A stretch of DNA of 64,000 nucleotides from Minisyncoccia bacterium. Lineage in GTDB: Bacteria > Patescibacteriota > Minisyncoccia > Phycocordibacterales > Phycocordibacteraceae. A program made the translations under genes and the position numbers. Each line of letters begins with the position of its first letter. Within the stretch, counting starts at the first letter, position 1. The notes under the pieces are model-generated. The model did no database searches. It was not told the origin of the DNA and was given only the letters and a program-made list of their open reading frames with translations. The stretch lies in assembly GCA_038212075.1 (NCBI GenBank), contig JBBQUV010000004.1, forward strand, positions 12,317 through 76,316, in the 5' to 3' direction. Shown piece after piece: positions 1-64,000 of this stretch.

Positions 1-2081
1 AAAAACTCGGCGCTGAATTTGTCGCAGTGCGTTCAAGCGCAACTGCCGAGGACGGTGCGGCGGCGGCATGGGCAGGGCAACTTGATACGTACCTCAACAC
101 TACAGATGCGACCCTGCTTGAAAACGTACAACGTTGTTGGGCATCGCTATTCACACCGCGCGCGATCTTCTATCGTTTTGAAAAAGGACTTCACTCCACA
201 CACATTTCGGTCGCCGTTGTGATTCAAAAAATGGTTAACAGCGATGCCGCTGGTATCGCGTTTTCTGTGCACCCGGTTACCGAAGACTATAACCAGCTGA
301 TTATTGAAGCTGGGTTTGGGCTGGGTGAAGCCGTGGTGTCGGGGCAAGTAACGCCGGATTCCTATGTCATCACGAAAGTGCCACGAGAAATAATGGATAA
401 GAATATTTCCGAACAAACGCGCGCGATATATCGAAAAGAGGGAGGGGGAAATGAATGGCGCAACATCCCGACTGAAAAAGCATCGCTACAGGTACTTACC
501 GACGAGCAAATACTCGCACTTACCGAAACAGTCATTGGTATTGAAAAGCATTACGGCTTTCCTGTCGACACTGAGTGGGCAATGGAAAAAGGTGAAATGT
601 ACATCACTCAAAGCCGTCCTATTACGACACTCACCAATAATAACCAAGCAAGCGAATTACATTTTAATTCTCCAGCATTGCAGGGGTTTAATCCTACGGA
701 TTACGAGTACGACGGGCTTTGGAAGAATGATCTTTTCCCAACGTGTTTCTGGCAGGATTGTTGGGTGCCAGATGTCGTTACAGATATAAAGCTCGATATG
801 CAGGGGGCAGGAGTGATGAATTTGAAGGGAGGTCATTTCCTAATCAATAAAGCGGCTCGAGCAAACGTGGACGCACAAATCAAACAGATTATCGACGAAC
901 GGAACGGTGCGTTTTTCAAAAACCTTGTCAGTGTGTCGGACAATATATTCTCTTGGGCAGTTGAGAAAGGAGAAGAAATAAAAACAAAGCCACCCACGCT
1001 CGATGCTTTCCGAGATTTTGTAGCTACCGCAAAGAAAGTAAATTTTCTTTGGCTTATTGGTGCGTCCTATATCCAGTGGCCTGTAGAGGAACGACTGCAA
1101 GAAGCGATTATCGAAGATAAGATTCCAGCCGAACATGCTCTGGATGTTGTGCCCAAGGTTGATACGCCACTTATTCGGTATCAAGAGGGCTTGACCTCGC
1201 TTGCGAAGGAGGTAGAAGGAAAGTCATTTGCAGAGATCAAGAATGATCCAACCCTATACGAAAAACTTGAGACACATGCAAAAGCCTATTCGTGGATAGA
1301 GATTTTCAATTTTATTGGAGAACCGCTAACTCCCGAACGACTGTACGAACAGCTTGCGCATATCGATACAACAAAATCTTTGCACGCGTATGTTCCGTCC
1401 TCACCGCTTTCTTCGAAACTCCAGTTTGTCGCAGAGTGCATGCAAGCAGTGGGGTATGTAAAGCAAGCCGGAGCAGAATACTTCTCTATCTTTTCTGAAA
1501 AAACTATACCGTTTCTGCAAAAAGTCGCTGGTGAAATTGGGCTAACCTATCGAGAGCTTATGTGTCTTTTGGTTGATGAAGTTGACCAGGCGCTCGAAGG
1601 AAAAATCACTACTGAGGAATTGAAAAAAAGAGCCAACAAGCGCCTTGAGACAGTAGATTGGGTGGTCATCGGCGGCGCAGACGGCAAAATGATATTTGCT
1701 GATGATCCGGCCGACATTAATCTTCTTGTGGAAAAGATGGTTCCTCGCATCGGAGCAGGCACGCAGGAACTTGTGGGACAGATTGGCAACCGAGGTTCGT
1801 TCACTGGCCCAGCTCGGATCATTATGAATACGTATGACTTCAATAAATTACAGCCCGGTGACGTGCTGGTGACGACCATGACGACACCGGACTTTATCGT
1901 ACTTATGCAAAAGTCGGGAGCAATAGTTACCGACATAGGTGGGCTTTTATGTCATGCGGCAATTGTTTCGCGTGAGCTTGGAAAGCCATGTGTCATAGGT
2001 ACGAAATTTGCAACGCAATTGTTTAAGGACGGAGACATGGTGGAGGTGGACGGAGACAAAGGAGTAGTGCGGAAGATATAG
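1..2081 (+). CDS. PEP synthase / rifampicin-phosphotransferase-like protein: PPDK_N-type ATP-grasp nucleotide-binding region, helical linker, then C-terminal PEP-utilizing-enzyme mobile (swivel phosphohistidine) domain. 5' end lies outside the window; there is no C-terminal PEP/pyruvate TIM-barrel.
   Basis: The reading frame is open from nt 1 (KLGAEFVAVRSSATAEDGAAAAWAGQLDTY...). The PPDK_N-like motifs AGIAFSVHPVT and EAGFGLGEAVVSGQVTPDSY are present. The C-terminus reads VLVTTMTTPDFIVLMQKSGAIVTDIGGLLCHAAIVSRELGKPCVIGTKFA, which is the conserved swivel-domain His motif. Confidence 0.85.
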   Translation, partial: KLGAEFVAVRSSATAEDGAAAAWAGQLDTYLNTTDATLLENVQRCWASLFTPRAIFYRFEKGLHSTHISVAVVIQKMVNSDAAGIAFSVHPVTEDYNQLIIEAGFGLGEAVVSGQVTPDSYVITKVPREIMDKNISEQTRAIYRKEGGGNEWRNIPTEKASLQVLTDEQILALTETVIGIEKHYGFPVDTEWAMEKGEMYITQSRPITTLTNNNQASELHFNSPALQGFNPTDYEYDGLWKNDLFPTCFWQDCWVPDVVTDIKLDMQGAGVMNLKGGHFLINKAARANVDAQIKQIIDERNGAFFKNLVSVSDNIFSWAVEKGEEIKTKPPTLDAFRDFVATAKKVNFLWLIGASYIQWPVEERLQEAIIEDKIPAEHALDVVPKVDTPLIRYQEGLTSLAKEVEGKSFAEIKNDPTLYEKLETHAKAYSWIEIFNFIGEPLTPERLYEQLAHIDTTKSLHAYVPSSPLSSKLQFVAECMQAVGYVKQAGAEYFSIFSEKTIPFLQKVAGEIGLTYRELMCLLVDEVDQALEGKITTEELKKRANKRLETVDWVVIGGADGKMIFADDPADINLLVEKMVPRIGAGTQELVGQIGNRGSFTGPARIIMNTYDFNKLQPGDVLVTTMTTPDFIVLMQKSGAIVTDIGGLLCHAAIVSRELGKPCVIGTKFATQLFKDGDMVEVDGDKGVVRKI

Positions 2082-2084
2082 GGT

Positions 2085-3107
2085 ATGAGTGAGAAAAGAA
2101 TTATCTTTACCAAACCCTACGAGAGAGATTTTACGCTCGCGATAGAGGAGTATTGGGCGCGCGGATTTCTTGACGTCCTTCTGCCGCGCCTTGGCCTCAC
2201 GTCACCGTTTGAAATATTTGAAATCTTCTACGTCACCGAGGAGAACATGCAGATATGGGAAAATGAAGCAGCTATTCAATGGATACAGGACGAATTGCTT
2301 GCGCGAGTGAACGCCAACCATGCATTTCTTGATCCATATATAGCAGAATACATGGCGCTCCTTGCGCCACTTGAAACATTTTGGCACCAAGGAGCCACGA
2401 ATAACCTCTCCAAAATCAAAGAGTACAGCGAACTAATTCGAGTCGCCGCACCGCTTTTTTCGATGTGGTACTACCCGTGCATCGACGATCGGATTCCGGA
2501 GGATGTACTTATCCGACTGAAGGAGATTCGAAGGACCGATGAATTCTTCGCGAGCAACGATACTTTCATCAAGGACTGCATAGAGAAGCTCGGGGCGGAG
2601 CCGCGGCTCGGGAATCTCGTATATGCCGATGAATTTCCCAACATACCGAGTATGCAGGTACTGAAGATGCGTGCGGCAGGTGTCGTCGGCATCGACGGAA
2701 GACAGCAATTGGTAATGACACTTGAAGCGTATGCAAAGCAGCATCCGGAATATGAATTCGTCGGGTTGTTCGACAAGGTACCAGAGGTAAACGAAGTGAA
2801 AGGGCAGGTCGCGCAGAAGGGCATGGCGACTGGCACGGTGCGTATTGTGAAGAACAAGCGACAAATGCTCGACGTAAAAGATGGAGACATTTTGGTATCG
2901 CCGATGACCACACCTGACTTTCTCTCTGCGATGAAAAAAGCAGCAGCATTTGTTACTGATGAAGGTGGCATCATGTGTCATGCCGCTATCGTCGCTCGAG
3001 AAATGAAAAAGCCCTGCGTTATTGGAACTAAATTCGCAACACAAATCTTCAAGGACGGTGACCTGATAGAAGTAGATGCCGAACAGGGTATTATTAGGAA
3101 ACTATGA
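2085..3107 (+). CDS. PEP-utilizer swivel-domain paralog: helical domain plus C-terminal phosphohistidine mobile domain, with no ATP-grasp.
   Basis: C-terminus GDILVSPMTTPDFLSAMKKAAAFVTDEGGIMCHAAIVAREMKKPCVIGTKFATQIFKDGDLIEVD is near-identical in pattern to the gene 1 C-terminus. It starts 4 nt after the gene 1 stop. Confidence 0.8.
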   Translation: MSEKRIIFTKPYERDFTLAIEEYWARGFLDVLLPRLGLTSPFEIFEIFYVTEENMQIWENEAAIQWIQDELLARVNANHAFLDPYIAEYMALLAPLETFWHQGATNNLSKIKEYSELIRVAAPLFSMWYYPCIDDRIPEDVLIRLKEIRRTDEFFASNDTFIKDCIEKLGAEPRLGNLVYADEFPNIPSMQVLKMRAAGVVGIDGRQQLVMTLEAYAKQHPEYEFVGLFDKVPEVNEVKGQVAQKGMATGTVRIVKNKRQMLDVKDGDILVSPMTTPDFLSAMKKAAAFVTDEGGIMCHAAIVAREMKKPCVIGTKFATQIFKDGDLIEVDAEQGIIRKL

Positions 3108-3424
3108 TTATAAAAGGTATGGCAGCAAGCCAGGGCATCGCAGAAGGCTCAGTCAAGATCGTGATTGGCTCAAACGATATCAGTAAGTTCAAAGAAGGCG
3201 ATATTCTTGTCGCGGAGGTGACAGAGCCTTCAATGGTGCTCATGATGACTATGGCTGCTGCCATCGTTACCGATAAGGGCGGCATGACGACTCATGCAGC
3301 CATCGTTTCGCGCGAACTCGGCGTGCCGTGCGTCGTCGGAACCAGGGAGGCAACGACCACACTCAAGGACGGCATGCGGGTGCGTGTCGACGGTTCCGCC
3401 GGGACGGTCGAGATGCTCGATTGA
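3104..3424 (+). CDS. Stand-alone PEP-utilizing-enzyme mobile (swivel phosphohistidine) domain protein, 106 aa.
   Basis: MIIKGMAASQGIAEGSVKIV...GDILVAEVTEPSMVLMMTMAAAIVTDKGGMTTHAAIVSRELGVPCVVGTREATTTLKDG covers the swivel domain only. It overlaps the upstream stop by 4 nt (ATGA coupling). Confidence 0.8.
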   Translation: MIIKGMAASQGIAEGSVKIVIGSNDISKFKEGDILVAEVTEPSMVLMMTMAAAIVTDKGGMTTHAAIVSRELGVPCVVGTREATTTLKDGMRVRVDGSAGTVEMLD

Positions 3425-3425
3425 T

Positions 3426-4502
3426 ATGACTCCTTCCTGGATAGACGAGTATGCTCGCTCCGTCCACCAAGCGTATGTAGGAATGGTGCCATCGCGATGG
3501 TCTTCGCTTGACGGATTGAAAGCGTATCAGTCGCAGCAAGGAGCTTCCTTCATTTTTCTCGAGCGTCTGCGCATAAAGCATACGGAACTCGGTACGAAGC
3601 CGGAAGTACTTTTCAAACTTTTCAGTACTGCATCCACGCTCCGTGCCACTTTTTTGTTCCTCGCTTGGGAATACGCGAAGATATCAGATAAAAATGAGTA
3701 TCGTGTGCTCGCCCGAAACATATTCGATTGGCTCGATGGCATCCTTTCCGCGGGAATGCTCGAAGACAAATGGGTTCTTGCCAAGAATCTTATTCATACA
3801 TCCGAGGAAGTCGCAGGTACCCTTACCGATACTCCGTGGATAGAAGAAAACCTGCAGGCCGTGAAGGACGCGGGGAAGATGTATGTAAGCGCCGCGTCAA
3901 TAGGATTCGCCCTTTACCGCGACTTCTTTCCACAAGAAGCGCATGAAGCATACGGCCCTTATGACGCGAGCGAGCGTTTTGGTCCGGATACAACTCTTGT
4001 CGTAAAGCATTTCCCGAAATTGAAACCAGTCGAGCTCTGGCCCGAGGTGAAAAATTTTCCATACGAAGAAGTAACTATCTACCAGATATTGAAAGGAGTG
4101 CACTTCCGATGCGAACTTATCGGAATGCATTCTTTGTATGACGGTCCGTCTGTGCCGAACACAGCGGCCATAGCGGTAAAAGTAGACGGGCGCTTTCTGC
4201 CAGAAGATGAGATCGCGAAGGTTGCTATGGATATTGCGAAGCACGCAACCGAGTACTCGCATCTCTATGAGAAACTTACACTTCATGAAGCGAAGCTCAA
4301 ATTTGTCGAGTGGGAAACGTATCAGTTCAACCGGCTCTTCGAAGCCGCCGGCATGGACTGGCGTCCGACAGATGGGCTCCTCGCGCCTGTGATGGCCAAC
4401 GATATTCCTATGGGCATCTCCATCGATTCCTGGCCAGTATATGAGGAGTTCGTATCGAGTAAGGAGTACGAAGTGTTCTGGCTCCAAGACCTCTATAAAT
4501 AA
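3426..4502 (+). CDS. Hypothetical protein of the same array, without a swivel domain. Its ATG is 2 nt after the stop of the stand-alone swivel-domain gene.
   Basis: ORF with ATG at 3426 (MTPSWIDEYARSVHQAY...) immediately after the TGA at 3422-3424. There is no recognisable catalytic motif. Its position and translational coupling suggest it is the partner of the 106-aa swivel protein. Confidence 0.55.
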   Translation: MTPSWIDEYARSVHQAYVGMVPSRWSSLDGLKAYQSQQGASFIFLERLRIKHTELGTKPEVLFKLFSTASTLRATFLFLAWEYAKISDKNEYRVLARNIFDWLDGILSAGMLEDKWVLAKNLIHTSEEVAGTLTDTPWIEENLQAVKDAGKMYVSAASIGFALYRDFFPQEAHEAYGPYDASERFGPDTTLVVKHFPKLKPVELWPEVKNFPYEEVTIYQILKGVHFRCELIGMHSLYDGPSVPNTAAIAVKVDGRFLPEDEIAKVAMDIAKHATEYSHLYEKLTLHEAKLKFVEWETYQFNRLFEAAGMDWRPTDGLLAPVMANDIPMGISIDSWPVYEEFVSSKEYEVFWLQDLYK

Positions 4503-4515
4503 TAAGACGACATAC

Positions 4516-6171
4516 ATGAAGCCTTATGTAGCACTCGGAGTTCGCAATAGGACGCTGATGGAGGGGTATGGTCTTCTTGATTCCTATAAGCGACAGATAC
4601 CGGGTACGAAATGTCAGATAGAGAAGGCGCTCGACGTCGGAGAAGGGTACGCGGTGCGCCTCTGTCACAATGTTGAGGACAGGGCTCGTATTAGAAAGAT
4701 AATGGAAGAAGAGGTCCGTGCTGGCATATATACGCAAGAATTCTTCGACGCTATAGATACGACTTATAAAGATATAGTCAAAGATTTGAAATTCTTCGAG
4801 GAAGTCGATTTTAGTTCCATTAGTTCCGACGAAGTCCTCGCGTATTTCGACCATTTCTATCAGCTAGTTGTTACGACGGTTCATCCGATGGTTCTCGGAA
4901 TTTACGCTTCCGACTTGCAGGATGTGTTCGAAGCGGAACTCAAAACAGCTCTTGGGAATGATGCAAACGATGAAGTAGTGCTCAGTCATACTGCACTTCT
5001 TCTTACCCCTACTCGTCTTATAACCGTCCAGAAGGAAGAACAGCGGCTCTTTGAGATACAGGATCGTTTTGAGCACGAATATCCCTCAGGAACGGACGAG
5101 CAGTACGAAATCTGGAGTAAGCAACCCGATGCAGCTGTATTATTCGATACTCTTGTCACAAATCTCGGTTGGTTCCATATGGAATACCTTGGCGAGCCGC
5201 GTACCGCCGAGGAATATCAAAAGCAGATCGGAGAGCGCATCGCTGATCTCCGGAAGGCGGGGATCGAATGGACAACCCAGCAATCTCCGAAAGCACGTCT
5301 TGAAGAGCTGACGGGCGAACAGAAAGCATTTTTCGCTCGCCACTCTGATACCGCTCTACTGCAAGCGCTTGTCTTTACGATGCAGGAATATCTCATCGTC
5401 CTTGATTTCTCTAAAGCCGATCTCATTGAGGGATTGTATTATTCGAGACCCCTTCTTGCTGAGCTCGGCAAGCGCGTCGGACTCGATTCGTGGATAGACG
5501 TTCGTTACCTTACGCTGGAAGAATTGCGCGCATTCATACACGAGAAAAGGATAGTGAATAAAGACTACATCCGGGAGCGCAAGGAATACTGGACTGCGCT
5601 ACTTGAGGACGGTGTCATCAGTCTCACGTACGGTAGAGAAGCGCGTGAACTTACTGATCGGATTCTCGAGAAAGATGAGGTTACTGATACAAAAGAGTTC
5701 AAAGGGCTTTCCGCATATCCCGGAGTTGTCCGGGGAATTGCGTGTGTAGTAACTTCAGCTAAGGATCGCGACAAATTTAAACAGGGACAGATACTCGTGA
5801 CCGTAGATACGACAACGGAGCTTACATCTATTATCAAAAAATCCGCCGCCATCGTCGCGGACCAGGGAGGTTTGCTTTCCCATACCGCCATCGTTTCCCG
5901 CGAGTTCAAGATTCCGTGCATCGTCAGAACGAAGATAGGTACGAAGCTTGTGAAGGATGGGGATGAGATCGAAGTAGATGCTGGTAAGGGCATTGTCCGG
6001 ATCCTTAACCAGAGAGAAAAGATTCTGCTATGCTTGCTGTATAACCAAAACTATTTATGGAACAAGGCTTCAGGCATACATACGCGGAAGGGAACGAGAA
6101 GGCTCCGAAGGCATTTCATCTTCGAATGCATATCTTCCGACATGGGAAGAAGGACGGCCCTCATGACGTGA
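4516..6171 (+). CDS. PEP-utilizer swivel-domain paralog: helical linker region plus C-terminal phosphohistidine domain, no ATP-grasp.
   Basis: C-terminus GQILVTVDTTTELTSIIKKSAAIVADQGGLLSHTAIVSREFKIPCIVRTKIGTKLVKDGDEIEVD. The upstream linker (LTLEELRAFIHEKRIVNKDYIRERKEY...TKEFKGLSAYPGVVRGIACVV) aligns with the corresponding region of gene 1. The motif LGWFHMEYLGEPRTAEEY is shared with genes 1, 7 and 8. Confidence 0.75.
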   Translation: MKPYVALGVRNRTLMEGYGLLDSYKRQIPGTKCQIEKALDVGEGYAVRLCHNVEDRARIRKIMEEEVRAGIYTQEFFDAIDTTYKDIVKDLKFFEEVDFSSISSDEVLAYFDHFYQLVVTTVHPMVLGIYASDLQDVFEAELKTALGNDANDEVVLSHTALLLTPTRLITVQKEEQRLFEIQDRFEHEYPSGTDEQYEIWSKQPDAAVLFDTLVTNLGWFHMEYLGEPRTAEEYQKQIGERIADLRKAGIEWTTQQSPKARLEELTGEQKAFFARHSDTALLQALVFTMQEYLIVLDFSKADLIEGLYYSRPLLAELGKRVGLDSWIDVRYLTLEELRAFIHEKRIVNKDYIRERKEYWTALLEDGVISLTYGREARELTDRILEKDEVTDTKEFKGLSAYPGVVRGIACVVTSAKDRDKFKQGQILVTVDTTTELTSIIKKSAAIVADQGGLLSHTAIVSREFKIPCIVRTKIGTKLVKDGDEIEVDAGKGIVRILNQREKILLCLLYNQNYLWNKASGIHTRKGTRRLRRHFIFECISSDMGRRTALMT

Positions 6172-6950
6172 CCCCCGAAGTGGATATGGTAATGGCCCTG
6201 AAATCGGAAGGCAGGATGCAAGCCCATGAGAAAGGTGTCAGTTTAGGAACAACGGGCGGCGTTGCAAGTGGTAGCAGCCGAGCGCGTACCCGTGAGACCG
6301 CGATGCACGTCGCGCACGCGAATAATCCGGAAATAAAAGGTACCGAAACCTATGAAGAACTGGTTGAGAAACTGGGTAGGCCGTGGACGAATAAGGCATT
6401 CGACATGCCGTTTAGCAAGGATGACGAAGATTTTCCCATCATCCTAGAGAAATCGAATGACGGTACGCTCCTCAAATGGTGTGCTGAGCAGGCTGATAAG
6501 GCGCTTGTGGAAGGAGACGCGAGCAATACCATTTACGGTACCCAGGCGCGCGAGATAGCAAAAGTCTTAGTACGTTTCGCGGCCATAGCGTCAAAAATGG
6601 CGGACCGTGCCGAACTTATGTTTGAGCGTGGCGAAGAACCAGAAACTGAGCGTGAACAAGTGATGGGAACACATGCGGGCGTGAATGAGTCATTCGTCGC
6701 CGAAGTCGTGAAGCGTACGCTTGGCGAGGATGAACGACAGAAACTGCTGGACGCCGTCCCATCCGGTGTTATGGAAACGCAAGGGTCGGACATCAATATC
6801 GTGGCTCGCCCTGGCGGAGAAGAACCACGCATCCACCTAAGATTCGAAGGAGGAAAAGAACAGAAATATATCTTTGATCAGGATGTCCCTCTCTCAGTCA
6901 TTCGTAGCATTATCAAAGATTTTTCTCCGAGAGAAACCCCAGAAGCATGA
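6126..6950 (+). CDS. Histidine phosphatase superfamily (phosphoglycerate-mutase/SixA-like branch) protein.
   Basis: N-terminal MHIFRHGKKDGPHD (RHG catalytic motif), GVASGSSRARTRETA (the SS-x-RA-x-TA motif) and a distal QVMGTHAGVNESFV (second catalytic His). The start is chosen at the ATG just before RHG. The longer ORF from 6057 overlaps the upstream gene further. Confidence 0.6.
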   Translation: MHIFRHGKKDGPHDVTPEVDMVMALKSEGRMQAHEKGVSLGTTGGVASGSSRARTRETAMHVAHANNPEIKGTETYEELVEKLGRPWTNKAFDMPFSKDDEDFPIILEKSNDGTLLKWCAEQADKALVEGDASNTIYGTQAREIAKVLVRFAAIASKMADRAELMFERGEEPETEREQVMGTHAGVNESFVAEVVKRTLGEDERQKLLDAVPSGVMETQGSDINIVARPGGEEPRIHLRFEGGKEQKYIFDQDVPLSVIRSIIKDFSPRETPEA

Positions 6951-8527
6951 ATAAGAACCTTGAATGGTTCTGGGCGCACCGGAGGAATTCAAGCCTTCAT
7001 CATATGAGTTTTCTTATGCGTGGACTCGCAGGGAAGGGGTGGGCGCCCGCGGTTGATTTCTGGTTTGATAATCAGGCGTTTGTGGGCGTTCCTGGTAAAG
7101 GAATTTATATCTTTTACGATAAGCATCAGCTTTCGTCAGAGGGGAAATACAAGGATGTACAGGAAAGTATCGATAAAAATCCGGATTTTGTAGGAGATTT
7201 CAAGAAACGTACCGATGAATTATTCGGCGCAATATTTGCGAGCTGTAAGCAGATTGATGCCGCGGACCTGGTCGCCTTTACGGATACAGAACTCGAAGCA
7301 CTCTACGTCGAGATACTCTCGAGTTTGATGATTGCACCGATTATCTCGGTCCAGCTTTGGGGTATTGAAGCATGTTTCGATGAGAGCTATCGTATTATTC
7401 GTTTCTTGCGTTCACGGCTTGAGGAACTCCATAAGAGTCGAGATTTTGATACCTACCGCGGGTTACTATCTGTGAACACAGGCGAGACCGTTGCTTTCAC
7501 CGAGCAGAAAGATTTCTATGGCGTTGCGGCTCAGATAGCGCGCGTGCCTGAACTCGCCATTTTATTCGCTGGTGAAAATACTGCGAGTGCAAGTACTGCA
7601 TTAAAACGTTTTCCGAAAGAGGATGCGCTTTTTACCGGACATGTCTCAAAATATGAGTGGATGCATTCGGAATATGTTGGGCATGCATGGTCGCGTGAAA
7701 AATGGATAGCACTCTTTCAAAAAGCATTCCGGGAGACCTTAAGGCCAGAGGAGAAGCTTAAGGAACTGCTTGAGAATTTTGCCGAACAGAACGCGGAGCG
7801 AAATAATGCGATCGCAGAATTGTCACCACCACCGGACGTACTTCATGCCATAGATGCGCTCGGTGAATTTATTGCACAACGTGATTGGACCAAGGGATAT
7901 TTTACGAAGATACTGCTCAGTTATCACAAACTGCTGGACGAGATAGGTCGGCGTCACGGTCTCGCGCGCACAGAGCTTTTCGACTACTCATATATCGAGG
8001 TTCAGGAACTTCTTGCTTCTGGCAACAGACTTTCAAACGAAGAACTCAAAAGTCGTAAGCAAGATGGTTTCGCTGTAGTAATTACGGGAGGTGACTTCAA
8101 TCTTACGACTGGTAAGGATGCAATTGCTAGTGTCATCAACACGGAAGGATTGGCTGAGCCGTTTGAGAAATATATGAACGTCTCAGAATTCAAGGGACTT
8201 GCCGCTTCGCGCGGGCACATCACCGGGAAGGCGAGAGTACTTGAAGATGCTTCACGGATTTCGGAACTTCAACCCGGAGAGATACTGGTAACATACATGA
8301 CGACGATTGAATTTATCCCGGCTTTCCGAAAGGCCGCCGCCGTAGTGACAGACGAGGGCGGCATGTCGTGTCATGCCGCGATCATTAGTCGTGAATTCAA
8401 GCTACCTTGCGTGGTGGGAACAAAAGTTGCCACAAGAGTGGTGCAAACGGGCGATACGCTTGAGGTAGATGCGATCCACGGAATTATAAAGATACTTGAT
8501 TCGGCAACACCGTCTGACGCTGTATAA
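6947..8527 (+). CDS. PEP-utilizer swivel-domain paralog: N-terminal helical domain plus C-terminal phosphohistidine domain.
   Basis: C-terminus GEILVTYMTTIEFIPAFRKAAAVVTDEGGMSCHAAIISREFKLPCVVGTKVATRVVQTGDTLEVD. The linker LARTELFDYSYIEVQELLASGNRLSNEELKSRKQDGFAVVITGGDFNL...GHITGKARVL parallels the gene 1 linker, and WMHSEYVGHAWSREKW matches the shared motif. ATGA overlap with the upstream gene. Confidence 0.75.
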   Translation: MNKNLEWFWAHRRNSSLHHMSFLMRGLAGKGWAPAVDFWFDNQAFVGVPGKGIYIFYDKHQLSSEGKYKDVQESIDKNPDFVGDFKKRTDELFGAIFASCKQIDAADLVAFTDTELEALYVEILSSLMIAPIISVQLWGIEACFDESYRIIRFLRSRLEELHKSRDFDTYRGLLSVNTGETVAFTEQKDFYGVAAQIARVPELAILFAGENTASASTALKRFPKEDALFTGHVSKYEWMHSEYVGHAWSREKWIALFQKAFRETLRPEEKLKELLENFAEQNAERNNAIAELSPPPDVLHAIDALGEFIAQRDWTKGYFTKILLSYHKLLDEIGRRHGLARTELFDYSYIEVQELLASGNRLSNEELKSRKQDGFAVVITGGDFNLTTGKDAIASVINTEGLAEPFEKYMNVSEFKGLAASRGHITGKARVLEDASRISELQPGEILVTYMTTIEFIPAFRKAAAVVTDEGGMSCHAAIISREFKLPCVVGTKVATRVVQTGDTLEVDAIHGIIKILDSATPSDAV

Positions 8528-8534
8528 TTTTTGC

Positions 8535-9959
8535 ATGAATAAAACCGATATTTTAGAGAAGAAATGGATTAACTATGGACGGTGGACACAGCCGACCATT
8601 TCAGGCGCCTTTTGGACACACTGGGATGAAGCAGAGTGCGCGCGTGAAGTAAGTCAGGACTCTCCGCTCCCGGCGATCGTATTCCTCGACGGGTACCATC
8701 TTACTCCTCTGGATGAAGACCATGCAGTGAAGACTTATTTTAATAAACGATACAGCGAAGGAACGCTTGGAGAATTTCTTGAGAAATTTGAGACATCATC
8801 AAAGAAAAGCGAAGCGCGGATCCTTGCGATTCTTGGCAATACGATGCTTTCTAATGCTGAATACGCACGAGAGCTTTTTGCTGCCTTTCTCGAGGTTGTT
8901 GGCGCGTGGTCATTCCTTTTCCGGTTCTCCACGTCACTTGAAGAAATCGCACGCGAACAAGGACTAGCTGTAAGTGACGACGATATCTTGCGGCATATGC
9001 GTCCCTATACCCGCGTTACGTTGCTCGAGCAGCAGACCATTGAACTTAAAGAATTCGCGCGGGCATTGCGTGCGCAATACCCAGCTATTCCAGTAACAGA
9101 ACTCACTAAACATGTAATGGATGACGCGTCGACGCCCCTTCTCGCTAAAATTCATGATCATGTTCAGGAATTTTCCTGGTTTGGCACACATCACTGGGAA
9201 GGAGAGCCCTACACGCTCGAAAAATGCCTTTCTGATATTCAAGACATACTGAATAAGGGAGGGGATGTGGAAGAGGGATCAGTTGCCGTATCGTCGAGCG
9301 AAGGCGATCAGACCATATGGAAACTTCTCGCAGCTTTTGCATATTGGCGCACCCACTGCGCAGAAGTGAGTGACAAAGCGGCATACCTTTCGCGTGAACG
9401 ACTTACGGATGTGGCAAAGAAATGGAGTATTACCTACGAGGAGCTTACTTGGCTTTCAAGTGGAGAGATTATAAAAGCGCTTGATATAAGTGAGGACTCT
9501 ATTGAGCTCCCCACAAACTTTGCTGAACGAAAAGCTGGATATGGGGCATGGGTTGATAACGGTGTTGAGCATATTGTTGTTGGTGCAGAACTCGCCACAC
9601 TCATTGATGCGGCTGTTCCAAAAGTTGATACTTCCGTGTCTGAGATTAAAGGAACTGTCGCAAGCAAGGGTGGCGTAATTACCGGTATCGCACGCATCAT
9701 TATGGGGCCAAGTGAATTTGCCAGTTTTGTCGCGGGAGATATTTTGGTCGCAAACGAAACCACACCAGACTTCGTTCCGCTTATGAAAAATGCCGCGGCA
9801 ATTGTGACTGATACGGGCGGCATTACTTCTCACGCGGCAATTGTTTCTCGTGAGCTTAAGAAGCCCTGTGTTATAGGCACCAAAATCGCAACGAAAGTAT
9901 TCAAAAATGGCGATATGGTTGAAGTGGATGCAATTAACGGAATTGTCCGAAAGATATAA
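8535..9959 (+). CDS. PEP-utilizer swivel-domain paralog: N-terminal helical domain plus C-terminal phosphohistidine domain.
   Basis: C-terminus GDILVANETTPDFVPLMKNAAAIVTDTGGITSHAAIVSRELKKPCVIGTKIATKVFKNGDMVEVD. The linker LTYEELTWLSSGEIIKALDISEDSIELPTNFAERKAGYGAWVDNGVEHIVVGAE...GVITGIARII and the motif FSWFGTHHWEGEPYT match the others. Confidence 0.75.
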   Translation: MNKTDILEKKWINYGRWTQPTISGAFWTHWDEAECAREVSQDSPLPAIVFLDGYHLTPLDEDHAVKTYFNKRYSEGTLGEFLEKFETSSKKSEARILAILGNTMLSNAEYARELFAAFLEVVGAWSFLFRFSTSLEEIAREQGLAVSDDDILRHMRPYTRVTLLEQQTIELKEFARALRAQYPAIPVTELTKHVMDDASTPLLAKIHDHVQEFSWFGTHHWEGEPYTLEKCLSDIQDILNKGGDVEEGSVAVSSSEGDQTIWKLLAAFAYWRTHCAEVSDKAAYLSRERLTDVAKKWSITYEELTWLSSGEIIKALDISEDSIELPTNFAERKAGYGAWVDNGVEHIVVGAELATLIDAAVPKVDTSVSEIKGTVASKGGVITGIARIIMGPSEFASFVAGDILVANETTPDFVPLMKNAAAIVTDTGGITSHAAIVSRELKKPCVIGTKIATKVFKNGDMVEVDAINGIVRKI

Positions 9960-9961
9960 AA

Positions 9962-10012
9962 AAGAGCGCATGGAAGGGATCGAAGTAAATCGATATTCCA
10001 TGCGCTCAGTCC
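9962..10012. terminator. Bidirectional hairpin between the end of the swivel-domain array (+) and the convergent small gene (-).
   Basis: gagcgcatgg (9964-9973) pairs with ccatgcgctc (10001-10010) as a perfect 10-bp stem. A small internal palindrome atcga/tcgat lies in the loop. Confidence 0.5.
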
Positions 10013-10030
10013 ATGCCGCGGGCAGAAGCT

Positions 10031-10360
10031 TCAGTGGGGCGGTTCGTAGTAGAACCGCAAGCCGTGCGTGTTGGTGTTGAGACACGCGATCAACTGATCG
10101 CGCGGCGGCTCCTGCGCCATGCCGAGTCCACACAAGGCCGAAATTTCGTCCTTGTACTTTTCGGCCGTGATCAGGTCGTATTGTGTGGACCACTTGTACC
10201 GCAGGACACCGCCATCCGGAAGGATGGTGGAATCCCCGACTGGCGTCACACAGCACGGCGCTGGATATGTTCCTGCAAGCGCGTGTGCGATCGGAAGCGT
10301 GAAAACGCCAACGATAGCAATTGCGTACAGGAAACGGGAAGTGTCGGTCAAGGAACGCAT
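10031..10360 (-). CDS. Small secreted or exported hypothetical protein (109 aa) with an N-terminal signal-peptide-like hydrophobic segment.
   Basis: MRSLTDTSRFLYAIAIVGVFTLPIAHALAGTY... The Shine-Dalgarno TAGGAGGG lies 7 nt before the ATG on the minus strand. A consensus promoter lies upstream. Confidence 0.6.
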   Translation of the reverse strand: MRSLTDTSRFLYAIAIVGVFTLPIAHALAGTYPAPCCVTPVGDSTILPDGGVLRYKWSTQYDLITAEKYKDEISALCGLGMAQEPPRDQLIACLNTNTHGLRFYYEPPH

Positions 10361-10389
10361 GGGTAAATACCCTCCTAAGGTGAATATAT

Positions 10390-10418
10390 ATAATATACTA
10401 AAAACACACTTTTGTCAA
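10390..10418 (-). promoter_or_regulatory. Near-consensus sigma70-type promoter for the small secreted-protein gene.
   Basis: On the minus strand: TTGACA (10418-10413), a 17-nt spacer, then TATTAT (10395-10390), followed by AGGAGGG and ATG. Confidence 0.5.
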
Positions 10419-10438
10419 TGTAGGCTAAAATCAACCTA

Positions 10439-11137
10439 ATGTACCACGCGTATTTTTTTGCGGGAGAAAGGGAAGAGGGGGTGGCGGCCGCGCTCGCCTT
10501 TGGCGAGCGCGCGTTGGGACTCAGTTCTACCGGAAACCCTGACGTGCTTATTGAACGCCACGGGCTTTTTACCGTGGATGACGCACGTCGTATTTCGGTG
10601 AAAGCAGAGCTTTCACCGCTCGTTGGAGATAAAAAACTCTATATCATTGCGGCGAATCGTCTTTTTCATGAAGCGCAGAACGCGATGCTGAAGTTATTTG
10701 AAGAACCGCCAGCAGAAACCACGCTCGTGCTGGTGATTCCGTCAGAAGGGAATTTACTGTATACACTTCGCTCGCGTCTCCAACCACTTCCGGTGAGCAC
10801 ACAAGTGCAGGCTATTGATCCACTTTCGCAGGAGTTTATAGGCGGTAGCACAACGGTTCGTGAAAAGGTTGTAGCAAACATTCTTGATGAAGCGAAATCA
10901 GATGATGATGAAAAGAAGCAGGAAGCACGAGCCAAGGCGCTACGGCTTGCGGAAGGTCTCACTCGAGCGGGATATGGCGCGTGGCGTACGATAAAAGAAG
11001 ACAGTGCTGAAGCCGGTACACTCCGTTCATTTTTATATGATCTGGATCGATTGGTGCCAGTACTGCATGACCGAGCGGCACCGCTCAAACCAATTTTGGA
11101 GCATCTTCTTCTCACTGCACCGAAAAAATTATCGTAA
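10439..11137 (+). CDS. holB: DNA polymerase III delta-prime (HolB)-like clamp-loader subunit, short and apparently P-loop-less.
   Basis: HAYFFAG at the N-terminus, and QNAMLKLFEEPPAETTLVLV...LLYTLRSRLQPL matches the clamp-loader AANALLKTLEEPP / TxxSRC sensor region. No GxxGxGK Walker A is seen. Confidence 0.6.
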   Translation: MYHAYFFAGEREEGVAAALAFGERALGLSSTGNPDVLIERHGLFTVDDARRISVKAELSPLVGDKKLYIIAANRLFHEAQNAMLKLFEEPPAETTLVLVIPSEGNLLYTLRSRLQPLPVSTQVQAIDPLSQEFIGGSTTVREKVVANILDEAKSDDDEKKQEARAKALRLAEGLTRAGYGAWRTIKEDSAEAGTLRSFLYDLDRLVPVLHDRAAPLKPILEHLLLTAPKKLS

Positions 11138-11154
11138 TTTGCTATACTGCGCTT

Positions 11155-11706
11155 ATGGCATACGACTTTTCTAAACTCAAAACCCAAGTCAAAGAAACCG
11201 AAGAATGGCTCCAGCGTGAACTTTCCGGCGTGCGCACTGGTCGGGCGTCTCCTGCACTTCTTGACTTGGTGAAGCCAGAAGCATACGGCGTGCGCACTCC
11301 CATGACTCAGCTTGGCTCTGTTTCTATTGAAGATGCTCGAACGCTCCGTATTATTCCGTGGGATAAGGAAGTAACAAAAAATATTGAAAAGGCGATTACG
11401 GAAGCCGATCTTGGCGTGTCGGTTGCAACCGATGATATGGGATTACGTGTCCTTTTTCCAGAACTTACTGCCGACCGTCGTGTACTGCTTACCAAGCTCG
11501 CAAACGAAAAGCATGAACATGCAAAGGTAACCTTGCGTGGGCATCGTACCGACGCCCTTCACGATTTGGAAGCAAAAGAAAAAGAGGGAGGTATGGGCAA
11601 GGACGAACTTGATCGATTGAAAAAAGAAGTACAAAAAATGATTGATGAGGCGACAGCGGTGCTTGAAGCGCTCGCCAAAAAGAAAGGGGAGGAAATTGCC
11701 GCTTAA
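11155..11706 (+). CDS. frr: Ribosome recycling factor.
   Basis: LSGVRTGRASPALLDLVKPEAYGVRTPMTQLGSVSIEDARTLRIIPWDK...RRVLLTKLANEKHEHAKVTLRGHRTDAL is the RRF signature over its full length (183 aa). Confidence 0.9.
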   Translation: MAYDFSKLKTQVKETEEWLQRELSGVRTGRASPALLDLVKPEAYGVRTPMTQLGSVSIEDARTLRIIPWDKEVTKNIEKAITEADLGVSVATDDMGLRVLFPELTADRRVLLTKLANEKHEHAKVTLRGHRTDALHDLEAKEKEGGMGKDELDRLKKEVQKMIDEATAVLEALAKKKGEEIAA

Positions 11707-11712
11707 TCTACT

Positions 11713-12810
11713 ATGGAAGTCATTCTGCTCATCCTCGTTCTTATCGTGCTTATACTCGTGCACGAGTTTGGGCATTTTATCGCCGCGAAACTTTCCGGTA
11801 TGCGTGTGGATGAATTTGGTATCGGGTATCCGCCACGCGCACTCGTGTTGTTTAAAAAGGGAGAGACCGAATATACCCTTAATTGGCTCCCCTTTGGGGG
11901 GTTTGTGAAAATCTATGGCGAAGACTCGGATGCTGTTACCACTGATGGTCGTGCGTTTACGGACAAAAACCGATTTTTGCAAGCTATCGTGCTCCTTGCC
12001 GGCATTACGATGAATCTTGTTTTTGCGTGGATTCTTATTTCCGGCAGTCTTGCCGCAGGCACGACGCGCGCACTTGATGACAATGAAATTGCGTTTGCAA
12101 AAGATGCGGTCATTACCGTGTCCGATGTGCTTCCGGGTTCTCCGGCAAGCGATGCAGGAATAATCATAGGCGACTCCATCACTAAAGTGATTGTGGGAAA
12201 TGACATGCTCACGATCACCGACCCTAAGGCGTTTACGGAGCTTGTGGCAAAAGACACCAAAGGTACACCTATCACCCTTGATATGCAGAGAGACGGCAAA
12301 GAAATTTTGCTTTCCGTAGTTCCACAAAAAAATGTGATTGCTTCTGCACCAGACCGCCTTGCGCTTGGAGTAGGGCTTGCGGTGGTGGGCACGGTCCCTG
12401 TCTCTCTCTACCGTGCTCCTATTCTTGGTGCGCAGTATACGTGGGAAATTGTGAAAGCAACGGCAGTCGGGCTTGTACACTTTTTTGGAAGCATCGTCAC
12501 TTTTTCTGCAAACCTTTCGCAAGTGTCAGGACCCATAGGTATTGCAGGCGCAGTAGGCACTGCATCAAAAGCAGGACTTTCAGCACTTGTCTCTCTTACG
12601 GCGATTATTTCTATAAATCTTGCACTTATTAACCTTGTGCCGGTTCCGGCGCTTGATGGCGGTCGGTTGCTGTTTGTGATTATTGAAAGCATTACGCGAC
12701 GCCGTATTCCCCCAACGGTTGCCACTATGGCAAACACCGTAGGGTTTGGTCTACTTATTCTCCTCATGCTTGTGGTGACGGCGCACGATGTTTGGAAGTT
12801 GTTTGTGTAA
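11713..12810 (+). CDS. rseP: Site-2 protease (RseP-like) zinc metalloprotease with PDZ domain.
   Basis: HEFGH zinc motif in the first TM helix (LVHEFGHFIAAKLSGMRVDEFGIGYPP), a central PDZ-like segment, and a C-terminal NLVPVPALDGGR motif. Confidence 0.85.
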   Translation: MEVILLILVLIVLILVHEFGHFIAAKLSGMRVDEFGIGYPPRALVLFKKGETEYTLNWLPFGGFVKIYGEDSDAVTTDGRAFTDKNRFLQAIVLLAGITMNLVFAWILISGSLAAGTTRALDDNEIAFAKDAVITVSDVLPGSPASDAGIIIGDSITKVIVGNDMLTITDPKAFTELVAKDTKGTPITLDMQRDGKEILLSVVPQKNVIASAPDRLALGVGLAVVGTVPVSLYRAPILGAQYTWEIVKATAVGLVHFFGSIVTFSANLSQVSGPIGIAGAVGTASKAGLSALVSLTAIISINLALINLVPVPALDGGRLLFVIIESITRRRIPPTVATMANTVGFGLLILLMLVVTAHDVWKLFV

Positions 12811-12820
12811 CAGAAAAGGA

Positions 12821-12860
12821 AAGAGCGGGCGCTGGGGTGCGTCCGCTCTCTTCGTTCCTT
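12821..12860. terminator. Bidirectional rho-independent terminator between rseP (+) and the convergent secreted-protein gene (-).
   Basis: gagcgggcgc (12823-12832), loop tggggt, gcgtccgctc (12839-12848), then tcttcgttcctt. Confidence 0.55.
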
Positions 12861-12871
12861 AGGGCATGTCG

Positions 12872-13291
12872 TTACTGTGATGCGACGACGAATCGTGTTG
12901 GAGGAACAATGACGTACGCGTACCCGTCCTTCGAATGAATTTCAGCGACGATAGGACTTCCTGTCCCGCCGATTTGAATCATTCGACCAGTGAGCCACAC
13001 CGCGAGATTTGCATTCTTTACGAATGCGCACGCGGTGCCGCTGGGTAGAGAAACGCCCGTCGACGAAATGGCTGTGCCTTTTGTCGCGATAGTCCCGGCA
13101 TCAGCGATTGCCATCTCGTTGTCTTCCTCGTTTGTGCACACAGTCACTTTGTTGAGCGTCAGAAGGTGATCGGCCAGGTCGTGTCGTGTTTGAAGCGACG
13201 CGGTGGTCAACTGACCTGCCTCGGCATTGGCGGTGAAAAAGAGCAGCAGTGAGCCCATTACCACAACGCCTATTTTTACCAAACTTTTCAT
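12872..13291 (-). CDS. Hypothetical secreted protein (139 aa) with signal peptide.
   Basis: MKSLVKIGVVVMGSLLLFFTANAEAGQL... is a cleavable-signal-like N-terminus. It is convergent with rseP and separated from it by a hairpin. Confidence 0.5.
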   Translation of the reverse strand: MKSLVKIGVVVMGSLLLFFTANAEAGQLTTASLQTRHDLADHLLTLNKVTVCTNEEDNEMAIADAGTIATKGTAISSTGVSLPSGTACAFVKNANLAVWLTGRMIQIGGTGSPIVAEIHSKDGYAYVIVPPTRFVVASQ

Positions 13292-13440
13292 GGCGTCGTT
13301 CTCCCTGTCCTACCCAGTCATTGGGCAGGTATCACCTTGGTATACTCCCGCCACGGCCGAAATCAATGGGGGTGGGTGCATAACTTCAGGAGAAAGCCAC
13401 TTTTGCGCTTTAGGCATATCCTTCCTATAATCAAGCGACT

Positions 13441-14679
13441 ATGCGCCAGTCCCAGCTATTTACCAAAACCCGTCGCGACGCACCGTCTGACGAAGCGGCT
13501 AAAAACGCCCAGCTTCTTATTCGCGCTGGATTTGTGCATAAAGAAATGGCGGGAGTGTATTCCTATTTGCCGCTCGGGAATCGTGTGCTTACCAACATTG
13601 AGAAAGTGATCCGTGAAGAGATGGACGCAATCGGTGGACAAGAAATCCGCATGGCGACACTGCACCCATCTGAAAATTGGAAGAAGACCGGCGGATGGGA
13701 TGGGGTTGACGTGCTGTTTAAAATTCAGAGCCGCACCGAAAAAGAATACGCGCTCGGACAAAGCGAAGAAGAAATCGTGACACCTGTCGTGCAGGAGTAT
13801 GCGCTTTCATACAAAGACCTTCCTGTTGCGGTGTATCAAATTGGACAGAAGTATCGCGATGAATTGCGCGCAAAGTCTGGTGTGATGCGCGGTCGCGAGT
13901 TTGGCATGAAAGATATGTATAGCTTCCACGAGACGCAGGAAGACTTTGACCGTTTCTATGAAATCGTAAAAGCGTCCTATATAAAGGCGTTTGCTCGTTG
14001 CGGACTCGATGTGAAGGTAACCGAGGCCTCAGGTGGTGCGTTTTCTGAAAAACTGTCCTATGAGTTTATGGCGCTTACTGACGCGGGTGAAGACGATATT
14101 TTGTATTGCAATGCCTGTACGCACTGTGCAAACGTAGAAGTGGCAAAATCTGCTGAAGGTGACACGTGTCCAAAATGTGAAAAAGGAACACTCACCAAGG
14201 CGCGCGCGGCAGAAGTAGGGAACGTGTTTGATCTTGGCACGAAGTATCCGAAGGCTTTCGGGTTTATGTACAAAGACAAAGAAGGGAATGATCAAACGCC
14301 GATTATGGGTTGCTATGGATTTGGCACGAGCCGACTGGTAGGAACCATCGTTGAAACCTTTGCTGACGACAGGGGCATGGTGTGGCCAGAAGAAGTAGCA
14401 CCGTTCAAAATACATTTGGTATCGCTCGGGCAGAAAGGAGACGACGTTTCTCAGGCGGCAGACGCCCTGTATGCAGAAATGAAACAGCGCGGCATGAGTG
14501 TGTTGTATGACGACCGTGACGCACGCGCAGGAGAAAAATTTGCCGACTCCGACCTTATTGGAATTGCGACACGTGTGGTGGTGGGTAAGCAGGGGATTGC
14601 TGACGGCACTTTTGAAGTGGTGAATCGCAAAACAGGAGAAGTGACGAAAAAATCACGCGAAGACGTGCTTACGCAGTAG
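13441..14679 (+). CDS. proS: Prolyl-tRNA synthetase, short bacterial-type form lacking the INS editing domain. A Cys4 zinc-ribbon-like insertion is present.
   Basis: MRQSQLFTKTRRDAPSDEAAKNAQLLIRAGFV is the ProRS N-terminus. Class II motifs RGREFGMKDMYSFH and GCYGFGTSRLVG are present. It is 412 aa instead of about 570. Insert: CNACTHCANVEVAKSAEGDTCPKCEKG. Confidence 0.88.
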   Translation: MRQSQLFTKTRRDAPSDEAAKNAQLLIRAGFVHKEMAGVYSYLPLGNRVLTNIEKVIREEMDAIGGQEIRMATLHPSENWKKTGGWDGVDVLFKIQSRTEKEYALGQSEEEIVTPVVQEYALSYKDLPVAVYQIGQKYRDELRAKSGVMRGREFGMKDMYSFHETQEDFDRFYEIVKASYIKAFARCGLDVKVTEASGGAFSEKLSYEFMALTDAGEDDILYCNACTHCANVEVAKSAEGDTCPKCEKGTLTKARAAEVGNVFDLGTKYPKAFGFMYKDKEGNDQTPIMGCYGFGTSRLVGTIVETFADDRGMVWPEEVAPFKIHLVSLGQKGDDVSQAADALYAEMKQRGMSVLYDDRDARAGEKFADSDLIGIATRVVVGKQGIADGTFEVVNRKTGEVTKKSREDVLTQ

Positions 14680-14681
14680 GT

Positions 14682-15737
14682 ATGATGAAGCGATTTTCAA
14701 AAAACTCGCTCTTCTCAAGCGATATTGGTGTTGACCTCGGTACCGCAAATACACTCGTGTACGTGCGTGGGCGCGGCATTGTGTTGAATGAACCGTCAGT
14801 AGTAGCCATAAATGACAAAACGGGACAGGTGGTGGCCGTAGGACGAGAAGCAAAAACCATGCTCGGGAAAACGCCACCGCATATCCGCGCGGTGCGTCCT
14901 CTTTCCCACGGGGTTATTTCTGATTTTGAAATTACTCAGGAACTTCTTGCCTACCTTATTAACAAAGCGCAGGGCGGACGATCCAAGCTATTTGGACCGC
15001 GTGTGGTGGTGGGTGTGCCAACGGGAGTAACAAATGTTGAAAGCCGTGCCGTGCGCGATGCGGCAATGACCGCAGGCGCGCGCGAAGTATTCATTATTGA
15101 TGAACCAGTTGCGGGCGCTATCGGTTCCAAACTTCCGATCAATGAAGCGCTTGGCACCATGGTGCTTGATATTGGTGGCGGCACTACGGACATTGCCGTA
15201 CTCGCGCTTGGCGGCACCGTAGCGTCTAAAAGTTCACACATCGCGGGTGACCGATTTAACGACAATATTATTGATTTTGTACGTAGTGAATTTCAACTTG
15301 CTATCGGGGAGCGTACCGCAGAGGACATAAAAATTTCCATTGGCGCAGTAACGCCGCTTAAAGAACCGCTTTCACGCGCTGTGCGTGGCAGAGACCTTGC
15401 GACAGGGCTTCCGCGCGAAATTATTCTTACCGACACGCACGTGCGCGAAGCACTCGAGCTTTCGCTTGAAGCACTTATGGAGGCGATGAAAGAAGTGATT
15501 GAAAAAACGCCACCAGAACTTCTTTCGGACGTACTTGAGCGCGGCGTAGTCATTTTCGGCGGCGGAGCACTGCTTCGTGGTCTTCCGCAAATGCTTTCCA
15601 AAATGCTCGGTGTGCCGGTGCACACTGCGCCCGACCCACTTACGGCAGTGGTGCGCGGTACGGGCATTGTGACTGAGGATCCGGGACCATGGGCAAGTCT
15701 ATTTATCGATGAAGAGGATGTCCTTCGCGAGGCGTAA
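14682..15737 (+). CDS. mreB: Rod-shape-determining actin homologue MreB.
   Basis: DIGVDLGTANTLVYVRGRGIVLNEPSVVAI, VIDEPVAGAIG and DIGGGTTDIAVL are actin-fold MreB motifs. Confidence 0.92.
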   Translation: MMKRFSKNSLFSSDIGVDLGTANTLVYVRGRGIVLNEPSVVAINDKTGQVVAVGREAKTMLGKTPPHIRAVRPLSHGVISDFEITQELLAYLINKAQGGRSKLFGPRVVVGVPTGVTNVESRAVRDAAMTAGAREVFIIDEPVAGAIGSKLPINEALGTMVLDIGGGTTDIAVLALGGTVASKSSHIAGDRFNDNIIDFVRSEFQLAIGERTAEDIKISIGAVTPLKEPLSRAVRGRDLATGLPREIILTDTHVREALELSLEALMEAMKEVIEKTPPELLSDVLERGVVIFGGGALLRGLPQMLSKMLGVPVHTAPDPLTAVVRGTGIVTEDPGPWASLFIDEEDVLREA

Positions 15738-16488
15738 CGCACTGTTTCCGCGTGGCTTCCGTGGCGTGTCTGCCACGGTGGTCGTTGTTGTGGTACTTGC
15801 GGTGGCACTTCGGGTGTTTGCGCCGAATCTCTTGGTGACGATTGCGACGCCACTGTGGCGTGCGTCTGTGGCAGTTTCGGGGGCGATATATGGTGCGCGC
15901 GCCTCGTTTGCAAATCCTATTGAACTTCAACACACCCTTGATGCCGTGCGTGCAGAAAACACGACGCTTGGCGAAGAAAACGCAACGCTCAAAGCACAGC
16001 TTGCCGACGTCACTGCTCTTCTAGGCTCCAGAAGCGCGTCGGTGCCCGGAATTCTTGCGGCAGTGCTCGCGCGTCCGCCCCTTTCTCCGTATGATTCGCT
16101 TCTTATTGATGCCGGACAAACCGCCGGTGTGCAATCCGGTGCGTTTGTAGAAGGGCCGGGCGGTGTACCCCTTGGAAAAGTTGACGTGACGACGGCGCAA
16201 ACCGCGCGCGTCACGCTGTTTTCTTCAGCGGGGATAAAAACAGAAGTGCTCATTGGAGAGCACCGCGTGCCAGTGGATTTGGTTGGTAGTGGCGCCGGCA
16301 CGTTTTCAGCAACAGCACCGAAAGATTCCGGTATCTTAGTTGGCGACGTGGTGTATTCAGCAAAGAGCGCACTTATGGGCGCCGTGGTGCGTATTGATGA
16401 AAACGCTTCAAGCCCAACCGCAACACTTTTTGTTCAAGCGTCGGTGAACCCGTTTTCGCTTTCGTGGGTAGCTGTTTCCCGTCTATGA
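15709..16488 (+). CDS. mreC: Rod-shape-determining protein MreC.
   Basis: N-terminal TM segment, coiled-coil LQHTLDAVRAENTTLGEENATLKAQLADV, then a beta-rich C-terminus. It sits directly after mreB and overlaps it. The exact start (15709 or 15718) is uncertain. Confidence 0.72.
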   Translation: MKRMSFARRNALFPRGFRGVSATVVVVVVLAVALRVFAPNLLVTIATPLWRASVAVSGAIYGARASFANPIELQHTLDAVRAENTTLGEENATLKAQLADVTALLGSRSASVPGILAAVLARPPLSPYDSLLIDAGQTAGVQSGAFVEGPGGVPLGKVDVTTAQTARVTLFSSAGIKTEVLIGEHRVPVDLVGSGAGTFSATAPKDSGILVGDVVYSAKSALMGAVVRIDENASSPTATLFVQASVNPFSLSWVAVSRL

Positions 16489-16742
16489 TACGCATTCTCT
16501 TTTTTGCGGTAGCGTTTTTCTCGCTTTTTGCCTTTCCATGGCACTACGCCGCAATCCTTGCGGTTATCCTTTCATTATTTGTGCCACTACTCGTGCTTGC
16601 TTTTGGTATTCTTACCGACGTACTTTATTACACGCCGGGTGCGCTCCCTATAGGCACGCTGTTTGGACTCATTTGTTTTGGTATTGCCTTTTTTGCGAGC
16701 CGATTCATTCGTAGCCGGGTATACGACTTTTTGCCCGAATAA
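16485..16742 (+). CDS. mreD: MreD-like small polytopic membrane protein.
   Basis: An 85-92 aa hydrophobic protein in the mreD position between mreC and mrdA. Start uncertain (16464 or 16485). Confidence 0.5.
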   Translation: MIRILFFAVAFFSLFAFPWHYAAILAVILSLFVPLLVLAFGILTDVLYYTPGALPIGTLFGLICFGIAFFASRFIRSRVYDFLPE

Positions 16743-16779
16743 TTCGCCACAGGCGGGCAGGTAGGATAAAATCCTTTAC

Positions 16780-18459
16780 ATGTTTCGTGTCTTTTGGCGA
16801 AAGCGATATCACGATCCGGAGATTGCTCCAGATGAAATTTTTCTTGATGCCACGAACCTCCCGGATTTTGATCGCAATCAGCTTGAAGGGCGACTTGAGC
16901 GCCCTATAGCATCAAGTACCTACCGCATTCTTGGTACAGGGCTTACTTGTATGGTTCTCGTGCTTATCGCACAGGCGTGGCATCTTGAAGTCGCGCAAGG
17001 TGCAAGCTATGCGGCAAAAAGCGAACGAAATATTTTGCGTCCTGAAACGATTTTCGCAGAACGGGGCGCTATTACCGATAGAAACGGTACCGTGCTTGTC
17101 TCAAATGGAAAAACAGACACGGGATTTAATAGTCGCGTATATCCGTCGGACGCATTTTCTTCACTCCTTGGCTACGTATCGTATCCAAAAAAAGATTCTT
17201 CCGGCCATTACTACGACACCGAGATTACCGGACTTGCGGGCGTTGAAAAAACATACGATACCCAGCTTTCGGGACAGAACGGTTCGGTGCTCGTTGAAGA
17301 AGATTCGCAAGGACGCACCATTTCAGAGGGAAGTAGTATTGCACCCACGGACGGAGCAACACTCACTCTTTCTATTGATTCACGGGTACAGCTTGCGTTC
17401 TATCATGCAATTAAAAAGCTTGCGGAGCAGGTGCCGTTTTCAGGGGGCACTGGTATTTTGATGGATGTGAATACGGGGGAAGTTAACGCGCTCGTTACGT
17501 ATCCTGAATATGACCCCAATGTGCTTTCTTCGGGCACGCCTGCAGATACCATTGCATCCTATGCCACCAGTTCCCGTAAGCCGTATCTAAATAGAGCAAT
17601 ACAAGGGCTCTACGCCCCTGGGTCTATTGTGAAGCCGCCAGAGGCCGCAGGCGCCCTTACCGACCACACCATCACCCCAGACACTGTTATTGTCTCTACT
17701 GGCTCTCTATCGCTTCCAAACCCCTACGACCCGGCACACCCTTCGGTGTTCCCTGACTGGAAGGCGCATGGGCCGCTCAATTTGCGTCAAGCCATCGCAT
17801 GGTCGTCCGACGTCTATTTCTATGAAGTGGGTGGTGGGTACGGGAATCAAAAAGGTCTTGGTATTGAGCGTTTGGCATACTGGTTTCGCACCTTTGGATT
17901 TACGAGCGCAACAGGCATTCCACTTTCCGGAGAGAAAACAGGTTTTGTACCGACACCTGCTTGGAAACAAGCAACCTATGGCGACCCTTGGCGTATTGGG
18001 GATACCTACCACACGGCTATTGGACAGTATTCTATGCAGGTCACCCCAATTGAAGTTGCGCGTGCATATGCGGCAATTGCAAACGGTGGCAAGCTCATCA
18101 CCCCCGTGCTTTTAAAGGGACAGCCAACGAGTGGTGAGTCTATTGCGATTTCTCCGGACACTCTTCAAGTAGTGCGCGAAGGAATGCGGCTCGGTTCGCA
18201 AATAGGAAACTCGCGCGCGCTTGTGCCACTTGAATCGTTTGTGCGTACCGGTGCAAAAACAGGAACGGCACAAACGGGTTTACATAATGAATTCAACAAT
18301 CTCTGGGTCGCTGGATTCTTTCCGTACGAGCATCCAAAGTATGTGTTTGTTGTGGTAATGGATCACGGTTCTTCGGCAAACGAAGCAGGCGGTATTCACG
18401 TGATGAAAGAAGTGCTCCAAGAAATGCACGATACTGCACCTGATTATTTTGCTGAGTAG
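16780..18459 (+). CDS. mrdA: Penicillin-binding protein 2 (elongasome transpeptidase).
   Basis: N-terminal TM anchor, SxxK motif in YAPGSIVKP, SxN region and the KTGTAQ motif. It sits downstream of mreBCD. Confidence 0.85.
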   Translation: MFRVFWRKRYHDPEIAPDEIFLDATNLPDFDRNQLEGRLERPIASSTYRILGTGLTCMVLVLIAQAWHLEVAQGASYAAKSERNILRPETIFAERGAITDRNGTVLVSNGKTDTGFNSRVYPSDAFSSLLGYVSYPKKDSSGHYYDTEITGLAGVEKTYDTQLSGQNGSVLVEEDSQGRTISEGSSIAPTDGATLTLSIDSRVQLAFYHAIKKLAEQVPFSGGTGILMDVNTGEVNALVTYPEYDPNVLSSGTPADTIASYATSSRKPYLNRAIQGLYAPGSIVKPPEAAGALTDHTITPDTVIVSTGSLSLPNPYDPAHPSVFPDWKAHGPLNLRQAIAWSSDVYFYEVGGGYGNQKGLGIERLAYWFRTFGFTSATGIPLSGEKTGFVPTPAWKQATYGDPWRIGDTYHTAIGQYSMQVTPIEVARAYAAIANGGKLITPVLLKGQPTSGESIAISPDTLQVVREGMRLGSQIGNSRALVPLESFVRTGAKTGTAQTGLHNEFNNLWVAGFFPYEHPKYVFVVVMDHGSSANEAGGIHVMKEVLQEMHDTAPDYFAE

Positions 18460-18465
18460 GGGAGC

Positions 18466-18493
18466 TTGCGTTTCATAATCTGCCACGTACAAT
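18466..18493 (+). promoter_or_regulatory. Candidate sigma70 promoter for greA.
   Basis: TTGCGT (18466-18471), a 16-nt spacer, then TACAAT (18488-18493), about 22 nt before the greA ATG. Confidence 0.3.
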
Positions 18494-18515
18494 ACGCGCA
18501 CCATAACCATTTATC

Positions 18516-18989
18516 ATGACTGACTCGCAGGACACTGTTGTTTCCCAGGAAAAATTTGATGAGATTTCACGCGAATTAGAACATTTAAAAACCGTTCGTC
18601 GTACGGAGATTGCAAAGAACCTTGAATACGCACGTTCACTCGGTGACCTTTCCGAAAATGCGGAATATCAGGAGGCTCGTGAACTCCAGACCGCAACGGA
18701 AGAACGTATTCGCAAACTTGAAGATTTGGTGAAGCACGCAAAAATTCAAACCGACCATAAGAAAAAAGATGTTGTCGGGTTTGGTTCAAAAGTGGTGATT
18801 AAAAAATCAGGCGCAAGTGAATCCCACGAGTACACTATTGTGGGAAGCGAGGAAGCAGACATGCGCGAGCACAAACTCTCCCACGTGTCGCCACTCGGCG
18901 CCGCACTCATGGCAAAAAAGAAAGGGGAGGTGTTTACCTTTGAGACACCGAACGGAAAGCAGACTTACAGCGTTGAAAAAGTTTCGTAA
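18516..18989 (+). CDS. greA: Transcription elongation factor GreA.
   Basis: N-terminal coiled coil (EKFDEISRELEHLKTVRRTEIAKNLEYARSLGDLSENAEYQEARE) and a C-terminal FKBP-like domain. Length 157 aa. Confidence 0.9.
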   Translation: MTDSQDTVVSQEKFDEISRELEHLKTVRRTEIAKNLEYARSLGDLSENAEYQEARELQTATEERIRKLEDLVKHAKIQTDHKKKDVVGFGSKVVIKKSGASESHEYTIVGSEEADMREHKLSHVSPLGAALMAKKKGEVFTFETPNGKQTYSVEKVS

Positions 18990-19010
18990 GGAACGAGAAA
19001 ACAGGACATA

Positions 19011-19045
19011 ACATCAGCAGGCGCCCAAAAGGCGCCTGCTGATGT
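19011..19045 (+). terminator. Strong hairpin terminator after greA.
   Basis: acatcagcaggcgcc, loop caaaa, ggcgcctgctgatgt. A perfect 15-bp stem. Confidence 0.6.
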
Positions 19046-19062
19046 TATGGTAGGATGCCTCT

Positions 19063-20631
19063 ATGTTTTGGGCAGACCGCGTTGCTAAAGAGATTCAAGA
19101 TACCCGCGCACAAAGCGGGAAGAAACTGATTATCCGCGACGAAAAAACTCTCTCCGGTCGTGTGCATATTGGTGCTATGCGTGGTGTTGCTATTCATGGC
19201 ATTGTGAACGAAATCCTTACCGAATACGGCGTAGAAAACGAATACCTCTACGAACTTAATGACTTTGATCCCTTTGATACGGTGCCGGGTTATTTAGATC
19301 AAGAGACATTTAAAGAACATTTGGGTAAACCATTGTATGCAGTGCCGTCACCAGAAGCAGGATATGAAAACTACGCTGAATACTTTGGCGCTGAATTTGT
19401 AGCGGTGCACAAAAAAGCAGGGTTTATGCCGGCCTACTACCGCACCTATGCCGATCTCTACAAGGCGGGAAAGATGAACGATCTTATTCGTACGGCTCTT
19501 GAACGCGCCGCTGACATCCGCAGGATTTTAAAAGATGTTTCCGGTTCTGTAAAAGATGAGTCGTGGCTTCCTGTTTCGGTTGTGTGTGAGGAGTGCGGAA
19601 AAATGATGACCACGCGTGCGTTTGATTTTGATGGAGAAACCGTTGGCTATGCCTGCGATAAAAACCCCGATGGTGCCGTATCGTGCGGGCACACGGGACG
19701 ACTTGCTCCATGGGATGGTGCCGCAAAACTTTTTTGGAAGGCAGACTGGGCGGCAAAATGGGTGGCAAAGAAAGTAGATGTTGAAGGCGCGGGTAAAGAC
19801 CACTCCACCAAGGGTGGTGCTCGCGACGTGAGCAATCATATTGCACGGGAACTATTTGGATTTGCTTCACCGTTTGATATTCCCTACGAATTTTTCCTTG
19901 TTGGTGGTGCAAAAATGTCTTCGAGTAAAGGAAGGGGAACATCGGCAAAAGATATGGCGGAACTGTTTCCGTCGCAGATTCTGCGTCTTATTTTGATTGG
20001 TAAAGACATCAATCAGCAAATAAATGTGGATCCTTCCGGAGATTCTGTTCCTCGTATGTACGATTGGTACGATGATCTTGCCGAACAGGTACGAAATGGT
20101 GTTGAAGACGACTATGCGCGGCTATTCACGCTTGCCCAGCTTCCCGACGCTCGAGCAAATGTGACTGCGCCATGGATGATGCGATTCCGTGAAGTGGCAT
20201 TCATTGTGCAAATGCCACATCTTGATTTGACGCAGGAAGCGAAACGCGCAAAGGGAAGTGAACTTTCTCCGGAAGAAACGCGCGCGCTTGGTGAACGAGC
20301 AGAATATGCAAAATTCTGGCTTGCTACCTATGCACCGGAAGAATTTAAATACGTGCTTCAGGAAACGTTTCCAGTGGTTACGTTGTCAGACGTACAAAAG
20401 AACGCACTCTCTCTTTTGTATACGTTTATGAACGAAGCGCCACGTACGGGCGAAGAGGTGCATGCAAAATTGCACGAACTTAAAACCGTAGCCCCAATTG
20501 CACCAAAGGAATTATTTACTGCGCTCTACGGTATTTTCCTGAATCGTGAATCCGGACCAAAGGCAGGATGGTTTTTGTCGGTGCTTCCACGTGACTTTGT
20601 GCTCGCGCGCTTGAAAGAAGCTATAGGATAA
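19063..20631 (+). CDS. lysK: Lysyl-tRNA synthetase, class I (archaeal-type LysK).
   Basis: Class I HIGH-type motif in SGRVHIGAMRGVAIHG and KMSKS-type motif KMSSSKG. It has the Rossmann-fold class I architecture, not the class II LysS anticodon-binding OB fold. Confidence 0.82.
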   Translation: MFWADRVAKEIQDTRAQSGKKLIIRDEKTLSGRVHIGAMRGVAIHGIVNEILTEYGVENEYLYELNDFDPFDTVPGYLDQETFKEHLGKPLYAVPSPEAGYENYAEYFGAEFVAVHKKAGFMPAYYRTYADLYKAGKMNDLIRTALERAADIRRILKDVSGSVKDESWLPVSVVCEECGKMMTTRAFDFDGETVGYACDKNPDGAVSCGHTGRLAPWDGAAKLFWKADWAAKWVAKKVDVEGAGKDHSTKGGARDVSNHIARELFGFASPFDIPYEFFLVGGAKMSSSKGRGTSAKDMAELFPSQILRLILIGKDINQQINVDPSGDSVPRMYDWYDDLAEQVRNGVEDDYARLFTLAQLPDARANVTAPWMMRFREVAFIVQMPHLDLTQEAKRAKGSELSPEETRALGERAEYAKFWLATYAPEEFKYVLQETFPVVTLSDVQKNALSLLYTFMNEAPRTGEEVHAKLHELKTVAPIAPKELFTALYGIFLNRESGPKAGWFLSVLPRDFVLARLKEAIG

Positions 20632-20635
20632 AAGA

Positions 20636-20665
20636 AAAGAGCGGCCTTGTAGGTCGCTCTTTGTC
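20636..20665. terminator. Bidirectional hairpin terminator between lysK (+) and the convergent minus-strand ORF.
   Basis: gagcggcc (20639-20646), loop ttgta, ggtcgctc (20652-20659). It is flanked by an A-run upstream and ttt downstream. A nearly identical hairpin recurs at about 21100. Confidence 0.5.
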
Positions 20666-20688
20666 GATTGCGCCAACGCAATCGGTGG

Positions 20689-20979
20689 TTAGTCATCTCG
20701 CGTGAGCCAAAGTCGAGTATGGTGCCCTAGGGCGGCATCGTACTGCGGATTTGTGTGATAGACGCCTGCCATCGTGAGTGCTGGCGTCGTATTCGATTCA
20801 TTGGCTGTAGAGCCGTTCGTCGTCTCAGGTGTGTTACTTTCCTGATTCCTGTCTTCAATGTGCATAGCTACCTCGCATTGTGTTGACTGCTTTATAGAGG
20901 ATCTAAAAAGCCAAATCCCCGTACCGTTTCCGGTCGGGGACTTGCGCGAGGTCTCTTTCTTTTTTTTAGAACGAGACAT
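20689..20979 (-). CDS. Low-complexity hypothetical ORF (about 96 aa, MSRSKKKKETSRK...). Coding status uncertain.
   Basis: ORF on the minus strand. Its ATG lies inside copy 1 of the 94-nt repeat. The sequence is S/T/N-rich with no recognisable family. Confidence 0.3.
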   Translation of the reverse strand: MSRSKKKKETSRKSPTGNGTGIWLFRSSIKQSTQCEVAMHIEDRNQESNTPETTNGSTANESNTTPALTMAGVYHTNPQYDAALGHHTRLWLTRDD

Positions 20980-21066
20980 CAAGCAAAACCCCGACCTTTC
21001 GTAGAAGGACGAGGTGAGAACGCACGATAATTGCTTGATGAACCATACCTACGAATCTATCAGTTC
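20973..21066 (-). repeat. Copy 1 of a ~94-nt structured repeat (leader-like element) containing an 11-bp inverted repeat.
   Basis: Aligns with 21733-21826 at roughly 75% identity. Internal inverted repeat catcaagcaa (20977-20986) / ttgcttgatg (21031-21040). Inner hairpin CCUU-N6-AAGG in the minus-strand RNA. Confidence 0.6.
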
Positions 21067-21096
21067 AAAAAGTATCGTCAATCTATGGTGTGTGGA

Positions 21097-21131
21097 TGTA
21101 AAAAAGAGCGGCCTTGCGGGTCGCTCTTTTC
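21097..21131 (-). terminator. Hairpin terminator of the 21151-21609 minus-strand gene.
   Basis: agagcggcc ttgcgg gtcgctct followed, on the minus strand, by a T-run. A near-duplicate of the 20636-20665 hairpin. Confidence 0.5.
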
Positions 21132-21150
21132 ACTCTGTAAGGTTTTCACC

Positions 21151-21609
21151 TTATATGCACGCTGGATTTCGCCGTGCCCGTTGCTCAAAACCAGCGGGTA
21201 TGTCCCGACCGATTCGTGCATAGTGGGTACGCTCTAGTTCCTCCTGTAGTTCTTGTTCAGTGTGAGGAAAGACAGCAACACAGTACTGTGCCATACCTGT
21301 CCACTGCGGTTGCTGGAACATTCCTTCCTGAATTTCTTCAGGGGTGAGTTCGTAAAGAACAGAGCCTTCCGAAGCCGCATGATTGGGAACGCGATGTGCG
21401 GCGAAGAGGGCAATGCGGATACGAGTCCCTTCTTTTTCCAGCGTGGTTGGATGGATGTAGGGTTCGGTCATCGTCGCATCATCGATGAGTAACCGTTCGG
21501 TGCTACAACCGATAGTCACCAGAAAACGGCGAGCACGTTCTCCGATGTGGTCACCTTCGTACGCCACATATCGGATACGGCGCTCGTCTTTTGTCGCTAC
21601 GGGTGTCAT
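21151..21609 (-). CDS. Hypothetical protein (about 152 aa).
   Basis: The best start is the ATG at 21609 (MTPVATKDERRIRYVAYEGDHIGERARRFL...), preceded by GAGAGGT. The ORF-track version uses an upstream TTG. No family recognised. Confidence 0.45.
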   Translation of the reverse strand: MTPVATKDERRIRYVAYEGDHIGERARRFLVTIGCSTERLLIDDATMTEPYIHPTTLEKEGTRIRIALFAAHRVPNHAASEGSVLYELTPEEIQEGMFQQPQWTGMAQYCVAVFPHTEQELQEELERTHYARIGRDIPAGFEQRARRNPACI

Positions 21610-21663
21610 TTCTACCTCTCGTTGCTTGAGTGTTGGAAAGATCATTCCTGCCCCTAAAAGCAA

Positions 21664-21712
21664 GCGAGCCTCCGGACCTTTCGGTCGGAGGCTCGCTTCA
21701 TGTTTCTTTCTT
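21664..21712 (-). promoter_or_regulatory. Perfect 11-bp hairpin plus U-rich tract in the 5' leader between repeat copy 2 and the 21151-21609 ORF. Attenuator or terminator-like.
   Basis: gcgagcctccg (21664-21674), loop gacctttcggt, cggaggctcgc (21686-21696). On the minus-strand RNA it is followed by UUGCUUUUAGGGGCAGGA, then the ORF start region. Confidence 0.4.
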
Positions 21713-21732
21713 ATGCCCGCACTGGCTGGAGA

Positions 21733-21826
21733 GAGACATCAAGCGAAACGCCGACCTTCGTCAGAAGGCCGAGCCAATACGTAAACCACGTTGCTTGATG
21801 AACCATGGGTGAATCGTACCAGTTCC
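21733..21826 (-). repeat. Copy 2 of the ~94-nt structured repeat.
   Basis: Aligns to 20973-21066. Inverted repeat catcaagcg (21737-21745) / ttgcttgatg (21791-21800). Inner hairpin CCUUC-UGAC-GAAGG in the minus-strand RNA. Confidence 0.6.
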
Positions 21827-21968
21827 CCTCAGTCTGTCAAAGTCCAAACTTGTGTGGATAACCATTGGGGAAGTGGGGTAAAGTGTCATATACTTGTGTA
21901 TTAGTGGGAGGAAGTGGGAAACACAGGTATGTCCTGCGTTTCCCGGGTTCTCCTCAAAAAATCTTTTT

Positions 21969-22403
21969 ATGTTTATCGGCGAATATCGTCACACCTTTGA
22001 TCCTAAAAATCGTATTTCGCTACCAGCGAAATTTCGCAAGGAGCTTGGTCGGACGGTCGTCGTGACCCGCGGTTTTGATACGTGTCTTTTTGTGTATCCA
22101 AAAAAAGCATGGGAAAAACAAGCGGCAAAAATTGCCGCATATTCAACCGGTAACGCCGCTGGCCGCGGTATTGCGCGCCTTATGCTTGCCGGCGCAAGTG
22201 AAGCAGAAGTAGACAGTGCCGGACGTATCCTCGTTCCGGACTATTTGAAGAAATTTGCATCACTCAATGTGAAAACAGTTGTGGCTGGTGTAAACGACCG
22301 TGTGGAAGTGTGGGAAGAAGGTGCGTGGGATACGTACACCAAAACTATTGAGCGTGATGCTGACCGGTTTGCTGAAAAACTGGGTGACGCAGGCGCCTTC
22401 TAA
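21969..22403 (+). CDS. mraZ: Transcriptional regulator MraZ.
   Basis: MFIGEYRHTFDPKNRISLPAKFRKELG, plus a second half with ...DSAGRILVPDYLKKFASL (duplicated MraZ/SpoVT-AbrB-type halves). First gene of the dcw-like cluster. The ORF-track start at 21894 is an upstream in-frame extension. Confidence 0.85.
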   Translation: MFIGEYRHTFDPKNRISLPAKFRKELGRTVVVTRGFDTCLFVYPKKAWEKQAAKIAAYSTGNAAGRGIARLMLAGASEAEVDSAGRILVPDYLKKFASLNVKTVVAGVNDRVEVWEEGAWDTYTKTIERDADRFAEKLGDAGAF

Positions 22404-22406
22404 TAT

Positions 22407-23357
22407 ATGAAGTCCGGACACACAAGCGTGCTCTATGAAGAATCACTGAAAGCACTTTGCGTGCGCCCACAAGACGTAGTGCTTGATGCTACGGTGGGCG
22501 GCGCAGGACATTTTCGCGGATTGCTGTCGTCGCTTTCAAATGACGGCGTGCTCATTGGTATTGATGAAGACGCCAACGCGATTGAACGTGCGCGCGAAGT
22601 GGTGGCAGAAGACCGCCGCTCTGATAGGCCAGTGGTGCATTTGATGGAAGATAATTTTAGAAATATTGGCCACGTGCTTGAGCGCCTTGGCATTAGCCAT
22701 ATTGATAAGGCACTTTTTGATTTGGGGTGGAGCGGTTTCCAGTTGTCTGATGGCAAGGGTTTTTCATTTCAAGCCGACGAACCGCTTCTTATGACGTATG
22801 GCAATCCGGAAGTGCATGGTTCAGCGGCAGAGCTCGTGAATACCATGCCAGAAGAAGAGCTAGCAAAACTGATTTTCATTTACGGTGAAGAACGATTCGC
22901 CCGACATATTGCAAAAGCAATTTGTCGCGCACGCAGTACGGCTCGTATTCTTTCAACACAAGATTTGGTGGCGGCTATAAACGCAGGCGTGCCAGCGTGG
23001 TATCGCACCCGTCGCACGCATCCTGCAACAAAAACGTTTCAGGCGCTTCGTATTGCCGTGAATGACGAACTTGGTGCGCTTGAAGAAGGACTTCGTGGCG
23101 CTATACAGCACCTTGGTGCGGGTGGGCGCATCGCGGTTATCACCTTTCATTCTATTGAAGACAGAATAGTGAAATCTATTTTCCGCGATGCTGTCGCGGA
23201 AGGTACGGGTTCTGTGGTGAATAAAAAAGTAATTACCCCTTCCTACGAGGAATTGAAACTGAATCCGCGCGCACGCAGTGCAAAACTGCGCATCTTTGAA
23301 TCAAACGAACGAGATGAACCTGTTTCTGCACTTCCTCACGAACTGATGTATGCATAA
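22407..23357 (+). CDS. rsmH: 16S rRNA (cytosine1402-N4)-methyltransferase RsmH (MraW).
   Basis: HTSVLYEESLKAL...LDATVGGAGHFRGLLS is the SAM-binding region. Length 316 aa. Directly downstream of mraZ. Confidence 0.9.
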   Translation: MKSGHTSVLYEESLKALCVRPQDVVLDATVGGAGHFRGLLSSLSNDGVLIGIDEDANAIERAREVVAEDRRSDRPVVHLMEDNFRNIGHVLERLGISHIDKALFDLGWSGFQLSDGKGFSFQADEPLLMTYGNPEVHGSAAELVNTMPEEELAKLIFIYGEERFARHIAKAICRARSTARILSTQDLVAAINAGVPAWYRTRRTHPATKTFQALRIAVNDELGALEEGLRGAIQHLGAGGRIAVITFHSIEDRIVKSIFRDAVAEGTGSVVNKKVITPSYEELKLNPRARSAKLRIFESNERDEPVSALPHELMYA

Positions 23358-23631
23358 CCCCTTTCTTATCTATTTGAAAAGTGCGTTTGGCATTCTTGTG
23401 GTTTCCTACCTTTTGCTTGTCGTGGGCACCATCTATCTTGCAAGCTATCAGACAGAGCTTTCTGCCAAGATACGCAATACTGAGGGCACTATTGGCCAGC
23501 TTGAGGCTCGCTACTACACCGCTATTGCCGCTCTTGATGCGACCAATCCCGGGATTCTTGGGTTTAGCGCACCAAGCACCAAATTCTATGCCCGTGCCGC
23601 TCAGGCACCGGTACTTACGCGAGCAAACTAA
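23350..23631 (+). CDS. ftsL: FtsL-like small bitopic cell-division protein.
   Basis: 93 aa with one TM helix followed by a coiled coil (SAKIRNTEGTIGQLEARYYTAIAALD), located between rsmH and ftsI. Confidence 0.5.
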   Translation: MHNPFLIYLKSAFGILVVSYLLLVVGTIYLASYQTELSAKIRNTEGTIGQLEARYYTAIAALDATNPGILGFSAPSTKFYARAAQAPVLTRAN

Positions 23632-23634
23632 CAC

Positions 23635-25365
23635 ATGCGGCACGTTTTCCGTTCTCGTATCCGCCTCATCTTTATCGTCATTGTTTTGCTGATTGCGCTT
23701 CTTGCGGTGCGACTCTATTACCTGCAGGTTATGAAAAGTGCCGACTACGCGCTCCAAGCACAACACCAATACGTCAACACGAGCCAGCAACTCTATGATC
23801 GTGGTGCAATATATTTTACTCGCAAAGACGGAACGCTTATTTCCGCAGGAACGCTCGCAACCGGATTTTTAGTTGCTATTAATCCGGAAAAAATTGGCGA
23901 TCCTGAAACGGCCTACGGGATATTGAGTGAGCATCTCACCCTTGCTCACGACGCTTTCATACAGCATGCAGAAAAACAAAATGATCCATACGAAGTAATT
24001 GCTGACCATGTTCCGGAAGAACAAGGCAATGCGCTCCAAGCACAGCATATTTCCGGTGTATCAGTGATTCGCGAACGATGGCGACTCTATCCGGCCGGCG
24101 AAAGTGCCGCACAGAGTGTTGGATTTGTTGCGTACAACGATGACAACAGTATCGCTGGCAGGTTTGGTCTTGAGCGATATTACGAAAGTACACTGGCGCG
24201 CGACGGGAACGGTCTTTTTGGAAATTTCTTTGCACAACTCTTTGCGGACATTGGAAATAGCTTGGTTGACGTTCGTGCGGCACGCGAAGGCGACGTGATT
24301 ACCTCTATTGAACCGGTGGTGCAAGAAAAACTTGATGAAACGCTTTCGGCAATAAACGCGAAATATCACAGCCAAGAAACCGGTGGGATTATTATGGATC
24401 CGAAAACTGGCGCCATCGTTGCGCTCCAAACCGTGCCAACGTTTGACCCTAATGACTTTAGTCAAACGAATCCCGCCTATTTTGCAAACCATCTTGTTGA
24501 ACGACGCTACGAGTTCGGTTCTATTATGAAGTCACTCACGGTTGCTTCCGGTCTTGACGCTGGCGTTATCACGCCAACAAGCACCTATAACGACACGGGC
24601 TGTATCGTTGTTGATACAAAACGCATTTGTAACCACGATCTTATTCCACACGGCACGACCTCTGTTCAGCAACTTATTTCACAGTCGCTAAACGTGGGTG
24701 CTTCGTGGATTGCCACCCGCCTTGGTCACGATCGCATGAAAAAGTATTTTACGAGTCTTGGCATGGACACAGAAACGGGTGTTGACCTACCAAGTGAAAT
24801 TAAAGGAACACTCGCAAATCTCACCACGCGCGATGTGGATTACGATACTGCATCGTTTGGGCAGGGTATTGCGCTTACGCCGGTGGAAATGATTCGCGCG
24901 CTCGGTGCGCTCGCCAATGACGGCTCCATCGTGACACCACACCTTGCAACCGGTATCCGTCTTTCTTCCGGCATTACTCGCACTCTTTCATGGGGCGAAC
25001 CGGAGCGGGTGTTTACATCGCAAAGCGTCGTAGGAACGACAAACATTCTGGTAACCGCAATTGATACCGCATTGCTATCCGGAAAGGCAAAGACACCGGA
25101 AATGAGTGTGGCGGCAAAAACCGGCACGGCACAAATTGCGTCACCGCTTGGTGGGTACTACCCAGACCGTTATTTCCACTCGTTTTTCGGCTATTTTCCA
25201 GCGCACGACCCGAAATTCATCATCCTTTTATATACACGCGAACCACAGAATGTGCAGTATGCCTCGGAGACCCTTACTGGTTCCTTTGTTGACCTTGTGC
25301 ACTTTTTGACCAATTATTACTCAATTCCCCCTGACAGGGCCACCTACCATGATACAAACAACTAA
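23635..25365 (+). CDS. ftsI: Peptidoglycan D,D-transpeptidase FtsI (PBP3-type class B PBP).
   Basis: N-terminal TM helix, dimerisation domain, SxxK in GSIMKSLT, and the KTGTAQ motif. In the dcw position. Confidence 0.85.
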   Translation: MRHVFRSRIRLIFIVIVLLIALLAVRLYYLQVMKSADYALQAQHQYVNTSQQLYDRGAIYFTRKDGTLISAGTLATGFLVAINPEKIGDPETAYGILSEHLTLAHDAFIQHAEKQNDPYEVIADHVPEEQGNALQAQHISGVSVIRERWRLYPAGESAAQSVGFVAYNDDNSIAGRFGLERYYESTLARDGNGLFGNFFAQLFADIGNSLVDVRAAREGDVITSIEPVVQEKLDETLSAINAKYHSQETGGIIMDPKTGAIVALQTVPTFDPNDFSQTNPAYFANHLVERRYEFGSIMKSLTVASGLDAGVITPTSTYNDTGCIVVDTKRICNHDLIPHGTTSVQQLISQSLNVGASWIATRLGHDRMKKYFTSLGMDTETGVDLPSEIKGTLANLTTRDVDYDTASFGQGIALTPVEMIRALGALANDGSIVTPHLATGIRLSSGITRTLSWGEPERVFTSQSVVGTTNILVTAIDTALLSGKAKTPEMSVAAKTGTAQIASPLGGYYPDRYFHSFFGYFPAHDPKFIILLYTREPQNVQYASETLTGSFVDLVHFLTNYYSIPPDRATYHDTNN

Positions 25366-26644
25366 ACGTACTCTGAAGGCTCCTGTCGCCGCTCTCCTTG
25401 CCATGCTTGCACATTTTATTGTGCGTAAATATAAACCAACTATTGTGATGGTGACGGGAAGCGTAGGGAAGACATCAACCAAGGATGCGCTTAAGGCCGC
25501 ACTTTCCGAACGATCATTTGTACGTGCAAGTGAAAAAAGCTATAACAGCGAGGTTGGCGTACCGCTCACCATCATTGGCTCTAAAAATCCGTGGACTAAT
25601 CCGTTCTCATGGCTGCGTGTTTTTAAAGAAGCGCTCGCTCTTCTTATCCTTCCAAACCACTATCCTAAAATACTGATTCTTGAAGTGGGCGCTGATCGTC
25701 CCGGTGACCTTGCAAAAATTCTCCATATCGCGCTTCCTCATGCAGTGGTGGTAACGCGTCTTCCTGAAGTGCCGGTGCACGTCGAGGCATACGCTACGCC
25801 AGAGGCTGTGCGTGAAGAAGAATTTGTACCTGCGTATGGGCTTGCGCCAGCGGCACCGCTTGTAGTGAATGCGGAAGACGAATATGCACTTGCGTACGCA
25901 CAACGTCTTCCTGTTGCCATTTCTACATTTGGATTTAAAAAAGGGGCAACGGTAGAGATTTCTCATCCTGAACTTTGGATGGAAGACGGAAACATTGTAG
26001 GAATGCAGGGAACGGTGACCGTTGGTGGGGCGCACGAAACACTGCAAGTACGAGGTGCGCTCGGTCGCACTCAGCTTCTTGCCCCAGCCGCGGCTTTGGC
26101 AACCGCTATTGCACTTGGTTTTTCACTTTCTGAGGCTCTTACCGGTCTTTCTTCATACACACCACCTGCGGGACGTTCTCGTATACTTGCCGGGAAAGAG
26201 GGAAGCATATTGATAGACGATTCATACAATGCTTCGCCCGCGGCGGTTGAAGAAGCACTGCACGCACTGTGTGGCATAAAGGCAAAGCGCCGTATTGCGG
26301 TACTTGGCGACATGCTTGAACTTGGGCGGTATTCGGTACAAGAACACGAACGAGTGGGAACCCTTTCAGCACAGTGTGCCGACGTTCTGGTAACTGTGGG
26401 CATACGCGCTCGAGCTGTTGCGGAAGCGGCACAGAATGCCGGTATGAAAGAAGACGCCGTCCATGTGTGTGAGAATGCTCACACTGCAGGAACGCTCCTC
26501 ACTGAGCTTGTTCATGAGGGTGATATCGTTCTGGTGAAAGGGTCACAGTCGGTGCGCACCGAACGTATTGTAGAGATGCTCTTACGTAATCCAGAAGATA
26601 AGGTAAAACTGGTGCGTCAGGAGCACGAATGGCGCCACCGCTAA
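25349..26644 (+). CDS. murF: Mur ligase family protein, MurF-like (UDP-MurNAc-peptide D-Ala-D-Ala ligase). MurE cannot be excluded.
   Basis: ATP-binding P-loop VTGSVGKTSTKDAL, the Mur ligase central domain, and C-terminal DSYNASP / GDMLELG-type motifs. Follows ftsI. Confidence 0.7.
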   Translation: MIQTTKRTLKAPVAALLAMLAHFIVRKYKPTIVMVTGSVGKTSTKDALKAALSERSFVRASEKSYNSEVGVPLTIIGSKNPWTNPFSWLRVFKEALALLILPNHYPKILILEVGADRPGDLAKILHIALPHAVVVTRLPEVPVHVEAYATPEAVREEEFVPAYGLAPAAPLVVNAEDEYALAYAQRLPVAISTFGFKKGATVEISHPELWMEDGNIVGMQGTVTVGGAHETLQVRGALGRTQLLAPAAALATAIALGFSLSEALTGLSSYTPPAGRSRILAGKEGSILIDDSYNASPAAVEEALHALCGIKAKRRIAVLGDMLELGRYSVQEHERVGTLSAQCADVLVTVGIRARAVAEAAQNAGMKEDAVHVCENAHTAGTLLTELVHEGDIVLVKGSQSVRTERIVEMLLRNPEDKVKLVRQEHEWRHR

Positions 26645-26653
26645 AGCGTTTCT

Positions 26654-27046
26654 TTAGGTTGCTTCGCCTTCTTTTTCAAACGCAAGACACACAGAGTTGA
26701 TGCAGTAGCGTTTTCCACCAGCATTTTTTGGCCCGTCATCAAACACGTGACCAAGGTGGCTGTCGCAGTGTTTACAGAATACCTCGGTACGGTGCATGCC
26801 GTGTGAGTCGTCAGGACGGGTGCCAACATTTTCTGCTACGGCAGGGTCGGTAAACGACGGCCAGCCAGTTCCCGAATCAAACTTTTGCGCAGAAGTGAAG
26901 AGCGTGTTCCCGCACACCTTACAGCGATACATGCCGGATTCGTGATTATCAACATATTCACCAGAAAACGCGGCTTCCGTACCTTTTTCACGCAGTACGG
27001 CATATTCTTCAGGTGTTAATTTTTGCTTCAGTTGTTCTTCATTCAT
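26654..27046 (-). CDS. msrB: Peptide-methionine (R)-S-oxide reductase MsrB.
   Basis: GWPSF, CxxC zinc sites (CKVCGNTLF...CKHCDSHLGHVFDDGP) and RTEV are the SelR/MsrB signature. Confidence 0.9.
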   Translation of the reverse strand: MNEEQLKQKLTPEEYAVLREKGTEAAFSGEYVDNHESGMYRCKVCGNTLFTSAQKFDSGTGWPSFTDPAVAENVGTRPDDSHGMHRTEVFCKHCDSHLGHVFDDGPKNAGGKRYCINSVCLAFEKEGEAT

Positions 27047-27119
27047 AGTGATTGGCGGTATAAAATCTACAATACCACACCTGTTTGCAGTCTCATTTTA
27101 ATCGGGATAGGATAGGGCA

Positions 27120-27599
27120 ATGAAAACCTCTACGCTCTCGGCGACGACACTTTTATTGTCGTTTCTCGGGATTGCTGACGCGTGGTACCTCACGCAAAGC
27201 GCTTACTCCGGAGCATCACTTACCTGTGATATCGCAGGGCTTGATGGCTGTAATATTGTTGCCCAAAGTGTCTATTCCCACCTGTTTGGGTTTCCGCTTG
27301 CGCTCTATGGTGTCTTCTTCTATGCCTTTATTTTCGTCCTTTCAGCGGCGACACTCGGAATCCCCGAAGTATCACGTCGATTGGTGCGTCTCGGACTTTT
27401 CCTTTTTGGTCTCATAGGATGTGTTGCTTCTATACTTTTTGTAGCAATTCAATTGCTGCTTATAAAAGCAATTTGTGTGTATTGTTTTGGATCAGCATTT
27501 CTATCAATTCTTATTTTTTGTGCAGTGGTAGTGATTTGGAAACGAGAACGAAACCGTGTGTTTATGGTATCGCCAGACGTGCCATTTGTGGTATCGTAA
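27120..27599 (+). CDS. Vitamin K epoxide reductase (VKOR) family membrane thiol oxidoreductase.
   Basis: Four TM helices, the conserved S-x-Y-x3-FG-x-P-x-A-x-YG segment (SVYSHLFGFPLALYG), a loop Cys pair (LTCDIAGLDGC) and the CVYC active-site CxxC in the last helix. Confidence 0.7.
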   Translation: MKTSTLSATTLLLSFLGIADAWYLTQSAYSGASLTCDIAGLDGCNIVAQSVYSHLFGFPLALYGVFFYAFIFVLSAATLGIPEVSRRLVRLGLFLFGLIGCVASILFVAIQLLLIKAICVYCFGSAFLSILIFCAVVVIWKRERNRVFMVSPDVPFVVS

Positions 27600-27603
27600 T
27601 CCT

Positions 27604-28755
27604 ATGATGCGAGCCGCACTCTACGCTCTCGCCCTTCTCGCGCTTCCGGTTGGGCTGTATGCCGCAACGGTAGAATCCTCGCGGACGCTTATTGTTTCTG
27701 AAATTCCTCAAGGAAACGCGTATCTTGCAGGCGCTGAGCTTACGGTTACTACGCCTATTACCGGTGATCTTTCAGCCGCAGGAGGTTCGGTGGTAGTGTC
27801 GGCACCCGTGGTAGGAGATGTGTTTATTACCGGAGGCACGATTGATTTACGAAAGCCCATTTCCGGTGATGCTCGTGTTGGTGGTGGAAAAATTCTCATT
27901 GAAGACACGGTCGGCGGCGATTTAGTGGCAGTTGGTGGCTCAGTTACTATGCTCTCCACGCCGTCATTTGTATGGGCCGCCGCTGGAACGATAAATCTAG
28001 AGCATGGTTCTAAGGGTCCGGTCACTCTTTTTGCTGGCACCGCATTTCTTTCTGGTGAATTTACGGGAGACGTTACCATCACCGCTTCTGACCGGATTAC
28101 ACTTGAAAAAGGTACGGTTATTCACGGAAAGCTTTTGTATGATGCGCCCGAGCAATTACAAGTGCCTGACGGCGTTGTCGTGGATGGGGGAGTAACCTAT
28201 ACCGGCACGTCATATTTGCCGACAACGGCACAAGCGCAAACCTTTGCTATTGCCGGCGCTGGTGTCTTTTTTCTTGTGCGTATTCTTGCCGCAGTTATCG
28301 GCGCCGGCTTGTTTGCTGGGCTTTTCCCACGGTTTGCACAGGCGGTGGCTGATCGTGCTCTCTCGTTTTCAGTAAAACGTTTCATTTTACTTACCCTGCT
28401 TGGTTTTGGTGCTCTCGTGGCGACACCCGTACTTATTTTGCTTCTTCTTGTATCTTTTGCCGGCGCCGGCATCGCGTTTGTGCTTATTGCCGCCTACATG
28501 CTTCTCATTCTTCTTGCCTACTTTTATGCCGCAGTTATTGCCGGCGCCGCACTTGCTCGCCACATCGTAAAGCGCGAGACGTTCTTTTGGCGCGACGCCG
28601 TCTTCGGTATGCTAGCTCTCTCTGTTGTTTCTTTGATTCCTGTTATCGGATGGTTTGTTTTCATCATTTTGCTTGCCGCCGCCGCTGGCACCATGCTTTC
28701 TTTGTTCTATCGTTTTGCCTATCCGAGAGACACTGACGTACTTGAAATAGAATAA
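27604..28755 (+). CDS. Membrane protein with signal peptide, a bactofilin-like beta-helix repeat domain (GD/GG repeats) and a C-terminal polytopic segment.
   Basis: Repeated motifs ITGDLSAAGGSVVV / VVGDVFITGGTIDL / ISGDARVGGGKILI / VGGDLVAVGGSVTM, followed by about five hydrophobic helices. Confidence 0.5.
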   Translation: MMRAALYALALLALPVGLYAATVESSRTLIVSEIPQGNAYLAGAELTVTTPITGDLSAAGGSVVVSAPVVGDVFITGGTIDLRKPISGDARVGGGKILIEDTVGGDLVAVGGSVTMLSTPSFVWAAAGTINLEHGSKGPVTLFAGTAFLSGEFTGDVTITASDRITLEKGTVIHGKLLYDAPEQLQVPDGVVVDGGVTYTGTSYLPTTAQAQTFAIAGAGVFFLVRILAAVIGAGLFAGLFPRFAQAVADRALSFSVKRFILLTLLGFGALVATPVLILLLLVSFAGAGIAFVLIAAYMLLILLAYFYAAVIAGAALARHIVKRETFFWRDAVFGMLALSVVSLIPVIGWFVFIILLAAAAGTMLSLFYRFAYPRDTDVLEIE

Positions 28756-28756
28756 T

Positions 28757-29230
28757 ATGGCACTTCCTCAGGTTGGCGCACCTGCGCCTGTATTTACGCT
28801 TCACGATCAAGATGGTGTGGAGCACAGTCTTACGGATTACCGCGGAAAGTGGTTGCTCATATATTTTTACCCGCGCGATAACACCGCCGGCTGTGCTACT
28901 GAAGCTAGTGGCATGCGAGACGAGTTTCAGCATTTTGAAAAGATTGGCGCCACGGTTCTTGGTGTCTCAACCGACTCCGTGAAAAGTCATAAAAAGTTTG
29001 CCGATGCCTATAGACTCCCGTTCACGCTTCTTTCGGACGAGCGTAAAGAGATGGTGAATGCATACGGCGTGTGGAGTGAAAAGAAATTTATGGGTCGTGT
29101 GTATTTAGGCACGGTTCGTACTTCGTTTTTGGTGAATCCGGAAGGAACTATTGTAAAAATATACGAAAAGGTAAAACCAAAGATTCATGCCGGTGAAGTT
29201 ATTGCTGACTTACAGCATCTTGTGAAATAA
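28757..29230 (+). CDS. bcp: Peroxiredoxin Bcp (thiol peroxidase, AhpC/TSA family).
   Basis: APAPVFTLHDQDGVEHSLTDYRGKWLLIYFYPRDNTAGCATEA contains the peroxidatic Cys in the Bcp context. Confidence 0.88.
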   Translation: MALPQVGAPAPVFTLHDQDGVEHSLTDYRGKWLLIYFYPRDNTAGCATEASGMRDEFQHFEKIGATVLGVSTDSVKSHKKFADAYRLPFTLLSDERKEMVNAYGVWSEKKFMGRVYLGTVRTSFLVNPEGTIVKIYEKVKPKIHAGEVIADLQHLVK

Positions 29231-29273
29231 CACTAAGCGCGGTAGCGTACGAGCGAACCAAAGGGGGTCGCCT

Positions 29274-29648
29274 ATGCGCCGTATAGAAATCGCCGCTGAA
29301 GCGTTTCTTCACCTCGCCATACAGGAAGGGAAGAAACGTGGCAACGAAATTGCTTTTCTCAAACGACTAACCCACGCTCTTTCAAGTTATGAACTCAAAG
29401 GAAAAAGCTTTCTAAAGCGACACAAAAAAGGTCAGGCGGCGAAGTTTCTGCTTGATAGCATCTTTCCGCTTCTTGAAGCCATGACTTCTGAGGTGTGGAT
29501 GAGGAAGATGGTACTGCATTCGTTTGCCGAAAAAGTGTTCGGCGTCTACATAACCAAGATTGATTCACGGGTTATGGACGATGAGGACGAATTCAGTCTT
29601 GCTCCTCTTGGGGGCAGACTCATACGAAAGGCCGTTTCATCACAATGA
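29274..29648 (+). CDS. Hypothetical protein (124 aa).
   Basis: ORF with no recognisable motif. Overlaps the downstream nth-like start by 4 nt. Confidence 0.35.
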   Translation: MRRIEIAAEAFLHLAIQEGKKRGNEIAFLKRLTHALSSYELKGKSFLKRHKKGQAAKFLLDSIFPLLEAMTSEVWMRKMVLHSFAEKVFGVYITKIDSRVMDDEDEFSLAPLGGRLIRKAVSSQ

Positions 29649-30346
29649 TGGAACGGCCTTTGTGGTATCCTGCCGCAATGGCTACCGCACGGTTTATAGA
29701 GCGCACGGCGCGCGCAAGGAAACTCGTGGCGTATTTGAAAAAGACATATCCAGCGCCCAAAAGCGAACTTGTTGCGGATACGCCGATGCAGTTTGTTGCG
29801 TCGGTGATGCTTTCGGCACAGTGTACTGATAAAACAGTGAATCGGGTCACTATACCCCTTTGGAAGAAATATAAAACTACAAAAGATTTTGCGCGTGCAA
29901 ATCTTGCAATATTTACCAAAGAGATTTCATCCGTTACGTTTTTTCGCAATAAAGCCAAGGCAATCATTGGAACCGCAAAAGTACTAGAGAAAGAACACAA
30001 CGGGAAGGTGTCAAACACAGAAGCAGAGCTTGTGGCACTCCCCGGCATTGGATACAAGACCGCGCACGTTATTTTGGGTGAACTCTACGGAGTGTGGGAA
30101 GGTATTCCAACCGATACGCACGTGAAGCGTTTTGCAAAACGTTTTGATCTTACGGATAACGAAGATTTAAAAAAGATTTCTAAAGACTTAGAAGCGTTGG
30201 TGTCAAAAAAAGATTGGAAGTACGTAAATAACGGGCTGGTGCTCTACGGACGGTATGTGTGTCCGGCACGTCCACACGAATGTCTCGCGCATCCGCTCAC
30301 CAAACTATGGCCGCAAGCAGTAAAGCGTTGGCCAAAAGTGACCTAG
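29645..30346 (+). CDS. nth: Endonuclease III-like HhH-GPD DNA glycosylase.
   Basis: Helix-hairpin-helix ELVALPGIGYKTAHVIL with the catalytic Lys/Asp region (GIPTDTHVKRF). The C-terminal Cys cluster appears incomplete, with only CPARPHEC. Confidence 0.72.
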   Translation: MMERPLWYPAAMATARFIERTARARKLVAYLKKTYPAPKSELVADTPMQFVASVMLSAQCTDKTVNRVTIPLWKKYKTTKDFARANLAIFTKEISSVTFFRNKAKAIIGTAKVLEKEHNGKVSNTEAELVALPGIGYKTAHVILGELYGVWEGIPTDTHVKRFAKRFDLTDNEDLKKISKDLEALVSKKDWKYVNNGLVLYGRYVCPARPHECLAHPLTKLWPQAVKRWPKVT

Positions 30347-30347
30347 T

Positions 30348-30932
30348 ATGGACTGGCATCTTATCGTCGCGGTTATTTCAGCGTCTCTCTGTTTTGGTTC
30401 TGTTATTCCCTATGTTCGAGATATTTTGTACGGCACAACACGCCCCAATGCGGTTACGTGGTTTTTGTGGCTTTTTATTCAAGCCATAGCCATTGCCGCT
30501 CAAATACACGCAGGAGCATCGTGGTCGCTTGTGATGGTGATCGCCGATGGAGTAACTATTGGGATTGTATTCGTACTTTCTGTCATTGGATATGGGTATA
30601 CATCATATGACCGCACTGATCTTTTCTGCGGCCTCGTCGGTGTGCTGGCTATCGTGCTGTGGGTAGTTACCGGCAATGCACTCGTCGCACTCGTGCTTTC
30701 TGTTGTTGCCGACGGGTGCGCCGCTTTTCCGACACTCCGAAAGGCGTACAAAGATCCGTGGTCGGAAAATCCGACAGGCTGGGCATTTACCACCGTAGCC
30801 GCACTTTTGGCAATTATCTCTACCACTCGTTTTGATACTGCAAATCTACTTTTCCCTGCGTATTTGGCGGTGGTTAACGGACTCACGTTCGCGTTGGCGT
30901 TTGTGGGTAGAAAAACGCATCCTAAGCCATAG
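30348..30932 (+). CDS. Hypothetical polytopic membrane protein (about six TM helices).
   Basis: Hydrophobic profile. No family recognised. Confidence 0.45.
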   Translation: MDWHLIVAVISASLCFGSVIPYVRDILYGTTRPNAVTWFLWLFIQAIAIAAQIHAGASWSLVMVIADGVTIGIVFVLSVIGYGYTSYDRTDLFCGLVGVLAIVLWVVTGNALVALVLSVVADGCAAFPTLRKAYKDPWSENPTGWAFTTVAALLAIISTTRFDTANLLFPAYLAVVNGLTFALAFVGRKTHPKP

Positions 30933-30969
30933 GTTTCCCTCCACACTGAAACGGCGGTACCATAGGAGG

Positions 30970-31665
30970 ATGGAGAAGCAGAGACCGGTAGCGGTATTTG
31001 ATATAGACGGAACAGTGTTTCGTTCCTCGCTCACGCTTGAACTTATTGAACGACTTATTGAAAAAGGTACCTTTCCTATAGAAACCCGCGAAGCCTACGA
31101 AGACGAACGGGAGAAGTGGCTTGATAGAAAAGGCGACTATGAAGCATACGTACGTAAGGTGGTTGATATTTTCTGTAAACAAATAAAAGGAGTTCCTTTT
31201 GAAGCGGTGGCAAACGCCGCCGGAGAAGTTATTGAAGAAAAGAAAGATAGAGTGTATCGCTATACGCGTGATCTTATTATGGAATTAAAAAAGAAGGGCT
31301 ATTTTTTGCTCGCGATTTCACACTCACCAAAGTTTATTGTAGACGGATTTGGATTTGAAGCAGGGTTCGACAAGGTGTACGGCTATTTGTTTGAAACCGG
31401 TCCTTCGGGAAATTTCACGGGCAAGGTTGAAGAAGAGGCTTTAATTCAAAATAAGGCGGCGATTTTTCAGCGTGCAGTACGAAAAGAAAATCTCACACTC
31501 GAAGGTTCTGTTGGGGTGGGGGACACAGAAAGTGACATTACCCTTCTTGAGGCAATTGAGTCCCCGATTGCATTCAATCCAAACCAGAAATTGTACGATC
31601 ACGCTCAAAAAAGAAATTGGAGTATTGTCGTTGAACGAAAGGATGTCATCTACGAAATCAAATAA
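30970..31665 (+). CDS. HAD-superfamily hydrolase (HAD-IB / phosphoserine-phosphatase-like).
   Basis: VAVFDIDGTVFRSS (DxDGT motif I), a later SHSPKF region, and GVGDTESDITLLEA (motif IV GDxxxD). RBS ATAGGAGGA precedes the ATG at 30970. Confidence 0.75.
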   Translation: MEKQRPVAVFDIDGTVFRSSLTLELIERLIEKGTFPIETREAYEDEREKWLDRKGDYEAYVRKVVDIFCKQIKGVPFEAVANAAGEVIEEKKDRVYRYTRDLIMELKKKGYFLLAISHSPKFIVDGFGFEAGFDKVYGYLFETGPSGNFTGKVEEEALIQNKAAIFQRAVRKENLTLEGSVGVGDTESDITLLEAIESPIAFNPNQKLYDHAQKRNWSIVVERKDVIYEIK

Positions 31666-32470
31666 GGTAGTTACCTTTCATAAGGCGGTGTGGAGTTACT
31701 ACCGTACTCATGGACGAAACGCACTTCCTTGGAGAAAAACACGCAACCCCTATCTTATTTTAGTTTCAGAAATCATGCTCCAGCAAACGCAGGTGGAGCG
31801 AGTCGTTCCGTATTACACAAAATTTGTTACAGAATTTCCAAACGTAGAAACCCTTGCACGCGCGCCTTTGGCGCGCGTGCTTACGGTATGGCAAGGCCTT
31901 GGATACAATCGTCGCGCCAAAATGCTTCATGAAGCGGCAAAACAAATAGTAGGTGAGTATCAGGGCACATTTCCAAAACAAATTGAACAGCTTGAATCGC
32001 TTCGTGGCGTTGGACCCTACACTGCGCGCGCTGTCGCCGCCTTTGCGTATAACAACGATGTGATTTTTATTGAAACAAATATCCGCACCGTCGTGATACA
32101 CCATTTTTTCCCAAAGAAAGAAAAAGTGAGTGATGCGGACATTGAGAAGATACTTGTCCGTACTTTTCCAAAAGGAAAAGCACGAGAATGGTATTCGGCA
32201 CTTATGGATTATGGTGCATATTTGAAACGATCTGGCGTCCGGACAAACACGCGCGTAAAGGGGTATGCGAAACAATCAACCTTCAAAGGCTCAGTTCGTG
32301 AAGCGCGCGGCGCAATACTTCGCGCACTCCATAAAAAACCTCAAACCATTACATCTCTTCTATCGCTTCTGGGGGAGGAACGTGTGATTCAAATGCAAAT
32401 GGCGACACAGCGTTTATTGCAGGAAGGATTGCTTCAAAGGTCTCGAGGGCTTTACCATCTTCCGGAGTAA
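31643..32470 (+). CDS. HhH-GPD base-excision glycosylase, MutY/Nth-like, without an obvious FeS Cys cluster or NUDIX-like C-terminal domain.
   Basis: ALPWRKTRNPYLILVSEIMLQQTQVERVVPYYTKF...LARAPLARVLTVWQGLGYNRRAKMLHEAAK is the MutY-type N-terminal signature. HhH LESLRGVGPYTARAV. Confidence 0.68.
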   Translation: MSSTKSNKVVTFHKAVWSYYRTHGRNALPWRKTRNPYLILVSEIMLQQTQVERVVPYYTKFVTEFPNVETLARAPLARVLTVWQGLGYNRRAKMLHEAAKQIVGEYQGTFPKQIEQLESLRGVGPYTARAVAAFAYNNDVIFIETNIRTVVIHHFFPKKEKVSDADIEKILVRTFPKGKAREWYSALMDYGAYLKRSGVRTNTRVKGYAKQSTFKGSVREARGAILRALHKKPQTITSLLSLLGEERVIQMQMATQRLLQEGLLQRSRGLYHLPE

Positions 32471-33623
32471 TTTCTTTAAGTCCAATGGTTACTGCAACGC
32501 CGCAGAACAGAATAGCGCCGCCCGTGATAATGAAGAGCCAGAAATATCCACCCGTCGCAAGCAAAATACTGCCAATGAGTGGTGCAAAAAGTGCCGCAAG
32601 CGGGCGCATCATACGGAAAAGGCTTACGGTGTCGGTGTCAGACTCTGAAACACGACGGAAAAAGTGGCCTTCAGTCATTGATTCAACCAGCGCCGCGCCA
32701 ACACGGGTCGCAATCAATACGGCAACGACAACAAAAATGAGTGAATTTGACGTAAGTAATCCCACAACGGCAAATGATGCTCCGGTAATAATAAATCCAG
32801 CGACAAGAAGTGCCTTATCACCAAGCCAACGATCTGCCGCGACGCCTGCAGGGTATTCAAGAAGCACAAAAGGAAGCAGCATTGCGGCAAACATCCATCC
32901 AAGTGATGACCAAGGAATATGGAGTGCGTTATGCAAATAGAGCGGGATAAAGAGCGGTGCTAAGTGGTAGAAAAATTGAAGAATCGCGTTTGCAAAAATG
33001 ATGGAATACAAATCACGGCTTTTTTGGATGCACACCCATGTTTTATGAAAGTTTGACGGACGCGGTGGTTTGCCTTCAGGAAATTTTTGAATGGTAAAAA
33101 GCACGATGAATGGTAGAAGCGAAAGTGCGGCGGCAAAAAAGACGCGATAGTACGCGTCAGTGGAATCAAGCAGAAACCCGACCGTAAGGGGTGCAAGAAT
33201 AAGTGCGGCGTTGCCGGCCGTAAGAAATGCGGTGCGCACACGTCCGGTCATAGATTCTTCGCTATGGGCAACTGTCGCTTCAAGCAAAATATCCAGACCG
33301 TAGGCAATAAGGGGGGATATGGCACAGGCAAGTGCCGCAAAGATAATGGCAAGTACGGGGAGCGGGTTCACCGCAAGAAGAACAAGAACAATAGCTTCCG
33401 CAATGCCAAAGAAAAGGGCAAGACGTCGTGGGCCATAGCGGGCAACAAGACGGGATACGGAAGGGAAGATGCTGAGCGTGGCGAGTGCGCCGGCAGAAAT
33501 AACAAGTCCTGTTTCTTCCGCCGGCATAAATGTGGTCAGATACGGTGCCAGAATGAAAATAATGAGGTAGAAATGGGCGACTGAAAAAAAGTTTCCAAAA
33601 GCCAATAAACCACGGGGACGCAT
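32349..33623 (-). CDS. Major facilitator superfamily transporter.
   Basis: Twelve predicted TM helices with MFS-like loop motifs (RYGPRRLALFF, DRWLGDKALLVAG). The 3' end overlaps the convergent glycosylase gene by about 120 nt. Confidence 0.72.
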   Translation of the reverse strand: MRPRGLLAFGNFFSVAHFYLIIFILAPYLTTFMPAEETGLVISAGALATLSIFPSVSRLVARYGPRRLALFFGIAEAIVLVLLAVNPLPVLAIIFAALACAISPLIAYGLDILLEATVAHSEESMTGRVRTAFLTAGNAALILAPLTVGFLLDSTDAYYRVFFAAALSLLPFIVLFTIQKFPEGKPPRPSNFHKTWVCIQKSRDLYSIIFANAILQFFYHLAPLFIPLYLHNALHIPWSSLGWMFAAMLLPFVLLEYPAGVAADRWLGDKALLVAGFIITGASFAVVGLLTSNSLIFVVVAVLIATRVGAALVESMTEGHFFRRVSESDTDTVSLFRMMRPLAALFAPLIGSILLATGGYFWLFIITGGAILFCGVAVTIGLKEITPEDGKALETFEAILPAINAVSPFAFESHVPPPEAIEEM

Positions 33624-33642
33624 GATGTACGAATTGTAACAT

Positions 33643-33750
33643 CAGAACTCGTTTTCAAAATCTGCTCCCGCAGGAACGCAACCGCCAAAGACTAAACTCC
33701 GGTCTCTCTTTGGCGGTTGCGTGCCAAGCGGATTTTTAAAACGAGTTCTG
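33643..33750. repeat. 108-nt nested inverted-repeat element: a 23-bp outer arm pair enclosing a perfect 15-bp inner hairpin. Candidate structured RNA or MITE-like element.
   Basis: Outer arms cagaactcgttttcaaaatctgc (33643-33665) and gcggatttttaaaacgagttctg (33728-33750), with 21/23 complementary. Inner arms cgcaaccgccaaaga (33677-33691) and tctttggcggttgcg (33707-33721). Confidence 0.55.
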
Positions 33751-33761
33751 GATAAAACGAA

Positions 33762-33809
33762 AGCCGCCCGATTGGAAACGGACGACTTCGTCAGTTTCCG
33801 CCGTGGCGG
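33762..33809 (-). terminator. Rho-independent terminator of the 33810-34175 minus-strand gene.
   Basis: Nested hairpins agccgcc...ggcggct and gacga-ct-tcgtc, followed on the minus-strand RNA by UUUCGUUUUAUCC. Confidence 0.5.
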
Positions 33810-34175
33810 CTAAAGGTCTTCGGGGGCAACATAGTCAGTGAAGACGAACTCAACGCCGAAACCAAACCGCTTCAGGCGCTGTTTGAAATCTTCCTTCCTT
33901 GTGGAAAGAAAGTGTTCGCCTCCAAGGACACGGAAGAACGGATCGCGCTCTCCCTTCAGATTGCGCACGTCGTCAGCAGTTGTCGTGATGACCACGTGTT
34001 TGGCATACGGGGCGTCGTTAAAGACTTCCGCCAGCTCTGTACGAATGAGCACCATCGCCTTCTCGAGCACCTCGACATCTTTGACGAGGCCAGTATGGAA
34101 TGGTGACGTGGAGACACTGACGTAGGCTTCTGCCGCTTGTGCGTCAGTCATTCCATGCACTTCAATGTTGGGCAT
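33810..34175 (-). CDS. Hypothetical protein. Possible tautomerase-superfamily-like fold (N-terminal Met-Pro).
   Basis: Starts MPNIEVHGM... with the RBS AAGGAGGTG 6 nt upstream of the ATG at 34175. The MP-x-I-x-V N-terminus is reminiscent of 4-OT/MIF tautomerases, but the similarity is weak. Confidence 0.4.
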   Translation of the reverse strand: MPNIEVHGMTDAQAAEAYVSVSTSPFHTGLVKDVEVLEKAMVLIRTELAEVFNDAPYAKHVVITTTADDVRNLKGERDPFFRVLGGEHFLSTRKEDFKQRLKRFGFGVEFVFTDYVAPEDL

Positions 34176-34235
34176 TTCTGCCACCTCCTTGGTAAGAACA
34201 AAGCGTGATTGTTACACATATGTATATAGTAGTCA

Positions 34236-34270
34236 AAAACACCGCCGCCCGTACGGGCGGCGGTGTTTTT
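34236..34270. terminator. Bidirectional terminator downstream of RNase J (-).
   Basis: aaaaacaccgccgcccg, loop tac, gggcggcggtgttttt. A perfect 12-bp GC-rich stem flanked by A5 and T5. Confidence 0.65.
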
Positions 34271-34284
34271 GCACGTCAGCGTTA

Positions 34285-36222
34285 TTACACCCCAATAAGC
34301 ACGGGAATAACCATTGGTGCTTTGTTGGTCCGAGTGAAGAGGAATCCTGCAAGGGTGTCGGAAAGCGTATTTTTCACGTAATCCAAGTCCACCGGATTCA
34401 TTCCTTGCGTCGTATCTTCCACTGTCTTTTTAATCAAAAGGCGTGCTTGATTCAACATGTCCTGTGATTCGCGAAGATACACGAATCCGCGAGAAATGAT
34501 GTCTGGAGATTTACGCAATTTGCCAGTCTTCAAGTTCACTGTCGCAATAACCACGAACATACCGTCCTTGGCGAGCATTTGACGGTCACGAATGACCACT
34601 TCCTGTATATCGCCGATAGAGAAGCCATCCACGACAAGCGGAGCCGAGGGCACTTTGTCTTTGTGAATTTCAAGACGTTCACCATCGATGATATCAATCA
34701 CTGTTCCGTTATCCGGAATAATGATTTGTTCGCGTGGACGACCGGCTTGCTCCACTGCCTTTGCGTGACAGGCGAGCATTGAGTAGTAGCCGTATGCGGG
34801 CATGAAGAATTTTGCGCCGACGGTTTTGTTAATCCACACGAGTTCACCCGTGTTTCCGTGTCCTGTTGAGTGCACGTCGGACGAACGGTAGTGAATAAGA
34901 GTGGCGCCGTTACGGTACAAATTGTCTTTCAGCTTTTGCACAGCAAGTTCGTTGCCTGGAATAACCGAGGAAGAAAGCACCACGGTGTCGCGGTTAGTAA
35001 GCTGAATAGATTTGTGTTGTTTCGTTGCAATACGCATAAGTGCGGCGAATTCTTCACCTTGGGCACCTGTTGCAAGAATAACAATCTTGTCCGGCGGATA
35101 ATCGCCGACTTCCTGTGACGGAATAAGTGTTCCTTTTTCAAGTTTCAAGAGTCCCGTTTTTTGCGCAATTTCAAGGTTGTTTTTGATAGAGCGGCCTTCG
35201 GTCACCACTTTCTTTCCAAGCTTTTCGGAAATTTGAATGATGCGAATCATACGTTCAAACTGTGAAGCGAAGGTGCCAATGATGAGGCGTCCTGGGACTG
35301 CTTTCACAATGTCTTCCAGTGTTTGGTGCACGCGGCTTTCAGGAATAGAAAATCCATCTTTTTCCGCGTTTGTAGAGTCGCCAATGAAAAGAAGATTATT
35401 TTCCTTTCCGAGCGCTCCCCACTTATCTTTTTCGTGCTGAGCAGGATCACCATTTTCATGATCAAGCTTCAAGTCTCCGGTGAAGATAACGTTTCCGTAC
35501 GGAGTTTCAATCGCCACACCCATAGAGTCTGGAATGGAGTGGGTGACGGGGAAGAATTTTACTTTGCAGGAACCGATAGTAACCGTGTTGCCAACGTCAA
35601 CAACGACGAGTTCCGGTTTCGGCATATCCGGGTATTCTTCTTGGCGCTTCTGAATCATAATCGCCGTAAGATTTTGCGTGTAGATTGGCGGATTGCCGAA
35701 TCGATTCATCAAAAACGGAATACCGCCGATGTGGTCGAGGTGACCGTGGGTAATAATTACGCCGCGAACACGACTCGCATTGCGTTCAAGATATTTGGTG
35801 TTCGGAAGAATGTAGTCTACACCCGGTGAAGCGTCTTCAGAAACAAATTGGAATCCGGCATCGACGACAAAGATATCGTTACCGACTTCAACGGCGCACA
35901 TGTTTCGTCCGACTTCCTCAACGCCTCCCAAGGGGACGATGCGAACGACGTTTGGTGCAACAGGTGCAGGAATATATTCCGCTGTTTGTTTTTGTGTTGG
36001 GGGGCCTGGACGGCGAAGCATTCTGCGAATTTCGCGCGATTTGCCGCCGGGGCGTCCGCCACTACGGCGAGGGCCGCCACGGTTGAATCCGCCGCCATCT
36101 CGCTCGGGTGGTCGTCCTTGTCCGCCATCTCGCGGGGTAAATGGGCGAGGGTGAGCCGAATGCCCGTCTGGAGATCGGTGTGGTTGGTGGGGTGCCGGTG
36201 CCGGCGCTGGTGCTGGTGACAT
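34285..36222 (-). CDS. rnj: Ribonuclease J (metallo-beta-lactamase/beta-CASP family) with a roughly 95-aa N-terminal Pro/Arg/Gly-rich low-complexity extension.
   Basis: HxHxDH motif ITHGHLDHIGG, beta-CASP motifs, and a C-terminal domain. The N-terminus reads MSPAPAPAPAPHQPHRSPDGHSAHPRPFTPRDGGQGRPPERDGGGFNRGGPRRSGGRPGGKS. Confidence 0.9.
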   Translation of the reverse strand: MSPAPAPAPAPHQPHRSPDGHSAHPRPFTPRDGGQGRPPERDGGGFNRGGPRRSGGRPGGKSREIRRMLRRPGPPTQKQTAEYIPAPVAPNVVRIVPLGGVEEVGRNMCAVEVGNDIFVVDAGFQFVSEDASPGVDYILPNTKYLERNASRVRGVIITHGHLDHIGGIPFLMNRFGNPPIYTQNLTAIMIQKRQEEYPDMPKPELVVVDVGNTVTIGSCKVKFFPVTHSIPDSMGVAIETPYGNVIFTGDLKLDHENGDPAQHEKDKWGALGKENNLLFIGDSTNAEKDGFSIPESRVHQTLEDIVKAVPGRLIIGTFASQFERMIRIIQISEKLGKKVVTEGRSIKNNLEIAQKTGLLKLEKGTLIPSQEVGDYPPDKIVILATGAQGEEFAALMRIATKQHKSIQLTNRDTVVLSSSVIPGNELAVQKLKDNLYRNGATLIHYRSSDVHSTGHGNTGELVWINKTVGAKFFMPAYGYYSMLACHAKAVEQAGRPREQIIIPDNGTVIDIIDGERLEIHKDKVPSAPLVVDGFSIGDIQEVVIRDRQMLAKDGMFVVIATVNLKTGKLRKSPDIISRGFVYLRESQDMLNQARLLIKKTVEDTTQGMNPVDLDYVKNTLSDTLAGFLFTRTNKAPMVIPVLIGV

Positions 36223-36313
36223 AGATATGTAGATAATTTATTTTAATTTTTGTCTGAGTTTTTGATTGTGCTCAGTTGGGAATTCGGAACCATTCCGAAC
36301 TTTCAACTACTCA

Positions 36314-38035
36314 CTATCGAGTTTTTAAAAATGGCCACACATGCTCTGTACGCAAATACCACACTGCCGCTGTCGCAAAGCGATCAGACGGTGCGGTGAT
36401 TTGTGGAAGCATGAGCCCACTAAGCTCCGGTGGCACGGTGTACAAGAAATCCGGTGCGTATACGAATGCGGCAGGGTAATCGGCGGAAACAAGTTCATTT
36501 ATTTTAGCAACATCTGCGCTTACTGCACTTGGGTTGGTCTCCACACGACTTTTTTCAAGAAGCGTGTCCACGTCTTTATTTGCGTAGAGCGCGATGTTGA
36601 GGCCGGGATCATTTCGTTCTGCGGAATCCCAGAAAGCATATAGGTCACGGTCACGGCCTATGACCATTCCAAAAAGGAGCGCATCGTACTTACGAGGACG
36701 AATCACGTTTTGGGCAAGGTCACCCGCTTCATATAGTTCAATGGATACAGGAACCCCGAGTGCTTCCCAGTCTTCCTTCACCGCCGTTGCTACTGCTTTC
36801 AACTCCGGAACGTTGGATGTGCGCAGAGTAATGGAAAGGGTGAGTGTTGATTTTGGCAGTTCCCATGCGCGCGTCGTACTGTTGTACACCCACCCTGCAC
36901 TTTCAAGTGTTTTTGTAGCGTCCGCAATTCGTGTCGCGGAATTTGGAATGGGAAGGTTCGGAACATCGCTTCCGGGTGGCACGGGCCCAATAAGGGGGTT
37001 TGCAAATCCACCAAGCACATCGTTCACGATGCTGTCGCGATTGAGTGCAAGCGAAAGCGCTTTGCGTACTTCAAGCCGCGCGAATGCAGGGTTTTGGTTC
37101 GGATTGAAGAATACGCCAAAAACGCGAGAGTACGGAGCGGTGTGAGCGCCCGTTCCTGGAATGCCGTACGCGCTCTGCACTTGACCGTTTTTCAAAGCGT
37201 CAGTGAGTTCTTGGTTGTCTGACAAGAAGACGAAGCGAATACCGTCTAAGTAGGGGCGACCAAGGACATAGCTTTTATTTGCGGCAAGATTGTACTCACT
37301 AATAATGCCACTTTTGTCTCTGGAAACGGACGATACTGTAAAGGGTCCTGCGCCAACGGGTTCGGTGTTGAGTATTGAGAATGGAAACTCTTCGTCAGCA
37401 ACACCTTTCCATAAATGAGCCGGCAAAATACCAAGTGTCGTATTTCCCACAAACGGGGCATAGGTTTTTGAGAGCGTAAACTCCACGGTGCGTGTATCAA
37501 GCGCGCGCGCCGCAATTCCTGTCCAGTTCGCGTATTCCGGTGATTTTAGTGCCGGGTCTTGCGCTTTCTGAATGGTGAAGACAACATCATCAGCAGTTAC
37601 CGCGCTTCCGTCTGAAAAGACAGCATCTTTTCGCAAAATAAACGTATAGGTTTTTCCATCAGGAGAAACGGTATAGCTTTCTGCAAGTTTTGGCACCAAG
37701 TTGCCGTTGCCGTCTTCACCCAGAAGTCCGGCATACGTAAGCGCCACAAGGTCGCGGTCAGAATCCGACAATGCAAGCAAGGGGTTCACAAACCGTGGCG
37801 AGCCCACAACACCTTCGGTGAGTGTTCCTCCATAGCCGGGTTCCGTCACAAGCAAGCGCTGTTCAAGCGCGTATAGACTGAGCAGACTTCCGAGTACGAC
37901 AAGCACACCAAGTGCGCCGGCAATAACCCTATCGCCAAGAGAAAGGGAATATACGTACGCGGACAAGCGTTCAATCTGCGGAATTGTCCGCGTTTGCTTC
38001 AACCGCTCTGTGAGAGGTGCGTTTTCGTTTTGCAT
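36314..38035 (-). CDS. ABC transporter substrate-binding protein, family 5 (oligopeptide/dipeptide/nickel type), membrane-anchored by an N-terminal TM helix.
   Basis: SBP_bac_5-type motifs LTYAGLLGEDGNGNLVPKLAESYTVSPDGKTYTFILRKDAVFSDGSAVTADDVVFT. N-terminal hydrophobic anchor. No cognate permease or ATPase genes are adjacent in the window. Confidence 0.78.
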   Translation of the reverse strand: MQNENAPLTERLKQTRTIPQIERLSAYVYSLSLGDRVIAGALGVLVVLGSLLSLYALEQRLLVTEPGYGGTLTEGVVGSPRFVNPLLALSDSDRDLVALTYAGLLGEDGNGNLVPKLAESYTVSPDGKTYTFILRKDAVFSDGSAVTADDVVFTIQKAQDPALKSPEYANWTGIAARALDTRTVEFTLSKTYAPFVGNTTLGILPAHLWKGVADEEFPFSILNTEPVGAGPFTVSSVSRDKSGIISEYNLAANKSYVLGRPYLDGIRFVFLSDNQELTDALKNGQVQSAYGIPGTGAHTAPYSRVFGVFFNPNQNPAFARLEVRKALSLALNRDSIVNDVLGGFANPLIGPVPPGSDVPNLPIPNSATRIADATKTLESAGWVYNSTTRAWELPKSTLTLSITLRTSNVPELKAVATAVKEDWEALGVPVSIELYEAGDLAQNVIRPRKYDALLFGMVIGRDRDLYAFWDSAERNDPGLNIALYANKDVDTLLEKSRVETNPSAVSADVAKINELVSADYPAAFVYAPDFLYTVPPELSGLMLPQITAPSDRFATAAVWYLRTEHVWPFLKTR

Positions 38036-38069
38036 GCGATTCGCGCAGGACGACTCCGTCCGCTACGAT

Positions 38070-38300
38070 TTAGATGAGGAAACCGGCGATTGCTGCTGCC
38101 ACGAAAAGGAGCGCAACGACAATAGTCGCGTTGAAAAAGAATTTTTCAGCGCCGCGCCGCTTGTAGAACGTGGAAGAGAAGTTGTCACCCCCAAAAGCCC
38201 CTCCAAGGCCTGCCCCTCGTTGCTGGAGGACAATGCCGATGATGAGGAGAAGGGAGAGCGCAATCTCTATGTAGGGCAATGTTGCCGTAAATGCCTGCAT
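38070..38300 (-). CDS. secG: Preprotein translocase subunit SecG.
   Basis: LLLIIGIVLQQRGAGLGGAFGGDNFSSTFYKRRGAEKFFFNATIVVALLFV is the SecG signature. The ORF extends in-frame to 38432, but an internal ATG at about 38300 or 38321 is more likely the start. Confidence 0.7.
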   Translation of the reverse strand: MQAFTATLPYIEIALSLLLIIGIVLQQRGAGLGGAFGGDNFSSTFYKRRGAEKFFFNATIVVALLFVAAAIAGFLI

Positions 38301-38368
38301 CTGTGGTACGAACCTTACCATAACCGGGTGGGGGCGGGCAAATGCGGGTGGGGAAAACGCTCTGCCCG

Positions 38369-38404
38369 CTCCGCTTGTATATAAATAATTCGGCGCGGCA
38401 GGTG
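38369..38404 (-). terminator. Hairpin terminator after the 38429-38791 minus-strand ORF.
   Basis: ttcggcgcggcagg / cctgctcgcgccgaa stem (14 bp with a 1-nt bulge), followed on the minus strand by a U-rich tract. Confidence 0.45.
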
Positions 38405-38428
38405 GTGTTCCTGCTCGCGCCGAAGTTC

Positions 38429-38791
38429 TCAATTTTTCTGTGGTCGTGAACCTACCTCCATCGCCTTCAGAGCGAAATCAACAGCGTCGTCACCCCATAT
38501 AGGTTTCAACATGTTAATGCCACCTCTCCAGCTAACAGCCAGTAAGTCTTCGGCGCTTCCCTTGATGAGCTGTTTGTTGTCTTCAAAGGCGCCGCGCAAG
38601 AACGCTTGAATGGCGTCGGAACTAGTGGCCATTCGTTCGGCGTACTGTTTGCGTTGCCGCTCCAAGAAATCCGCGTCATTTGCCGCAATTTCAAGAAGGG
38701 TACCCCAAAGAAATTCGAGGCCTTTTCGTGCGTTTTCGCACCGCAGTTCGAAAGGAAGACCTTCCGCTGCATACGATTTTATTTCCGTCAC
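38429..38791 (-). CDS. Hypothetical protein (120 aa), probable GTG start.
   Basis: ORF with GGAG 8 nt upstream of a GTG start. No family recognised. Confidence 0.35.
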   Translation of the reverse strand: MTEIKSYAAEGLPFELRCENARKGLEFLWGTLLEIAANDADFLERQRKQYAERMATSSDAIQAFLRGAFEDNKQLIKGSAEDLLAVSWRGGINMLKPIWGDDAVDFALKAMEVGSRPQKN

Positions 38792-38919
38792 CTAACTACT
38801 CCATGTTCAAGTTCATGATTATTTTAAATAAAATCTCATATAAGTCAAGTCGTGTTGCGTACCGTCGCCCGTTTCTCTATACTTCACACACTCGTTTTAT
38901 TAGGGTAACGCTTCAACAT

Positions 38920-39228
38920 ATGGCAAAAACTGAAATGCTTGGAATTACACCGCTCGCAGACCGTGTCGTGGTGCAACCAATGGTCAAAGAAGAAAAGTCG
39001 GTGTCGGGCATTATCATTCCGGATACGGTAAATAAGGAGAAGCCGGCAAAAGGTACGGTGGTTGCCGTAGGTCCGGGGCGTTATACCGATGAAGGGAAGC
39101 GCATTCCTATGGACGTGAAGGTTGGTGACAAGGTTTATTTCAAAAAGCCGTGGGACGAACCTATCAAGATTAATGACATTGAATACTATATCCTTTCCGA
39201 ATCGGAAATCACGCTCACTTTTAAATAA
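38920..39228 (+). CDS. groES: Co-chaperonin GroES.
   Basis: MAKTEMLGITPLADRVVVQPMVKEEKSVSGIIIPDTVNKEKPAKGTVVAVGPGRYTDEGKRIPMDVKVGDKVYFKK is the Cpn10 signature. The ORF-track start at 38680 is an upstream in-frame extension. Confidence 0.9.
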   Translation: MAKTEMLGITPLADRVVVQPMVKEEKSVSGIIIPDTVNKEKPAKGTVVAVGPGRYTDEGKRIPMDVKVGDKVYFKKPWDEPIKINDIEYYILSESEITLTFK

Positions 39229-40887
<1,659 letters not shown>

Positions 40888-40907
40888 AACGTTACAACAA
40901 AAACAAA

Positions 40908-40942
40908 CAAAACCGCTCCGGTAAACCGGAGCGGTTTTGTTA
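40908..40942 (+). terminator. Rho-independent terminator after groEL.
   Basis: aaaaccgctccgg, loop taaa, ccggagcggtttt, then gtt. Confidence 0.65.
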
Positions 40943-41049
40943 TGCACACTGTTTTTTATTTTGAAACTATAAACTAACTGTGGTGATACTATGCGAACAT
41001 ATGAAAAAATCTCTGCTTCTGGTAGCAGGGGGAATGATATACGGTTTCT

Positions 41050-42264
41050 ATGACAACCGACGCAGTACAGCGCGAGCTTAAGCGTGGTAGCCAACTCTCG
41101 GTTATCGCACTTGTCGGAGCGCTCATAGAAAAAGCGAGTAAAGTTTGTTCATCCGACATTCACCTTGAGCCAACATTGCATGGCCTCGTTGCGCGCTTGC
41201 GTGTTGATGGCGTCCTGCATGACGCGTACGTTTTTCCCAAAGAAATACGTTCGGAAATTATCTCCCGTATTAAAGTGCTCTCGAGGTTACGTACAGACGA
41301 ACACCAAATGACCCAAGACGGGCGTTTTCGATACGACTTGCGAGACAGTTCGTTTGTAGACGTGCGCATATCTATTGCGCCTACCTATCATGGAGAAAAC
41401 GCCGTACTCCGTCTTCTTTCTAACACCGCAGAAAATTACACACTTGGCGCGCTTGGCTTTAGTGTAGAGGATACTGAAAAAATCACGAATGCCATACGAA
41501 AACCAAACGGGATGATTCTTTCCACGGGGCCAACCGGTTCCGGAAAAACAACCACCATGTACACGCTCATCCGAATGCTCAATTCTCGAGATGTTTCCGT
41601 GGTTACCATTGAAGATCCTATTGAATATGCGGTGGAGGGCATTGAACAAATTCAAGTGAATCCGCACGCTGGACTTACCTTTGCGAACGGACTGCGCACC
41701 ATTCTTCGGCAAGATCCAAACATAATTATGGTGGGTGAAATTCGCGATGCAGAAACGGCAAGCATTGCGGTCAATACCGCGCTTACCGGACATCTTCTCT
41801 TGTCTACGCTTCATACTAACGATGCCGCAACAACACTCCCACGCCTTCTCGATATGCACGTGGAAGCATTTTTGGTTGCGTCCACTATTCGCATTGCCAT
41901 CGGTCAACGGTTGGTGCGTAAAATTTGTGGTGCCTGCCGTGAAGAAGCGCCCATTACTGCAAAAGTAGCGAAATATCTTTCAGCGTCCTCACTTCGCAGT
42001 AAGGTGCGAGCGAACAATATCTTTTTCAAAGGAAAAGGATGCGATGGGTGTAATCACACTGGATATAGCGGTCGTATATGTTTGAACGAAGTAATGGAAA
42101 CGAATGCAGATATCCAGCAAGCTATTTTAAATCGAGCGCCTGCAGCAGAATTAAAAAAGATTGCGATAAAAAATGGAATGACACCAATGCTTGAAGATGG
42201 TTTCCAAAAAGCGCGCACGGGCGTGACCACTCTCGAAGAGGTGCTGCGCGTAGTGAATGATTAG
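41050..42264 (+). CDS. pilB: Type IV pilus / T2SS assembly ATPase (GspE/PilB family), compact form.
   Basis: Walker A GPTGSGKTT, Asp/His boxes, and the tetracysteine motif CGACREE...GKGCDGCNHTGYSGR characteristic of GspE/PilB rather than PilT. Confidence 0.8.
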   Translation: MTTDAVQRELKRGSQLSVIALVGALIEKASKVCSSDIHLEPTLHGLVARLRVDGVLHDAYVFPKEIRSEIISRIKVLSRLRTDEHQMTQDGRFRYDLRDSSFVDVRISIAPTYHGENAVLRLLSNTAENYTLGALGFSVEDTEKITNAIRKPNGMILSTGPTGSGKTTTMYTLIRMLNSRDVSVVTIEDPIEYAVEGIEQIQVNPHAGLTFANGLRTILRQDPNIIMVGEIRDAETASIAVNTALTGHLLLSTLHTNDAATTLPRLLDMHVEAFLVASTIRIAIGQRLVRKICGACREEAPITAKVAKYLSASSLRSKVRANNIFFKGKGCDGCNHTGYSGRICLNEVMETNADIQQAILNRAPAAELKKIAIKNGMTPMLEDGFQKARTGVTTLEEVLRVVND

Positions 42265-42266
42265 CT

Positions 42267-43454
42267 ATGGTAAAGAAACACACTTCGGTGCTTGGACGAT
42301 TGCGCAAGCGCGCGTCCACTCATGGTAAAAAAGTAATCGCTTCGCGAGCGAGCGTTTTTATACGTGCCATCTACGTACGATATGTGGCATATTCGCTCAC
42401 TCGTACACCTCGTCTGTCTATCACCGAACAAACTTTTTTTGTAAAACGGCTCGCCTTCCTCATTACTGCCGGTATTCCTATTTTGGAAAGTCTGCACATG
42501 CTTCGCGAACAATCACGTTCGCGTATGTATGTTCGCGTGATGGATGCAATCATTGATGATGTTGCCAACGGACAAACTCTTTCAAAAAGTCTTTCAAAAT
42601 TTCCGGAAATGTTCGGTGAGTTCGGCGTGAACATCATTATGGTGGGGGAGGCGAGTGGTAGTTTAAGTAAAAATCTTGAATATCTTGCAAATGAACTCAA
42701 TAAAAAAGAAGCACTTCGCCGCAAACTGCTTGGCGCGCTTGCGTATCCTGCACTGATTACAGCCACGACACTCGGCATCACCGCGTTCTTGATGATCTAC
42801 CTGTTTCCAAAAATTATGCCGGTGTTCACTTCGCTCAACATGAAGCTACCGCTTTCAACACGTATCGTTATTGGCGCAAGCAATGTTCTTCGAAACCACG
42901 GGCTTATGTTGTTCGTCCTTATCACCGCTCTCGTGATTGCTTTTTTCGTGACGTATCACCGTGATCGTATTTTTCGCGAACACGTTGATCGCCGTATGCT
43001 AGGGGTGCCCGTGCTCGGTAAGCTCATTCGCTATTACAGTCTTGCCCATTTTACTCGCACGCTCGGATTACTTATAAAAAGTGGCGTAACGTTTCCAAAT
43101 GCGCTAGCGATTGTTGCCACCACGAGCGGTAATACTGTGTATGAAAAACACGCGCGAGAGCTTGAAGAAAGGGTGATACGCGGCGAAGCCATCTCGCCGT
43201 ACTGTGCGATACACCGTAATGCATTTCCAGATAGTATGGCGCAGATGCTGGCGGTGGGGGAGCGTACAGGAAATCTCTCCAACACGCTTGTATATCTGTC
43301 CGAGTTTTATGAAAAAGAAATGGATGATCTTACCAAGAATATCTCCACTCTTATTGAACCTGGGCTGATGATTTGTATGGGACTTCTGATTGGGTTCATT
43401 GCTATCTCTATAATTACTCCTATCTATGGCATTACACAAAATCTTCATCCATAA
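42267..43454 (+). CDS. pilC: Type IV pilus inner-membrane platform protein (GspF/PilC family).
   Basis: Two repeated GspF domains with the IIMVGEASGSL and MLAVGERTGNL motifs, plus three TM segments. Confidence 0.8.
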   Translation: MVKKHTSVLGRLRKRASTHGKKVIASRASVFIRAIYVRYVAYSLTRTPRLSITEQTFFVKRLAFLITAGIPILESLHMLREQSRSRMYVRVMDAIIDDVANGQTLSKSLSKFPEMFGEFGVNIIMVGEASGSLSKNLEYLANELNKKEALRRKLLGALAYPALITATTLGITAFLMIYLFPKIMPVFTSLNMKLPLSTRIVIGASNVLRNHGLMLFVLITALVIAFFVTYHRDRIFREHVDRRMLGVPVLGKLIRYYSLAHFTRTLGLLIKSGVTFPNALAIVATTSGNTVYEKHARELEERVIRGEAISPYCAIHRNAFPDSMAQMLAVGERTGNLSNTLVYLSEFYEKEMDDLTKNISTLIEPGLMICMGLLIGFIAISIITPIYGITQNLHP

Positions 43455-43962
43455 GCGTAAACCTTCATCGCGAGGATTCACGCTTATGGAAATACTCGTG
43501 GTGCTTGTCGTCGTCGGTACCATCGCTAGCTTTTCTTTATTTGTGGACATACGAAATTATCACAGTGACGCGTTTCGTGCTGAACGCACGACGCTTATTA
43601 CTCTACTTCAAACCGCGCGTGCAAACGCACTCAATAACGTAGGTGAAATGCCGCATGGTGTTGCTATTTTCCCGAACGATCACCCAAACAGTTACGTGCT
43701 TTTTGACGGTGCCGATTATGCAACAAGTAATAATTCAACACACCAGATCATCGATGCGGGTTACCACGTGGTGTTTGATGTCGATTCTCCTACGCAAATT
43801 ATTTTTTGTCAGTTAAGCGGCGACATCGTTACCAGTATTCAAGAAAGTACACGCTGTGATGATGCGGTGAATAGGTATGATGGGAAGATAGTTCTTATAG
43901 ATACGGAGAGAGGGCTACCATTTGATATCACACTCAATCATGAAGGCGGTATTAGTTGGTAA
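43426..43962 (+). CDS. Type IV prepilin / pseudopilin (class III signal peptide).
   Basis: Leader MALHKIFIHKRKPSSRG, then FTLMEILVVLVVVGTIASF (the G|FTLxE prepilin peptidase site plus a hydrophobic helix). Confidence 0.65.
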   Translation: MALHKIFIHKRKPSSRGFTLMEILVVLVVVGTIASFSLFVDIRNYHSDAFRAERTTLITLLQTARANALNNVGEMPHGVAIFPNDHPNSYVLFDGADYATSNNSTHQIIDAGYHVVFDVDSPTQIIFCQLSGDIVTSIQESTRCDDAVNRYDGKIVLIDTERGLPFDITLNHEGGISW

Positions 43963-45478
43963 GCACCGAGGGTTTAGTACTCTTGAAATAATGATCGCCC
44001 TTGCGGTGATAGCTATTGTGCTGGCCGGTGTGATTTTGGCAGATTTTGGTGTCCAATACTGGACGGTGACAGCTCAAACCAGCAACGAGGCACTCTACAA
44101 AGGCAAAGTGCAACTTGAAAAAATTCGCTCTGCATCGGTGCATGATTTCTATTCTGCCGTTTCAACTCCGTCTACCAAAGATACCGATACGGCATGCGGT
44201 AGTGGTGGCCTCTGCTACTACATACAAAACACCGTCGCCGATATTTCCCCGTGTTCAAAGTATGTGGAAAGTACCATCTCATGGCAGGTGCCACGCTACC
44301 CAACATCAACCACCTATCTGCCGTCGTATCTTTCAAGTGCCAAAGAAGCTGTTTCTCTTGGTGGAGATTGCGGTCTCAATTATCCGTTTGGCGCGTGGTC
44401 AAGTCCTATCGAAATGAGTAATGGGAACCTTGCCGCTCCACCAACCGGTATTGATGTGGTGAACGGTGTTGCGTATGTTACTGAAAGCACAAGCCCCTAT
44501 TTTGAAGTCACGTCTGTAAGTGCCCCGGGAAGCACCTCGGCACTCGCACCGCCAAGAGATCCAGCATCCTTTAATGCGCTAGACGTGGCTCGCGATTTAG
44601 CAACGGGGCGGTTGTATGCGTATGTCGCCGCAAATAATACGCAATTTCGGGTGATTGATGTCACTAATCCAAAAAGCCCCCTCCAGATAGCAAGTAGTGT
44701 GCTATCTGGAGTAGCAACAAGCACATCGCAAGGGCAGGGATGGCGCATTGTCTACTACGATCGCAAGGTATATCTCACCACTCGGTACAATAGTGGGCTA
44801 CCGGAACTGCATATTTTTGATGTTGGCTACCCTATACGTCCTTTTGAAGTTGGATACGACACCGTAGCAAAAAGACTGGGTATCTCACTTGGCACGTCGG
44901 TGTACGATATGGCGATTCGTGATCAGTATTCAGCCGTCGATAAAAAAATACACCGCTTTTTATTTCTCGCTACAACACTCACTACTGGTGAGCTGAAGGT
45001 GCTTGATGTAAGCGATCCAAAAAAAGTAAACCCAACACCGATTGCCACGTGTGATTTACGTGGAAACTATCAAGCAACTGCCATTACTGTGTTAGGTAAT
45101 ACGCTCTACCTTGGTCGGGATACACCAAGCGGAACGCCAGACCTTCTTGCGTTTGACGCTACTGATCCACTTTCGCCATCGTTCTGTACACCACTTGGCC
45201 AAACGGAAGTAGAGACAGGTTTTTTGGACTACAGTCGCCATGTCGTAGGTATTCGTGCAAGTGGGCCATACCTTTATATAGCCACTACCAACACTACCCG
45301 TGCGCATGGGCAAGTGCAGGTGCGCAGTGTACTTCCGTCCAGTCTTTCACTTCTTGGCACCTTTGCCGTCCCTCTGCTTACGGACAACGCCTTAGACTTT
45401 GATGGCGGTGCCAATATGCTCTATATACCGAGCGGCACGTCTTCAGGAAAACTACAGTCCATCACCAGCTCACCATGA
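43940..45478 (+). CDS. Large minor pilin / pseudopilin (about 512 aa) with an N-terminal prepilin signal and a C-terminal LVIVD-type beta-propeller-like repeat domain. Candidate pilus-tip adhesin.
   Basis: KHRG|FSTLEIMIALAVIAIV prepilin motif. Repeated units such as RLYAYVAANNTQFRVIDVTNPKSP, LKVLDVSDPKKVNPTP and LLAFDATDPLSPSF. Confidence 0.6.
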   Translation: MKAVLVGKHRGFSTLEIMIALAVIAIVLAGVILADFGVQYWTVTAQTSNEALYKGKVQLEKIRSASVHDFYSAVSTPSTKDTDTACGSGGLCYYIQNTVADISPCSKYVESTISWQVPRYPTSTTYLPSYLSSAKEAVSLGGDCGLNYPFGAWSSPIEMSNGNLAAPPTGIDVVNGVAYVTESTSPYFEVTSVSAPGSTSALAPPRDPASFNALDVARDLATGRLYAYVAANNTQFRVIDVTNPKSPLQIASSVLSGVATSTSQGQGWRIVYYDRKVYLTTRYNSGLPELHIFDVGYPIRPFEVGYDTVAKRLGISLGTSVYDMAIRDQYSAVDKKIHRFLFLATTLTTGELKVLDVSDPKKVNPTPIATCDLRGNYQATAITVLGNTLYLGRDTPSGTPDLLAFDATDPLSPSFCTPLGQTEVETGFLDYSRHVVGIRASGPYLYIATTNTTRAHGQVQVRSVLPSSLSLLGTFAVPLLTDNALDFDGGANMLYIPSGTSSGKLQSITSSP

Positions 45479-45948
45479 AAGCAGACCCACACAAAGGATT
45501 TACGCTTCTGGAAGTTGTCATATATATAGGACTTTTCGCTATAGTAATGGGTGGTGCCATTACGGCGACAGTGCAATTGTTAAAAAGCGGTGAAAGAAAT
45601 GAACGATCGGCGGCAATACAAGAAGAAGGCACTTTTCTTATTCGCAAAATCAATTGGCTTGTCACGAGCTCCTCTGTAGTAAGTGCGCACGGCGGTGATT
45701 CGCTCACCATAACAAAACGTAATGGTCCGGATTTTAATTCCGCAACAGATAACCCGCTCGTACTTACGGGGCAGGACGGTGCGGTTACTGTCACTCGCGG
45801 TTCGCTACCTTCTGTAACCTTAAATTCCGATGCCTTGCCCGTAACCGACTTTGTAGCAACGGTAGATAGCTCATCAGGAAAAACAGTCGTAGATGTGCAT
45901 TTCGCCATTCAAACCATACCGTTCGTATTTACAACCTACTTACGATAG
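45475..45948 (+). CDS. Type IV prepilin / minor pilin.
   Basis: MKADPHKG|FTLLEVVIYIGLFAIVMGGAI prepilin motif. ATGA-coupled to the upstream gene. Confidence 0.65.
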   Translation: MKADPHKGFTLLEVVIYIGLFAIVMGGAITATVQLLKSGERNERSAAIQEEGTFLIRKINWLVTSSSVVSAHGGDSLTITKRNGPDFNSATDNPLVLTGQDGAVTVTRGSLPSVTLNSDALPVTDFVATVDSSSGKTVVDVHFAIQTIPFVFTTYLR

Positions 45949-46047
45949 AGGCGTTAGTCGCACAACCCTCTTTACGGTGTTATAGTCCCGCCAGAACCGA
46001 TTTTCATAAGAAAATCGGTGGTTTAACGCTCATCAAGGGAGAGTACT

Positions 46048-46890
46048 ATGGCGACGAAAAACGTCGTTCTTGAAGGAAAAACGAAACATATTCACCCACT
46101 CGATGTCTTGGTGGAAGCCAAAAACTTCGTGACCTGGGGGAATAAACACTCGGCAGAAATGTCGGGCAAGGGGGAAATGTCGACCAGAACAATGGTGGCG
46201 ATGTTTCGCTTGCTTGAGGCGAACGGCCGCCGGGCGGTTTTTCAAGGGCAAACATCGGCGACGATGTACCGCGCGCGCTTCTCGCACATGATTCTGCTTG
46301 AAGTCGTCGTGCGGTTCCGCAATGAAGAATTAGGTTCGCTCCACAAGCGCCGTCCCGATTTGCCACTTGGACTTTTGCCGAAACCGCTCGTCGAGTTCTA
46401 TCTGAAGTCGAGCGGTGAAGAGTTCGGCGGCGTGAAGTTGCCGGGCGATGACCCGCTCATCACTTCATGGAACGACGAAGGCGTCTTCGTTCATCCGGCG
46501 GGCAAGTCGGTGGAAGGCGATGGCCTGTTCGTTCCTTTTGCGGCGGAAGGATGGTCGTCTGCTCTTTCGGATCTGTTCAGTCTTTTGGCGCGTGAAGCGC
46601 TGATTGACGCGACGATCGTCCGCAAGGGCTGGCTGGCTGTTAAGTGGGATATGGGAGATGTGAAGCTCGAATACGGCTTCGTCATTTCCCATAATAATGG
46701 CGACGCTATTGCGACGCTCTACCTCGCTGAAGCGCCGAGCAATGACGAGTGGCGCATTCGCGACCCGAAAGGCATAGAGCGGAGCAAGCAGAACATCCGC
46801 AACGGTAAACCGGTGAAGGATGCTATCGAGGATTACTTCCTCGTCGCTCGCGCGGCGGAGATGATTCGCTTTAGCAAAGTACACAAATAG
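46048..46890 (+). CDS. SAICAR-synthetase (PurC)-like fold protein with compositionally atypical (higher-GC) sequence.
   Basis: VVLEGKTKHIHPLD (the PurC-like GKTK N-terminus) and HMILLEVVVRFRNEELGSLHKRR (resembling PurC's EVVVRGY..GS motif). GC is about 55-60% versus 43-48% in neighbouring genes. RBS AAGGGAGAG. Confidence 0.45.
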   Translation: MATKNVVLEGKTKHIHPLDVLVEAKNFVTWGNKHSAEMSGKGEMSTRTMVAMFRLLEANGRRAVFQGQTSATMYRARFSHMILLEVVVRFRNEELGSLHKRRPDLPLGLLPKPLVEFYLKSSGEEFGGVKLPGDDPLITSWNDEGVFVHPAGKSVEGDGLFVPFAAEGWSSALSDLFSLLAREALIDATIVRKGWLAVKWDMGDVKLEYGFVISHNNGDAIATLYLAEAPSNDEWRIRDPKGIERSKQNIRNGKPVKDAIEDYFLVARAAEMIRFSKVHK

Positions 46891-46914
46891 TCGCGAAGGC
46901 AACACGAAGAACTG

Positions 46915-46948
46915 AAGACGGCTGCGCAAGCAACCGTCTTCTTTTTAT
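46915..46948 (+). terminator. Rho-independent terminator after the SAICAR-synthase-like gene.
   Basis: gaagacgg (46915-46922), loop, ccgtcttc (46934-46941), then ttttt. Confidence 0.6.
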
Positions 46949-46998
46949 CCCGAGCTGAAAGAAAGACGGTAGTAACTGTATCGTATACTAAAGAGGTA

Positions 46999-49764
46999 AT
47001 GGAGGGAGCATTTGAGGCACCAGCACAACCCTTGCAGAGCCCTGAAGAGGAGCTCGCGTATTTGCGTGCGCAGGTGCAGGCAAAAGAAAAACAGCTTGCG
47101 GCGCTTCAGCAAGAACAACCGCGAGAAGCGATTGTAGAGGAACGCATTTTGCACCATCACCAAGCGGCACCACAAACCGTGCTCGCGCCACAGTACGAAC
47201 TGCCACAAACCGAAGCGCATGCGCTCGCGCTTAATCTTGACCCAGAAGCCGACGACGAAACCATGAGCGAACTTCGTGGGATTATGGAAGAAAAGGGCAT
47301 TAAAAACGCGCTTACTGTTCTTGAAAAATTAAACAGCCCGCACTTGGAGGACGATTTTCATCGGTTTCTTGCCCAATACATTCTTTCTGGAATGCCGGCG
47401 CGCGGGCTTGAAGAAAAGAAACCAGAATGGAAGGCACTTCATATGACGCTCTACGAAATTGCGCTTCCAGAACCGTCTGCGGAAGACGAACAAAATAATC
47501 GCGTCAAGCCGCTCAAAGAGCTTATTTCTGCGATGGAGCAGTTTTATTCAGGAATGCTTTCGGTAGAACACGCCGACCCAAACGAACCATCATATTTTTC
47601 AATGGAGCTTGCGGTGCCTGCAAACCATGCACAACTTTTCTTTTATGTGGGCGTACCAAACCATAAAAAAGACCTCTTTGAGAAACAAATACTTTCCATA
47701 TTTCCAAACGCACGCATCATACCGCAATCAAACGACTACAACATTTTTGTGCCTGATGGCTCAGCGTGCGGGTCGGTGGCTTCGCTTGCCACGTGGCCTG
47801 CACTCCCTCTAAAAGACTACGAAAACTTTGACTACGACCCATTGAATAGTGTGCTCAACGCATTTGCAAAAATAGAAGCAGAAGGAGAAGGTGCGGCGCT
47901 CCAAATTATTATTGAACCAGCAGGAGAGCAATACCACGAGCATTATAGAAAAATCCTCCAAGGGCTTCGCAAGGGAGAGAACCGACTGCGCGCACTTTCA
48001 ACACCAGCTGGCTTGCTCGGAGAGACTGCGCGAGAATTTGGCAGTTTCTTGTTTGGCGCCACCAAAGAAAAGAAAGAAGAATACGAAAATAAAATTCGTA
48101 GTTCCGATATAAACAAATTGGATATAGAGCAAGTGGAGCGCAAAATCGCTACGCCAATCGTGAACACCACTATTCGCATGATTGTCTCATCGTCCGACGC
48201 ACACCGCGCGCAGGCGGGGCTTATAGATCTTGAATCGTCATTCAATCAATTTACAAACACGGTAGGGAACCAGCTTACGTTTAATCGCCCAACTGCATCG
48301 CGTGCAAAGAGTGTTTTCCACGACTTCTCCTACCGGCTCCCATCTTCCACGAAGATGCCCCTTTCTTTGAAGGAAATCACGACCATGTATCACTTCCCAC
48401 CAAAGGGAATAGAATCGACGCCACAATTGAGCCAGTCGCGCTTCACGGCCGCGGCCGCGCCACTTGGTATTCCCCAAGCGGGCACGCTTCTTGGTACCAA
48501 TTCATTCCGTGGAAAGACATCCAACGTATGTCTTGAGCTTGAAGACCGTTTGCGCCACCTCTACATCATTGGACAAACCGGTACTGGTAAAACAGTGTTT
48601 ATGAAAAATCTTGCCATTCAAGATATTCTTGCAGGCAATGGCGTGTGCTTCATTGATCCGCACGGTAACGACATTTTGGATATTCTTGCCGCCATTCCAC
48701 CCGAACGCTATGAAGACGTCATTTATTTTGACCCAGCAGACATCAAACGTCCGTTCGGACTTAATCTTTTGGAATACGATGCCGCGCATCCGGAGCAAAA
48801 AACATTCATCGTGAACGAACTACTCGCCATTTTCCGTCGTTTGTACGGCGATGTTCCTGAGTCTATGGGTCCCGCGTTTGAACAGTACTTCAGAAACGCA
48901 ACGCTTCTCGTGATGGAAGACCCCGCTTCGGGTTCCACTCTGCTCGATGTCGCACGGGTGCTTTCAAACAAACCATTCCGTGATTTGAAGCTCAGCAAGA
49001 GTACCAATCCGGTCATCAATCAATTCTGGCGTGAAATTGCCACACAGGCTGGTGGGGAAGCCTCGCTTGAAAATATCGTGCCCTACATCACCAACAAATT
49101 TGACGACTTCACGGCAAACGATTTTATGCGCCCGATTGTCGGTCAGCAAGAATCGTCCTTTAACTTCCGTGAAGTCATAGATACGAAAAAGATATTGCTC
49201 GTGAATCTTTCAAAGGGTCGCCTTGGTGAACGAAACGCAAACCTGCTAGGGCTTATCTTGGTGGGCAAGCTCTTTATGGCGGCATTGTCGCGTGCCGACG
49301 CCCCCGGTACGCAATTCCCACCATTCTTCTTGTATATCGACGAATTCCAGAACATCACCACCGATTCTATTCCTGGTATTTTGTCGGAAGCCCGCAAATA
49401 CAAGCTTTCCCTCAATATCGCGCACCAATTCCTTGCGCAAGTTGACGAAAAAATTCGCGATGCGGTGTTTGGCAACGTTGGCTCCATGGCAGTATTCCGC
49501 GTCGGGCAGGAAGATGGAGAATTCTTTGAAAAACAATTTGCACCAACCTTTACCGCACTGGATTTTGTGAACATTGAAAACTACAACGCATATATCAAGA
49601 TTCTTGCAAAAGGTGTGCCGCAGAAACCATTTAATATAAAAACACCGGCACCGTTTGCGGGAAATCCAAATCAAATAGATGACCTGCGTGAACTATCATT
49701 CCTTACCTATGGGCGCGACCGTCAACAGGTAGAGAGTATGATTCACGCTCGCTATCTGTCATAA
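46999..49764 (+). CDS. VirD4/TraG/TraD-like type IV coupling-protein-family ATPase (FtsK/HerA clade) with a long N-terminal coiled-coil/acidic region and no obvious TM anchor.
   Basis: Walker A YIIGQTGTGKTVFMKN. Walker B / DEFQN box FFLYIDEFQNITTDSIPGILSEARKYKLSLNIAHQFLAQV (TraG-D_C-like). Downstream FRVGQEDGEFF. 921 aa. Confidence 0.6.
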   Translation: MEGAFEAPAQPLQSPEEELAYLRAQVQAKEKQLAALQQEQPREAIVEERILHHHQAAPQTVLAPQYELPQTEAHALALNLDPEADDETMSELRGIMEEKGIKNALTVLEKLNSPHLEDDFHRFLAQYILSGMPARGLEEKKPEWKALHMTLYEIALPEPSAEDEQNNRVKPLKELISAMEQFYSGMLSVEHADPNEPSYFSMELAVPANHAQLFFYVGVPNHKKDLFEKQILSIFPNARIIPQSNDYNIFVPDGSACGSVASLATWPALPLKDYENFDYDPLNSVLNAFAKIEAEGEGAALQIIIEPAGEQYHEHYRKILQGLRKGENRLRALSTPAGLLGETAREFGSFLFGATKEKKEEYENKIRSSDINKLDIEQVERKIATPIVNTTIRMIVSSSDAHRAQAGLIDLESSFNQFTNTVGNQLTFNRPTASRAKSVFHDFSYRLPSSTKMPLSLKEITTMYHFPPKGIESTPQLSQSRFTAAAAPLGIPQAGTLLGTNSFRGKTSNVCLELEDRLRHLYIIGQTGTGKTVFMKNLAIQDILAGNGVCFIDPHGNDILDILAAIPPERYEDVIYFDPADIKRPFGLNLLEYDAAHPEQKTFIVNELLAIFRRLYGDVPESMGPAFEQYFRNATLLVMEDPASGSTLLDVARVLSNKPFRDLKLSKSTNPVINQFWREIATQAGGEASLENIVPYITNKFDDFTANDFMRPIVGQQESSFNFREVIDTKKILLVNLSKGRLGERNANLLGLILVGKLFMAALSRADAPGTQFPPFFLYIDEFQNITTDSIPGILSEARKYKLSLNIAHQFLAQVDEKIRDAVFGNVGSMAVFRVGQEDGEFFEKQFAPTFTALDFVNIENYNAYIKILAKGVPQKPFNIKTPAPFAGNPNQIDDLRELSFLTYGRDRQQVESMIHARYLS

Positions 49765-49771
49765 TGTATAT

Positions 49772-52750
49772 ATGAAAATCGGTGGCTTTAACATTCCTCC
49801 AAGAAAACCAAAAGACGATAAAGAACCGGAAGATCTTCGCGGTAATAGAGACTCACTTCCGGAGCTTGGTGGCATGTCGCCCGCTGATTTTAGGAATCAA
49901 CCACTGCCCGCACCCCAAGAAGCAAATATTTCTCCTGCAGATTTTCGTAGAGAAAGAGACGGTGGTGAGGCACCACCTATTCGCCCAGAAGACAAGCTTG
50001 GCGCCGGCGCAAGCGCTGAAGAAGTTAAGGTCGCCGTTGCTGACATTCTTGCGGAAGAAAAACCATCAGCAGATACTCGTTCTGAAAACCAAAAACGCTC
50101 AGAGCGCGGGGAATCCTACTCTGCAGACTGGGCAGGCTCGGGTAAAAGTCCTGCTGAAGTAATTGCCTTGAAGCAACGTCTTGAATCGCTCGTGGGTGCG
50201 GTGCAAGCAAAAACAAAAAAATGGAAAGAAGACTCTGAGGCCAAAAGTAAGGCAAAGAAAGAGGCAAAAACAAAGAAAGCAAGTGATAAGGCTACTGCCA
50301 AAACACAAAAAGTCGATGCTAAAGAGTCGGCAAAGAAAGAAAAGACCGACAGGAAATCTGCAAAAGAAAGTGTTAATGCTGAAAAAAAGGAAAAAATAAA
50401 ACAAGAACGTATTGAAGCGGTAGACGGCAAGCCGGGCGTGAAAGAAGCAAAACGTAGCGAACTTGCTGACAAGGCAGGCGCAAAGCTTGAGCGAGAGAAT
50501 ATGATAAGTGCAGAAAAAGAATATTTTGCAGAATACAAAACATTTATCACGAAAAATGGCGTTACTAAGCGTCTTTTCAAGAACGTTTTTAATACCAAGG
50601 ATGCCGACCTGCTTGCGAAATTTAAAAACAACTACGACGACGCTCGTGCGCTCTACACTAAACGTCTGCGTCAAACAGTGACTGATCGCGTGGATGAAAA
50701 ATTTGGCATCACTGAATACGACGAAAATAATAACCCTCTCGGAGAGGAGAAGGTTCTGGAGAAGCGAAACAGGATGATTGAGAAATACATGGCGGTTCAG
50801 CGCTTCAACGACGTCATTACTCGTGCGGCAGAAGGACGTACTGAAGCACGAAAGGAAGCGCTGAATGAGCGCGGCAAAGGAACGCTTCGCAAAATGGGAG
50901 ACAAAATCGGCGAATGGAACCGAAACTTGGAAAAGAAATATGGCAAAAGAAATGCCCGCATCATTCGCCTTCTTGGAAGCACTGCCGCGGCATCTGCGCT
51001 CTTTTCACTTAGCGGTGGCGTTGGAGTGCTTGGGTATGCGGCCGGTAAGGTGACGCGTGGGCTCATTAGTATGACCGCCGGTTCAACGGTGGGTGGTATC
51101 GCTGGTCTTGGTTACACCCATACGATAGGAAAATTGATGGAGTATCAGTTGGCACGCACTCGTCGCAGTCAAGGCTCCGGCGCAAATCAAATTCAAAAAG
51201 AGGAACGTGCCCATCGTATCGGAAATAAAAAAGCGATTGAAAAACAACGAATGGTGGTTGAACTTCTTACGGGCGTTGGCCTGTCGTACGAAACCGCAAC
51301 GCATCTTGCTACGGTCGACATAATGCAACACACTGCCGCTTCGGTGAACCACGGTGGTTCAGTACAGTGGGGTGATCATCACAAACCATCAACGATTTCT
51401 TCTAGTCACTCAGCAGGTTCAGAATCCGCTCCAGTGCAATCACATGAATCAAACGGCAGTAACGCCGATTCATCCACGGCGGATACAAACACCGCACCAA
51501 GCGATACGGTTTCTGGCGGAGGCACGCCACCTGCTGACGCTGGAACGGGTGGGGAAACAAGTACCACAGCCCCAAGCCCAGATGATTTTAAATCCATACC
51601 AGAAGGTTCAGATGCTGTAGGAACAGATGGGGCCGCACCTCCGTCTATAGAAAATGCATTGAATTTGCATACTGAAGTGCACGCAGGACAGGGCGCAAAC
51701 CAAGTGTGGGGCGATTTCAAAGAACAGTTGCGAGATAGTGGTGTGCTCAACGATCCAAACACTTCGCCTGAAGCACGCGCCGCAATTCAACACATTCTTG
51801 ATTCAAAACCGGGAGCTCTTTCATCCGAATACGGTTTTGCAACAGAAAACGCGAGCGCGGTGATTCACACAGGGGATTCCATTGATGTCGCGCAAAACGG
51901 GGATATTGTGTTCACTCCACATCATGGTGAAGGAATTGTGCTTGCACACACCGATGCCGACGGCACGGTGCATCCGGCAGACCATTCCGACCTTACAATG
52001 AAGCCAAATCACCCGGTGATTTCTGAGAAACACACTCCACAGCACACCGTTCACCACACACCACACACGACGTCTGTCGATAGTCCGGAAAGTTTGGCCC
52101 AAGTGAAGGCAATCTACGAGTGGGAACACGCTCACCCAGGCGAACCTATTCCACAGAACCTCTACCTTCACACAGACGTCTCTCCACCAGCTCCAGAAAA
52201 TGTTCCAACGCAATCACCGGAAGTTTCTCCAACTCATTCTGATGTCGCGCCACTTCCGCCAACGCATACTGAATTACCTCCACCAGCACCACAAGCAGAT
52301 CTTCTTTCCCGTATTGAATCAGCTCAATCTCCAGAGTCTGTGCGTAGTATTCTTGATGCTGAAATACACGCCCACGGCGTAACGCCTGCATTGATGGCAG
52401 ATCTTATAAAAGAAGCTCCACACATGCCAGCAAACCCGCACCTTGCTTCATATATTGATATTGACTCGAGCGGAACATTGCCCGGCCCAGCTGTATTTCT
52501 GGGTCACGATGGACAGCTAACGGTGTATGGTGCTGCAGATGCCGGTAGTACGTACGAAGCACAACTTAAATTAGCGCACAGCTTTGCCGGAACGTCTGGT
52601 CAACCGGTCAACGTGCTTTTTGCGGATCATTCGCCTGGCCACGTGAAAGTGTATCCGGATGGACACGTAGAAGGGGTTACTAAAGGATTCTTTAGCTCAT
52701 ATCAGCCGCCGGAACCTCTTCAAAAATCAGTATATGTATTTCAACGCTAA
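49772..52750 (+). CDS. Very large (992 aa) low-complexity protein: Lys/Glu-rich charged region, a central Gly-rich hydrophobic segment, then a Ser/Thr/Pro/His-rich disordered region and a C-terminal globular part.
   Basis: Region 1 AKKEAKTKKASDKATAKTQKVDAKESAKKEK. Region 2 LLGSTAAASALFSLSGGVGVLGYAAGKVTRGLISMTAGSTVGGIAGLGY. Region 3 SSSHSAGSESAPVQSHESNGSNADSSTADTNTAPSDTVSGGGTPPADAGTGG and PTHTELPPPAPQ. Confidence 0.5.
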   Translation: MKIGGFNIPPRKPKDDKEPEDLRGNRDSLPELGGMSPADFRNQPLPAPQEANISPADFRRERDGGEAPPIRPEDKLGAGASAEEVKVAVADILAEEKPSADTRSENQKRSERGESYSADWAGSGKSPAEVIALKQRLESLVGAVQAKTKKWKEDSEAKSKAKKEAKTKKASDKATAKTQKVDAKESAKKEKTDRKSAKESVNAEKKEKIKQERIEAVDGKPGVKEAKRSELADKAGAKLERENMISAEKEYFAEYKTFITKNGVTKRLFKNVFNTKDADLLAKFKNNYDDARALYTKRLRQTVTDRVDEKFGITEYDENNNPLGEEKVLEKRNRMIEKYMAVQRFNDVITRAAEGRTEARKEALNERGKGTLRKMGDKIGEWNRNLEKKYGKRNARIIRLLGSTAAASALFSLSGGVGVLGYAAGKVTRGLISMTAGSTVGGIAGLGYTHTIGKLMEYQLARTRRSQGSGANQIQKEERAHRIGNKKAIEKQRMVVELLTGVGLSYETATHLATVDIMQHTAASVNHGGSVQWGDHHKPSTISSSHSAGSESAPVQSHESNGSNADSSTADTNTAPSDTVSGGGTPPADAGTGGETSTTAPSPDDFKSIPEGSDAVGTDGAAPPSIENALNLHTEVHAGQGANQVWGDFKEQLRDSGVLNDPNTSPEARAAIQHILDSKPGALSSEYGFATENASAVIHTGDSIDVAQNGDIVFTPHHGEGIVLAHTDADGTVHPADHSDLTMKPNHPVISEKHTPQHTVHHTPHTTSVDSPESLAQVKAIYEWEHAHPGEPIPQNLYLHTDVSPPAPENVPTQSPEVSPTHSDVAPLPPTHTELPPPAPQADLLSRIESAQSPESVRSILDAEIHAHGVTPALMADLIKEAPHMPANPHLASYIDIDSSGTLPGPAVFLGHDGQLTVYGAADAGSTYEAQLKLAHSFAGTSGQPVNVLFADHSPGHVKVYPDGHVEGVTKGFFSSYQPPEPLQKSVYVFQR

Positions 52751-52760
52751 TTAATTTGTT

Positions 52761-53057
52761 ATGACTGAGACAAAACAAAATGAAATAATTGCCGCTCTCG
52801 GGCTTGAGTTTATGTCTGCTGAAGAACAGGAAGCCACACTTCTAAAACTTGGAGAACTTATAGCACAAGGCACACAGGTGCGTTTGGTAGAGCGAATGGA
52901 CGATGCGACAAGAGACGCCTTTAGCAAACTTCTTTCGAGCAATGCTTCGGAAGAGGAAGTCCATGCCTTTATAAGCGAACATGTGTCCACAGAAGATGAG
53001 GCGGTAAAGGAGACTATTGACGAACTTGCGGATGATATACTTGCCGTAACCAAATAA
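52761..53057 (+). CDS. Small acidic hypothetical protein (98 aa).
   Basis: ORF with a D/E-rich composition. No family recognised. Confidence 0.35.
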   Translation: MTETKQNEIIAALGLEFMSAEEQEATLLKLGELIAQGTQVRLVERMDDATRDAFSKLLSSNASEEEVHAFISEHVSTEDEAVKETIDELADDILAVTK

Positions 53058-53068
53058 TAATAAGACAT

Positions 53069-53578
53069 ATGAACGTTACCGGTACCGGAGTCGCCATTGG
53101 CACAGCAGTTGTAGTCGCGCTCGCGTTTCTCTTTTTTGGGCCATCAATCCTTAGACCATTTTCAGCACAACCAACGACACAACCTATGACCGATCAAACA
53201 GCAACCGCAGATGCCGCACAACCAGCAGAGCAGGCTCCAGATCCAACAACACTTCAGGTGAATGATACTAAGGTGGGCACAGGTGCAATAGCGGCGGCAG
53301 GCGACACCATCACGGTGAATTATGTTGGTGCCCTTACTGACGGCACGGTGTTTGACGCTTCAGAAAAGCACGGCCAACCATTCAGCTTTACTCTCGGTGC
53401 GGGACAAGTTATTCAGGGCTGGGATCAGGGTATTGTGGGTATGAAAGAGGGAGGCGAGCGCATTTTGGTGATTCCAGCTTCAATGGGATACGGCGCTCAC
53501 GCCACAGGACCAATTCCTGCAAACTCAGCACTTATTTTCAAAGTTGATCTTGTGAAGGTTCAAAAGGGGAGTAAGTAG
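53069..53578 (+). CDS. FKBP-type peptidyl-prolyl cis-trans isomerase with an N-terminal membrane anchor.
   Basis: FKBP_C signature: TVNYVGALTDGTVFDASEKHGQPFSFTLGAGQVIQGWDQGIVGMKEGGERILVIPASMGYG...IPANSALIFKVDL. Confidence 0.85.
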   Translation: MNVTGTGVAIGTAVVVALAFLFFGPSILRPFSAQPTTQPMTDQTATADAAQPAEQAPDPTTLQVNDTKVGTGAIAAAGDTITVNYVGALTDGTVFDASEKHGQPFSFTLGAGQVIQGWDQGIVGMKEGGERILVIPASMGYGAHATGPIPANSALIFKVDLVKVQKGSK

Positions 53579-53581
53579 TAT

Positions 53582-53620
53582 AAAAAAGAGCGCGCATCTT
53601 GTTAGGATGCGCGCTCAAAG
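53582..53620. terminator. Bidirectional terminator between the FKBP gene (+) and the convergent lipoprotein gene (-).
   Basis: aaaaaa, gagcgcgcatc (53588-53598), loop ttgttag, gatgcgcgctc (53606-53616). Confidence 0.6.
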
Positions 53621-53643
53621 ACGACGGCTGCGGCTGTTGGCGA

Positions 53644-54174
53644 TTAATGCCGAAGTTCGGCATCCACCTTGGCCTGGATCTCGTCCCAGTGTTCCGTGCG
53701 ACCGGTGTACGCCACCAGGCCCATATATTCCTCCTGCATCTTCGGATCGCGACCGAAGCCATACATCAGGGCTTCGACGGAGGCCCGGAACAGCACCACG
53801 TTATACGTCAGTGCAGTGCCGAGGCCAGAGCCCCCCACTTCGCCGCCGACAATTTCCATCGACTGCTTGAGCGGGTTGCCCGTCACGCCGGCGAGGAAAT
53901 AGCCAGCGGTGGTTCCCGCCAACGTGGCCGCTGTATTGATGACACCCATGTAGGTGGCCTCATCCCGGCCGGGGTTGGCGTAGTCCGCCATTGCTATGGC
54001 GCGCACAAAGTCTTTGTGCACGCATTCGTTGTTGGGATGCGGCAGGCCGCGGCAGGCCGAGACAACCTCGGTCCAAGCAAAGCCCATGTTGTCCTGCGTT
54101 GGAACGTTGTGTGCACAGGCCGAAAGGGCGACTGCGACTGCGAGGACTGCTCCCCGCTTCAGATTATTGGACAT
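53644..54174 (-). CDS. Putative lipoprotein (176 aa) in a markedly higher-GC segment.
   Basis: Signal peptide plus lipobox VAVALSAC. Gly-rich segment GYFLAGVTGNPLKQSMEIVGGEVGGSGLG. Sampled windows are 58-63% GC. Confidence 0.55.
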   Translation of the reverse strand: MSNNLKRGAVLAVAVALSACAHNVPTQDNMGFAWTEVVSACRGLPHPNNECVHKDFVRAIAMADYANPGRDEATYMGVINTAATLAGTTAGYFLAGVTGNPLKQSMEIVGGEVGGSGLGTALTYNVVLFRASVEALMYGFGRDPKMQEEYMGLVAYTGRTEHWDEIQAKVDAELRH

Positions 54175-54271
54175 GAGAACAATCCCTATAATTGCGGCTC
54201 GTGCGCTGACTTTTCAGCACACATAACCAAGAACTTTGAGTTCGAGAGTATTATATACCTCTATATACTAC

Positions 54272-54300
54272 TTGTCAAGGGGTCTAAAAGCCCGTAGATA
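54272..54300 (+). promoter_or_regulatory. Candidate promoter for tgt.
   Basis: TTGTCA (54272-54277), a 17-nt spacer, then TAGATA (54295-54300), about 36 nt upstream of the tgt ATG. Confidence 0.3.
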
Positions 54301-54336
54301 CTTGCTCAAATGGGGTGTGGCAGATAGGGTGAAGAA

Positions 54337-55557
54337 GTGAATCCACTCTCATTTTCTATAGAAAAGCGCGCGGCAAAAAGCGCCGCACGTGCAGGCGTGC
54401 TTACTACACCGCATGGAGTGATTAAAACCCCGGCATTTGTACCGGTGGGAACGAAAGCAAATGTGAAAGGTGTACTTCCGCGCGACCTCACCGCACTTGG
54501 TGCGCAAGTGGTGCTTGCCAATACCTATCACTTATATCTTCAACCCGGCGAACAAATAGTAAAGACAGCGGGAGGGCTTGGAACTTTTATGGGCTGGAAT
54601 GGTCCCACCATGACTGACTCGGGCGGCTTCCAAGTATTTTCACTCGGTGCGGCTTTTGGAAAAACCATTTCAAAGTTTGTTAAAAGTGACGCTCCCACTG
54701 AAGAAGCGGTTGCGGTGTACGACGAAGATGTGGCAAGTCAGCATGGACAGCTTGCGATTGTGGACGATGAAGGTGTTTCCTTTACCTCGCACTTGGACGG
54801 TTCGCTTCATCGTTTCACTCCAGAACGTTCAGTAGAAATTCAGCACGCTCTTGGTGCCGACATGTTTTTTGCGTTTGATGAATGCACTTCTCCGACAGCG
54901 CCCTACGAGTACCAGCGCGAAGCGATGGAGCGCACGCATCGATGGGCAGAACGTTCTCTTAAGGCGCATCGGCAAAATATTGACGCACATAAACAACAGG
55001 CGATTTTTGGCATTGTGCAGGGAGGCAGACACGAAGATTTACGAAAAGAATCAGCGCGCGAAATCGCGTCTTTGGGCTTTGACGGCATCGGCATCGGCGG
55101 TTCGTTTAGTAAAGAAGATATGCGTGGCGCGCTTCAGGCGGCGGTACATGAACTTCCGGAAGAACTGCCAAAACATTTTCTTGGTATTGGGGAACCGGGA
55201 GATGTGCTTGAGGGTATTGCAAATGGTATGGATCTTTTTGATTGCGTAGCCGCAACACGTATTGGCCGACACGGCTCTATTTACACCAAGCGCGGCATCA
55301 TTCACCTTACCGGTGAACGATTCAAAAACGATTTCACTCCGCTTGATCCAGAAACCATCATTGCCGGAACAGAAACGTTTACGCGTGCTTATGTCGCACA
55401 TCTTATTCGCGCAAAAGAAATGACGGGCTCTATCATTTGTTCTATGCACAATATTGGCTTCATTGTGAAATTGGTGGACGACGCCCGCGAAGCCATACTA
55501 AACGGCACGTTTGAAACGTTCAGAGAAGACTTTGTGCGAAGCTACTATTCAAAATAA
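54337..55557 (+). CDS. tgt: Queuine tRNA-ribosyltransferase.
   Basis: TPHGVIKTPAFVPVGTKANVKGV, LANTYHLYLQPG, MTDSGGFQVFSL and the zinc-site region (the four zinc ligands were not individually located). Length 406 aa. Confidence 0.9.
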   Translation: MNPLSFSIEKRAAKSAARAGVLTTPHGVIKTPAFVPVGTKANVKGVLPRDLTALGAQVVLANTYHLYLQPGEQIVKTAGGLGTFMGWNGPTMTDSGGFQVFSLGAAFGKTISKFVKSDAPTEEAVAVYDEDVASQHGQLAIVDDEGVSFTSHLDGSLHRFTPERSVEIQHALGADMFFAFDECTSPTAPYEYQREAMERTHRWAERSLKAHRQNIDAHKQQAIFGIVQGGRHEDLRKESAREIASLGFDGIGIGGSFSKEDMRGALQAAVHELPEELPKHFLGIGEPGDVLEGIANGMDLFDCVAATRIGRHGSIYTKRGIIHLTGERFKNDFTPLDPETIIAGTETFTRAYVAHLIRAKEMTGSIICSMHNIGFIVKLVDDAREAILNGTFETFREDFVRSYYSK

Positions 55558-55562
55558 TTATT

Positions 55563-55596
55563 TATGGCCGGCTCCTTGCGGATGCCGGCCATAAAA
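55563..55596. terminator. Bidirectional hairpin between tgt (+) and the convergent high-GC gene (-).
   Basis: tatggccggc tccttgcgga tgccggccata with a 10-bp stem, and an A-run after it. Confidence 0.55.
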
Positions 55597-55608
55597 GAAC
55601 AGGTGGTT

Positions 55609-56007
55609 TCAGTTCGCCATCGATTCTGCACGATCCATCATGGCGATGATCGGGCGTTGGTCGTTCAGCTTCGGGTCTACGAAACAGCTCAGGACACGCC
55701 GCACATCGACGAACACAAGGTGTGCGTAGCCGCCGAGACGGGCGAGCTGATCCTGGGGAAAACGGTTGGACCGTGTTCCTTCAGAGAGCATCTCAATCTC
55801 GTCGCTGAGGTCGTGCTTCACCAGTGTCCCTTTCGGAACAATGCTGGTGCGGAACGACAGCGTGGCGAGCGGTCGGTTGTTCGGTCCCACGAGGAACCGT
55901 CTCGTTCCCGACACGATTCTGTCGAGACCGTCCACATGCGCGGCCATCAGACCGAGCAGAAACAAATTTTTGTGAGCCACAAGTGGCTCAAGAACTGCCG
56001 CGTCCAT
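55609..56007 (-). CDS. Hypothetical protein (about 132 aa) in a higher-GC segment.
   Basis: RBS AAGGAGGAACCA before the ATG at 56007 (MDAAVLEPLVAHKNLFLLGLMAAHVDG...). GC is about 57%. No family recognised. Confidence 0.45.
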   Translation of the reverse strand: MDAAVLEPLVAHKNLFLLGLMAAHVDGLDRIVSGTRRFLVGPNNRPLATLSFRTSIVPKGTLVKHDLSDEIEMLSEGTRSNRFPQDQLARLGGYAHLVFVDVRRVLSCFVDPKLNDQRPIIAMMDRAESMAN

Positions 56008-56085
56008 TGGTTCCTCCTTGTTGCGGTTAAATAGAACCATACAATAAAAATACGAAAATGACAAATATGGTAGAGTGCATAACTA

Positions 56086-58155
56086 ATGGCGAGCAATTTC
56101 AAGCTCCATACGCCGTTTCCGCCAGCTGGCGATCAGCCAAAGGCTATCGAGTCCTTAAATAAAGGCCTCGATAGAGGAATGAGGCACCAAACACTTCTTG
56201 GAGTTACGGGCTCTGGTAAAACCTTTACCTGCGCGAATGTGATCGCTCACTTTGATAAGCCAACACTCGTAATGGCGCACAACAAAACGCTTGCGGCACA
56301 GCTTGCGCAGGAATACAAAGAATTTTTTCCAGAAAATGCGGTGCATTACTTCGTTTCCTACTACGACTACTATCAGCCGGAAGCATACATTGCGCATTCT
56401 GATACGTACATTGAAAAAGAAGCGATGATTAATGCGGAAATTGATCGCTTGCGGCACGCGGCTACTCAAGCGCTCCTTACTCGCAAGGACGTGATTATTG
56501 TTGCGTCGGTCTCTGCTATTTATGGGCTTGGTTCGCCAGCAGAATACGAAAAAGTGCACGTGCGTTTGGTCGTGGGCGAAGAATCAGAGGGCGGCCGTGC
56601 GGGCCTCATTCGAAAATTTATTCGGATCTTCTTTGAACGCACGCCCGCTGACCTTGAGCCCGGAAAAATTCGTGCAGTGGGGAATGCGGTGGAGTTTATG
56701 CCCGTGAACGAACGTTCTATTTACCGTGTGCGTTTTGACGGAGACACCATTATGGGAATTGAAGTGCTTGACCCTGTTTCTCGCGCAAAGACCGGAGAAG
56801 TGAAAAGTGTATTTGTGTTTCCGGCAAAGCACTTTGTTGCAGGTGAAGAAGAACGCGCACGGGCGATTGAAGACATCAAGCTTGAACTTGAGGAACAGCT
56901 TGCAAAACTGAAGCGCGAAGAAAAACCGCTTGAAGCAGAACGCTTGAAGCGTCGCACTCTTCACGATCTCGCCCTTATTCGTGAGATGGGATACACAAGT
57001 GGCATTGAAAACTACTCACGCCACTTTGATGGTCGCACGGCAGGGGAACCGCCCCACACACTGCTTTCCTATTTTCCACATAAAAAAGATGGTTCTCCGG
57101 ACTTTCTGACCGTGATTGATGAATCGCACGTCACCGTATCGCAAATTGGTGGCATGTATGCCGGCGACCGTTCACGTAAAGATGTGCTTGTGGAGCACGG
57201 CTTTCGTTTGCCATCGGCGCGTGATAACCGCCCACTTATGTTTGAAGAATTTGAAAAACGAGTGGGTCAGGTGCTCTACACAAGCGCAACGCCCGGAAAC
57301 TACGAACGGGAACATTCTGTTTCGCCCGATGGTCAAATTGTTGAACAAATCATTCGTCCTACAGGATTGATTGATCCGGAGTTGGTCATTCGTCCAGTTA
57401 CTGAGGAAGGGAAGTTCCGCGGACAAGTTGCCGATTTTATAGACGAAGCGGCAATCGTGATTGCTCGTGGTGGTAGAGCACTTGCGACAACACTCACTAA
57501 ACAAATGGCGGAAGATCTTTCTTCATTTCTTCGAGAAAAGAAAATGAAGGCGGAGTATTTGCATTCCGATATAAAAACCATTGATCGTATTGAAATTCTT
57601 ACGGCGTTTCGTAGGGGTGAGTTTGATATTCTTGTGGGGGTGAACTTGCTTCGCGAAGGACTCGATCTTCCGGAAGTGGAGCTAGTGGGTATTTTGGATG
57701 CCGACAAAGAAGGGTTTTTGCGTTCGGAAACATCGCTTATCCAAACCATTGGGCGCGCGGCGCGCAACGTGCTTGGGCGGGTGATTTTGTATGCTGATGT
57801 TATGACGGGTTCTCTCAATCGTGCAATTAGTGAAACGAACCGACGTCGTACGGTACAACTTGCCTATAACAAAAAGCATGGCATCACACCTATTTCTATT
57901 AAAAAAGAAATTCGCGACATCGCCGAGTCTATGCGCAGTGAGCACGACAAAACCGTGGATTCCATGCTCGCGCTCGACTCCAAGCTCTTTAAAGAAGACC
58001 CTGAGTCATTCTTGGCGCGTAAGCGTGAAGAAATGGAGCAGGCAGTGGAAGAACTTGATTTTGAAACGGCGGCCGTGATTCGTGACGAGATCTATAAATT
58101 GGAAGGCAAGAAAACAAAAGAAAAGGGTCGACCACGTTCTCGTCGGGGTAGGTGA
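56086..58155 (+). CDS. uvrB: Excinuclease ABC subunit B.
   Basis: LLGVTGSGKTFTCANVIA Walker A, helicase motifs, and the C-terminal UVR domain (AVEELDFETAAVIRDEIYKLEG). Confidence 0.95.
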   Translation: MASNFKLHTPFPPAGDQPKAIESLNKGLDRGMRHQTLLGVTGSGKTFTCANVIAHFDKPTLVMAHNKTLAAQLAQEYKEFFPENAVHYFVSYYDYYQPEAYIAHSDTYIEKEAMINAEIDRLRHAATQALLTRKDVIIVASVSAIYGLGSPAEYEKVHVRLVVGEESEGGRAGLIRKFIRIFFERTPADLEPGKIRAVGNAVEFMPVNERSIYRVRFDGDTIMGIEVLDPVSRAKTGEVKSVFVFPAKHFVAGEEERARAIEDIKLELEEQLAKLKREEKPLEAERLKRRTLHDLALIREMGYTSGIENYSRHFDGRTAGEPPHTLLSYFPHKKDGSPDFLTVIDESHVTVSQIGGMYAGDRSRKDVLVEHGFRLPSARDNRPLMFEEFEKRVGQVLYTSATPGNYEREHSVSPDGQIVEQIIRPTGLIDPELVIRPVTEEGKFRGQVADFIDEAAIVIARGGRALATTLTKQMAEDLSSFLREKKMKAEYLHSDIKTIDRIEILTAFRRGEFDILVGVNLLREGLDLPEVELVGILDADKEGFLRSETSLIQTIGRAARNVLGRVILYADVMTGSLNRAISETNRRRTVQLAYNKKHGITPISIKKEIRDIAESMRSEHDKTVDSMLALDSKLFKEDPESFLARKREEMEQAVEELDFETAAVIRDEIYKLEGKKTKEKGRPRSRRGR

Positions 58156-58205
58156 CGTATTTAAAAAATGAGGTAGAGTAACTTCCGGCCTGAAAGGAGG
58201 GCGTT

Positions 58206-58775
58206 ATGCGACCAAGTACAGAAATCCGTCTTCCTAGGACGGGTGAACTGATATCACGGGAAAAGCTTGCGGCTGTTCTCATCGATATGCAACCTGCGTT
58301 CGTGTATCGGTTAGAGCCTAACGAACGGAAGAAGCTCATTGCAGGACAACTGCAGGTAATCAAGGATTGCGCCTTGTACGACATTCCTTTGATTGTCATC
58401 GAACTACGCCGCTGGTGGAAGTTTGGGTGGACTATTCGAGCACTACGGCGAGCCAGTAAAAAAGTTCCTCGGGTGATGACGTTGCGAAAACGGCACAACA
58501 ACGCTTTCAATGAAACTGTTCTTCTGCAGCAATTAGAAGCATTCGACGTTCGTCACCTCGTGGTGATGGGCCTTAACATGTCTGTTTGCGTGAAAGAAAC
58601 GTGCCAGACCGCTCGCGAAGAGTATGGTTTCGGCATTATTACCGCAGACAATCTTATCTCGTGTATTTCTCCGCCAGCGCGCGAAGTACATCGATCTTGG
58701 TATGACGTCTGGGGACGCGTCTACACCAGAATGCCACCTCTTACAGAACTTCTTGAAAACCCTTACCCCCAATAA
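58206..58775 (+). CDS. Isochorismatase-family cysteine hydrolase.
   Basis: AAVLIDMQPAFV (the D of the catalytic triad), VVMGLNMSVCVKETCQTA (catalytic Cys region) and a Lys in between. Confidence 0.72.
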   Translation: MRPSTEIRLPRTGELISREKLAAVLIDMQPAFVYRLEPNERKKLIAGQLQVIKDCALYDIPLIVIELRRWWKFGWTIRALRRASKKVPRVMTLRKRHNNAFNETVLLQQLEAFDVRHLVVMGLNMSVCVKETCQTAREEYGFGIITADNLISCISPPAREVHRSWYDVWGRVYTRMPPLTELLENPYPQ

Positions 58776-58802
58776 GGGTTTTCACTTTTAATATCAATCG
58801 TG

Positions 58803-59897
58803 ATGATTTGCTATCATTCACGCATGCCTCTTTGGCTTATTTATAGTATCGCGTATGTGTTGCTTGCTGGTGGTATTGGTGCGGGCGCATATTTCTTTGT
58901 ACAAATTGTATTGCCACCGATTCATGCAGGAAATGAATTATTTTTCATTGCGGGTTCAGAAGTGGTTACGCTCAGTGTTGCGCTCACGGTGTTCATCGGT
59001 ATTCTTTTTTTTGTTCTTGCTCGAGTGACGGCGAGCCCAACACGAAAACTCACTAGAGCAGTAGATGCCTTTGCCGACCGTGGTGAACATCTTGCTGTAG
59101 TGATTCCTTCTTTTGCGCCACTTGAAATAAAACAGTTGATCGTTTCTTTTATTAATCTTCTACGTGGTGTCGAAGAATCACAAAAACACGAAGCTGATGT
59201 GGCACATGTTCGTTCCGATTTTATTTCAACCGCCGCACACCAATTGCGTACTCCGCTTACCGGTATTCGCTGGGCGCTTGAGGCACTGCAAACGAGTGAA
59301 CTGACAGAAGAACAGCGCGCGCTTATAAAAAACGCGAGCGACAAAAGCAAAGATTTAGTACAAATTGTTAAAACTCTTCTTGATATTTCAGCAATTGAAT
59401 CAGGAAAGCATCAATACACGTTTGCGCCTGTCGACATCATGCAGGTGGTAGAAGAAATTGCGGCTGATTTTAAACCGCTCGCGGCGGAACGAGAAATTAC
59501 CCTTGCGTGCGAGCACACTGATGGCTTACCGCTGGTGCGTGCCGATCGCGAACGTATTAAGTGGATTTTGAATAACTTGGTAGAAAATGCAATTCGGTAC
59601 ACACCGTCTCCGGGCTCGGTACGGCTTGCCGTGAACGCAAGCCGGGATACGCTTCGAGTGCTTATTCGCGATACTGGTATTGGTATACCTACAAACGACC
59701 GTGGCAATATTTTTGAGCGATTCTATCGAGGGAAAAATGCGGCCGCAAAAGAAAATGAAGGTAATGGGCTCGGACTCTACATTGCCCGCACTATTGCAAA
59801 CGACCACGGTGGCGACTTAAACTTTAGCGCAAATGAATCGGGGCCAGGCACTACCTTCACCCTGTCTTTACCTATCCATGGCCCTTCGGGCGCATAG
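58803..59897 (+). CDS. Sensor histidine kinase (HisKA + HATPase_c) with two N-terminal TM helices.
   Basis: H-box VRSDFISTAAHQLRTPLTGI, N-box LNNLVENAIRYT, G-boxes IRDTGIGIP and GNGLGLYIARTI. The start could be the GTG at 58800 or an ATG at 58803/58824. Confidence 0.8.
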   Translation: MICYHSRMPLWLIYSIAYVLLAGGIGAGAYFFVQIVLPPIHAGNELFFIAGSEVVTLSVALTVFIGILFFVLARVTASPTRKLTRAVDAFADRGEHLAVVIPSFAPLEIKQLIVSFINLLRGVEESQKHEADVAHVRSDFISTAAHQLRTPLTGIRWALEALQTSELTEEQRALIKNASDKSKDLVQIVKTLLDISAIESGKHQYTFAPVDIMQVVEEIAADFKPLAAEREITLACEHTDGLPLVRADRERIKWILNNLVENAIRYTPSPGSVRLAVNASRDTLRVLIRDTGIGIPTNDRGNIFERFYRGKNAAAKENEGNGLGLYIARTIANDHGGDLNFSANESGPGTTFTLSLPIHGPSGA

Positions 59898-59946
59898 CTG
59901 TATATAAGGACTGTTATCAAGTCTTTCCTTGCGGTACACTCTTGCT

Positions 59947-60327
59947 ATGGCTGATGCAAAATTCATGTTGGTGGTTGAAGACGACCCGGTGCTTAAAAAT
60001 TTGTTGGGACATACCTTTGCAGGGAAATACCAAACACTCTACGCTTCGGACGGTACCGAAGCACTCTCTTTTTTTGAGCAATACAAACCAGCAATGGTGT
60101 TGCTTGATTTGATGCTCCCGGGCGGAATGAATGGATTCACTATTTTAGAAAAAATCCGCGCTCGCACCGATGACTTGAAAAACACACCCATTATCGTTGT
60201 TTCCAATCTTGGGCAAGAAAGTGATAAAGAAAAAGCAAAAACACTTGGCGCAAACGACTACATGGTAAAGGCAGAAGTGTCGGTTGAGGAAATTGTACAA
60301 AAAATAGAGCAAATTTTGGCTACCTAG
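59947..60327 (+). CDS. Stand-alone response-regulator receiver domain (CheY-like).
   Basis: [10 protein letters not shown] (acidic pocket), [12 protein letters not shown] (phospho-acceptor Asp) and [27 protein letters not shown] (T/K region). No output domain. Confidence 0.75.
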
Positions 60328-60381
60328 AGCGTTCTGCTATACTCGTACACGTACCTGTCCCACCACGGGCAGGAACTATCT

Positions 60382-63015
60382 ATGAGCACTGGAAAATCAA
60401 AATCTGAACACCACGCACGCGGCGCCGACTGGCTCCGCGTGAAGGGTGCGCGTACCCACAACCTAAAGAACATCAGCGTGGATATGCCGCGCGGCGCTAT
60501 GACGGTTATCACCGGACTTTCTGGTTCTGGTAAATCATCGCTTGCTTTTGATACTATTTTCGCCGAAGGTCAGCGCCGTTATGTGGAATCTCTTTCTGCC
60601 TACGCGCGACAATTTTTGAATCAAATGGCAAAACCGGACGTGGACGAAATCACTGGATTGTCGCCTGCCATTTCTATAGATCAAAAAAGCCGTTCCAACA
60701 ACCCGCGCTCCACGGTCGCAACGATTACGGAGATTTATGACTATCTGCGCGTGCTCTATGCGCGTGCAGGCCAGCCGTATTGTGTGAATCACGATGTGCC
60801 TATTGTGAAGCTTTCAAAAGAAGAAATGATAAAGCTCGTGATGACCCGCATGAATGCGCGCGGCGAAGGTGAAGACAGCAAAGTTATGGGTGTGGCGGTG
60901 GACAAGCGCGCCATCACTATTTATGCGCCAGTGGTAGTGGGACGAAAAGGCGAGTACTACCAAATGCTCTATGACCTTCTTGGGAAGGGATATGAAAAGG
61001 TGGTGGTGGATGGGAAAACCCATTCGCTTCGCGAAAAGATTGAACTGGATCGCAACAAACGTCACGACATTGATGCCCTTGTAGATTCTATTTTTATATC
61101 GGAGTTTACTCGTAACGCATCTGCGGCGCGTGAACGCCTCTCGGAAGCCTTGGAGCTTGCGCTTAAAGAAGCGGACGGTCTCGTGAAGATTAAACACATT
61201 GATGGCACGCTTGAAACACTTTCGTCCAAATTCATTTGTCCTGAAGACGGCGCGTCATTTCCTGAAGTAGAGCCGCGTCTTTTTTCTTTCAATAGTCCCT
61301 ACGGTGCTTGCCCAGCTTGTAACGGTCTTGGTACGGAGTCGCTTTTTTCTGAAGAAATTTGTCCTGTCTGTAATGGTGCGCGTTTGCGCCCTGAAGCACT
61401 GCGCGTATATGTAAAAGGAAAGGATAAGGGGCTTGGAAAAAATATTGTTGAAGTGACCTCTCTTTCCATTAAGGATGCAAAGGCGTTTATGGATTCCATT
61501 CAGCTTTCGGAATTAAAGGAAGAAATCGCGGCGCCGATTGTGCGCGAAATTGATAGTCGTCTTCAGTTTATGTTGAACGTCGGGCTTGATTACCTCACCC
61601 TGAATCGCACGGCCGCCACGCTTTCTGGTGGTGAAGCTCAGCGTATCCGCCTTGCGTCTCAGCTTGGTACCGGTCTTGTGGGTGCCCTCTACGTGCTCGA
61701 TGAACCAACCATTGGACTTCACCAGCGCGACAATGATCGGCTCATTAAAACACTGGTTTCTTTGAAGGAGCTTGGAAACACTATTATTGTGGTGGAGCAC
61801 GATGAAGACACGATTTATTCGTCGGACTATCTTATTGATATTGGACCCGGCGCAGGAACGCATGGTGGGAAAGTGGTAGCGTCCGGATGGCTTGATGATT
61901 TGCTTACGGCAAAGAAAAACGAAAGCGGTTCGCTCACTCTTTCCTATTTGCGCGAAGAAACGGAAATTCCCGTACCGGAAGAACGTCGTACTTCAGAAAA
62001 AGGCGCTATTAAAGTGCGTGGTGCAACGCTTCATAACCTAAAAAATCAAAACATAGACGTACCACTTGGGAAATTGGTGGGCATCACTGGCGTATCGGGT
62101 TCGGGCAAGTCCACTTTTATGTATGACATTCTGCACAAGAACGTCGCGGCTCGTTTCTCTCGCCGCGAAACCAAACCGGTGCACTGTGCATCTATTACAG
62201 GCACTGAATATTTGGGACGCGTGGTAATGATTGATCAGTCGCCGATTGGGCGCACGCCACGCAGTAATCCTGCGACCTATACGGGTGCATTTACGCACAT
62301 TCGCGATCTCTTTTCGTCTGCCGCTGAAGCCCGCGCGCGCGGATGGCGTCCGGGGCGGTTCTCTTTTAACGTTCCGGGTGGTCGGTGTGAAGCGTGTCAG
62401 GGCAACGGAATGATTGCTGTTGAGATGCACTTTTTGCCGACCGTGTATGTAACCTGCGATGTGTGCAACGGAACGCGCTTTATGAAAGAAACGCTTGAAA
62501 TTACCTATCGCGGTAAAAATATTTTTGAAGTTCTCCAAATGACGATTGAAGAAGCGCGAAAGTTTTTTGAAGACATTCCTGCAATTTCTGATCGCCTTGA
62601 AACGCTTGCCTCAACAGGACTCGATTACCTTACCCTTGGACAGTCGGCAACTACGCTTTCTGGTGGGGAAGCTCAGCGTGTGAAAATCGCGAGCGAATTT
62701 TATCGCCCCGTTACCATGAAGACGTTGTATCTTTTGGACGAACCAACGGTAGGACTTCACTATGAAGACGTAAAGAAGCTTTTGGAAATTTTGCAGGAAC
62801 TCGTACGACGCGGAAATACGGTGGTCGTGATTGAACACAATTTGGACGTTATTAAATCTGCCGATTATCTTATCGACTTTGGTCCCGAGGGCGGACTTGG
62901 TGGCGGAAAAGTAATTGCAAAAGGCACGCCGGAAGAAGTTGCAGATACAAAAGGTTCACACACCGGTGAATATCTTGCAAAAGCACTTAAGCGTCGCGTA
63001 AAAAAGACAAAATAA
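60382..63015 (+). CDS. uvrA: Excinuclease ABC subunit A.
   Basis: Two ABC ATPase modules ([15 protein letters not shown] and [15 protein letters not shown]), LSGGEAQR signature motifs, and zinc-finger Cys pairs ([14 protein letters not shown]). Confidence 0.95.
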
Positions 63016-63078
63016 GGGGTGTTGATAACTCGTTCCTGAGAGGTGCTAGTATTAATTCTTTAGAGGCTCTCTATACGG

Positions 63079-63294
63079 GTGAACCATATGTCAGCAGCTC
63101 TCAAGCCTGAGCCGCAACCGGTAATTATCGTGTCTCGCGAATCGCTTATCGATTTAGAAACGATGGAGCGTGCGTATAAGCAGTATCACGGTAGTCCGCA
63201 GGATACGAAAGAGTCGGCACTCAAGTACTACGAAGAATATCGTAGAACCGGAGAGTTACCTTTTTTCGCAAAACGCGTGCTCGGCATATTGTAG
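63079..63294 (+). CDS. Small hypothetical protein (71 aa).
   Basis: ORF between uvrA and uvrC. No motif recognised. Confidence 0.3.
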   Translation: MNHMSAALKPEPQPVIIVSRESLIDLETMERAYKQYHGSPQDTKESALKYYEEYRRTGELPFFAKRVLGIL

Positions 63295-63369
63295 AACGGG
63301 TTCGTCTCACGACGGACCCGGCTCTATTTCAAGATTGCTTGCGTGAGTGTTGACGCGTAGGATTGTTAT

Positions 63370-64000
63370 ATGGAACGCACAGATTTACAGAAATTTGATT
63401 TGCCGGATGTGCCCGGAGTGTATTTATTTACCGAAGGTAAGGGGCGGGCGAAAAAAGTGCTTTATGTAGGGAAGGCAACATCACTTCGTGACCGCGTGCG
63501 CTCCTATTTTGATAATGATTTGATTGCCACACGCGGACCGCGCGTGGTGGACATGGTGACCCGTTCAACGGGGTTACGGTACGAAACCACACCAACCGTA
63601 CTTGAAGCCTTGGTACGTGAAGCGGCAATGATTCGTGAGTATGACCCGCCAGCAAATGCCATGGGCAAAGATGATAAATCATTTTTGTACGCAGTGATTA
63701 CCGACGAAACCATTCCGCGAGTGCTCGCATTTCGCGGCACTGATATTGATGACGACACTAAACGCGTCGTGCCGGGAAATATTCCACTCAAAGAGTCATA
63801 CGGTCCGTTTCCGTCAGGCTACCAGCTACGAGAAGGGCTCCGTCTCATTCGTCGCATCTTTCCTTTTTACGATACCGATAGGCCACTTACGATTAATACT
63901 GAAACAGGCAGGGTAATGCGCGAGGGAAATAAACACCATCAGGCAAAAGTGGAGTTTGGTCGCCAAATTGGGCAGTACCCACGTGAATTTAAACGTAAAG
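63370..64000 (+). CDS. uvrC: Excinuclease ABC subunit C, N-terminal part (GIY-YIG domain). Continues beyond the window.
   Basis: MERTDLQKFDLPDVPGVYLFTEGKGRAKKVLYVGKATSLRDRVRSYF is the GIY-YIG motif. The frame is open to the window end. Confidence 0.85.
   Translation, partial: MERTDLQKFDLPDVPGVYLFTEGKGRAKKVLYVGKATSLRDRVRSYFDNDLIATRGPRVVDMVTRSTGLRYETTPTVLEALVREAAMIREYDPPANAMGKDDKSFLYAVITDETIPRVLAFRGTDIDDDTKRVVPGNIPLKESYGPFPSGYQLREGLRLIRRIFPFYDTDRPLTINTETGRVMREGNKHHQAKVEFGRQIGQYPREFKRK

Follow-up and report, generated by a model that had tools for sequence, protein, structure and literature searches.

The classical leader-peptide transcription attenuators are those of the trp, his and related operons. 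Leaders of the erm, cat and tet(M) type also encode leader peptides, which respond to antibiotics or translation stress. OFF-type transcriptional riboswitches have a 5′ domain closed by a helix P1, with its 3′ strand shared with an antiterminator, and a terminator downstream. To our knowledge, next to nothing has been learned of how Patescibacteria regulate their genes. Two further systems bear on the locus described here: the bmrB leader peptide of bmrB-bmrCD, with three alternative stem-loops (PMC4191407), and the leaderless short-ORF attenuators of mycobacteria, the 'Cys ribulon' (10.1101/834739).

The locus lies in a 64-kb stretch of DNA (the window) and consists of two related units on the minus strand. 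We propose that the repeat heading each unit is a 5′ cassette that acts as a ribosome-mediated leader-peptide attenuator of the trp/erm/bmrB type, a reading to which we give about an even chance. The cassette would run from a sigma-70-type promoter through a leaderless or near-leaderless ORF of 26–31 codons and four RNA segments to a Shine-Dalgarno (SD) sequence and the start of a lineage-specific gene. The proposal draws on the repeat and its family, a conserved promoter, two covarying folds and the ORF with its geometry, all observed in silico. As such, the element looks like a further example of a classic bacterial control device rather than novel biology. Among the options of the original prediction was a cis-regulatory structured RNA with a leader peptide; this option is now favored by the family, the covariation, the alternative fold and the promoter, although its particulars were wrong.

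Extent of the repeat and its relatives

On the minus strand, segments 20973–21066 and 21733–21826 are identical in 74 of 99 alignment columns, which bears out the 75% identity first reported for them. This similarity is far above chance: the alignment scores 41, compared to −12 ± 4.6 (maximum 2) for 500 shuffles. Additionally, a 27-nt core pattern matches at the two repeat sites only, with a chance expectation of 0. The length of ~94 nt first given for the repeat did not hold, as the homology between units 1 and 2 covers ~240–260 nt, starting at the −35 box and reaching as far as the downstream ORF's ATG, with 77% column identity. It continues beyond the third hairpin of the cassette (hairpin 3) to a conserved GAGGT-N4-ATG and ends exactly at the start codon. 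The proposed 11-bp inverted repeat CATCAAGC...GCTTGATG (P1) is present in both copies, but measures 10 bp (copy 1) and 8 contiguous bp (copy 2). Both copies also contain the inner CCTTC...GAAGG hairpin (P2), as part of the predicted minus-strand minimum free energy (MFE) fold.

The coordinates of both units are collected in Table 1. The assignment of the two copies to the 5′ ends of minus-strand transcription units agrees with the conserved promoter in front of each; the same −35/spacer/−10 arrangement occurs in 7/7 copies of the family described below. The near-identical hairpins at the unit ends were likewise confirmed (20635–20662 and 21102–21129, 93% identical). The downstream ORFs do not begin within the element; their starts are the ATG codons at 20865 (58 aa) and 21609 (152 aa), each after the conserved GAGGT, and the 96-codon ORF of copy 1 is not the gene.

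Table 1. Positions of the features of units 1 and 2 in the window; functional names are predictions.
Feature	Position	Strand	Details
Unit 2 promoter-like site	21813..21840	-	TTGACA, 16-nt spacer, TG-n-TACGAT; 10/12 matches, extended −10
Unit 2 small ORF	21711..21806	-	31 codons + stop (MVHQATWFTYWLGLLTKVGVSLDVSLQPVRA); ATG 6 nt past −10 box
Unit 2 fold A (anti-antiterminator)	21737..21800	-	P1 21800–21793 with 21744–21737; P2 21774–21750
Unit 2 fold B (antiterminator-like helix)	21683..21756	-	Region 2 21756–21729 with region 3 21710–21683
Unit 2 hairpin 3, then UUGCUUUU	21654..21698	-	Arms 21698–21686 and 21674–21662; 13-bp perfect arms
Unit 2 downstream gene	21151..21609	-	152 aa; SD GAGAGGT at 21620–21614
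Gene-end hairpin closing unit 2	21102..21131	.	93% identical to 20635–20662
Unit 1 promoter-like site	21054..21081	-	TTGACG, 16-nt spacer, TG-n-TAGATT
Unit 1 small ORF	20966..21046	-	26 codons + stop (MVHQAIIVRSHLVLLRKVGVLLDVSF); ATG 7 nt past −10 box
Unit 1 fold A	20977..21040	-	P1 21040–21033 with 20984–20977; P2 21014–20990
Unit 1 fold B (antiterminator-like helix)	20932..20996	-	Region 2 20996–20969 with region 3 20959–20932; 29-nt arms
Unit 1 hairpin 3 (20943–20913), then GGCUUUUUAG	20903..20943	-	6 U in 9 nt after stem
Unit 1 downstream ORF	20689..20865	-	58 aa, low complexity; SD GAGGT at 20874–20870
Bidirectional gene-end hairpin common to lysK and unit 1	20634..20665	.	

A covariance model built from the two window copies (R1) identified five further copies in close Paceibacterota relatives, with E-values of 1e-14 to 4e-24, and the helices covary. 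The family consists of seven copies on six contigs (W1 and W2, from units 1 and 2 of the window, and L157, L158, L159, L162 and L163), all from one narrow clade of ultrasmall bacteria. The relatives have one copy each, located between lysK and mraZ and divergent from mraZ in 4/4 contigs long enough to show the neighbors. The two window copies are more closely related to each other than to any other copy, with an identical 16-mer and the peptide start MVHQA in common. The lysK-mraZ spacer is a variable slot, and an IS1595 transposase is found close by in L162.

An improved model (R2) detected no third or weak copy in the 64-kb window or in the relatives' loci (~85 kb). Exact-pattern scans, which are insensitive and so do not prove the absence of copies from the collections, returned 32 matches in GTDB species genomes (all in coding or unrelated sequence), 10 in IMG/VR (none real) and 112 in a metagenome collection (none fitting model R1 or the P1/P2 context). 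At gathering score, the Rfam comparison recommended with the original prediction matched nothing anywhere in the window; around the locus (20000–22600) it gave only chance-level matches at E-values up to 10, none of them relevant. The element has no Rfam, Pfam or NCBIfam family match and is outside all curated RNA families.

Two mutually exclusive folds

The four segments of the proposed cassette would be arranged as follows. The 5′ strands of P1 and P2 make up region 1, and their 3′ strands, with that of P2 first, make up region 2. Region 3 is the 5′ arm of hairpin 3 with the linker, and region 4 is the 3′ arm of hairpin 3. P1 and P2 together form the predicted minus-strand MFE fold of both window copies, with z-scores of −5.95 (copy 1) and −3.95 (copy 2). 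In alignments fitted to the model's own structure, this fold with the GC-rich hairpin 3 (fold A) pairs 96.7% of cells over the seven copies, compared to 32–54% for slid controls. Five pairs of fold A are changed on both sides, with compensatory changes in P1 and P2, and hairpin 3 has three compensatory pairs in the seven-copy alignment. A second fold, in which the 3′ half of P1/P2 pairs with the 5′ arm of hairpin 3 (fold B), consists of 20 pairs, two of them compensatory; in alignments fitted in the same manner, it pairs 97.8% of cells in the seven copies, compared to 23–57% for slid controls. Folds A and B are mutually exclusive and both are possible in all seven copies. Column 79 of the alignment has a covarying partner in each fold, namely column 9 in fold A and column 114 in fold B.

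Folding predictions depend on the transcript length. For a transcript that ends with region 3, the MFE structure is fold B in 7/7 copies, by 8–18 kcal/mol; for the full-length leader, the MFE structure of the window copies is fold A with hairpin 3. When region 1 is blocked in constrained folding, the 2:3 helix forms in L158, L159 and L162. Conservation is 85% in region 2, 80% in region 3, 58% in region 1, 32% in the loop, 66% in region 4 and 37% in the tail. This pattern fits a dual use, with the doubly paired regions 2 and 3 conserved best. Sequence and length both vary in the internal loop between P1 and P2 and in the P2 loop, and region 1 carries indels.

Hairpin 3 is a putative terminator. 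The U tract behind it is convincing in the two window copies only (6 U in 9 nt in unit 1, UUGCUUUU in unit 2); L157 and L162 have a weaker tract, and that of L158, L159 and L163, with GUUAUGG or GUUAAGG after the stem, is poor. Hairpin 3 was absent from the terminator-like sites listed by a consensus scan of the window, L158 and L159.

A small ORF at the predicted transcript start

An ORF of 26–31 codons is open in frame 1 of all seven copies, while frames 2 and 3 contain stops; its openness alone has a chance probability of ~0.09. The ATG is kept in 7/7 copies amid variable flanks, 6–9 nt past the −10 hexamer, so that the transcript would be leaderless. As no SD sequence precedes the ORF, its predicted translation would need leaderless initiation. 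The ATG-to-anchor distance takes four values (45, 48, 51 and 54 nt), all multiples of three, although the argument for in-frame indels is weakened by multiple-of-three length differences in the non-coding linker. The small ORF of the L162 copy was called as a gene independently. The ORF spans P1/P2, with codons 3–16 over the 5′ strands of both helices and the stop codon in the 2-3 loop. Its pN/pS is 0.3–1.3 with no third-position bias, but a dN/dS test is uninformative here because of the overlapping RNA pairing constraints. The leader evolves slower than the synonymous sites of the L158, L159 and L163 downstream genes (pS of 0.23 for the small ORF, compared to 0.64 for the gene).

The ATG and frame first assigned to a leader peptide were wrong; the conserved small ORF is in another frame and begins ~65 nt further 5′, at the predicted transcript start. 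The ATG noted earlier (20979 in copy 1, 21739 in copy 2) reads ATA or ATT in relatives, and its G belongs to a base pair that covaries in both folds, so that it does not represent a conserved start codon.

A two-state RNA could also be read without translation, either as a riboswitch or as an attenuator sensed by a protein, tRNA or small RNA, through stabilization of P1/P2 or of the alternative helix, with the small ORF incidental. We consider this possible but unlikely. Both folds are conserved with covariation, and the arrangement resembles that of OFF-type riboswitches: a P1-closed 5′ domain with an internal loop and P2 shares its 3′ strand with an antiterminator-like helix, and a terminator-like hairpin follows. 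The coding statistics of the small ORF are weak, and the P1 sequence is nearly invariant across copies, as a protein-binding site might be. A ligand pocket, however, would be expected in the P1-P2 internal loop, whose junction nucleotides are among the least conserved parts of the element (region 1 at 58%, against 85% for region 2), and no Rfam aptamer matches even at E-values up to 10. The conserved ORF overlaps the whole 'aptamer', unlike in OFF-type riboswitches, and both its ATG at the predicted transcript start and its in-frame openness in 7/7 copies are left unexplained by sensing that bypasses translation.

The small ORF could alternatively encode a functional small hydrophobic protein, similar to a type I toxin or serving as a membrane partner of the downstream protein, with the folds controlling its own translation or stability. 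Type I toxin transcripts are typically highly structured mRNAs with alternative folds, which the element resembles. The ORF is kept in 7/7 copies, and the 26–31 aa peptides are hydrophobic in their N-terminal half, with values of up to 2.48 for the best hydropathy window of 13 residues. The hydrophobic stretch is short (~13 residues), however, and in copy 1 the residues R, H, R and K break it up. The peptides match no toxin or leader-peptide family, and a consensus scan of the window, L158 and L159 revealed no antisense promoter-like or terminator-like site opposite the element, against expectation for a type I toxin. A self-controlling protein gene also does not account for the competition of the alternative helix specifically with hairpin 3. 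We regard a functional small protein as distinctly improbable. Against the proposed attenuation, the small ORF contains no run of regulatory codons and its peptide no recognizable arrest motif; the peptides share only a loose QA(F)WF and KVG-SLD-S, the latter encoded by the doubly paired region 2.

Downstream genes

The downstream genes of the relatives are real and under purifying selection, with dN/dS of 0.09–0.19 among L158, L159 and L163. The unit 2 protein is weakly similar to this family, whose members form a lineage-specific, rapidly diverging group with a confidently predicted α/β fold; the predicted fold has no structural match. Word-indexed and exhaustive HMMER searches with the unit 2 protein matched only the protein itself, and it has no Pfam, NCBIfam, PADLOC or PHROG match; exact look-ups of this protein and of LysK returned no contig. 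The 58-aa ORF of unit 1 may not be a real gene, and shows neither a family match nor relic similarity to the downstream family.

The cassette is better conserved than the downstream ORFs of the window units and the relatives, which have little or no detectable similarity to one another. Together with its own promoter and strong 3′ hairpin, this would suit a stand-alone, trans-acting small RNA of ~150 nt that extends from the promoter to hairpin 3, the downstream ORFs being expressed by leakage or independently. Against it, the similarity of the window pair runs past hairpin 3 to the GAGGT-N4-ATG and halts at the start codon, the relatives keep a homologous gene under purifying selection directly downstream of the cassette, and a trans-acting RNA has no need to conserve an alternative helix incompatible with the terminator of that same RNA. 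We consider such an RNA very unlikely. That a gene start was duplicated locally without any function, or that the element is a mobile repeat of the MITE type, is hardly credible, although the closeness of the two window copies (identical 16-mer, MVHQA start), the variable spacer and the IS1595 transposase nearby in L162 might speak for it. The orthologous copies in other genomes are under structural constraint, so that recent local duplication fails as a full explanation, and the MITE option is rejected, as no dispersed copies occur in the 64-kb window or ~85 kb of relatives' loci, the pattern scans of genome, metagenome and viral collections gave chance matches only, and the unit is flanked by neither target-site duplications nor terminal repeats.

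Proposed mechanism and comparison with known systems

Leader-peptide attenuation would operate as follows, from the predicted transcription start and with the small ORF translated. If no ribosome is stalled, 1:2 would fold first and 3:4 (hairpin 3) would then form; in the window copies, hairpin 3 with its U-rich tract would end transcription. A ribosome that reaches the stop codon in the 2-3 loop would cover region 2, which also leaves 3:4 free to form. A putative stalling signal that held the ribosome early in the small ORF, on region 1, would free region 2 for pairing with region 3. Since the long 2:3 helix precludes hairpin 3, transcription would proceed into the downstream gene, and regulation would accordingly be expected to run from stalling to expression.

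The element shares with the trp/his attenuators four segments that pair 1:2, 2:3 or 3:4, a short ORF overlapping segment 1, a 3:4 hairpin followed by U residues (in the window copies), and the best conservation in segments 2 and 3. In contrast to these attenuators, it has no tandem regulatory codons, and its ORF lacks an SD sequence, begins at the predicted 5′ end of the transcript, traverses both segment 1 and segment 2 and has its stop codon in the loop that follows. The regulated gene does not, so far as one can judge, have a biosynthetic role, and the sequences are not homologous. Like the bmrB, erm, cat and tet(M) leaders, the element has a small ORF that harbors alternative stem-loops, including a putative intrinsic terminator, would encode a hydrophobic peptide and would be induced by ribosome stalling and not by shortage of a specific amino acid. 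It differs from them in that the downstream gene encodes an uncharacterized α/β protein instead of a known resistance determinant, initiation would be leaderless, and no recognized stalling motif is present. As in the mycobacterial 'Cys ribulon' (10.1101/834739), an unannotated short ORF would be located at the very 5′ end of a leaderless mRNA (polycistronic in mycobacteria), and the position of the ribosome on it is proposed to reshape the downstream RNA structure. Unlike the mycobacterial ORFs, the element contains no codon run, and its competing structure is a terminator-like hairpin; a layer of control at the ribosome-binding site is only hinted at.

With considerable doubt, we also entertain the idea that episymbiotic Patescibacteria have in this cassette a new class of sensor, in one of two forms. 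It could be a nascent-peptide or ligand-dependent arrest element, in which the leaderless mini-ORF and the two-state RNA together read, for instance, a metabolite from the host, a translation inhibitor or the membrane state. Alternatively, a bifunctional RNA could both encode a small protein and switch a fast-evolving accessory gene beside the division/cell-wall (mraZ) operon, possibly under the control of MraZ or DnaA via the adjacent GTGTGGATAA box.

If leader-peptide attenuation is correct, the classic ribosome-coupled mechanism operates with a leaderless sensor ORF in the reduced genomes of Patescibacteria. It would offer a handle on an uncharacterized, rapidly diverging gene family inserted beside a cell-division operon, and the cassette, as a compact two-state RNA of natural origin, could be tried out as an expression switch in organisms that are hard to engineer. 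The annotation of the window is also likely corrected by this analysis, in the start sites of two ORFs and the addition of two unannotated mini-ORFs.

A duplicated cassette between lysK and mraZ

The window, which LysK homologues place in the Patescibacteria (Paceibacterota, formerly Parcubacteria), carries two repeats flanked by the class I lysyl-tRNA synthetase gene (lysK) and mraZ-rsmH. They are identical in 74 of 99 columns (75%) of the plus-strand alignment, with a score of 41 against -12 ± 4.6 in shuffles, and share a 27-nt core found only at the two repeat sites (0 expected). On the minus strand of both, an outer inverted-repeat helix, P1 (CAUCAAGC / GCUUGAUG), encloses an internal loop and the hairpin P2 (CCUUC...GAAGG), with folding energies far under those of shuffled controls (z = -5.95 and -3.95). 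These alignment and folding statistics indicate that the structured repeat pair of the original prediction is real. Its extent, initially put at ~94 nt, is larger: the similarity starts at a promoter-like site, takes in P1/P2, a linker and a further GC-rich hairpin (hairpin 3), and ends at the ATG of a conserved GAGGT-N4-ATG. The downstream ORFs, earlier thought to start inside the element, thus begin behind GAGGT-N4. Each unit is indeed closed by a near-identical hairpin (93% alike) that looks like a terminator in both directions. We conclude that the repeat belongs to a conserved regulatory cassette, tandemly duplicated in this genome.

Features of the cassette and its locus in the window and in contigs of relatives (L numbers); bits are covariance-model scores
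Feature	Sequence	Position	Strand	Details
Repeat, copy 1	Window	20973-21066	minus
Repeat, copy 2	Window	21733-21826	minus
Promoter-like site	Window	5' end of similarity, both copies	minus	TTGACA/G, 16 nt, TG-n-TAnnAT
Unit 1 downstream ORF	Window	20689-20865 (starts 20865)	minus	58 aa
Unit 2 downstream ORF	Window	starts 21609	minus	152 aa
Gene-end hairpin, unit 1	Window	20634-20665		common to lysK (plus) and unit 1 (minus)
Gene-end hairpin, unit 2	Window	21102-21131
Region of A8 run, unit 1	Window	20936-20966
P1 3' strand to segment 3	Window	region 20729-21756		alignment columns 72-133
lysK-mraZ spacer	Window	20632-21893
GTGTGGATAACC	Window	21848-21925 (with the GTGGG-type repeats)	plus
Degenerate copy	Window	21086-21099
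SEGRY-family gene	L157	7678-8064		leader: R1 87.9 bits; LysK 79% identical to window's
SEGRY-family gene	L158	2579-3064		leader: R1 96.8 bits; LysK 77%
SEGRY-family gene	L159	3942-4433		leader: R1 88.7 bits; LysK 76%
SEGRY-family gene	L162	6602-7006		leader: R1 61.7 bits; LysK 74%
SEGRY-family gene	L163	376-861		leader: 84.3 bits; close variant of L158 gene
IS1595-type transposase	L162	8008-8889
340-aa gene	L155	4855-5877	minus	between greA and lysK

Distribution among relatives

A covariance model built from the two window copies (R1) was run on lysK neighbourhoods fetched from the closest relatives. Covariance-model searching recovered five further copies in related genomes, one in each of five contigs (see table). 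In L157, L158 and L159 the element sits between lysK and mraZ, divergent from mraZ; in L162 it lies directly downstream of lysK on a contig whose called genes do not include mraZ, and the L163 contig is too short to display its neighbours. The element is absent from the slot in L155, where lysK adjoins mraZ, in L160 and L161, which have NUDIX-like genes there, and in L164, which has other ORFs (ORFans). An improved model, R2, found no extra copies in the window and ~85 kb of relatives, and exact-pattern scans of genome, viral and metagenome collections gave chance matches only. As the copies with visible neighbours share one locus and R2 adds none, the element is a small clade-restricted family at a single variable locus, not a dispersed repeat.

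Two mutually exclusive folds

Two folds are preserved across the seven copies. In fold A (P1, P2 and hairpin 3), 96.7% of cells are paired, with five pairs changed on both sides, compared to 32–54% paired in slid controls; the alignment was fitted to this fold by the model and comprises seven sequences of one clade. In fold B, segment 2 (the 3' strands of P2 and P1, with linker) and segment 3 (linker and 5' arm of hairpin 3) form a helix of 20 pairs; 97.8% of its cells are paired, with two compensatory pairs (slid controls 23–57%). In each fold, column 79 and its partner covary. Compensatory change in both folds favours the suggestion of a cis-regulatory structured RNA whose differences preserve pairing. 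For transcripts cut at the end of segment 3, fold B is the minimum free energy structure in all seven, by 8–18 kcal/mol; for the full-length window leaders it is fold A with hairpin 3. Mean pairwise identity is 85% in segment 2, 80% in segment 3, 66% in segment 4 (the 3' arm of hairpin 3), 58% in segment 1 (the 5' strands of P1 and P2), 37% in the tail and 32% in the loop. This per-segment conservation matches the prediction of dual use.

A conserved mini-ORF

The ATG first proposed to open an upstream ORF (20979 / 21739) is ATA or ATT in relatives and acts as a paired column. A different ATG, at alignment columns 3–5, is invariant amid variable flanks. It lies 6–9 nt past the -10 hexamer in every copy, so that the transcript would be leaderless or nearly so. 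Its frame of 26–31 codons is open in all seven copies, the other two frames containing stops, and the distance from the ATG to a conserved AAGGUCGG anchor is 45, 48, 51 or 54 nt, all multiples of three. The L162 mini-ORF had already been called as a gene by an annotation pipeline. The peptides (for example, MVHQATWFTYWLGLLTKVGVSLDVSLQPVRA and MGYQAFWFISVFALLLMKVGDSLDISLQRA) are hydrophobic in their first half, carry KVG-SLD-S in the second, and match nothing in Pfam or NCBIfam.

Statistical support for the mini-ORF is moderate. The chance probability of its openness alone is ~0.09; a further ~0.04 comes from three independent indels that keep the frame, and steps of three are also seen in the length of the non-coding linker. 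Third-position bias is absent, and pN/pS is 0.3–1.3, a test compromised because synonymous sites are base-paired here (one genome pair has a pS of 0.23 in the mini-ORF and of 0.64 in the downstream gene).

In six of seven copies, 47, 50, 53 or 56 nt separate the P1 3' strand from segment 3, all 2 mod 3. This leaves a second frame, TTG-ATN...TGA, that of the upstream ORF first proposed, open with a conserved UGA end in five of seven; it displays no peptide conservation. In unit 1, an A8 run immediately 3' of the mini-ORF stop codon gives a plus-strand terminator-like hairpin with a T tract, seen in none of the other copies.

Proposed mechanism

The mini-ORF spans segments 1 and 2 and stops in the loop between segments 2 and 3, 13–20 nt ahead of hairpin 3. 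Judged from sequence, this geometry is that of a putative four-segment attenuator, of which the trp and his leaders are known analogues. With the ribosome absent, or arriving at the stop codon, segments 3 and 4 would pair and transcription would terminate; a ribosome stalled on segment 1 would, as constrained folds suggest, leave segments 2 and 3 to pair and permit read-through. The mini-ORF lacks regulatory codons. Only in the two window copies is hairpin 3 followed by a convincing U tract, and a simple terminator scan did not list this hairpin. For the L158/L159 subclade a translational output may apply instead; some predicted folds pair the CU-rich P2 5' strand with the Shine-Dalgarno sequence downstream, a complementarity that is partly trivial.

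A ribosome-independent switch, either a riboswitch or one sensed by a factor, is possible, but the variable internal loop and the conservation of the ATG and its frame speak against it. The mini-ORF product as a small toxin-like or membrane protein is disfavoured, since its hydrophobic stretch is short and charge-interrupted and consensus scans of the window, L158 and L159 gave no sign of an antisense gene. A stand-alone sRNA does not fit a window-pair similarity that reaches as far as the start codon and its ribosome-binding site, nor an alternative helix that excludes hairpin 3. A MITE-like repeat, raised originally, and a functionless local duplication were rejected given a single-locus family in relatives with both folds conserved and covarying. 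The cassette is probably best regarded as a leader-peptide attenuator, a new member of that class that is restricted to one clade. Known analogues include the bmrB leader peptide (PMC4191407) and the leaderless short-ORF attenuators of mycobacteria (10.1101/834739). A leaderless mini-ORF across the entire predicted anti-antiterminator would be unusual.

Downstream genes

The 152-aa protein of unit 2 is without a family match, and searches of 5.8 billion clustered proteins and of 1.8 billion representatives retrieved nothing but the protein itself. The ORFs downstream of the leader in L158, L159, L162 and L163 are clearly homologous, with a common motif LF-SEGRYPS...IPEW (the SEGRY family); the L157 ORF joins them at an hhalign E of 5e-5, and the window protein is weakly linked (E = 0.014). 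A dN/dS of 0.09–0.19 points to purifying selection on this family, for which a profile search found no members outside these few genomes. From a five-sequence alignment, AlphaFold predicted an alpha/beta fold with confidence (pLDDT 80.8); comparison with the PDB and with viral structures (BFVD) gave no significant match. The unit 1 ORF is low-complexity (N/T/S/E-rich), has no homologue and no relic likeness to the downstream family, and may be degenerate or de novo.

Other features of the locus

The lysK-mraZ spacer is a variable slot (compared in the window, L155, L157–L162 and L164), occupied in L157, L158, L159 and L162 by the leader and a SEGRY-family gene. A GtrA-like gene adjoins the P0008 lysK, and a transposase lies near the slot in L162. 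L155, the closest relative, which has no leader, carries a gene that is absent from the window and has no Pfam match (see table).

The exact DnaA-box consensus TTATCCACA occurs upstream of mraZ as its reverse complement, GTGTGGATAACC, with GTGGG-type repeats behind it. This block is kept in all relatives inspected (L155–L164), with or without the leader, and could be an MraZ operator or a DnaA box with an additional effect on the leader promoters. A degenerate copy precedes the unit 1 promoter.

Follow-up and report, generated by a model that had tools for sequence, protein, structure and literature searches.

What kind of filament carries a pilin fused to a propeller-like domain, and where in that filament would such a protein sit? 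This question is raised by a pilus locus at positions 41050-45948 (+ strand) of the window, the whole 64,000-nucleotide stretch that was analysed, in which an ORF check identified a PilB/GspE-type ATPase, PilC and three prepilins. The five ORFs proposed in the initial annotation were all recovered on the + strand with the same coordinates, and their overlaps of 29, 23 and 4 nt (ATGA) match the sequence exactly. The first gene (41050..42264, + strand) encodes a PilB/GspE-type assembly ATPase of 404 aa, of which residues 17-400 match Pfam T2SSE (E=1e-111). This ATPase is short, misses the N-terminal N1/GSPII domain and contains the Walker A motif (residues 160-167), Asp box, Walker B and His box. 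The GspE-type Cys4 motif that had been ascribed to pilB is present as CxxC...CxxC at residues 293-334. The PilC/GspF platform protein (395 aa; 42267..43454, + strand) matches Pfam T2SSF in two stretches (E=1.6e-47).

In NCBIfam searches the ATPase scored 469 bits for GspE, 445 bits for PilB and 244 bits for ComGA, all under the equivalog cutoffs, and the platform protein scored 278 bits for GspF. The best matches of both proteins are therefore to type II secretion families, and the first pilin is GspH-like. This would fit a secretion pseudopilus with the propeller pilin as plug or substrate adaptor, an explanation that can hardly be credited, as every score stays under its equivalog cutoff and neither the window nor the annotated flanks contain a secretin, GspC, GspL or GspM. 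Moreover, the CPR envelope is generally held to be of the monoderm type, which would leave no outer membrane for such a system to cross. As had been claimed, Pfam scans covering the window's remaining large ORFs detected no PilD, PilM/N/O or secretin, nor did they find PilT.

Each of the three adjacent prepilin genes postulated downstream of pilB-pilC indeed carries a class III motif and matches Pfam N_methyl (E=6e-6, 3.8e-4 and 1e-6). In a six-frame scan of all 64 kb, the class III signal-peptide motif occurred only in these three genes and in one false match inside an MFS transporter ORF. As the trio comprises the sole genes with a true motif in 64 kb, and these are contiguous, co-oriented and directly 3′ of pilB-pilC, chance can be excluded. 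Prepilin 1 (178 aa; 43426..43962, + strand) has the leader ...SSRG/FTLMEIL (slash, cleavage site). It matches TIGR01708 GspH in its N-terminal part only (1.8e-7), and 8 of 14 orthologues match Pfam GspH PF12019 (best E=3e-5); prepilin 1 is thus a predicted minor pilin of the GspH/FimU-like type. For prepilin 3 (157 aa; 45475..45948, + strand; leader MKADPHKG/FTLLEVV), AlphaFold2 gave a pilin fold (pLDDT 95.5) with a helix at 11-63 and seven strands. This fold had no significant match in the PDB, and N_methyl, present in 79 of 79 homologues, was the only consistent domain. Prepilin 3 is a minor pilin that fits no minor-pilin class in fold and family searches.

The upstream boundary of the pilus operon is marked by a 16-bp hairpin (40906..40941, no strand assigned) 19 nt past the groEL stop codon, which was detected as a terminator-like site in the scan and by reading the sequence. 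The sole + strand promoter-like match in 40700-47100 is a sigma-70-like match (40961..40990; TTGAAA, 18-nt spacer, GATACT) 60 nt 5′ of pilB. It is a consensus match only, in a scan with fewer matches than shuffles predict, and as weak evidence it serves as a lead only. Direct reading of the sequence revealed a perfect 10-bp hairpin (ACCGATTTTC ATAA GAAAATCGGT; 45996..46019, + strand) 48 nt past the stop of prepilin 3, which is a possible operon end. The terminator scan did not report it because it has no T-run.

The middle prepilin (512 aa; 43940..45478, + strand, from the ATG start) had been described as a pilin N-terminus fused to a large C-terminal domain, and the conservation of G-1 and E+5 together with the AlphaFold2 model confirmed a genuine bimodular prepilin. 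Its longest ORF starts at TTG 43922 (518 aa), with GGAGAGAGGG 7 nt upstream, whereas ATG 43940 agrees with the starts of homologues and with database entry P0001. The start is therefore ambiguous, but the mature protein is identical for both. Based on TIGR02532 and conservation, the class III leader MKAVLVGKHRG (aa 1-11; 43940..43972, + strand) is predicted to be cleaved after G11, giving the mature N-terminus FSTLE with Glu at +5. The N_methyl match (20.4 bits) is slightly below the cutoff of 21.2, the TIGR02532 match reaches 18.9 bits (cutoff 16.3), and G11 (G-1) and E16 (E+5) are at least 90% conserved among 90 homologues. The pilin module (aa 12-150; 43973..44389, + strand) was defined by the AlphaFold2 model, cysteine conservation and a module profile search. 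In the model it consists of a 55-residue alpha-1 helix (residues 14-68) and a 4-stranded sheet (76-132), and its linker ends in a conserved LGGDC. Cys86, Cys92, Cys105 and Cys144 are invariant in the 29 closest homologues. The window also encodes a VKOR homologue, which fits these four conserved cysteines.

The remainder of the protein (aa 151-512; 44390..45475, + strand) is a seven-bladed LVIVD beta-propeller according to Pfam LVIVD, AlphaFold2 secondary structure and Foldseek. The LVIVD-like repeats from which a propeller had been predicted are present: the strings VIDVTNPKSP, VLDVSDPKKVNP and AFDATDPLSP were all found, and PF08309 matches with E=8.4e-8 (31.9 bits; cutoff 20.2), with only one repeat passing singly. 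The predicted propeller was also borne out by the AlphaFold2 model (pLDDT 94.1, pTM 0.91), in which the pilin helix and small sheet are followed by seven blades of four strands each (7 x 4), ending in FEVTSV, FRVIDVTNP, HIFDVGYP, KVLDVSDP, LAFDATDP, VQVRSVLP and KLQSITSS. TIGR04312 (choice-of-anchor B) matched weakly. Foldseek retrieved 7-bladed WD40-type propellers (E about 1e-8, TM up to 0.72), generic ones only and without a clue to the ligand.

About 90 full-length homologues of the propeller pilin were found, and a profile of the pilin module collected 743 cluster representatives at E<=1e-10, with top hits mostly of 460-590 aa. All named homologues belong to the Paceibacteria/Parcubacteria, and the family is widespread yet unstudied. 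When related pilus operons were compared, the five-gene order was identical in every locus examined (15 distinct genome loci and L020-L023), while the flanks differed. The five genes thus act as a unit, in line with the single operon that had been suggested. Beyond this earlier view, the relatives revealed a fourth pilin-like gene without Glu+5, always located 3′ of the third pilin, and, within the cassette or close to it, a major pilin of the T4a type. Neither was found in the 64-kb window, and the junction was confirmed by an independent assembly. The window holds a truncated form of this conserved cassette of 6-7 genes. Since PilD, the major pilin and the fourth pilin are not in the 64-kb window, the assembly competence of this genome is unproven.

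The gene set of the relatives is reminiscent of the core minor pilin sets (GspH-I-J-K, FimU-PilV-W-X and ComGD-GG): the first pilin is GspH-like, four pilin-like genes are consecutive, and the last lacks Glu+5. Together with the major pilin, this set resembles GspH-I-J-K plus major pilin in order, and the core minor pilin order H, I, J, K mirrors the gene order of the relatives. However, no GspI, J or K family model is matched by the second, third or fourth gene. Also unlike these sets, the fourth gene is missing from the window and the second gene carries a 360-residue propeller.

The presence of a major pilin also bears on whether a filament is made at all. The Bas system of Sulfolobus, a bindosome, uses a dedicated ATPase, a platform and small pilin-like proteins to keep a ligand-binding protein, itself bearing a class III signal peptide, on the cell surface. 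A similar display, with no long filament and with the propeller capturing a nutrient, would be consistent with the cassette having its own ATPase and platform, no retraction ATPase nearby and, in the window, no major pilin. In addition, there is a weak BasE match, and the Foldseek list contains BtuK1, a B12-binding propeller. However, the BasE match reaches 29.8 bits against a cutoff of 1000, and BtuK1 matches poorly, with a TM of about 0.5 and an rmsd of 13 A, generic WD40 propellers matching better. The major pilin of the relatives, which has a C-terminal Cys pair in L002 and L022, argues for a real filament, and we regard such a display as very doubtful.

The filament could also serve DNA uptake, as a CPR counterpart of the monoderm comG operon, in which a short ATPase, a platform and pilins capture environmental DNA without PilMNO or PilT and the DNA receptor includes the propeller pilin. 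The extended cassette comprises the ATPase, the platform and five pilin-like genes, and the genes comGA-GG are equal in number. The ATPase without N1 domain matches ComGA (1.8e-72), and PilM/N/O/T/Q are absent within about 10 kb of the cassette at all loci with annotated flanks. Moreover, competence genes are present in CPR genomes (PMC9938205). Nevertheless, we consider a Com-like function improbable. The ComGA score is below its cutoff of 300 bits and far below the GspE and PilB scores, the gene order is unlike that of comG, with the major pilin last or remote and not first, and family members have acidic propellers (median pI 4.65, median net charge -14). Furthermore, type IV pilus mutants of TM7x show no competence defect (PMC11623550).

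The propeller pilin belongs to the known class of 'modular pilins', and precedents exist both for its architecture and for propeller pilins. In the survey of Raynaud et al. 2021, pilin-LVIVD proteins (IPR012902 followed by IPR013211) account for 30 proteins in 7 architectures, for example an 860-residue protein of Candidatus Falkowbacteria (PMC8179133). IPR013211 is the LVIVD repeat (PMC10210494), and the domain combination is the same as here. The survey listed the architecture only, with a motif 'of unknown function', and gave no structure, gene context or family analysis (PMC8179133). PilB (pilin-vWA) and PilC (pilin-lectin) of Streptococcus sanguinis, also a monoderm with a compact operon, likewise combine a small pilin module and a canonical class III signal peptide with a bulky binding module (PMC8179133). 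Their cargo domains differ from the propeller, and experiments have placed them in the filament and demonstrated ligand binding, whereas the protein described here is known from sequence and models.

The closest functional precedent is found in another CPR bacterium. PilX2 of Nanosynbacter lyticus TM7x (Saccharibacteria) belongs to the minor pilins of the thin T4P-2 pilus and is a proposed tip adhesin; its deletion halved host binding, while the filament was still made (PMC11623550). Like the propeller pilin, it is encoded among minor pilins and has a pilin-like N-terminal helix and a C-terminal seven-bladed beta-propeller. Compared by description, PilX2 has RCC1 repeats instead of LVIVD repeats in its propeller and no predicted PilD-type signal peptide, whereas a canonical G/FSTLE is present here. 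In addition, PilM/N/O are encoded at the TM7x loci, where the pilins have a locus apart from that of PilB2/PilC2. A propeller minor pilin needed for host binding gives the tip-adhesin reading a precedent.

Taken as a whole, the explanation we favour, and hold to be reasonably probable, is that the region encodes the core of a compact type IV filament system in an ultrasmall bacterium of the Paceibacteria type (CPR), with the propeller pilin displayed at or near the tip. The analysis provides the gene content, signal-peptide motifs, predicted folds, family size and conserved gene order, from which we infer the following course. Each leader would be removed behind its conserved Gly by a PilD-type prepilin peptidase whose gene lies elsewhere, and the hydrophobic alpha-1 helices would then go into the membrane. 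The minor pilins would build a priming complex on PilC, which would be incorporated into the filament and end at its distal end as PilB drives extension. The filament would thereby show the covalently attached acidic LVIVD propeller at or just below its tip, where it would most likely bind a ligand on the surface of a host or partner cell, or dock another tip protein. For modular pilins, exposure at the tip is expected (PMC8179133). The propeller pilin is thus probably part of the tip complex of the pilus, and by analogy a role as host-adhesion tip subunit is plausible.

A different division of labour is suggested by the fourth protein of the relatives, which is often giant and ranges from about 150 aa to >1800 aa. 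Its central segment is a vWA domain: VWA_2 was matched by 10 of 12 orthologue segments (best 8.5e-10), and the PDB profile matches include Mfa5, SpaC and integrin I domains. The modules of a PilY1-type tip protein could accordingly be split over two pilin-like proteins, the LVIVD propeller being a conserved scaffold that, like the C-terminal propeller of PilY1, docks to or regulates the tip, while the variable, giant vWA protein binds; the window genome would then encode only the scaffold half at this locus. Type IVa PilY1/PilC likewise presents a seven-bladed propeller at the tip with core minor pilins, and PilY1 proteins share this C-terminal propeller while their N-terminal modules vary, with a vWA among them, as in P. 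aeruginosa PilY1 (PMC8179133). In the relatives a vWA is encoded alongside the propeller pilin, the fourth gene being present in all of them. However, PilY1 does not belong to the pilins and lacks a class III signal peptide, whereas the propeller here is covalently fused to a pilin and the vWA resides in a separate pilin-like protein. The PilY1 propeller family is IPR008707, and in the Pfam scan the LVIVD propeller had no PilY1/PilC family match at E<=1. Moreover, the window genome keeps its LVIVD pilin intact although no vWA gene lies next to it, which suggests that the propeller is functional by itself. We regard a pure scaffold as unlikely.

For the display of the propeller at or near the tip, this leaves its exact position. 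The vWA-bearing protein of the relatives without Glu+5 is a better candidate for the apex and for adhesion than the LVIVD pilin. In known tip complexes, the apical (GspK-type) subunit is devoid of Glu+5, whereas the LVIVD pilin retains it and is second in the pilin gene order; the retained Glu+5 counts against an apical position. Propeller and pilin module are conserved to a similar degree (mean pairwise identity 42% and 47-53%, respectively), which is unlike what is usually seen for a host-specific adhesin. Given its acidity and a variability that does not exceed that of the pilin module, the propeller may be a conserved component of the tip complex rather than the adhesin that determines specificity.

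Five co-oriented ORFs are located on the plus strand of the window at 41050-45948. The first encodes a 404-aa ATPase, which matched Pfam T2SSE over residues 17-400 (E=1e-111) and harbours the full set of Walker A, Asp box, Walker B, His box and CxxC...CxxC motifs. The best two NCBIfam models for this protein were GspE (469 bits) and PilB (445 bits), with ComGA at 243.6 bits, and all scores were below the equivalog cutoffs (676 bits for PilB, 300 bits for ComGA). Since only the C-terminal two thirds of the GspE and PilB models were aligned (PilB model positions 178-563), the ATPase is without the N-terminal N1/GSPII domain. The second ORF (395 aa) was assigned to PilC/GspF by both Pfam and NCBIfam, where it scored higher for GspF than for ComGB (153.7 bits against a cutoff of 240). 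The overlaps of 29, 23 and 4 nt between the genes, from which the initial annotation had read a single operon, were found again at the same lengths. A 16-bp hairpin is present 3′ of groEL, a promoter-like match 5′ of pilB and a 10-bp hairpin 3′ of the last pilin gene.

The single operon also holds when related pilus operons are compared. Using a pattern scan, 15 distinct genome loci were collected from the narrower alignment (A3). In all 15, pilB and pilC come first and are followed in identical order by the ~160-aa pilin, the LVIVD pilin and the ~150-aa pilin, with different flanking genes. This order was seen at the loci of distant family members (27-35% identity) as well as in the closest one (64%). 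The groEL gene, the SAICAR-synthase-like gene, the VirD4-like ATPase gene and the 992-aa ORF next to the window cassette are not part of this unit. In one relative (L013, 7140-12850) the cassette genes are split by unrelated insertions and the pilin genes are intact; the insertions, identified by eye only, are a MazF/PemK-like ORF (7893-8306), a minus-strand Fic-domain ORF with HPFGDGNGRASR (8867-9820) and a 234-aa ORF at 12029-12733.

When scanning the 64-kb window, we found no prepilin peptidase PilD (Peptidase_A24), PilM/N/O, PilT or secretin, which bears out the initial annotation for PilD, PilM/N/O and the secretin. PilM/N/O/T/Q were also absent from the annotated flanks of the relatives. 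The window locus and the annotated flanks therefore differ from Type IVa machinery, which is defined by a full-length PilB with its N-terminal domains, PilM/N/O(/P/Q) and PilT; such genes may be located elsewhere in the genome. There is little support for a role of the genes in a T2SS or for a bindosome-like role. The archaeal bindosome assembly system (Bas) is defined by an ATPase and a membrane protein of the BasE/BasF type, and the score for BasE was 29.8 bits against a cutoff of 1000.

As initially annotated, pilB and pilC are followed by three genes with class III signal peptides, each with a short, basic, Gly-ended leader, a hydrophobic stretch of ~20 residues and Glu at +5. With a slash at the cleavage site, these read ...SSRG/FTLME in the first prepilin (178 aa), ...KHRG/FSTLE in the LVIVD pilin (512 aa) and ...PHKG/FTLLE in the third (157 aa). 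N_methyl (PF07963) matched with E-values of 6e-6, 3.8e-4 and 1e-6, respectively; the match of the 512-aa protein is slightly below the threshold, and TIGR02532 reached its cutoff in all three, in the 512-aa protein exceeding it. In a six-frame scan of the whole window the class III motif occurred in a plausible context only in these three genes. Among 90 aligned homologues of the 512-aa protein, conservation was at least 90% both for the Gly that precedes the cleavage site and for Glu+5.

The 178-aa pilin, the first of the three, is GspH/FimU-like, as is the first member of the core minor pilin set GspH-I-J-K. The GspH Pfam family was matched by eight of its 14 orthologues (best E=3e-5), and the window protein matched TIGR01708 with E=1.8e-7, over the N-terminal 55 residues only and below the cutoff. 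Models of the I, J and K types were matched by none of the second, third and fourth genes, the fourth being a pilin-like gene of the relatives described further on. The third pilin had no match among solved minor pilins or family models, and its fold search returned nothing below E=0.1. A single-sequence homologue search for it gave only two proteins, and a profile search was needed. Its AlphaFold2 model (pLDDT 95.5) contains a helix at residues 11-63 and seven strands, and is confidently predicted to have the pilin fold. The models of both the 512-aa and the 157-aa proteins place an extended alpha-1 helix on an antiparallel beta-sheet. When profiles built from the sequences of the three pilin modules were run against the PDB, the N-terminal helix of major pilins was the only part matched. 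Two homologues of the third pilin (P0276 and P0281, ~245 aa) are annotated with an extra GIY-YIG nuclease domain (PF01541), which may reflect either a fusion or the merging, in the gene call, of the pilin gene with an inserted one that is homing-endonuclease-like.

The beta-propeller of LVIVD repeats that had been predicted for the 512-aa protein was supported both by profile and by structural modelling. The LVIVD HMM (PF08309) scored 31.9 bits against a cutoff of 20.2 (E=8.4e-8) at residues 225-248; it recognised this one repeat only, and PF08309 is precomputed for most homologues. In the AlphaFold2 model, built with the homologue alignment (pLDDT 94.1, pTM 0.91), residues 14-68 form a helix and residues 76-132 a sheet of four strands; after a short linker, residues 152-511 make up seven blades, each four-stranded. 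Five of the blades finish with a motif of the x-x-D-[VA]-x-[DNY]-P type. A Foldseek search of the PDB with this model gave only seven-bladed WD40-type propellers (E ~1e-8, TM up to 0.72), among which no adhesin or enzyme stood out. The B12-binding protein BtuK1 was dropped as a lead because of its poor TM and rmsd in Foldseek.

The homologue search with the 512-aa protein yielded 210 proteins, ~90 of them full-length (460-560 aa). The named ones derive from MAGs of Paceibacteria, Kaiserbacteria or the ‘Patescibacteria group’ and are mostly annotated as hypothetical. When a profile of the pilin module was searched against 1.84 billion cluster representatives, 743 proteins passed E<=1e-10, and the majority of the 150 best matches had a length of 460-590 aa; pilin module and propeller therefore travel together in a large family. 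Mean pairwise identity is 42% in the propeller and 47-53% in the pilin module, the propeller thus being slightly less conserved. Four cysteines of the pilin module (Cys 86, 92, 105 and 144) are invariant in the closest 29 homologues and frequent in the wider set. Two genes elsewhere in the window (27120-27599 and 28757-29230) encode a homologue of VKOR and a peroxiredoxin of the AhpC/TSA type; VKOR would catalyse extracytoplasmic disulfide formation, which would fit the conserved cysteines. The propeller is acidic throughout the family (median pI 4.65, median net charge -14), and for this reason DNA binding by the propeller was rejected as the main reading.

In every relative, a further pilin-like gene is located directly 3′ of the third pilin gene (L023, 11943-14804; L004, 12004-17418; L018, 11838-17021; L019, 8226-12749; L013, 13334-15499; L001, 11957-13864; and other loci). 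Its prepilin-like N-terminus, G(Y/F)(I/V)AL(M/I)..., is without Glu+5. In known systems, a missing Glu+5 marks the apical subunit of the GspK/PilX/ComGG type. The product of this fourth gene measures ~150 aa at some loci; at most of them, the closest relative included, its length is between 590 and more than 1800 aa. The central segment is a vWA domain: VWA_2 was matched in 10 of 12 orthologue segments (best 8.5e-10), and among the PDB profile matches are integrin I domains as well as Mfa5 and SpaC, which are pilus tip adhesins. Long versions combine the vWA domain with prealbumin/Ig-like repeats. For the N-terminal module no Pfam or PDB family was matched. In L001, the public gene call had missed this ORF and placed small minus-strand genes there.

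The fifth gene of the relatives encodes a T4a-type major pilin with the N-terminus GFTLIEILVVIGIIAILAAIV...INPA and a strong N_methyl match (L020, 12512-12988; L021, 12607-13083; L022, 12428-12931; L001, 20523-21050; L014, 16177-16692; L018, 17081-17554). The L002 and L022 copies show a pair of Cys residues at the C-terminus. In distant members this gene is the last of the cassette, and in several close ones it is found 4-9 kb downstream. Its position bears on whether the cassette performs Com-like DNA uptake, in which a major-type pilin would be expected first after comGB; in the relatives it is last or remote. Together with this gene order, the ATPase scores and the acidic propeller make Com-like uptake less likely. 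The ATPase and the platform protein also fell short of the ComGA and ComGB cutoffs.

No T4a-type major pilin was found within the 64-kb window, and an HMM of 18 fourth-gene homologues hit no window ORF better than E=0.4. The last pilin gene is separated from the next gene by only 100 bp. An assembly error was rejected as the reason why the fourth gene is missing, since the same junction is present in an independent Logan assembly of the same organism. The run SRR19962015 also contains this sequence. The position of the relatives' fourth gene is occupied by a 280-aa ORF (46048-46890), which matched SAICAR synthetase over no more than its first ~120 residues (E=7e-11, with a score well short of the purC cutoff) and may encode a divergent or truncated PurC-like protein.

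The genes present, their motifs, the folds predicted for their products and the conservation of their order suggest that the set is most likely a compact type IV filament system. From these features we infer how the LVIVD pilin would be processed, assembled, positioned and used in binding. The prepilin leaders would be cut by a prepilin peptidase, for which the window holds no gene, and the minor pilins would assemble as a priming complex on PilC. PilB would then power the polymerisation of a major pilin encoded elsewhere, so that the distal end of the filament would be the minor-pilin complex with its propeller.

The initial annotation had proposed the 512-aa protein as a candidate tip adhesin. 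Its architecture and operon stand, and PilX2 of the Saccharibacteria strain TM7x, the closest experimental precedent, is also a minor pilin with a seven-bladed propeller, which is RCC1 in PilX2 and LVIVD here. Deletion of PilX2 halved host binding while the filament was still made (PMC11623550). On the other hand, the 512-aa protein keeps Glu+5, is second in order and has a conserved propeller. A tip-adhesin role is plausible but unproven, and was perhaps misassigned within the tip complex; the variable vWA giant of the relatives is the more obvious adhesin.

These same observations, with the vWA giant adjoining the third pilin gene in relatives, make a split PilY1 a serious rival, in which the conserved propeller would be the base and the variable vWA protein the binder. 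The PilY1 architecture behind it has been described (PMC8179133). PilY1 tip adhesins are non-pilin proteins with a C-terminal IPR008707 propeller, whereas in the 512-aa protein the propeller is fused to a pilin. With its class III signal peptide and no Pfam match to the PilY1/PilC family at E<=1, the 512-aa protein is no member of that family, but it may work like PilY1. Rather tentatively, one could picture a type IV filament machine that is minimal, self-contained and typical of Paceibacteria and that needs no PilM/N/O or PilT, in which each half of a PilY1-like tip protein is covalently fused to a pilin. The second minor pilin would carry the conserved LVIVD propeller, and the fourth pilin, without Glu+5, a giant hypervariable adhesin of vWA plus Ig. 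The window genome would then be a natural variant in which the vWA half and the major pilin were lost or relocated.

Paceibacteria (Parcubacteria) are the largest class of the CPR/Patescibacteria and have very few cultured members. The cassette and the vWA giant of the relatives are concrete, testable candidates for their attachment apparatus. The propeller-pilin theme, experimentally shown only in TM7x, is hereby extended to a different class of the CPR and to a different family of propellers. In the biology of pili this is a further case of binding modules grafted onto pilins, possibly a split PilY1, and it overturns no current view.

Modular pilins are a recognised class, to which the 512-aa protein belongs by combining the N_methyl motif (IPR012902) with LVIVD, a non-pilus-specific domain, in one chain; it is already in public databases without a name. 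A 2021 survey of modular pilins counted 30 pilin-LVIVD proteins (IPR012902 then IPR013211), one of them from Candidatus Falkowbacteria, and lists this architecture in its Dataset S1 with a repeat ‘of unknown function’ (Raynaud et al. 2021; PMC8179133). IPR013211 is the LVIVD repeat (PMC10210494). Our full-text search of the literature on LVIVD found no paper on these pilins or the cassette, and articles on Paceibacteria-host systems made no mention of them. Three findings appear undescribed, namely the structural model with its high confidence, the five-gene cassette kept strictly across Paceibacteria and, next to it in relatives, the vWA giant without Glu+5. They extend known themes rather than define a new kind of system.

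The remaining window content is CPR-type housekeeping (class I LysRS, mraZ/mraW, PBPs, MreBC, RNase J, GroES/EL, UvrAB). Downstream of the cassette, at 46999-52750, a VirD4/TraD-like coupling ATPase (921 aa; DUF87, TraG-D_C) is directly followed by the 992-aa ORF, which had no Pfam match; its N-terminal half is rich in Lys/Glu and its C-terminal half in His/Pro/Thr, and it contains hydrophobic segments. Both were rejected as parts of the system because the flanks vary between loci and are not kept with the cassette in relatives, and because Patescibacteria reportedly often carry VirD4-like genes as orphans (PMC12102498). At the other end of the window, seven tandem plus-strand genes (27-9959) form an unusual paralogous array. 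Five of the seven end in a PEP-utilising ‘mobile’ phosphohistidine domain (PF00391), the first also containing PPDK_N, and a histidine-phosphatase-like gene and one matchless ORF are interleaved.

What the first reader, a model, noticed from the sequence alone, without database searches (positions are those of the whole stretch)
46999..52750. VirD4/TraG-like coupling-ATPase without a membrane anchor, followed by a 992-aa low-complexity membrane protein, directly downstream of the pilus operon
The 921-aa protein has the Walker A (GQTGTGKT) and the DEFQN...ARKYKLSLNIAHQ box typical of TraG/TraD/VirD4 coupling proteins. But it starts with about 450 aa of coiled-coil/acidic sequence and has no predicted TM helices.

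It is followed 8 nt later by a 992-aa protein with three regions. The first is a KEAK-type charged region. The second is a central Gly-rich hydrophobic segment. The third is a long S/T/P/H-rich disordered region.

Together with the adjacent T4P genes this looks like a DNA-translocation or cell-cell transfer module (natural competence or conjugation-like) rather than housekeeping. No other T4SS core genes (VirB4/B6/B8-10, relaxase) are present in the window.
Basis: partly seen in the sequence, partly recalled or inferred. Interest (0 to 1): 0.65.

Follow-up and report, generated by a model that had tools for sequence, protein, structure and literature searches.

The report
Anchorless VirD4/VirB4-like ATPase with partner
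This is a conserved chromosomal gene of ultrasmall Patescibacteria that encodes a secretion-type motor ATPase (a VirD4-like engine behind a VirB4-like front domain, with no membrane anchor), co-transcribed with a fast-evolving membrane protein; its position next to pilus genes is a coincidence, and its function has not been tested.

Summary
Both ORFs are real: 46999-49764 (921 aa) and 49772-52750 (992 aa), 7 nt apart. The window is a Paceibacteria (Patescibacteria) chromosome.

**ATPase**
- It belongs to a very large family: PF26449/DUF8128 plus a T4CP-type ATPase, with 5,331 50%-identity clusters at E≤1e-30.
- The ATPase half is closest in sequence to the coupling proteins TrwB and DotL and to plasmid T4CP-like proteins.
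- The supposed "coiled-coil/acidic" N-terminus is a ~145-aa helical extension followed by a conserved globular domain. That domain's only significant PDB fold matches are the VirB4 (TrwK) N-terminal domain.
- Most relatives (69 of 75) carry one N-terminal TM helix. This subfamily has lost it.
- The gene is under housekeeping-level constraint: 66% mean identity, against 75% for TGT and 80% for UvrB. Its synteny is conserved (partner, DUF5663, membrane-anchored FKBP, TGT, UvrB).

**Partner**
- The 992-aa protein has very divergent positional homologues in about 50 of 66 close-clade species, but none in more distant relatives.
- It keeps a conserved C-terminal tail.

**Pilus link and status**
- Pilus genes lie within 10 kb in only about 4 of roughly 90 loci, and a terminator-like hairpin separates them here.
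- No T4SS or relaxase genes are nearby.
- A 2025 survey already counted such "T4CP homologues" in Patescibacteria. The function remains untested.

Verdict: new variant of a known kind, moderate interest.

The parts
46914..46948 (+). Terminator-like hairpin (GAAGACGG...CCGTCTTC, stem 46914-46941) followed by TTTTTAT. It separates the pilus/PurC-like genes from the ATPase gene.
   Evidence: Read directly. The scan lists the same palindrome on the minus strand. On the plus strand the stem has one C-A mismatch.
46984..46996 (+). TATACT (-10-like, 46984-46989) and AAAGAGG ribosome-binding site (46990-46996), just before the ATG at 46999.
   Evidence: Read directly. These are consensus resemblances only.
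46999..49764 (+). 921-aa ATPase gene, a member of the DUF8128 + T4CP-type ATPase family.
46999..47433 (+). N-terminal ~145-aa helical extension. It is specific to the Paceibacteria-type subfamily and takes the place of the TM helix seen in relatives.
   Evidence: Helices 15-129 in the model. It is conserved. 16 cluster representatives share it, while 69 of 75 others have a TM helix instead.
47434..48408 (+). DUF8128 domain (aa ~146-470) with a VirB4-N-terminal-domain-like fold.
   Evidence: Model pLDDT 87.8, pTM 0.86. All 14 PDB matches at E<=0.001 are TrwK/VirB4. PF26449 is annotated on the identical protein P0001.
48481..49761 (+). FtsK/HerA-superfamily P-loop ATPase domain of the VirD4/TraG/TrwB type (aa ~495-921).
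48571..48594 (+). Walker A motif, GQTGTGKT (aa 525-532).
   Evidence: Residues are invariant. The motif aligns to the TrwB P-loop.
49330..49353 (+). Walker B region, LYIDEFQN (aa 778-785).
   Evidence: Y779-N785 are invariant. The region aligns to TrwB LFIDEL.
49390..49428 (+). ARKYKLSLNIAHQ box (aa 798-810; TraG-D_C region).
49772..52750 (+). 992-aa partner gene: a fast-evolving membrane-associated protein that is conserved in position.
49772..50953 (+). Partner aa 1-394: a K/E/R-rich, net-positive, probably cytoplasmic region. Its last ~150 aa (aa 240-394) are a conserved helical segment.
   Evidence: Composition. Alignment to L002 at E=3e-13. Conservation map.
50954..51139 (+). Partner aa 395-456: a pair of Gly/Ala-rich hydrophobic segments, the putative membrane-spanning region. 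It is preceded by 9 K/R in 25 aa.
   Evidence: It is only weakly hydrophobic here (KD 1.38-1.54) but reaches 2.3 in homologues.
51329..51646 (+). Partner aa 520-625: S/T/G/P-rich acidic linker.
51665..51988 (+). Partner aa 632-739: conserved small globular segment.
   Evidence: Match to L001 at E=2e-13. Highest alignment occupancy.
52673..52747 (+). Partner C-terminal tail (aa 968-992). The family consensus is [PI]-[DNS]-P-x-x-[FL]-x-[KR]-[RKQ]-[LIV] at the extreme C-terminus.
   Evidence: Present in 27 of 50 complete members against 2.6% of control windows. The window copy (…QPPEPLQKSVYVFQR) is a divergent version.
52761..53057 (+). DUF5663 small acidic protein (98 aa), 10 nt after the partner.
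   Evidence: Conserved downstream in 19-20 related loci.
53069..53578 (+). FKBP-type PPIase with an N-terminal TM helix and a linker, so probably extracytoplasmic. It is the last gene of the putative operon.
   Evidence: It lies downstream of the ATPase in 56 of 86 loci.
53588..53616 (.). Strong GC-rich hairpin (11 bp, 8 GC) between FKBP and the convergent minus-strand gene.

Best explanation
**What it is (shown).** The 921-aa gene is a chromosomal, vertically inherited member of the Patescibacteria 'DUF8128 + T4CP-like ATPase' family. It has three parts:
- a ~145-aa helical N-terminal extension;
- a globular domain whose predicted fold resembles the N-terminal domain of VirB4, the part that in type IV secretion systems docks the ATPase on small membrane subunits;
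- a P-loop motor domain of the VirD4/TraG/TrwB type, with intact and invariant Walker A, Walker B and C-terminal motifs.

It heads its own putative operon: ATPase, 992-aa membrane protein, DUF5663, membrane-anchored FKBP foldase.

**How it most likely works (inferred).**
- By analogy with TrwB, VirB4 and HerA, it assembles into a ring-shaped NTPase at the cytoplasmic face of the membrane. There it uses ATP to move or assemble a macromolecular substrate across or at the envelope.
- The ancestral single TM helix has been lost in this subfamily. Membrane association would then come from protein partners.
- In this subclade the co-transcribed 992-aa protein is the best candidate partner. It has a positively charged cytoplasmic N-half, a Gly-rich hydrophobic segment and a long acidic S/T/P-rich C-half.
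- Whether the motor feeds the chromosomal MPF-FATA-like T4SS of Patescibacteria or works on its own cannot be decided here.

The neighbouring type IV pilus genes are not part of the system.
For: **Family and architecture**
- The identical protein carries PF26449 + PF01935, and there are more than 3,000 close hits, nearly all from Patescibacteria.
- The family has 5,331 clusters at E<=1e-30, and most align from query residue ~140 to the end.
- phrog_5156 matches aa 148-918 at 4e-76.

**Motor type**
- TrwB and DotL are the best solved relatives.
- The relative P0146 passes the Pfam thresholds for T4SS-DNA_transf and TrwB_AAD_bind.
- 418 plasmid T4CP-like matches were found. One of them sits in a Bacillus conjugation module.

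**VirB4-like front domain**
- The full-length model's best PDB hits are TrwK/VirB4 over ~940 columns (E=7.6e-13), against 433 columns for TrwB.
- For the domain-only model, all 14 matches at E<=0.001 are VirB4.

**Loss of the anchor**.

**Core-gene behaviour**
- Mean identity is 66%, against TGT 75%, UvrB 80% and FKBP 55%.
- Synteny with FKBP/TGT/UvrB holds in 45-56 of 86 loci.
- GC content is uniform.
- Only 2 viral contigs carry a relative.

**Operon and partner**
- Intergenic gaps are 7, 10 and 11 nt, and hairpins flank the unit.
- A large ORF with a mid-protein hydrophobic peak follows the ATPase in most close-clade loci.
- Those ORFs form one family.

**Pilus link rejected**.

**Literature**: 5,713 VirD4-type homologues were found in 2,918 Patescibacteria genomes. 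Only 148 lie near virB4, relaxases are nearly absent, and the authors raise exaptation (PMC12102498).
Against: - No experiment exists for any family member.
- For this particular protein the Pfam T4CP models are below threshold (TraG-D_C 21.1 bits against 22; TrwB_AAD_bind 12.4 against 20.5) or absent.
- The VirB4 similarity rests on predicted structures with TM-scores of only 0.38-0.46. It has no sequence support: TIGR00929 matches at E=0.012 on the P-loop only, no VirB4 chain appears, and a Bacillus VirB4-like protein is not significant.
- The ATPase half of the full-length model has only moderate confidence (pLDDT ~45-85).
- The partner is missing next to the same anchorless ATPase in about 8 close-clade loci and in the whole 50-55% clade. 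It therefore cannot be a universal obligate anchor, unless it is encoded elsewhere.
- The partner's membrane topology is unresolved.
- According to PMC12102498, the t4cp homologue of Ca. S. epibionticum was not essential while the T4SS genes were. That argues against a simple role as an obligatory T4SS subunit.
Confidence: 0.5

Rival explanations
1. Dedicated exporter reading. The 992-aa protein is the substrate of the ATPase, not its anchor. The motor recognises the conserved C-terminal tail of its hypervariable neighbour, as T4CPs recognise C-terminal signals. It then drives export or insertion of that protein, and the membrane-anchored FKBP folds it outside the cell.
For: - The partner is extremely variable (15-24% identity).
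- It still keeps a conserved extreme C-terminal peptide: 27 of 50 members against 2.6% of controls.
- Its C-half is acidic and S/T/P-rich, as in surface proteins.
- An FKBP with an N-terminal TM helix is conserved downstream.
- The ATPase persists without the partner in some genomes. That is easier to explain for a substrate than for a structural subunit.
Against: - No translocation channel has been identified.
- The window's own tail is a divergent copy of the motif.
- A conserved C-terminus could equally be a folding or binding element.
- Nothing links the tail to the ATPase experimentally or computationally.
- The FKBP linkage also holds where the partner is absent, so it may simply be inherited synteny.
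Confidence: 0.15
2. The ATPase and partner work with the adjacent type IV pilus as a DNA-uptake or conjugation-like DNA transfer module.
For: - The pair is adjacent to the pilus genes in the window.
- T2SSE/PilC lie 1.2 kb downstream in L070.
- ComF-like and PilM genes lie downstream in L087 and L095.
- T4CP-type motors translocate DNA in conjugation.
Against: - Only 1 of 66 close-clade loci (the window's own lineage) and about 4 of roughly 90 loci overall have pilus genes within 10 kb. That is close to the ~4% expected by chance in a 0.6-1 Mb genome.
- The orientation and position of the pilus genes differ in each case.
- A PurC-like gene and a terminator-like hairpin separate them here.
- No relaxase, ComEC or T4SS gene is nearby.
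Confidence: 0.08
3. Cytoplasmic nucleic-acid motor reading. The protein is a HerA/FtsK-like DNA translocase or helicase used in repair, segregation or defence, with no envelope role.
For: - DUF87/HerA is the only Pfam family above threshold for this protein (25.4 bits).
- HerA structures are good fold matches.
- PADLOC mad8 matches at 3e-11.
- The protein is soluble.
- UvrB and UvrA lie in the conserved neighbourhood.
Against: - The DUF87 match covers only the P-loop (aa 506-556).
- Most family members are TM-anchored.
- The N-domain matches VirB4, not the HerA HAS barrel.
- There is no NurA, Sir2 or nuclease partner.
- FtsK_SpoIIIE scores only 11.8 bits.
- Adjacency to UvrB is shared with unrelated housekeeping genes such as TGT and FKBP.
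Confidence: 0.12
4. Mobile-element remnant reading. The pair is a decaying piece of an integrated conjugative element or prophage.
For: - There is a PHROG family match.
- Plasmid homologues of the ATPase half exist.
- A haloarchaeal megaplasmid carries a homologue with both domains.
Against: - The same chromosomal position recurs in dozens of species.
- Sequence constraint is at housekeeping level.
- There is no GC anomaly.
- There is no integrase, relaxase or repeat boundary.
- Only 2 viral contigs have a relative, and both match the ATPase half only.
Confidence: 0.03

Closest known systems
Type IV coupling proteins (VirD4 / TraG / TraD / TrwB / DotL)
   Same: - The P-loop motor domain has the same Walker A, Walker B and C-terminal 'RK...Q' motifs.
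- These are the best sequence relatives among solved structures.
- The whole soluble part of TrwB aligns structurally (433 columns).
- Relatives in the same family pass the Pfam T4SS-DNA_transf and TrwB_AAD_bind thresholds.
   Different: - There is no TM domain.
- A ~325-aa DUF8128 domain and a ~145-aa helical extension precede the motor.
- No relaxase or mating-pair-formation genes are nearby.
- The gene is chromosomal and vertically inherited, under housekeeping-level constraint.
- For this protein itself, the Pfam T4CP models are below threshold.
VirB4 (TrwK of plasmid R388)
   Same: - It has the same two-domain layout of roughly 800-900 aa: an N-terminal alpha/beta domain plus a C-terminal FtsK/HerA-type ATPase.
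- It gives the best full-length PDB fold matches.
- It gives all 14 PDB matches at E<=0.001 for the DUF8128 domain alone.
- Like VirB4, the protein is soluble and presumably docks on membrane partners.
   Different: - There is no detectable sequence similarity to VirB4 profiles beyond the P-loop.
- TM-scores are below 0.5.
- There are no VirB3, VirB6 or VirB8 neighbours.
- Patescibacteria encode a separate, canonical VirB4, usually near dnaA (PMC12102498).
'T4CP homologues' of Patescibacteria surveyed by Quinonero-Coronel et al. 2025 (PMC12102498)
   Same: - They are VirD4-type homologues found in about 96% of Patescibacteria genomes.
- They are mostly encoded away from virB4 and without relaxases.
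- The authors raise possible exaptation.
- The window protein fits that description, as do the PGAP names of its close homologues ('type IV secretory system conjugative DNA transfer family protein', 'TraM recognition domain-containing protein').
   Different: - The paper does not describe the DUF8128 domain, its VirB4-like fold, the anchorless subfamily or the conserved operon with the hypervariable membrane protein.
- I could not run the CONJScan profiles, so whether this exact protein is in their count is inferred, not tested.
ATPase-only T4CP-like 'DUF87' proteins of Gram-positive plasmids (for example the Bacillus subtilis 27-kb plasmid CP121709.1)
   Same: - They show 28% identity over about 90% of the motor domain.
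- They also lack a TM anchor.
   Different: - They are only ~400 aa, with no DUF8128 domain.
- They are embedded in a conjugation module with a relaxase-like gene and a VirB4-like gene.
HerA / FtsK-SpoIIIE translocases
   Same: - They belong to the same superfamily of ring-forming P-loop pumps.
- DUF87 matches above threshold, and HerA structures are fold matches.
   Different: - The matches are restricted to the P-loop or the core.
- There is no HAS barrel, no NurA or Sir2 partner, no FtsK gamma domain and no FtsK TM domain.

Membership tests
DUF8128 (PF26449)-containing T4CP-like ATPases | Presence of the PF26449 domain N-terminal to a DUF87/TraG-type P-loop domain. | tested here: met
   The precomputed Pfam annotation for the 100%-identical protein P0001 is PF26449 + PF01935. 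phrog_5156 matches aa 148-918 at E=4e-76. The family aligns from aa ~140 to the end. The local Pfam copy did not report PF26449.
Type IV coupling protein (VirD4/TraG/TrwB) | N-terminal transmembrane domain anchoring the hexamer in the membrane. | tested here: not met
   The maximum KD19 is 1.53, inside the ATPase core, and there is no N-terminal hydrophobic segment. 69 of 75 other family representatives have one TM helix.
Type IV coupling protein (VirD4/TraG/TrwB) | Nucleotide-binding domain with T4CP-type Walker A/B and C-terminal motifs, recognisable by T4CP profiles. | tested here: inconclusive
   The motifs are present and invariant. TrwB and DotL are the best solved relatives. For this protein, TraG-D_C scores 21.1 bits against a cut-off of 22, TrwB_AAD_bind scores 12.4 against 20.5, and T4SS-DNA_transf does not match. 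The relative P0146 passes two of these models. The CONJScan t4cp profiles were not available.
Type IV coupling protein (VirD4/TraG/TrwB) | All-alpha domain inserted in the nucleotide-binding domain. | tested here: inconclusive
   The model shows a helical insertion at aa ~599-728, between Walker A and Walker B, but at low to moderate pLDDT. Foldseek aligns 433 columns to the 417-residue TrwB chain.
Type IV coupling protein (VirD4/TraG/TrwB) | Genetic association with a relaxase and/or mating-pair-formation (VirB4, VirB6, VirB8) genes. | tested here: not met
   No such Pfam family was found in the 49 scanned ORFs of the window, nor in the annotated loci L001, L002, L004, L006, L087-L089 and L095-L098. 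The rest of the genome could not be examined.
VirB4 | Two-domain architecture: VirB4-type N-terminal domain plus C-terminal ATPase. | tested here: met
   This holds at the level of predicted structure only. The full-length model best matches TrwK over ~940 columns. For the domain-only model, all 14 matches at E<=0.001 are TrwK (E=1.3e-5 to 4.8e-4, TMq 0.38-0.46).
VirB4 | Sequence match to VirB4 profiles (TIGR00929, PF03135 CagE_TrbE_VirB). | tested here: not met
   TIGR00929 matches at E=0.012, 13.9 bits, against a cut-off of 643 and on the P-loop only. PF03135 does not match. No VirB4 chain is found in the PDB profile search.
HerA | HAS-barrel N-terminal domain, HerA ATPase core, and a NurA/Sir2/nuclease partner. 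| tested here: not met
   DUF87 matches only aa 506-556. The N-domain fold search gives VirB4, not HerA. There is no nuclease neighbour.
FtsK/SpoIIIE | A match to the FtsK_SpoIIIE motor profile, an N-terminal polytopic membrane domain and a gamma domain. | tested here: not met
   PF01580 scores 11.8 bits against a cut-off of 24, over aa 519-538 only. There are no TM segments.
Type IV pilus / competence system accessory | Conserved co-location with pilus or competence genes across relatives. | tested here: not met
   T2SSE/PilC lie within 10 kb in 1 of 86 loci, plus L087 and L095 among the 7 TM-anchored loci. This is about the chance level.

The most novel reading that the evidence does not exclude
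The ATPase is the motor of a so far undescribed, T4SS-independent, Patescibacteria-core export device. In this reading it is a soluble hybrid of a VirB4-like docking domain and a VirD4-like engine. It recognises the conserved C-terminal tail of its hypervariable neighbour and drives that large surface protein across the membrane, and a dedicated membrane-anchored FKBP then folds it. This would amount to a single-substrate secretion system for rapidly evolving host-interaction proteins of epibiotic bacteria.
Probability: 0.1. Interest if true: 0.8.

Novelty: new variant of a known kind. Interest (0 to 1): 0.45.

Why it matters
- Patescibacteria make up a large share of bacterial diversity and depend on contact with host cells. 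Their T4SS is essential in the one species tested, yet its role is unknown (PMC11665869, PMC12857230).
- A VirD4-type ATPase that is almost universal in the phylum, is as conserved as housekeeping enzymes, and is encoded away from the T4SS genes is an obvious unexplained component.
- Three observations here give concrete, testable handles on what this motor does:
  - its uncharacterised DUF8128 domain looks like the VirB4 docking domain;
  - one large subfamily has exchanged the membrane helix for a soluble extension;
  - it is co-transcribed with a hypervariable membrane protein and an exported foldase.
- These points bear on whether the motor serves the T4SS or a separate machine.
- The finding also corrects a tempting but unsupported link to type IV pili and competence.

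Tried and rejected
1. **Pilus linkage.** Tested by tblastn of the window's pilus proteins against 86 related loci. Rejected: 1 of 86.
2. **Shared 'FVDxDG' motif.** I looked for it between the partner proteins and the C-terminal extensions fused to distant ATPases. Rejected: 1 of 55.
3. **Rosetta-stone fusion.** I tested whether the long (1,200-2,000 aa) relatives are fusions with the partner. The partner HMM finds nothing in them, and their extensions are Ala/Pro/Gly-rich low complexity with no Pfam domain.
4. **Origin of the N-terminal extension.** I tested whether it derives from the small ORF found upstream of all 7 TM-anchored relatives.
   - hmmsearch was not significant.
   - The first hhalign run gave probability 0.8%.
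   - With better profiles the score was 20.7 (P=0.012), above all 30 shuffles (maximum 17.4), but the probability was only 3.5%.
   - I keep this as a lead, not a result.
5. **Partner family against Pfam and PDB.** No domain was found in 49 members. PDB gave only weak hits prone to compositional bias: pyocin S5, TolA and ClyA-family toxins. I do not rely on these.
6. **Partner topology.** Hydrophobicity and positive-inside counts were inconclusive, giving 1-3 segments.
7. **Partner-like gene in the 50-55% clade.** Absent. The neighbours there are NDK, an antiporter and DnaG.
8. **Phage or mobile-element origin.** Only 2 viral contigs matched, on the ATPase half only.
10. **Look-ups that found nothing.** The look-up of encoding contigs found no record for the exact protein, and the sources give it no name.

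Full report
**1. Observation**

The two ORFs exist as described: 46999-49764 (+, 921 aa) and 49772-52750 (+, 992 aa). They are separated by 7 nt.

They are almost invariant across 58 homologues.
- A Kyte-Doolittle scan finds no TM-grade segment in the ATPase. The maximum is 1.53, at aa 745-768, in the core strand/helix before Walker B.
- The 992-aa protein has the three composition zones described.
- One part of the description is wrong. The first ~450 aa of the ATPase are not low-complexity coiled coil. Invariant columns start at R23, and residues ~146-470 fold into a confidently predicted globular domain.

**2. Context and organism**

The window is a housekeeping stretch of a small genome. 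The scanned ORFs encode:
- PEP-utilising paralogues, RseP, ProRS/HisRS-type synthetase, MreB/MreC, PBPs, MraW, a Mur ligase, LysRS and HhH glycosylases;
- RNase J, GroES/GroEL and a pilus block (T2SSE, PilC, three prepilins);
- a PurC-like gene, the gene pair, DUF5663, FKBP, TGT, UvrB, a histidine kinase and UvrA.

There are no tRNA or Rfam hits, and GC is uniform at 0.45-0.53. Close homologues of the ATPase come from Paceibacterota, Parcubacteria and Kaiserbacteria MAGs. None of the 49 scanned window ORFs carries a T4SS or relaxase family.

**3. The ATPase family**

- The word-indexed search gave more than 3,000 hits. The top 120 clusters are all 67-82% identical over the full length, and the precomputed Pfam annotation is PF26449 (DUF8128) with or without PF01935 and PF12696.
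- The exhaustive search of 50%-identity representatives gave 5,331 clusters at E<=1e-30. Most are ~800 aa and align from query residue ~140-200 to the C-terminus. DUF8128 plus ATPase is therefore the conserved core, and the first ~145 aa are specific to one subfamily.
- Of 75 representatives without that extension, 69 have a single strongly hydrophobic helix right before DUF8128. The lack of an anchor in the window protein is thus real and derived.
- A member of the TM-anchored subfamily (P0146, Wolfebacteria) passes the Pfam thresholds for T4SS-DNA_transf and TrwB_AAD_bind.
- The window protein itself only reaches DUF87 (25.4 bits, P-loop only) and a just-sub-threshold TraG-D_C.
- A profile of both subfamilies finds TrwB (1.6e-6) and DotL (4.8e-5) as the best solved relatives, followed by HerA. 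It finds no VirB4.
- The ATPase half matches 418 plasmid records at 27-35% identity. These are annotated as T4SS DNA-binding, TraM-recognition or DUF87 proteins. One is a 412-aa anchorless protein inside a Bacillus conjugation module with relaxase-like and VirB4-like genes.
- The DUF8128 half has no plasmid match except in a 1258-aa haloarchaeal 'TraG/TraD/VirD4 family protein'. The family HMM confirms that protein in both halves, at i-E 2.3e-11 and 1.1e-18.

**4. Structure**

- The full-length model has mean pLDDT 69, with the N-domain at 80-93. Its best PDB matches are TrwK/VirB4 of R388 over ~940 columns (E=7.6e-13). TrwB and HerA align only to the ATPase half.
- I modelled the N-domain alone from a more diverse alignment (pLDDT 87.8, pTM 0.86). 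It has 14 PDB matches at E<=0.001, and all 14 are TrwK/VirB4 chains (TMq 0.38-0.46). The next class, chlorite-dismutase-like double ferredoxin folds, starts at E=5e-3.
- I conclude that the protein combines a VirB4-N-terminal-domain-like module with a motor that is VirD4-like by sequence.
- This rests on predicted structures and TM-scores below 0.5. No sequence method supports the VirB4 link.

**5. Synteny**

I collected 80 loci from distinct GTDB species plus loci from exact-protein look-ups.

- tblastn with the window's proteins shows that FKBP (56 of 86), TGT (50) and UvrB (45) lie downstream in nearly all relatives at 62% identity or more. T2SSE/PilC occur within 10 kb in only one locus, L070.
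- Among 7 loci of the TM-anchored subfamily, two have a ComF-like gene and PilM downstream.
- That gives about 4 of roughly 90 loci, in different arrangements. This is what chance gives when a ~12-kb pilus cluster sits in a 0.6-1 Mb genome.
- In the window, a PurC-like ORF and a hairpin plus T-run (46914-46948) lie between the pilus genes and the ATPase.
- Mean identity to the window proteins in the close clade is 66% for the ATPase, 80% for UvrB, 75% for TGT, 55% for FKBP, 43% for DUF5663 and 27% (local segments only) for the partner.
- The ATPase therefore behaves as a vertically inherited core gene. Only 2 viral contigs encode a relative, and both match only the ATPase half.

**6. The partner**

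- The 992-aa protein found only itself in the word-indexed search.
- However, the ORFs that follow the ATPase in relatives (638 aa in L001, 1267 aa in L002) match different parts of it at E~1e-13.
- In the close clade most loci have a 450-1267-aa ORF starting -35 to +67 nt from the ATPase stop, with a mid-protein hydrophobic peak.
- An iterative HMM started from the window protein recruits 52-54 of these ORFs. Pairwise identity to the window protein is 15-24%.
- The best conserved parts are the helical stretch plus hydrophobic pair (aa ~340-460), a small globular segment (aa ~632-739) and the extreme C-terminus.
- The C-terminal consensus [PI]-[DNS]-P-x-x-[FL]-x-[KR]-[RKQ]-[LIV] occurs in 27 of 50 complete members, against 2.6% of control windows.
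- No Pfam domain occurs in any of 49 members.
- About 8 close-clade loci have FKBP directly after the ATPase, and the whole 50-55% clade lacks the partner at this position.
- Topology is unresolved. The N-half is net positive with 9 K/R just before the hydrophobic block. The C-half is net negative and S/T/P-rich, which favours N-in/C-out. The number of membrane passes (1-3) cannot be fixed.

**7. Operon**

The gaps between ATPase, partner, DUF5663 and FKBP are 7, 10 and 11 nt, and a strong hairpin follows FKBP. The FKBP has an N-terminal TM helix and a linker, so it is probably an extracytoplasmic foldase.

**8. Literature**

- Quinonero-Coronel et al. 2025 (PMC12102498) found VirB4 in 2,417 of 3,035 Patescibacteria genomes, typically near dnaA.
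- They found 5,713 VirD4-type T4CP homologues in 2,918 genomes, of which only 148 lie near virB4. They found almost no relaxases.
- They note that the t4cp homologue of Ca. S. epibionticum was not essential although the T4SS genes were, and they suggest possible exaptation.
- No paper in the library mentions DUF8128.
- Reviews state that the role of the Patescibacteria T4SS is unknown (PMC11665869 and PMC12857230).

**9. Interpretation**

*Shown:*
- family membership;
- a VirD4-type motor;
- a VirB4-like fold for DUF8128 (from predicted structures);
- derived loss of the anchor;
- core-gene behaviour;
- a conserved operon with a hypervariable membrane protein in one subclade;
- no conserved pilus, T4SS or relaxase linkage.

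*Inferred:*
- a ring-forming NTPase working at the membrane on a macromolecular substrate;
- membrane recruitment through protein partners, of which the 992-aa protein is the local candidate;
- a possible but unproven connection to the chromosomal T4SS.

*Rivals:*
- the partner is a substrate recognised through its C-terminal tail;
- a cytoplasmic HerA-like DNA motor;
- a mobile-element remnant.

**10. Verdict**

This is a real and correctly spotted gene pair. The family is already catalogued (Pfam DUF8128, PGAP names, the 2025 survey) but uncharacterised. The link to the pilus is not supported. Three features are new relative to the literature I could search: the VirB4-like front domain, the anchorless subfamily, and the conserved four-gene unit. 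I rate it a new variant of a known kind, with interest 0.45.

Noticed in passing
window 27-9959 (+): A tandem array of at least five ORFs that each end in a PEP-utilizers mobile domain (PF00391): 27-2081 (which also has PPDK_N), 2085-3107, 4441-6171, 6947-8527 and 8496-9959. A Pfam-less ORF and a weak His_Phos_1 ORF are interleaved. This is an unusual paralogue expansion for a reduced genome.
   Followed up: no
window 53588-54297: The + strand ORF 53599-54297 (TTG start, no Pfam) is probably spurious. Relatives have a minus-strand gene after FKBP. The minus-strand ORF 53644-54174 starts with a lipoprotein-like signal (…AVALSAC…) and is followed by the strong hairpin plus T-run at 53616-53588.
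   Followed up: partly
window 43922-45478 (+): One of the three prepilin-like genes encodes a 518-aa protein with an N_methyl motif and an LVIVD repeat. It is a very large pilin-like protein, possibly a tip or adhesin subunit. The pilus block in the window has one T2SSE ATPase and PilC. No PilM/N/O or prepilin peptidase was found among the ORFs scanned.
   Followed up: no
L087:9602-9997, L088:9557-9985, L089:9491-9901, L095:1061-1468, L096:1099-1497, L097:1096-1494, L098:1040-1480: All 7 loci of the TM-anchored DUF8128-ATPase subfamily have a conserved Pfam-less soluble ORF (131-146 aa) 3-32 nt upstream of the ATPase. This ORF shares a 'G[IV]…[SG]P.[IVL].D.[FLY]HDAL' motif with residues 98-126 of the window ATPase. 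hhalign gives score 20.7 and P=0.012, above all 30 shuffles, but probability only 3.5%.
   Followed up: partly
P0180, P0183 and similar proteins (1,200-2,000 aa): Some TM-anchored family members carry 800-1,200-aa Ala/Pro/Gly-rich C-terminal extensions with no Pfam domain. These end in a conserved 'KKLAPGEV[YF]VDE[TR]GNV[VI]IGE' peptide.
   Followed up: partly
L092:8872-12648 (Natrinema zhouii plasmid NZ_CP084884.1): A 1258-aa haloarchaeal 'TraG/TraD/VirD4 family protein' has both the DUF8128 domain (i-E 2.3e-11) and the ATPase (i-E 1.1e-18) of the family, plus a ~490-aa C-terminal extension. It sits among metabolic genes, with no obvious transfer genes within 9 kb.
   Followed up: partly
L004:9608-9946, L019, L023, L025, L026, L055, L059 (upstream of the ATPase): A ~110-aa protein with a predicted four or five TM segments (annotated Phage_holin_4_2, PF04020, in L001, L002 and L004) lies immediately upstream of the ATPase in at least 7 distinct species, and two or three genes upstream in L001 and L002. 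The window has no homologue.
   Followed up: partly
window 46048-46890 (+): The ORF between the pilus genes and the ATPase matches SAICAR synthetase only in its N-terminal 120 aa. It is nevertheless a conserved full-length neighbour of the ATPase in several relatives, for example L020 at 39% identity over 274 aa. It looks like a divergent PurC-like protein.
   Followed up: partly
window 38680-39228 (+): The GroES ORF as listed (TTG start, 182 aa) has the Cpn10 domain only at aa 89-178. The true start is probably further downstream.
   Followed up: no
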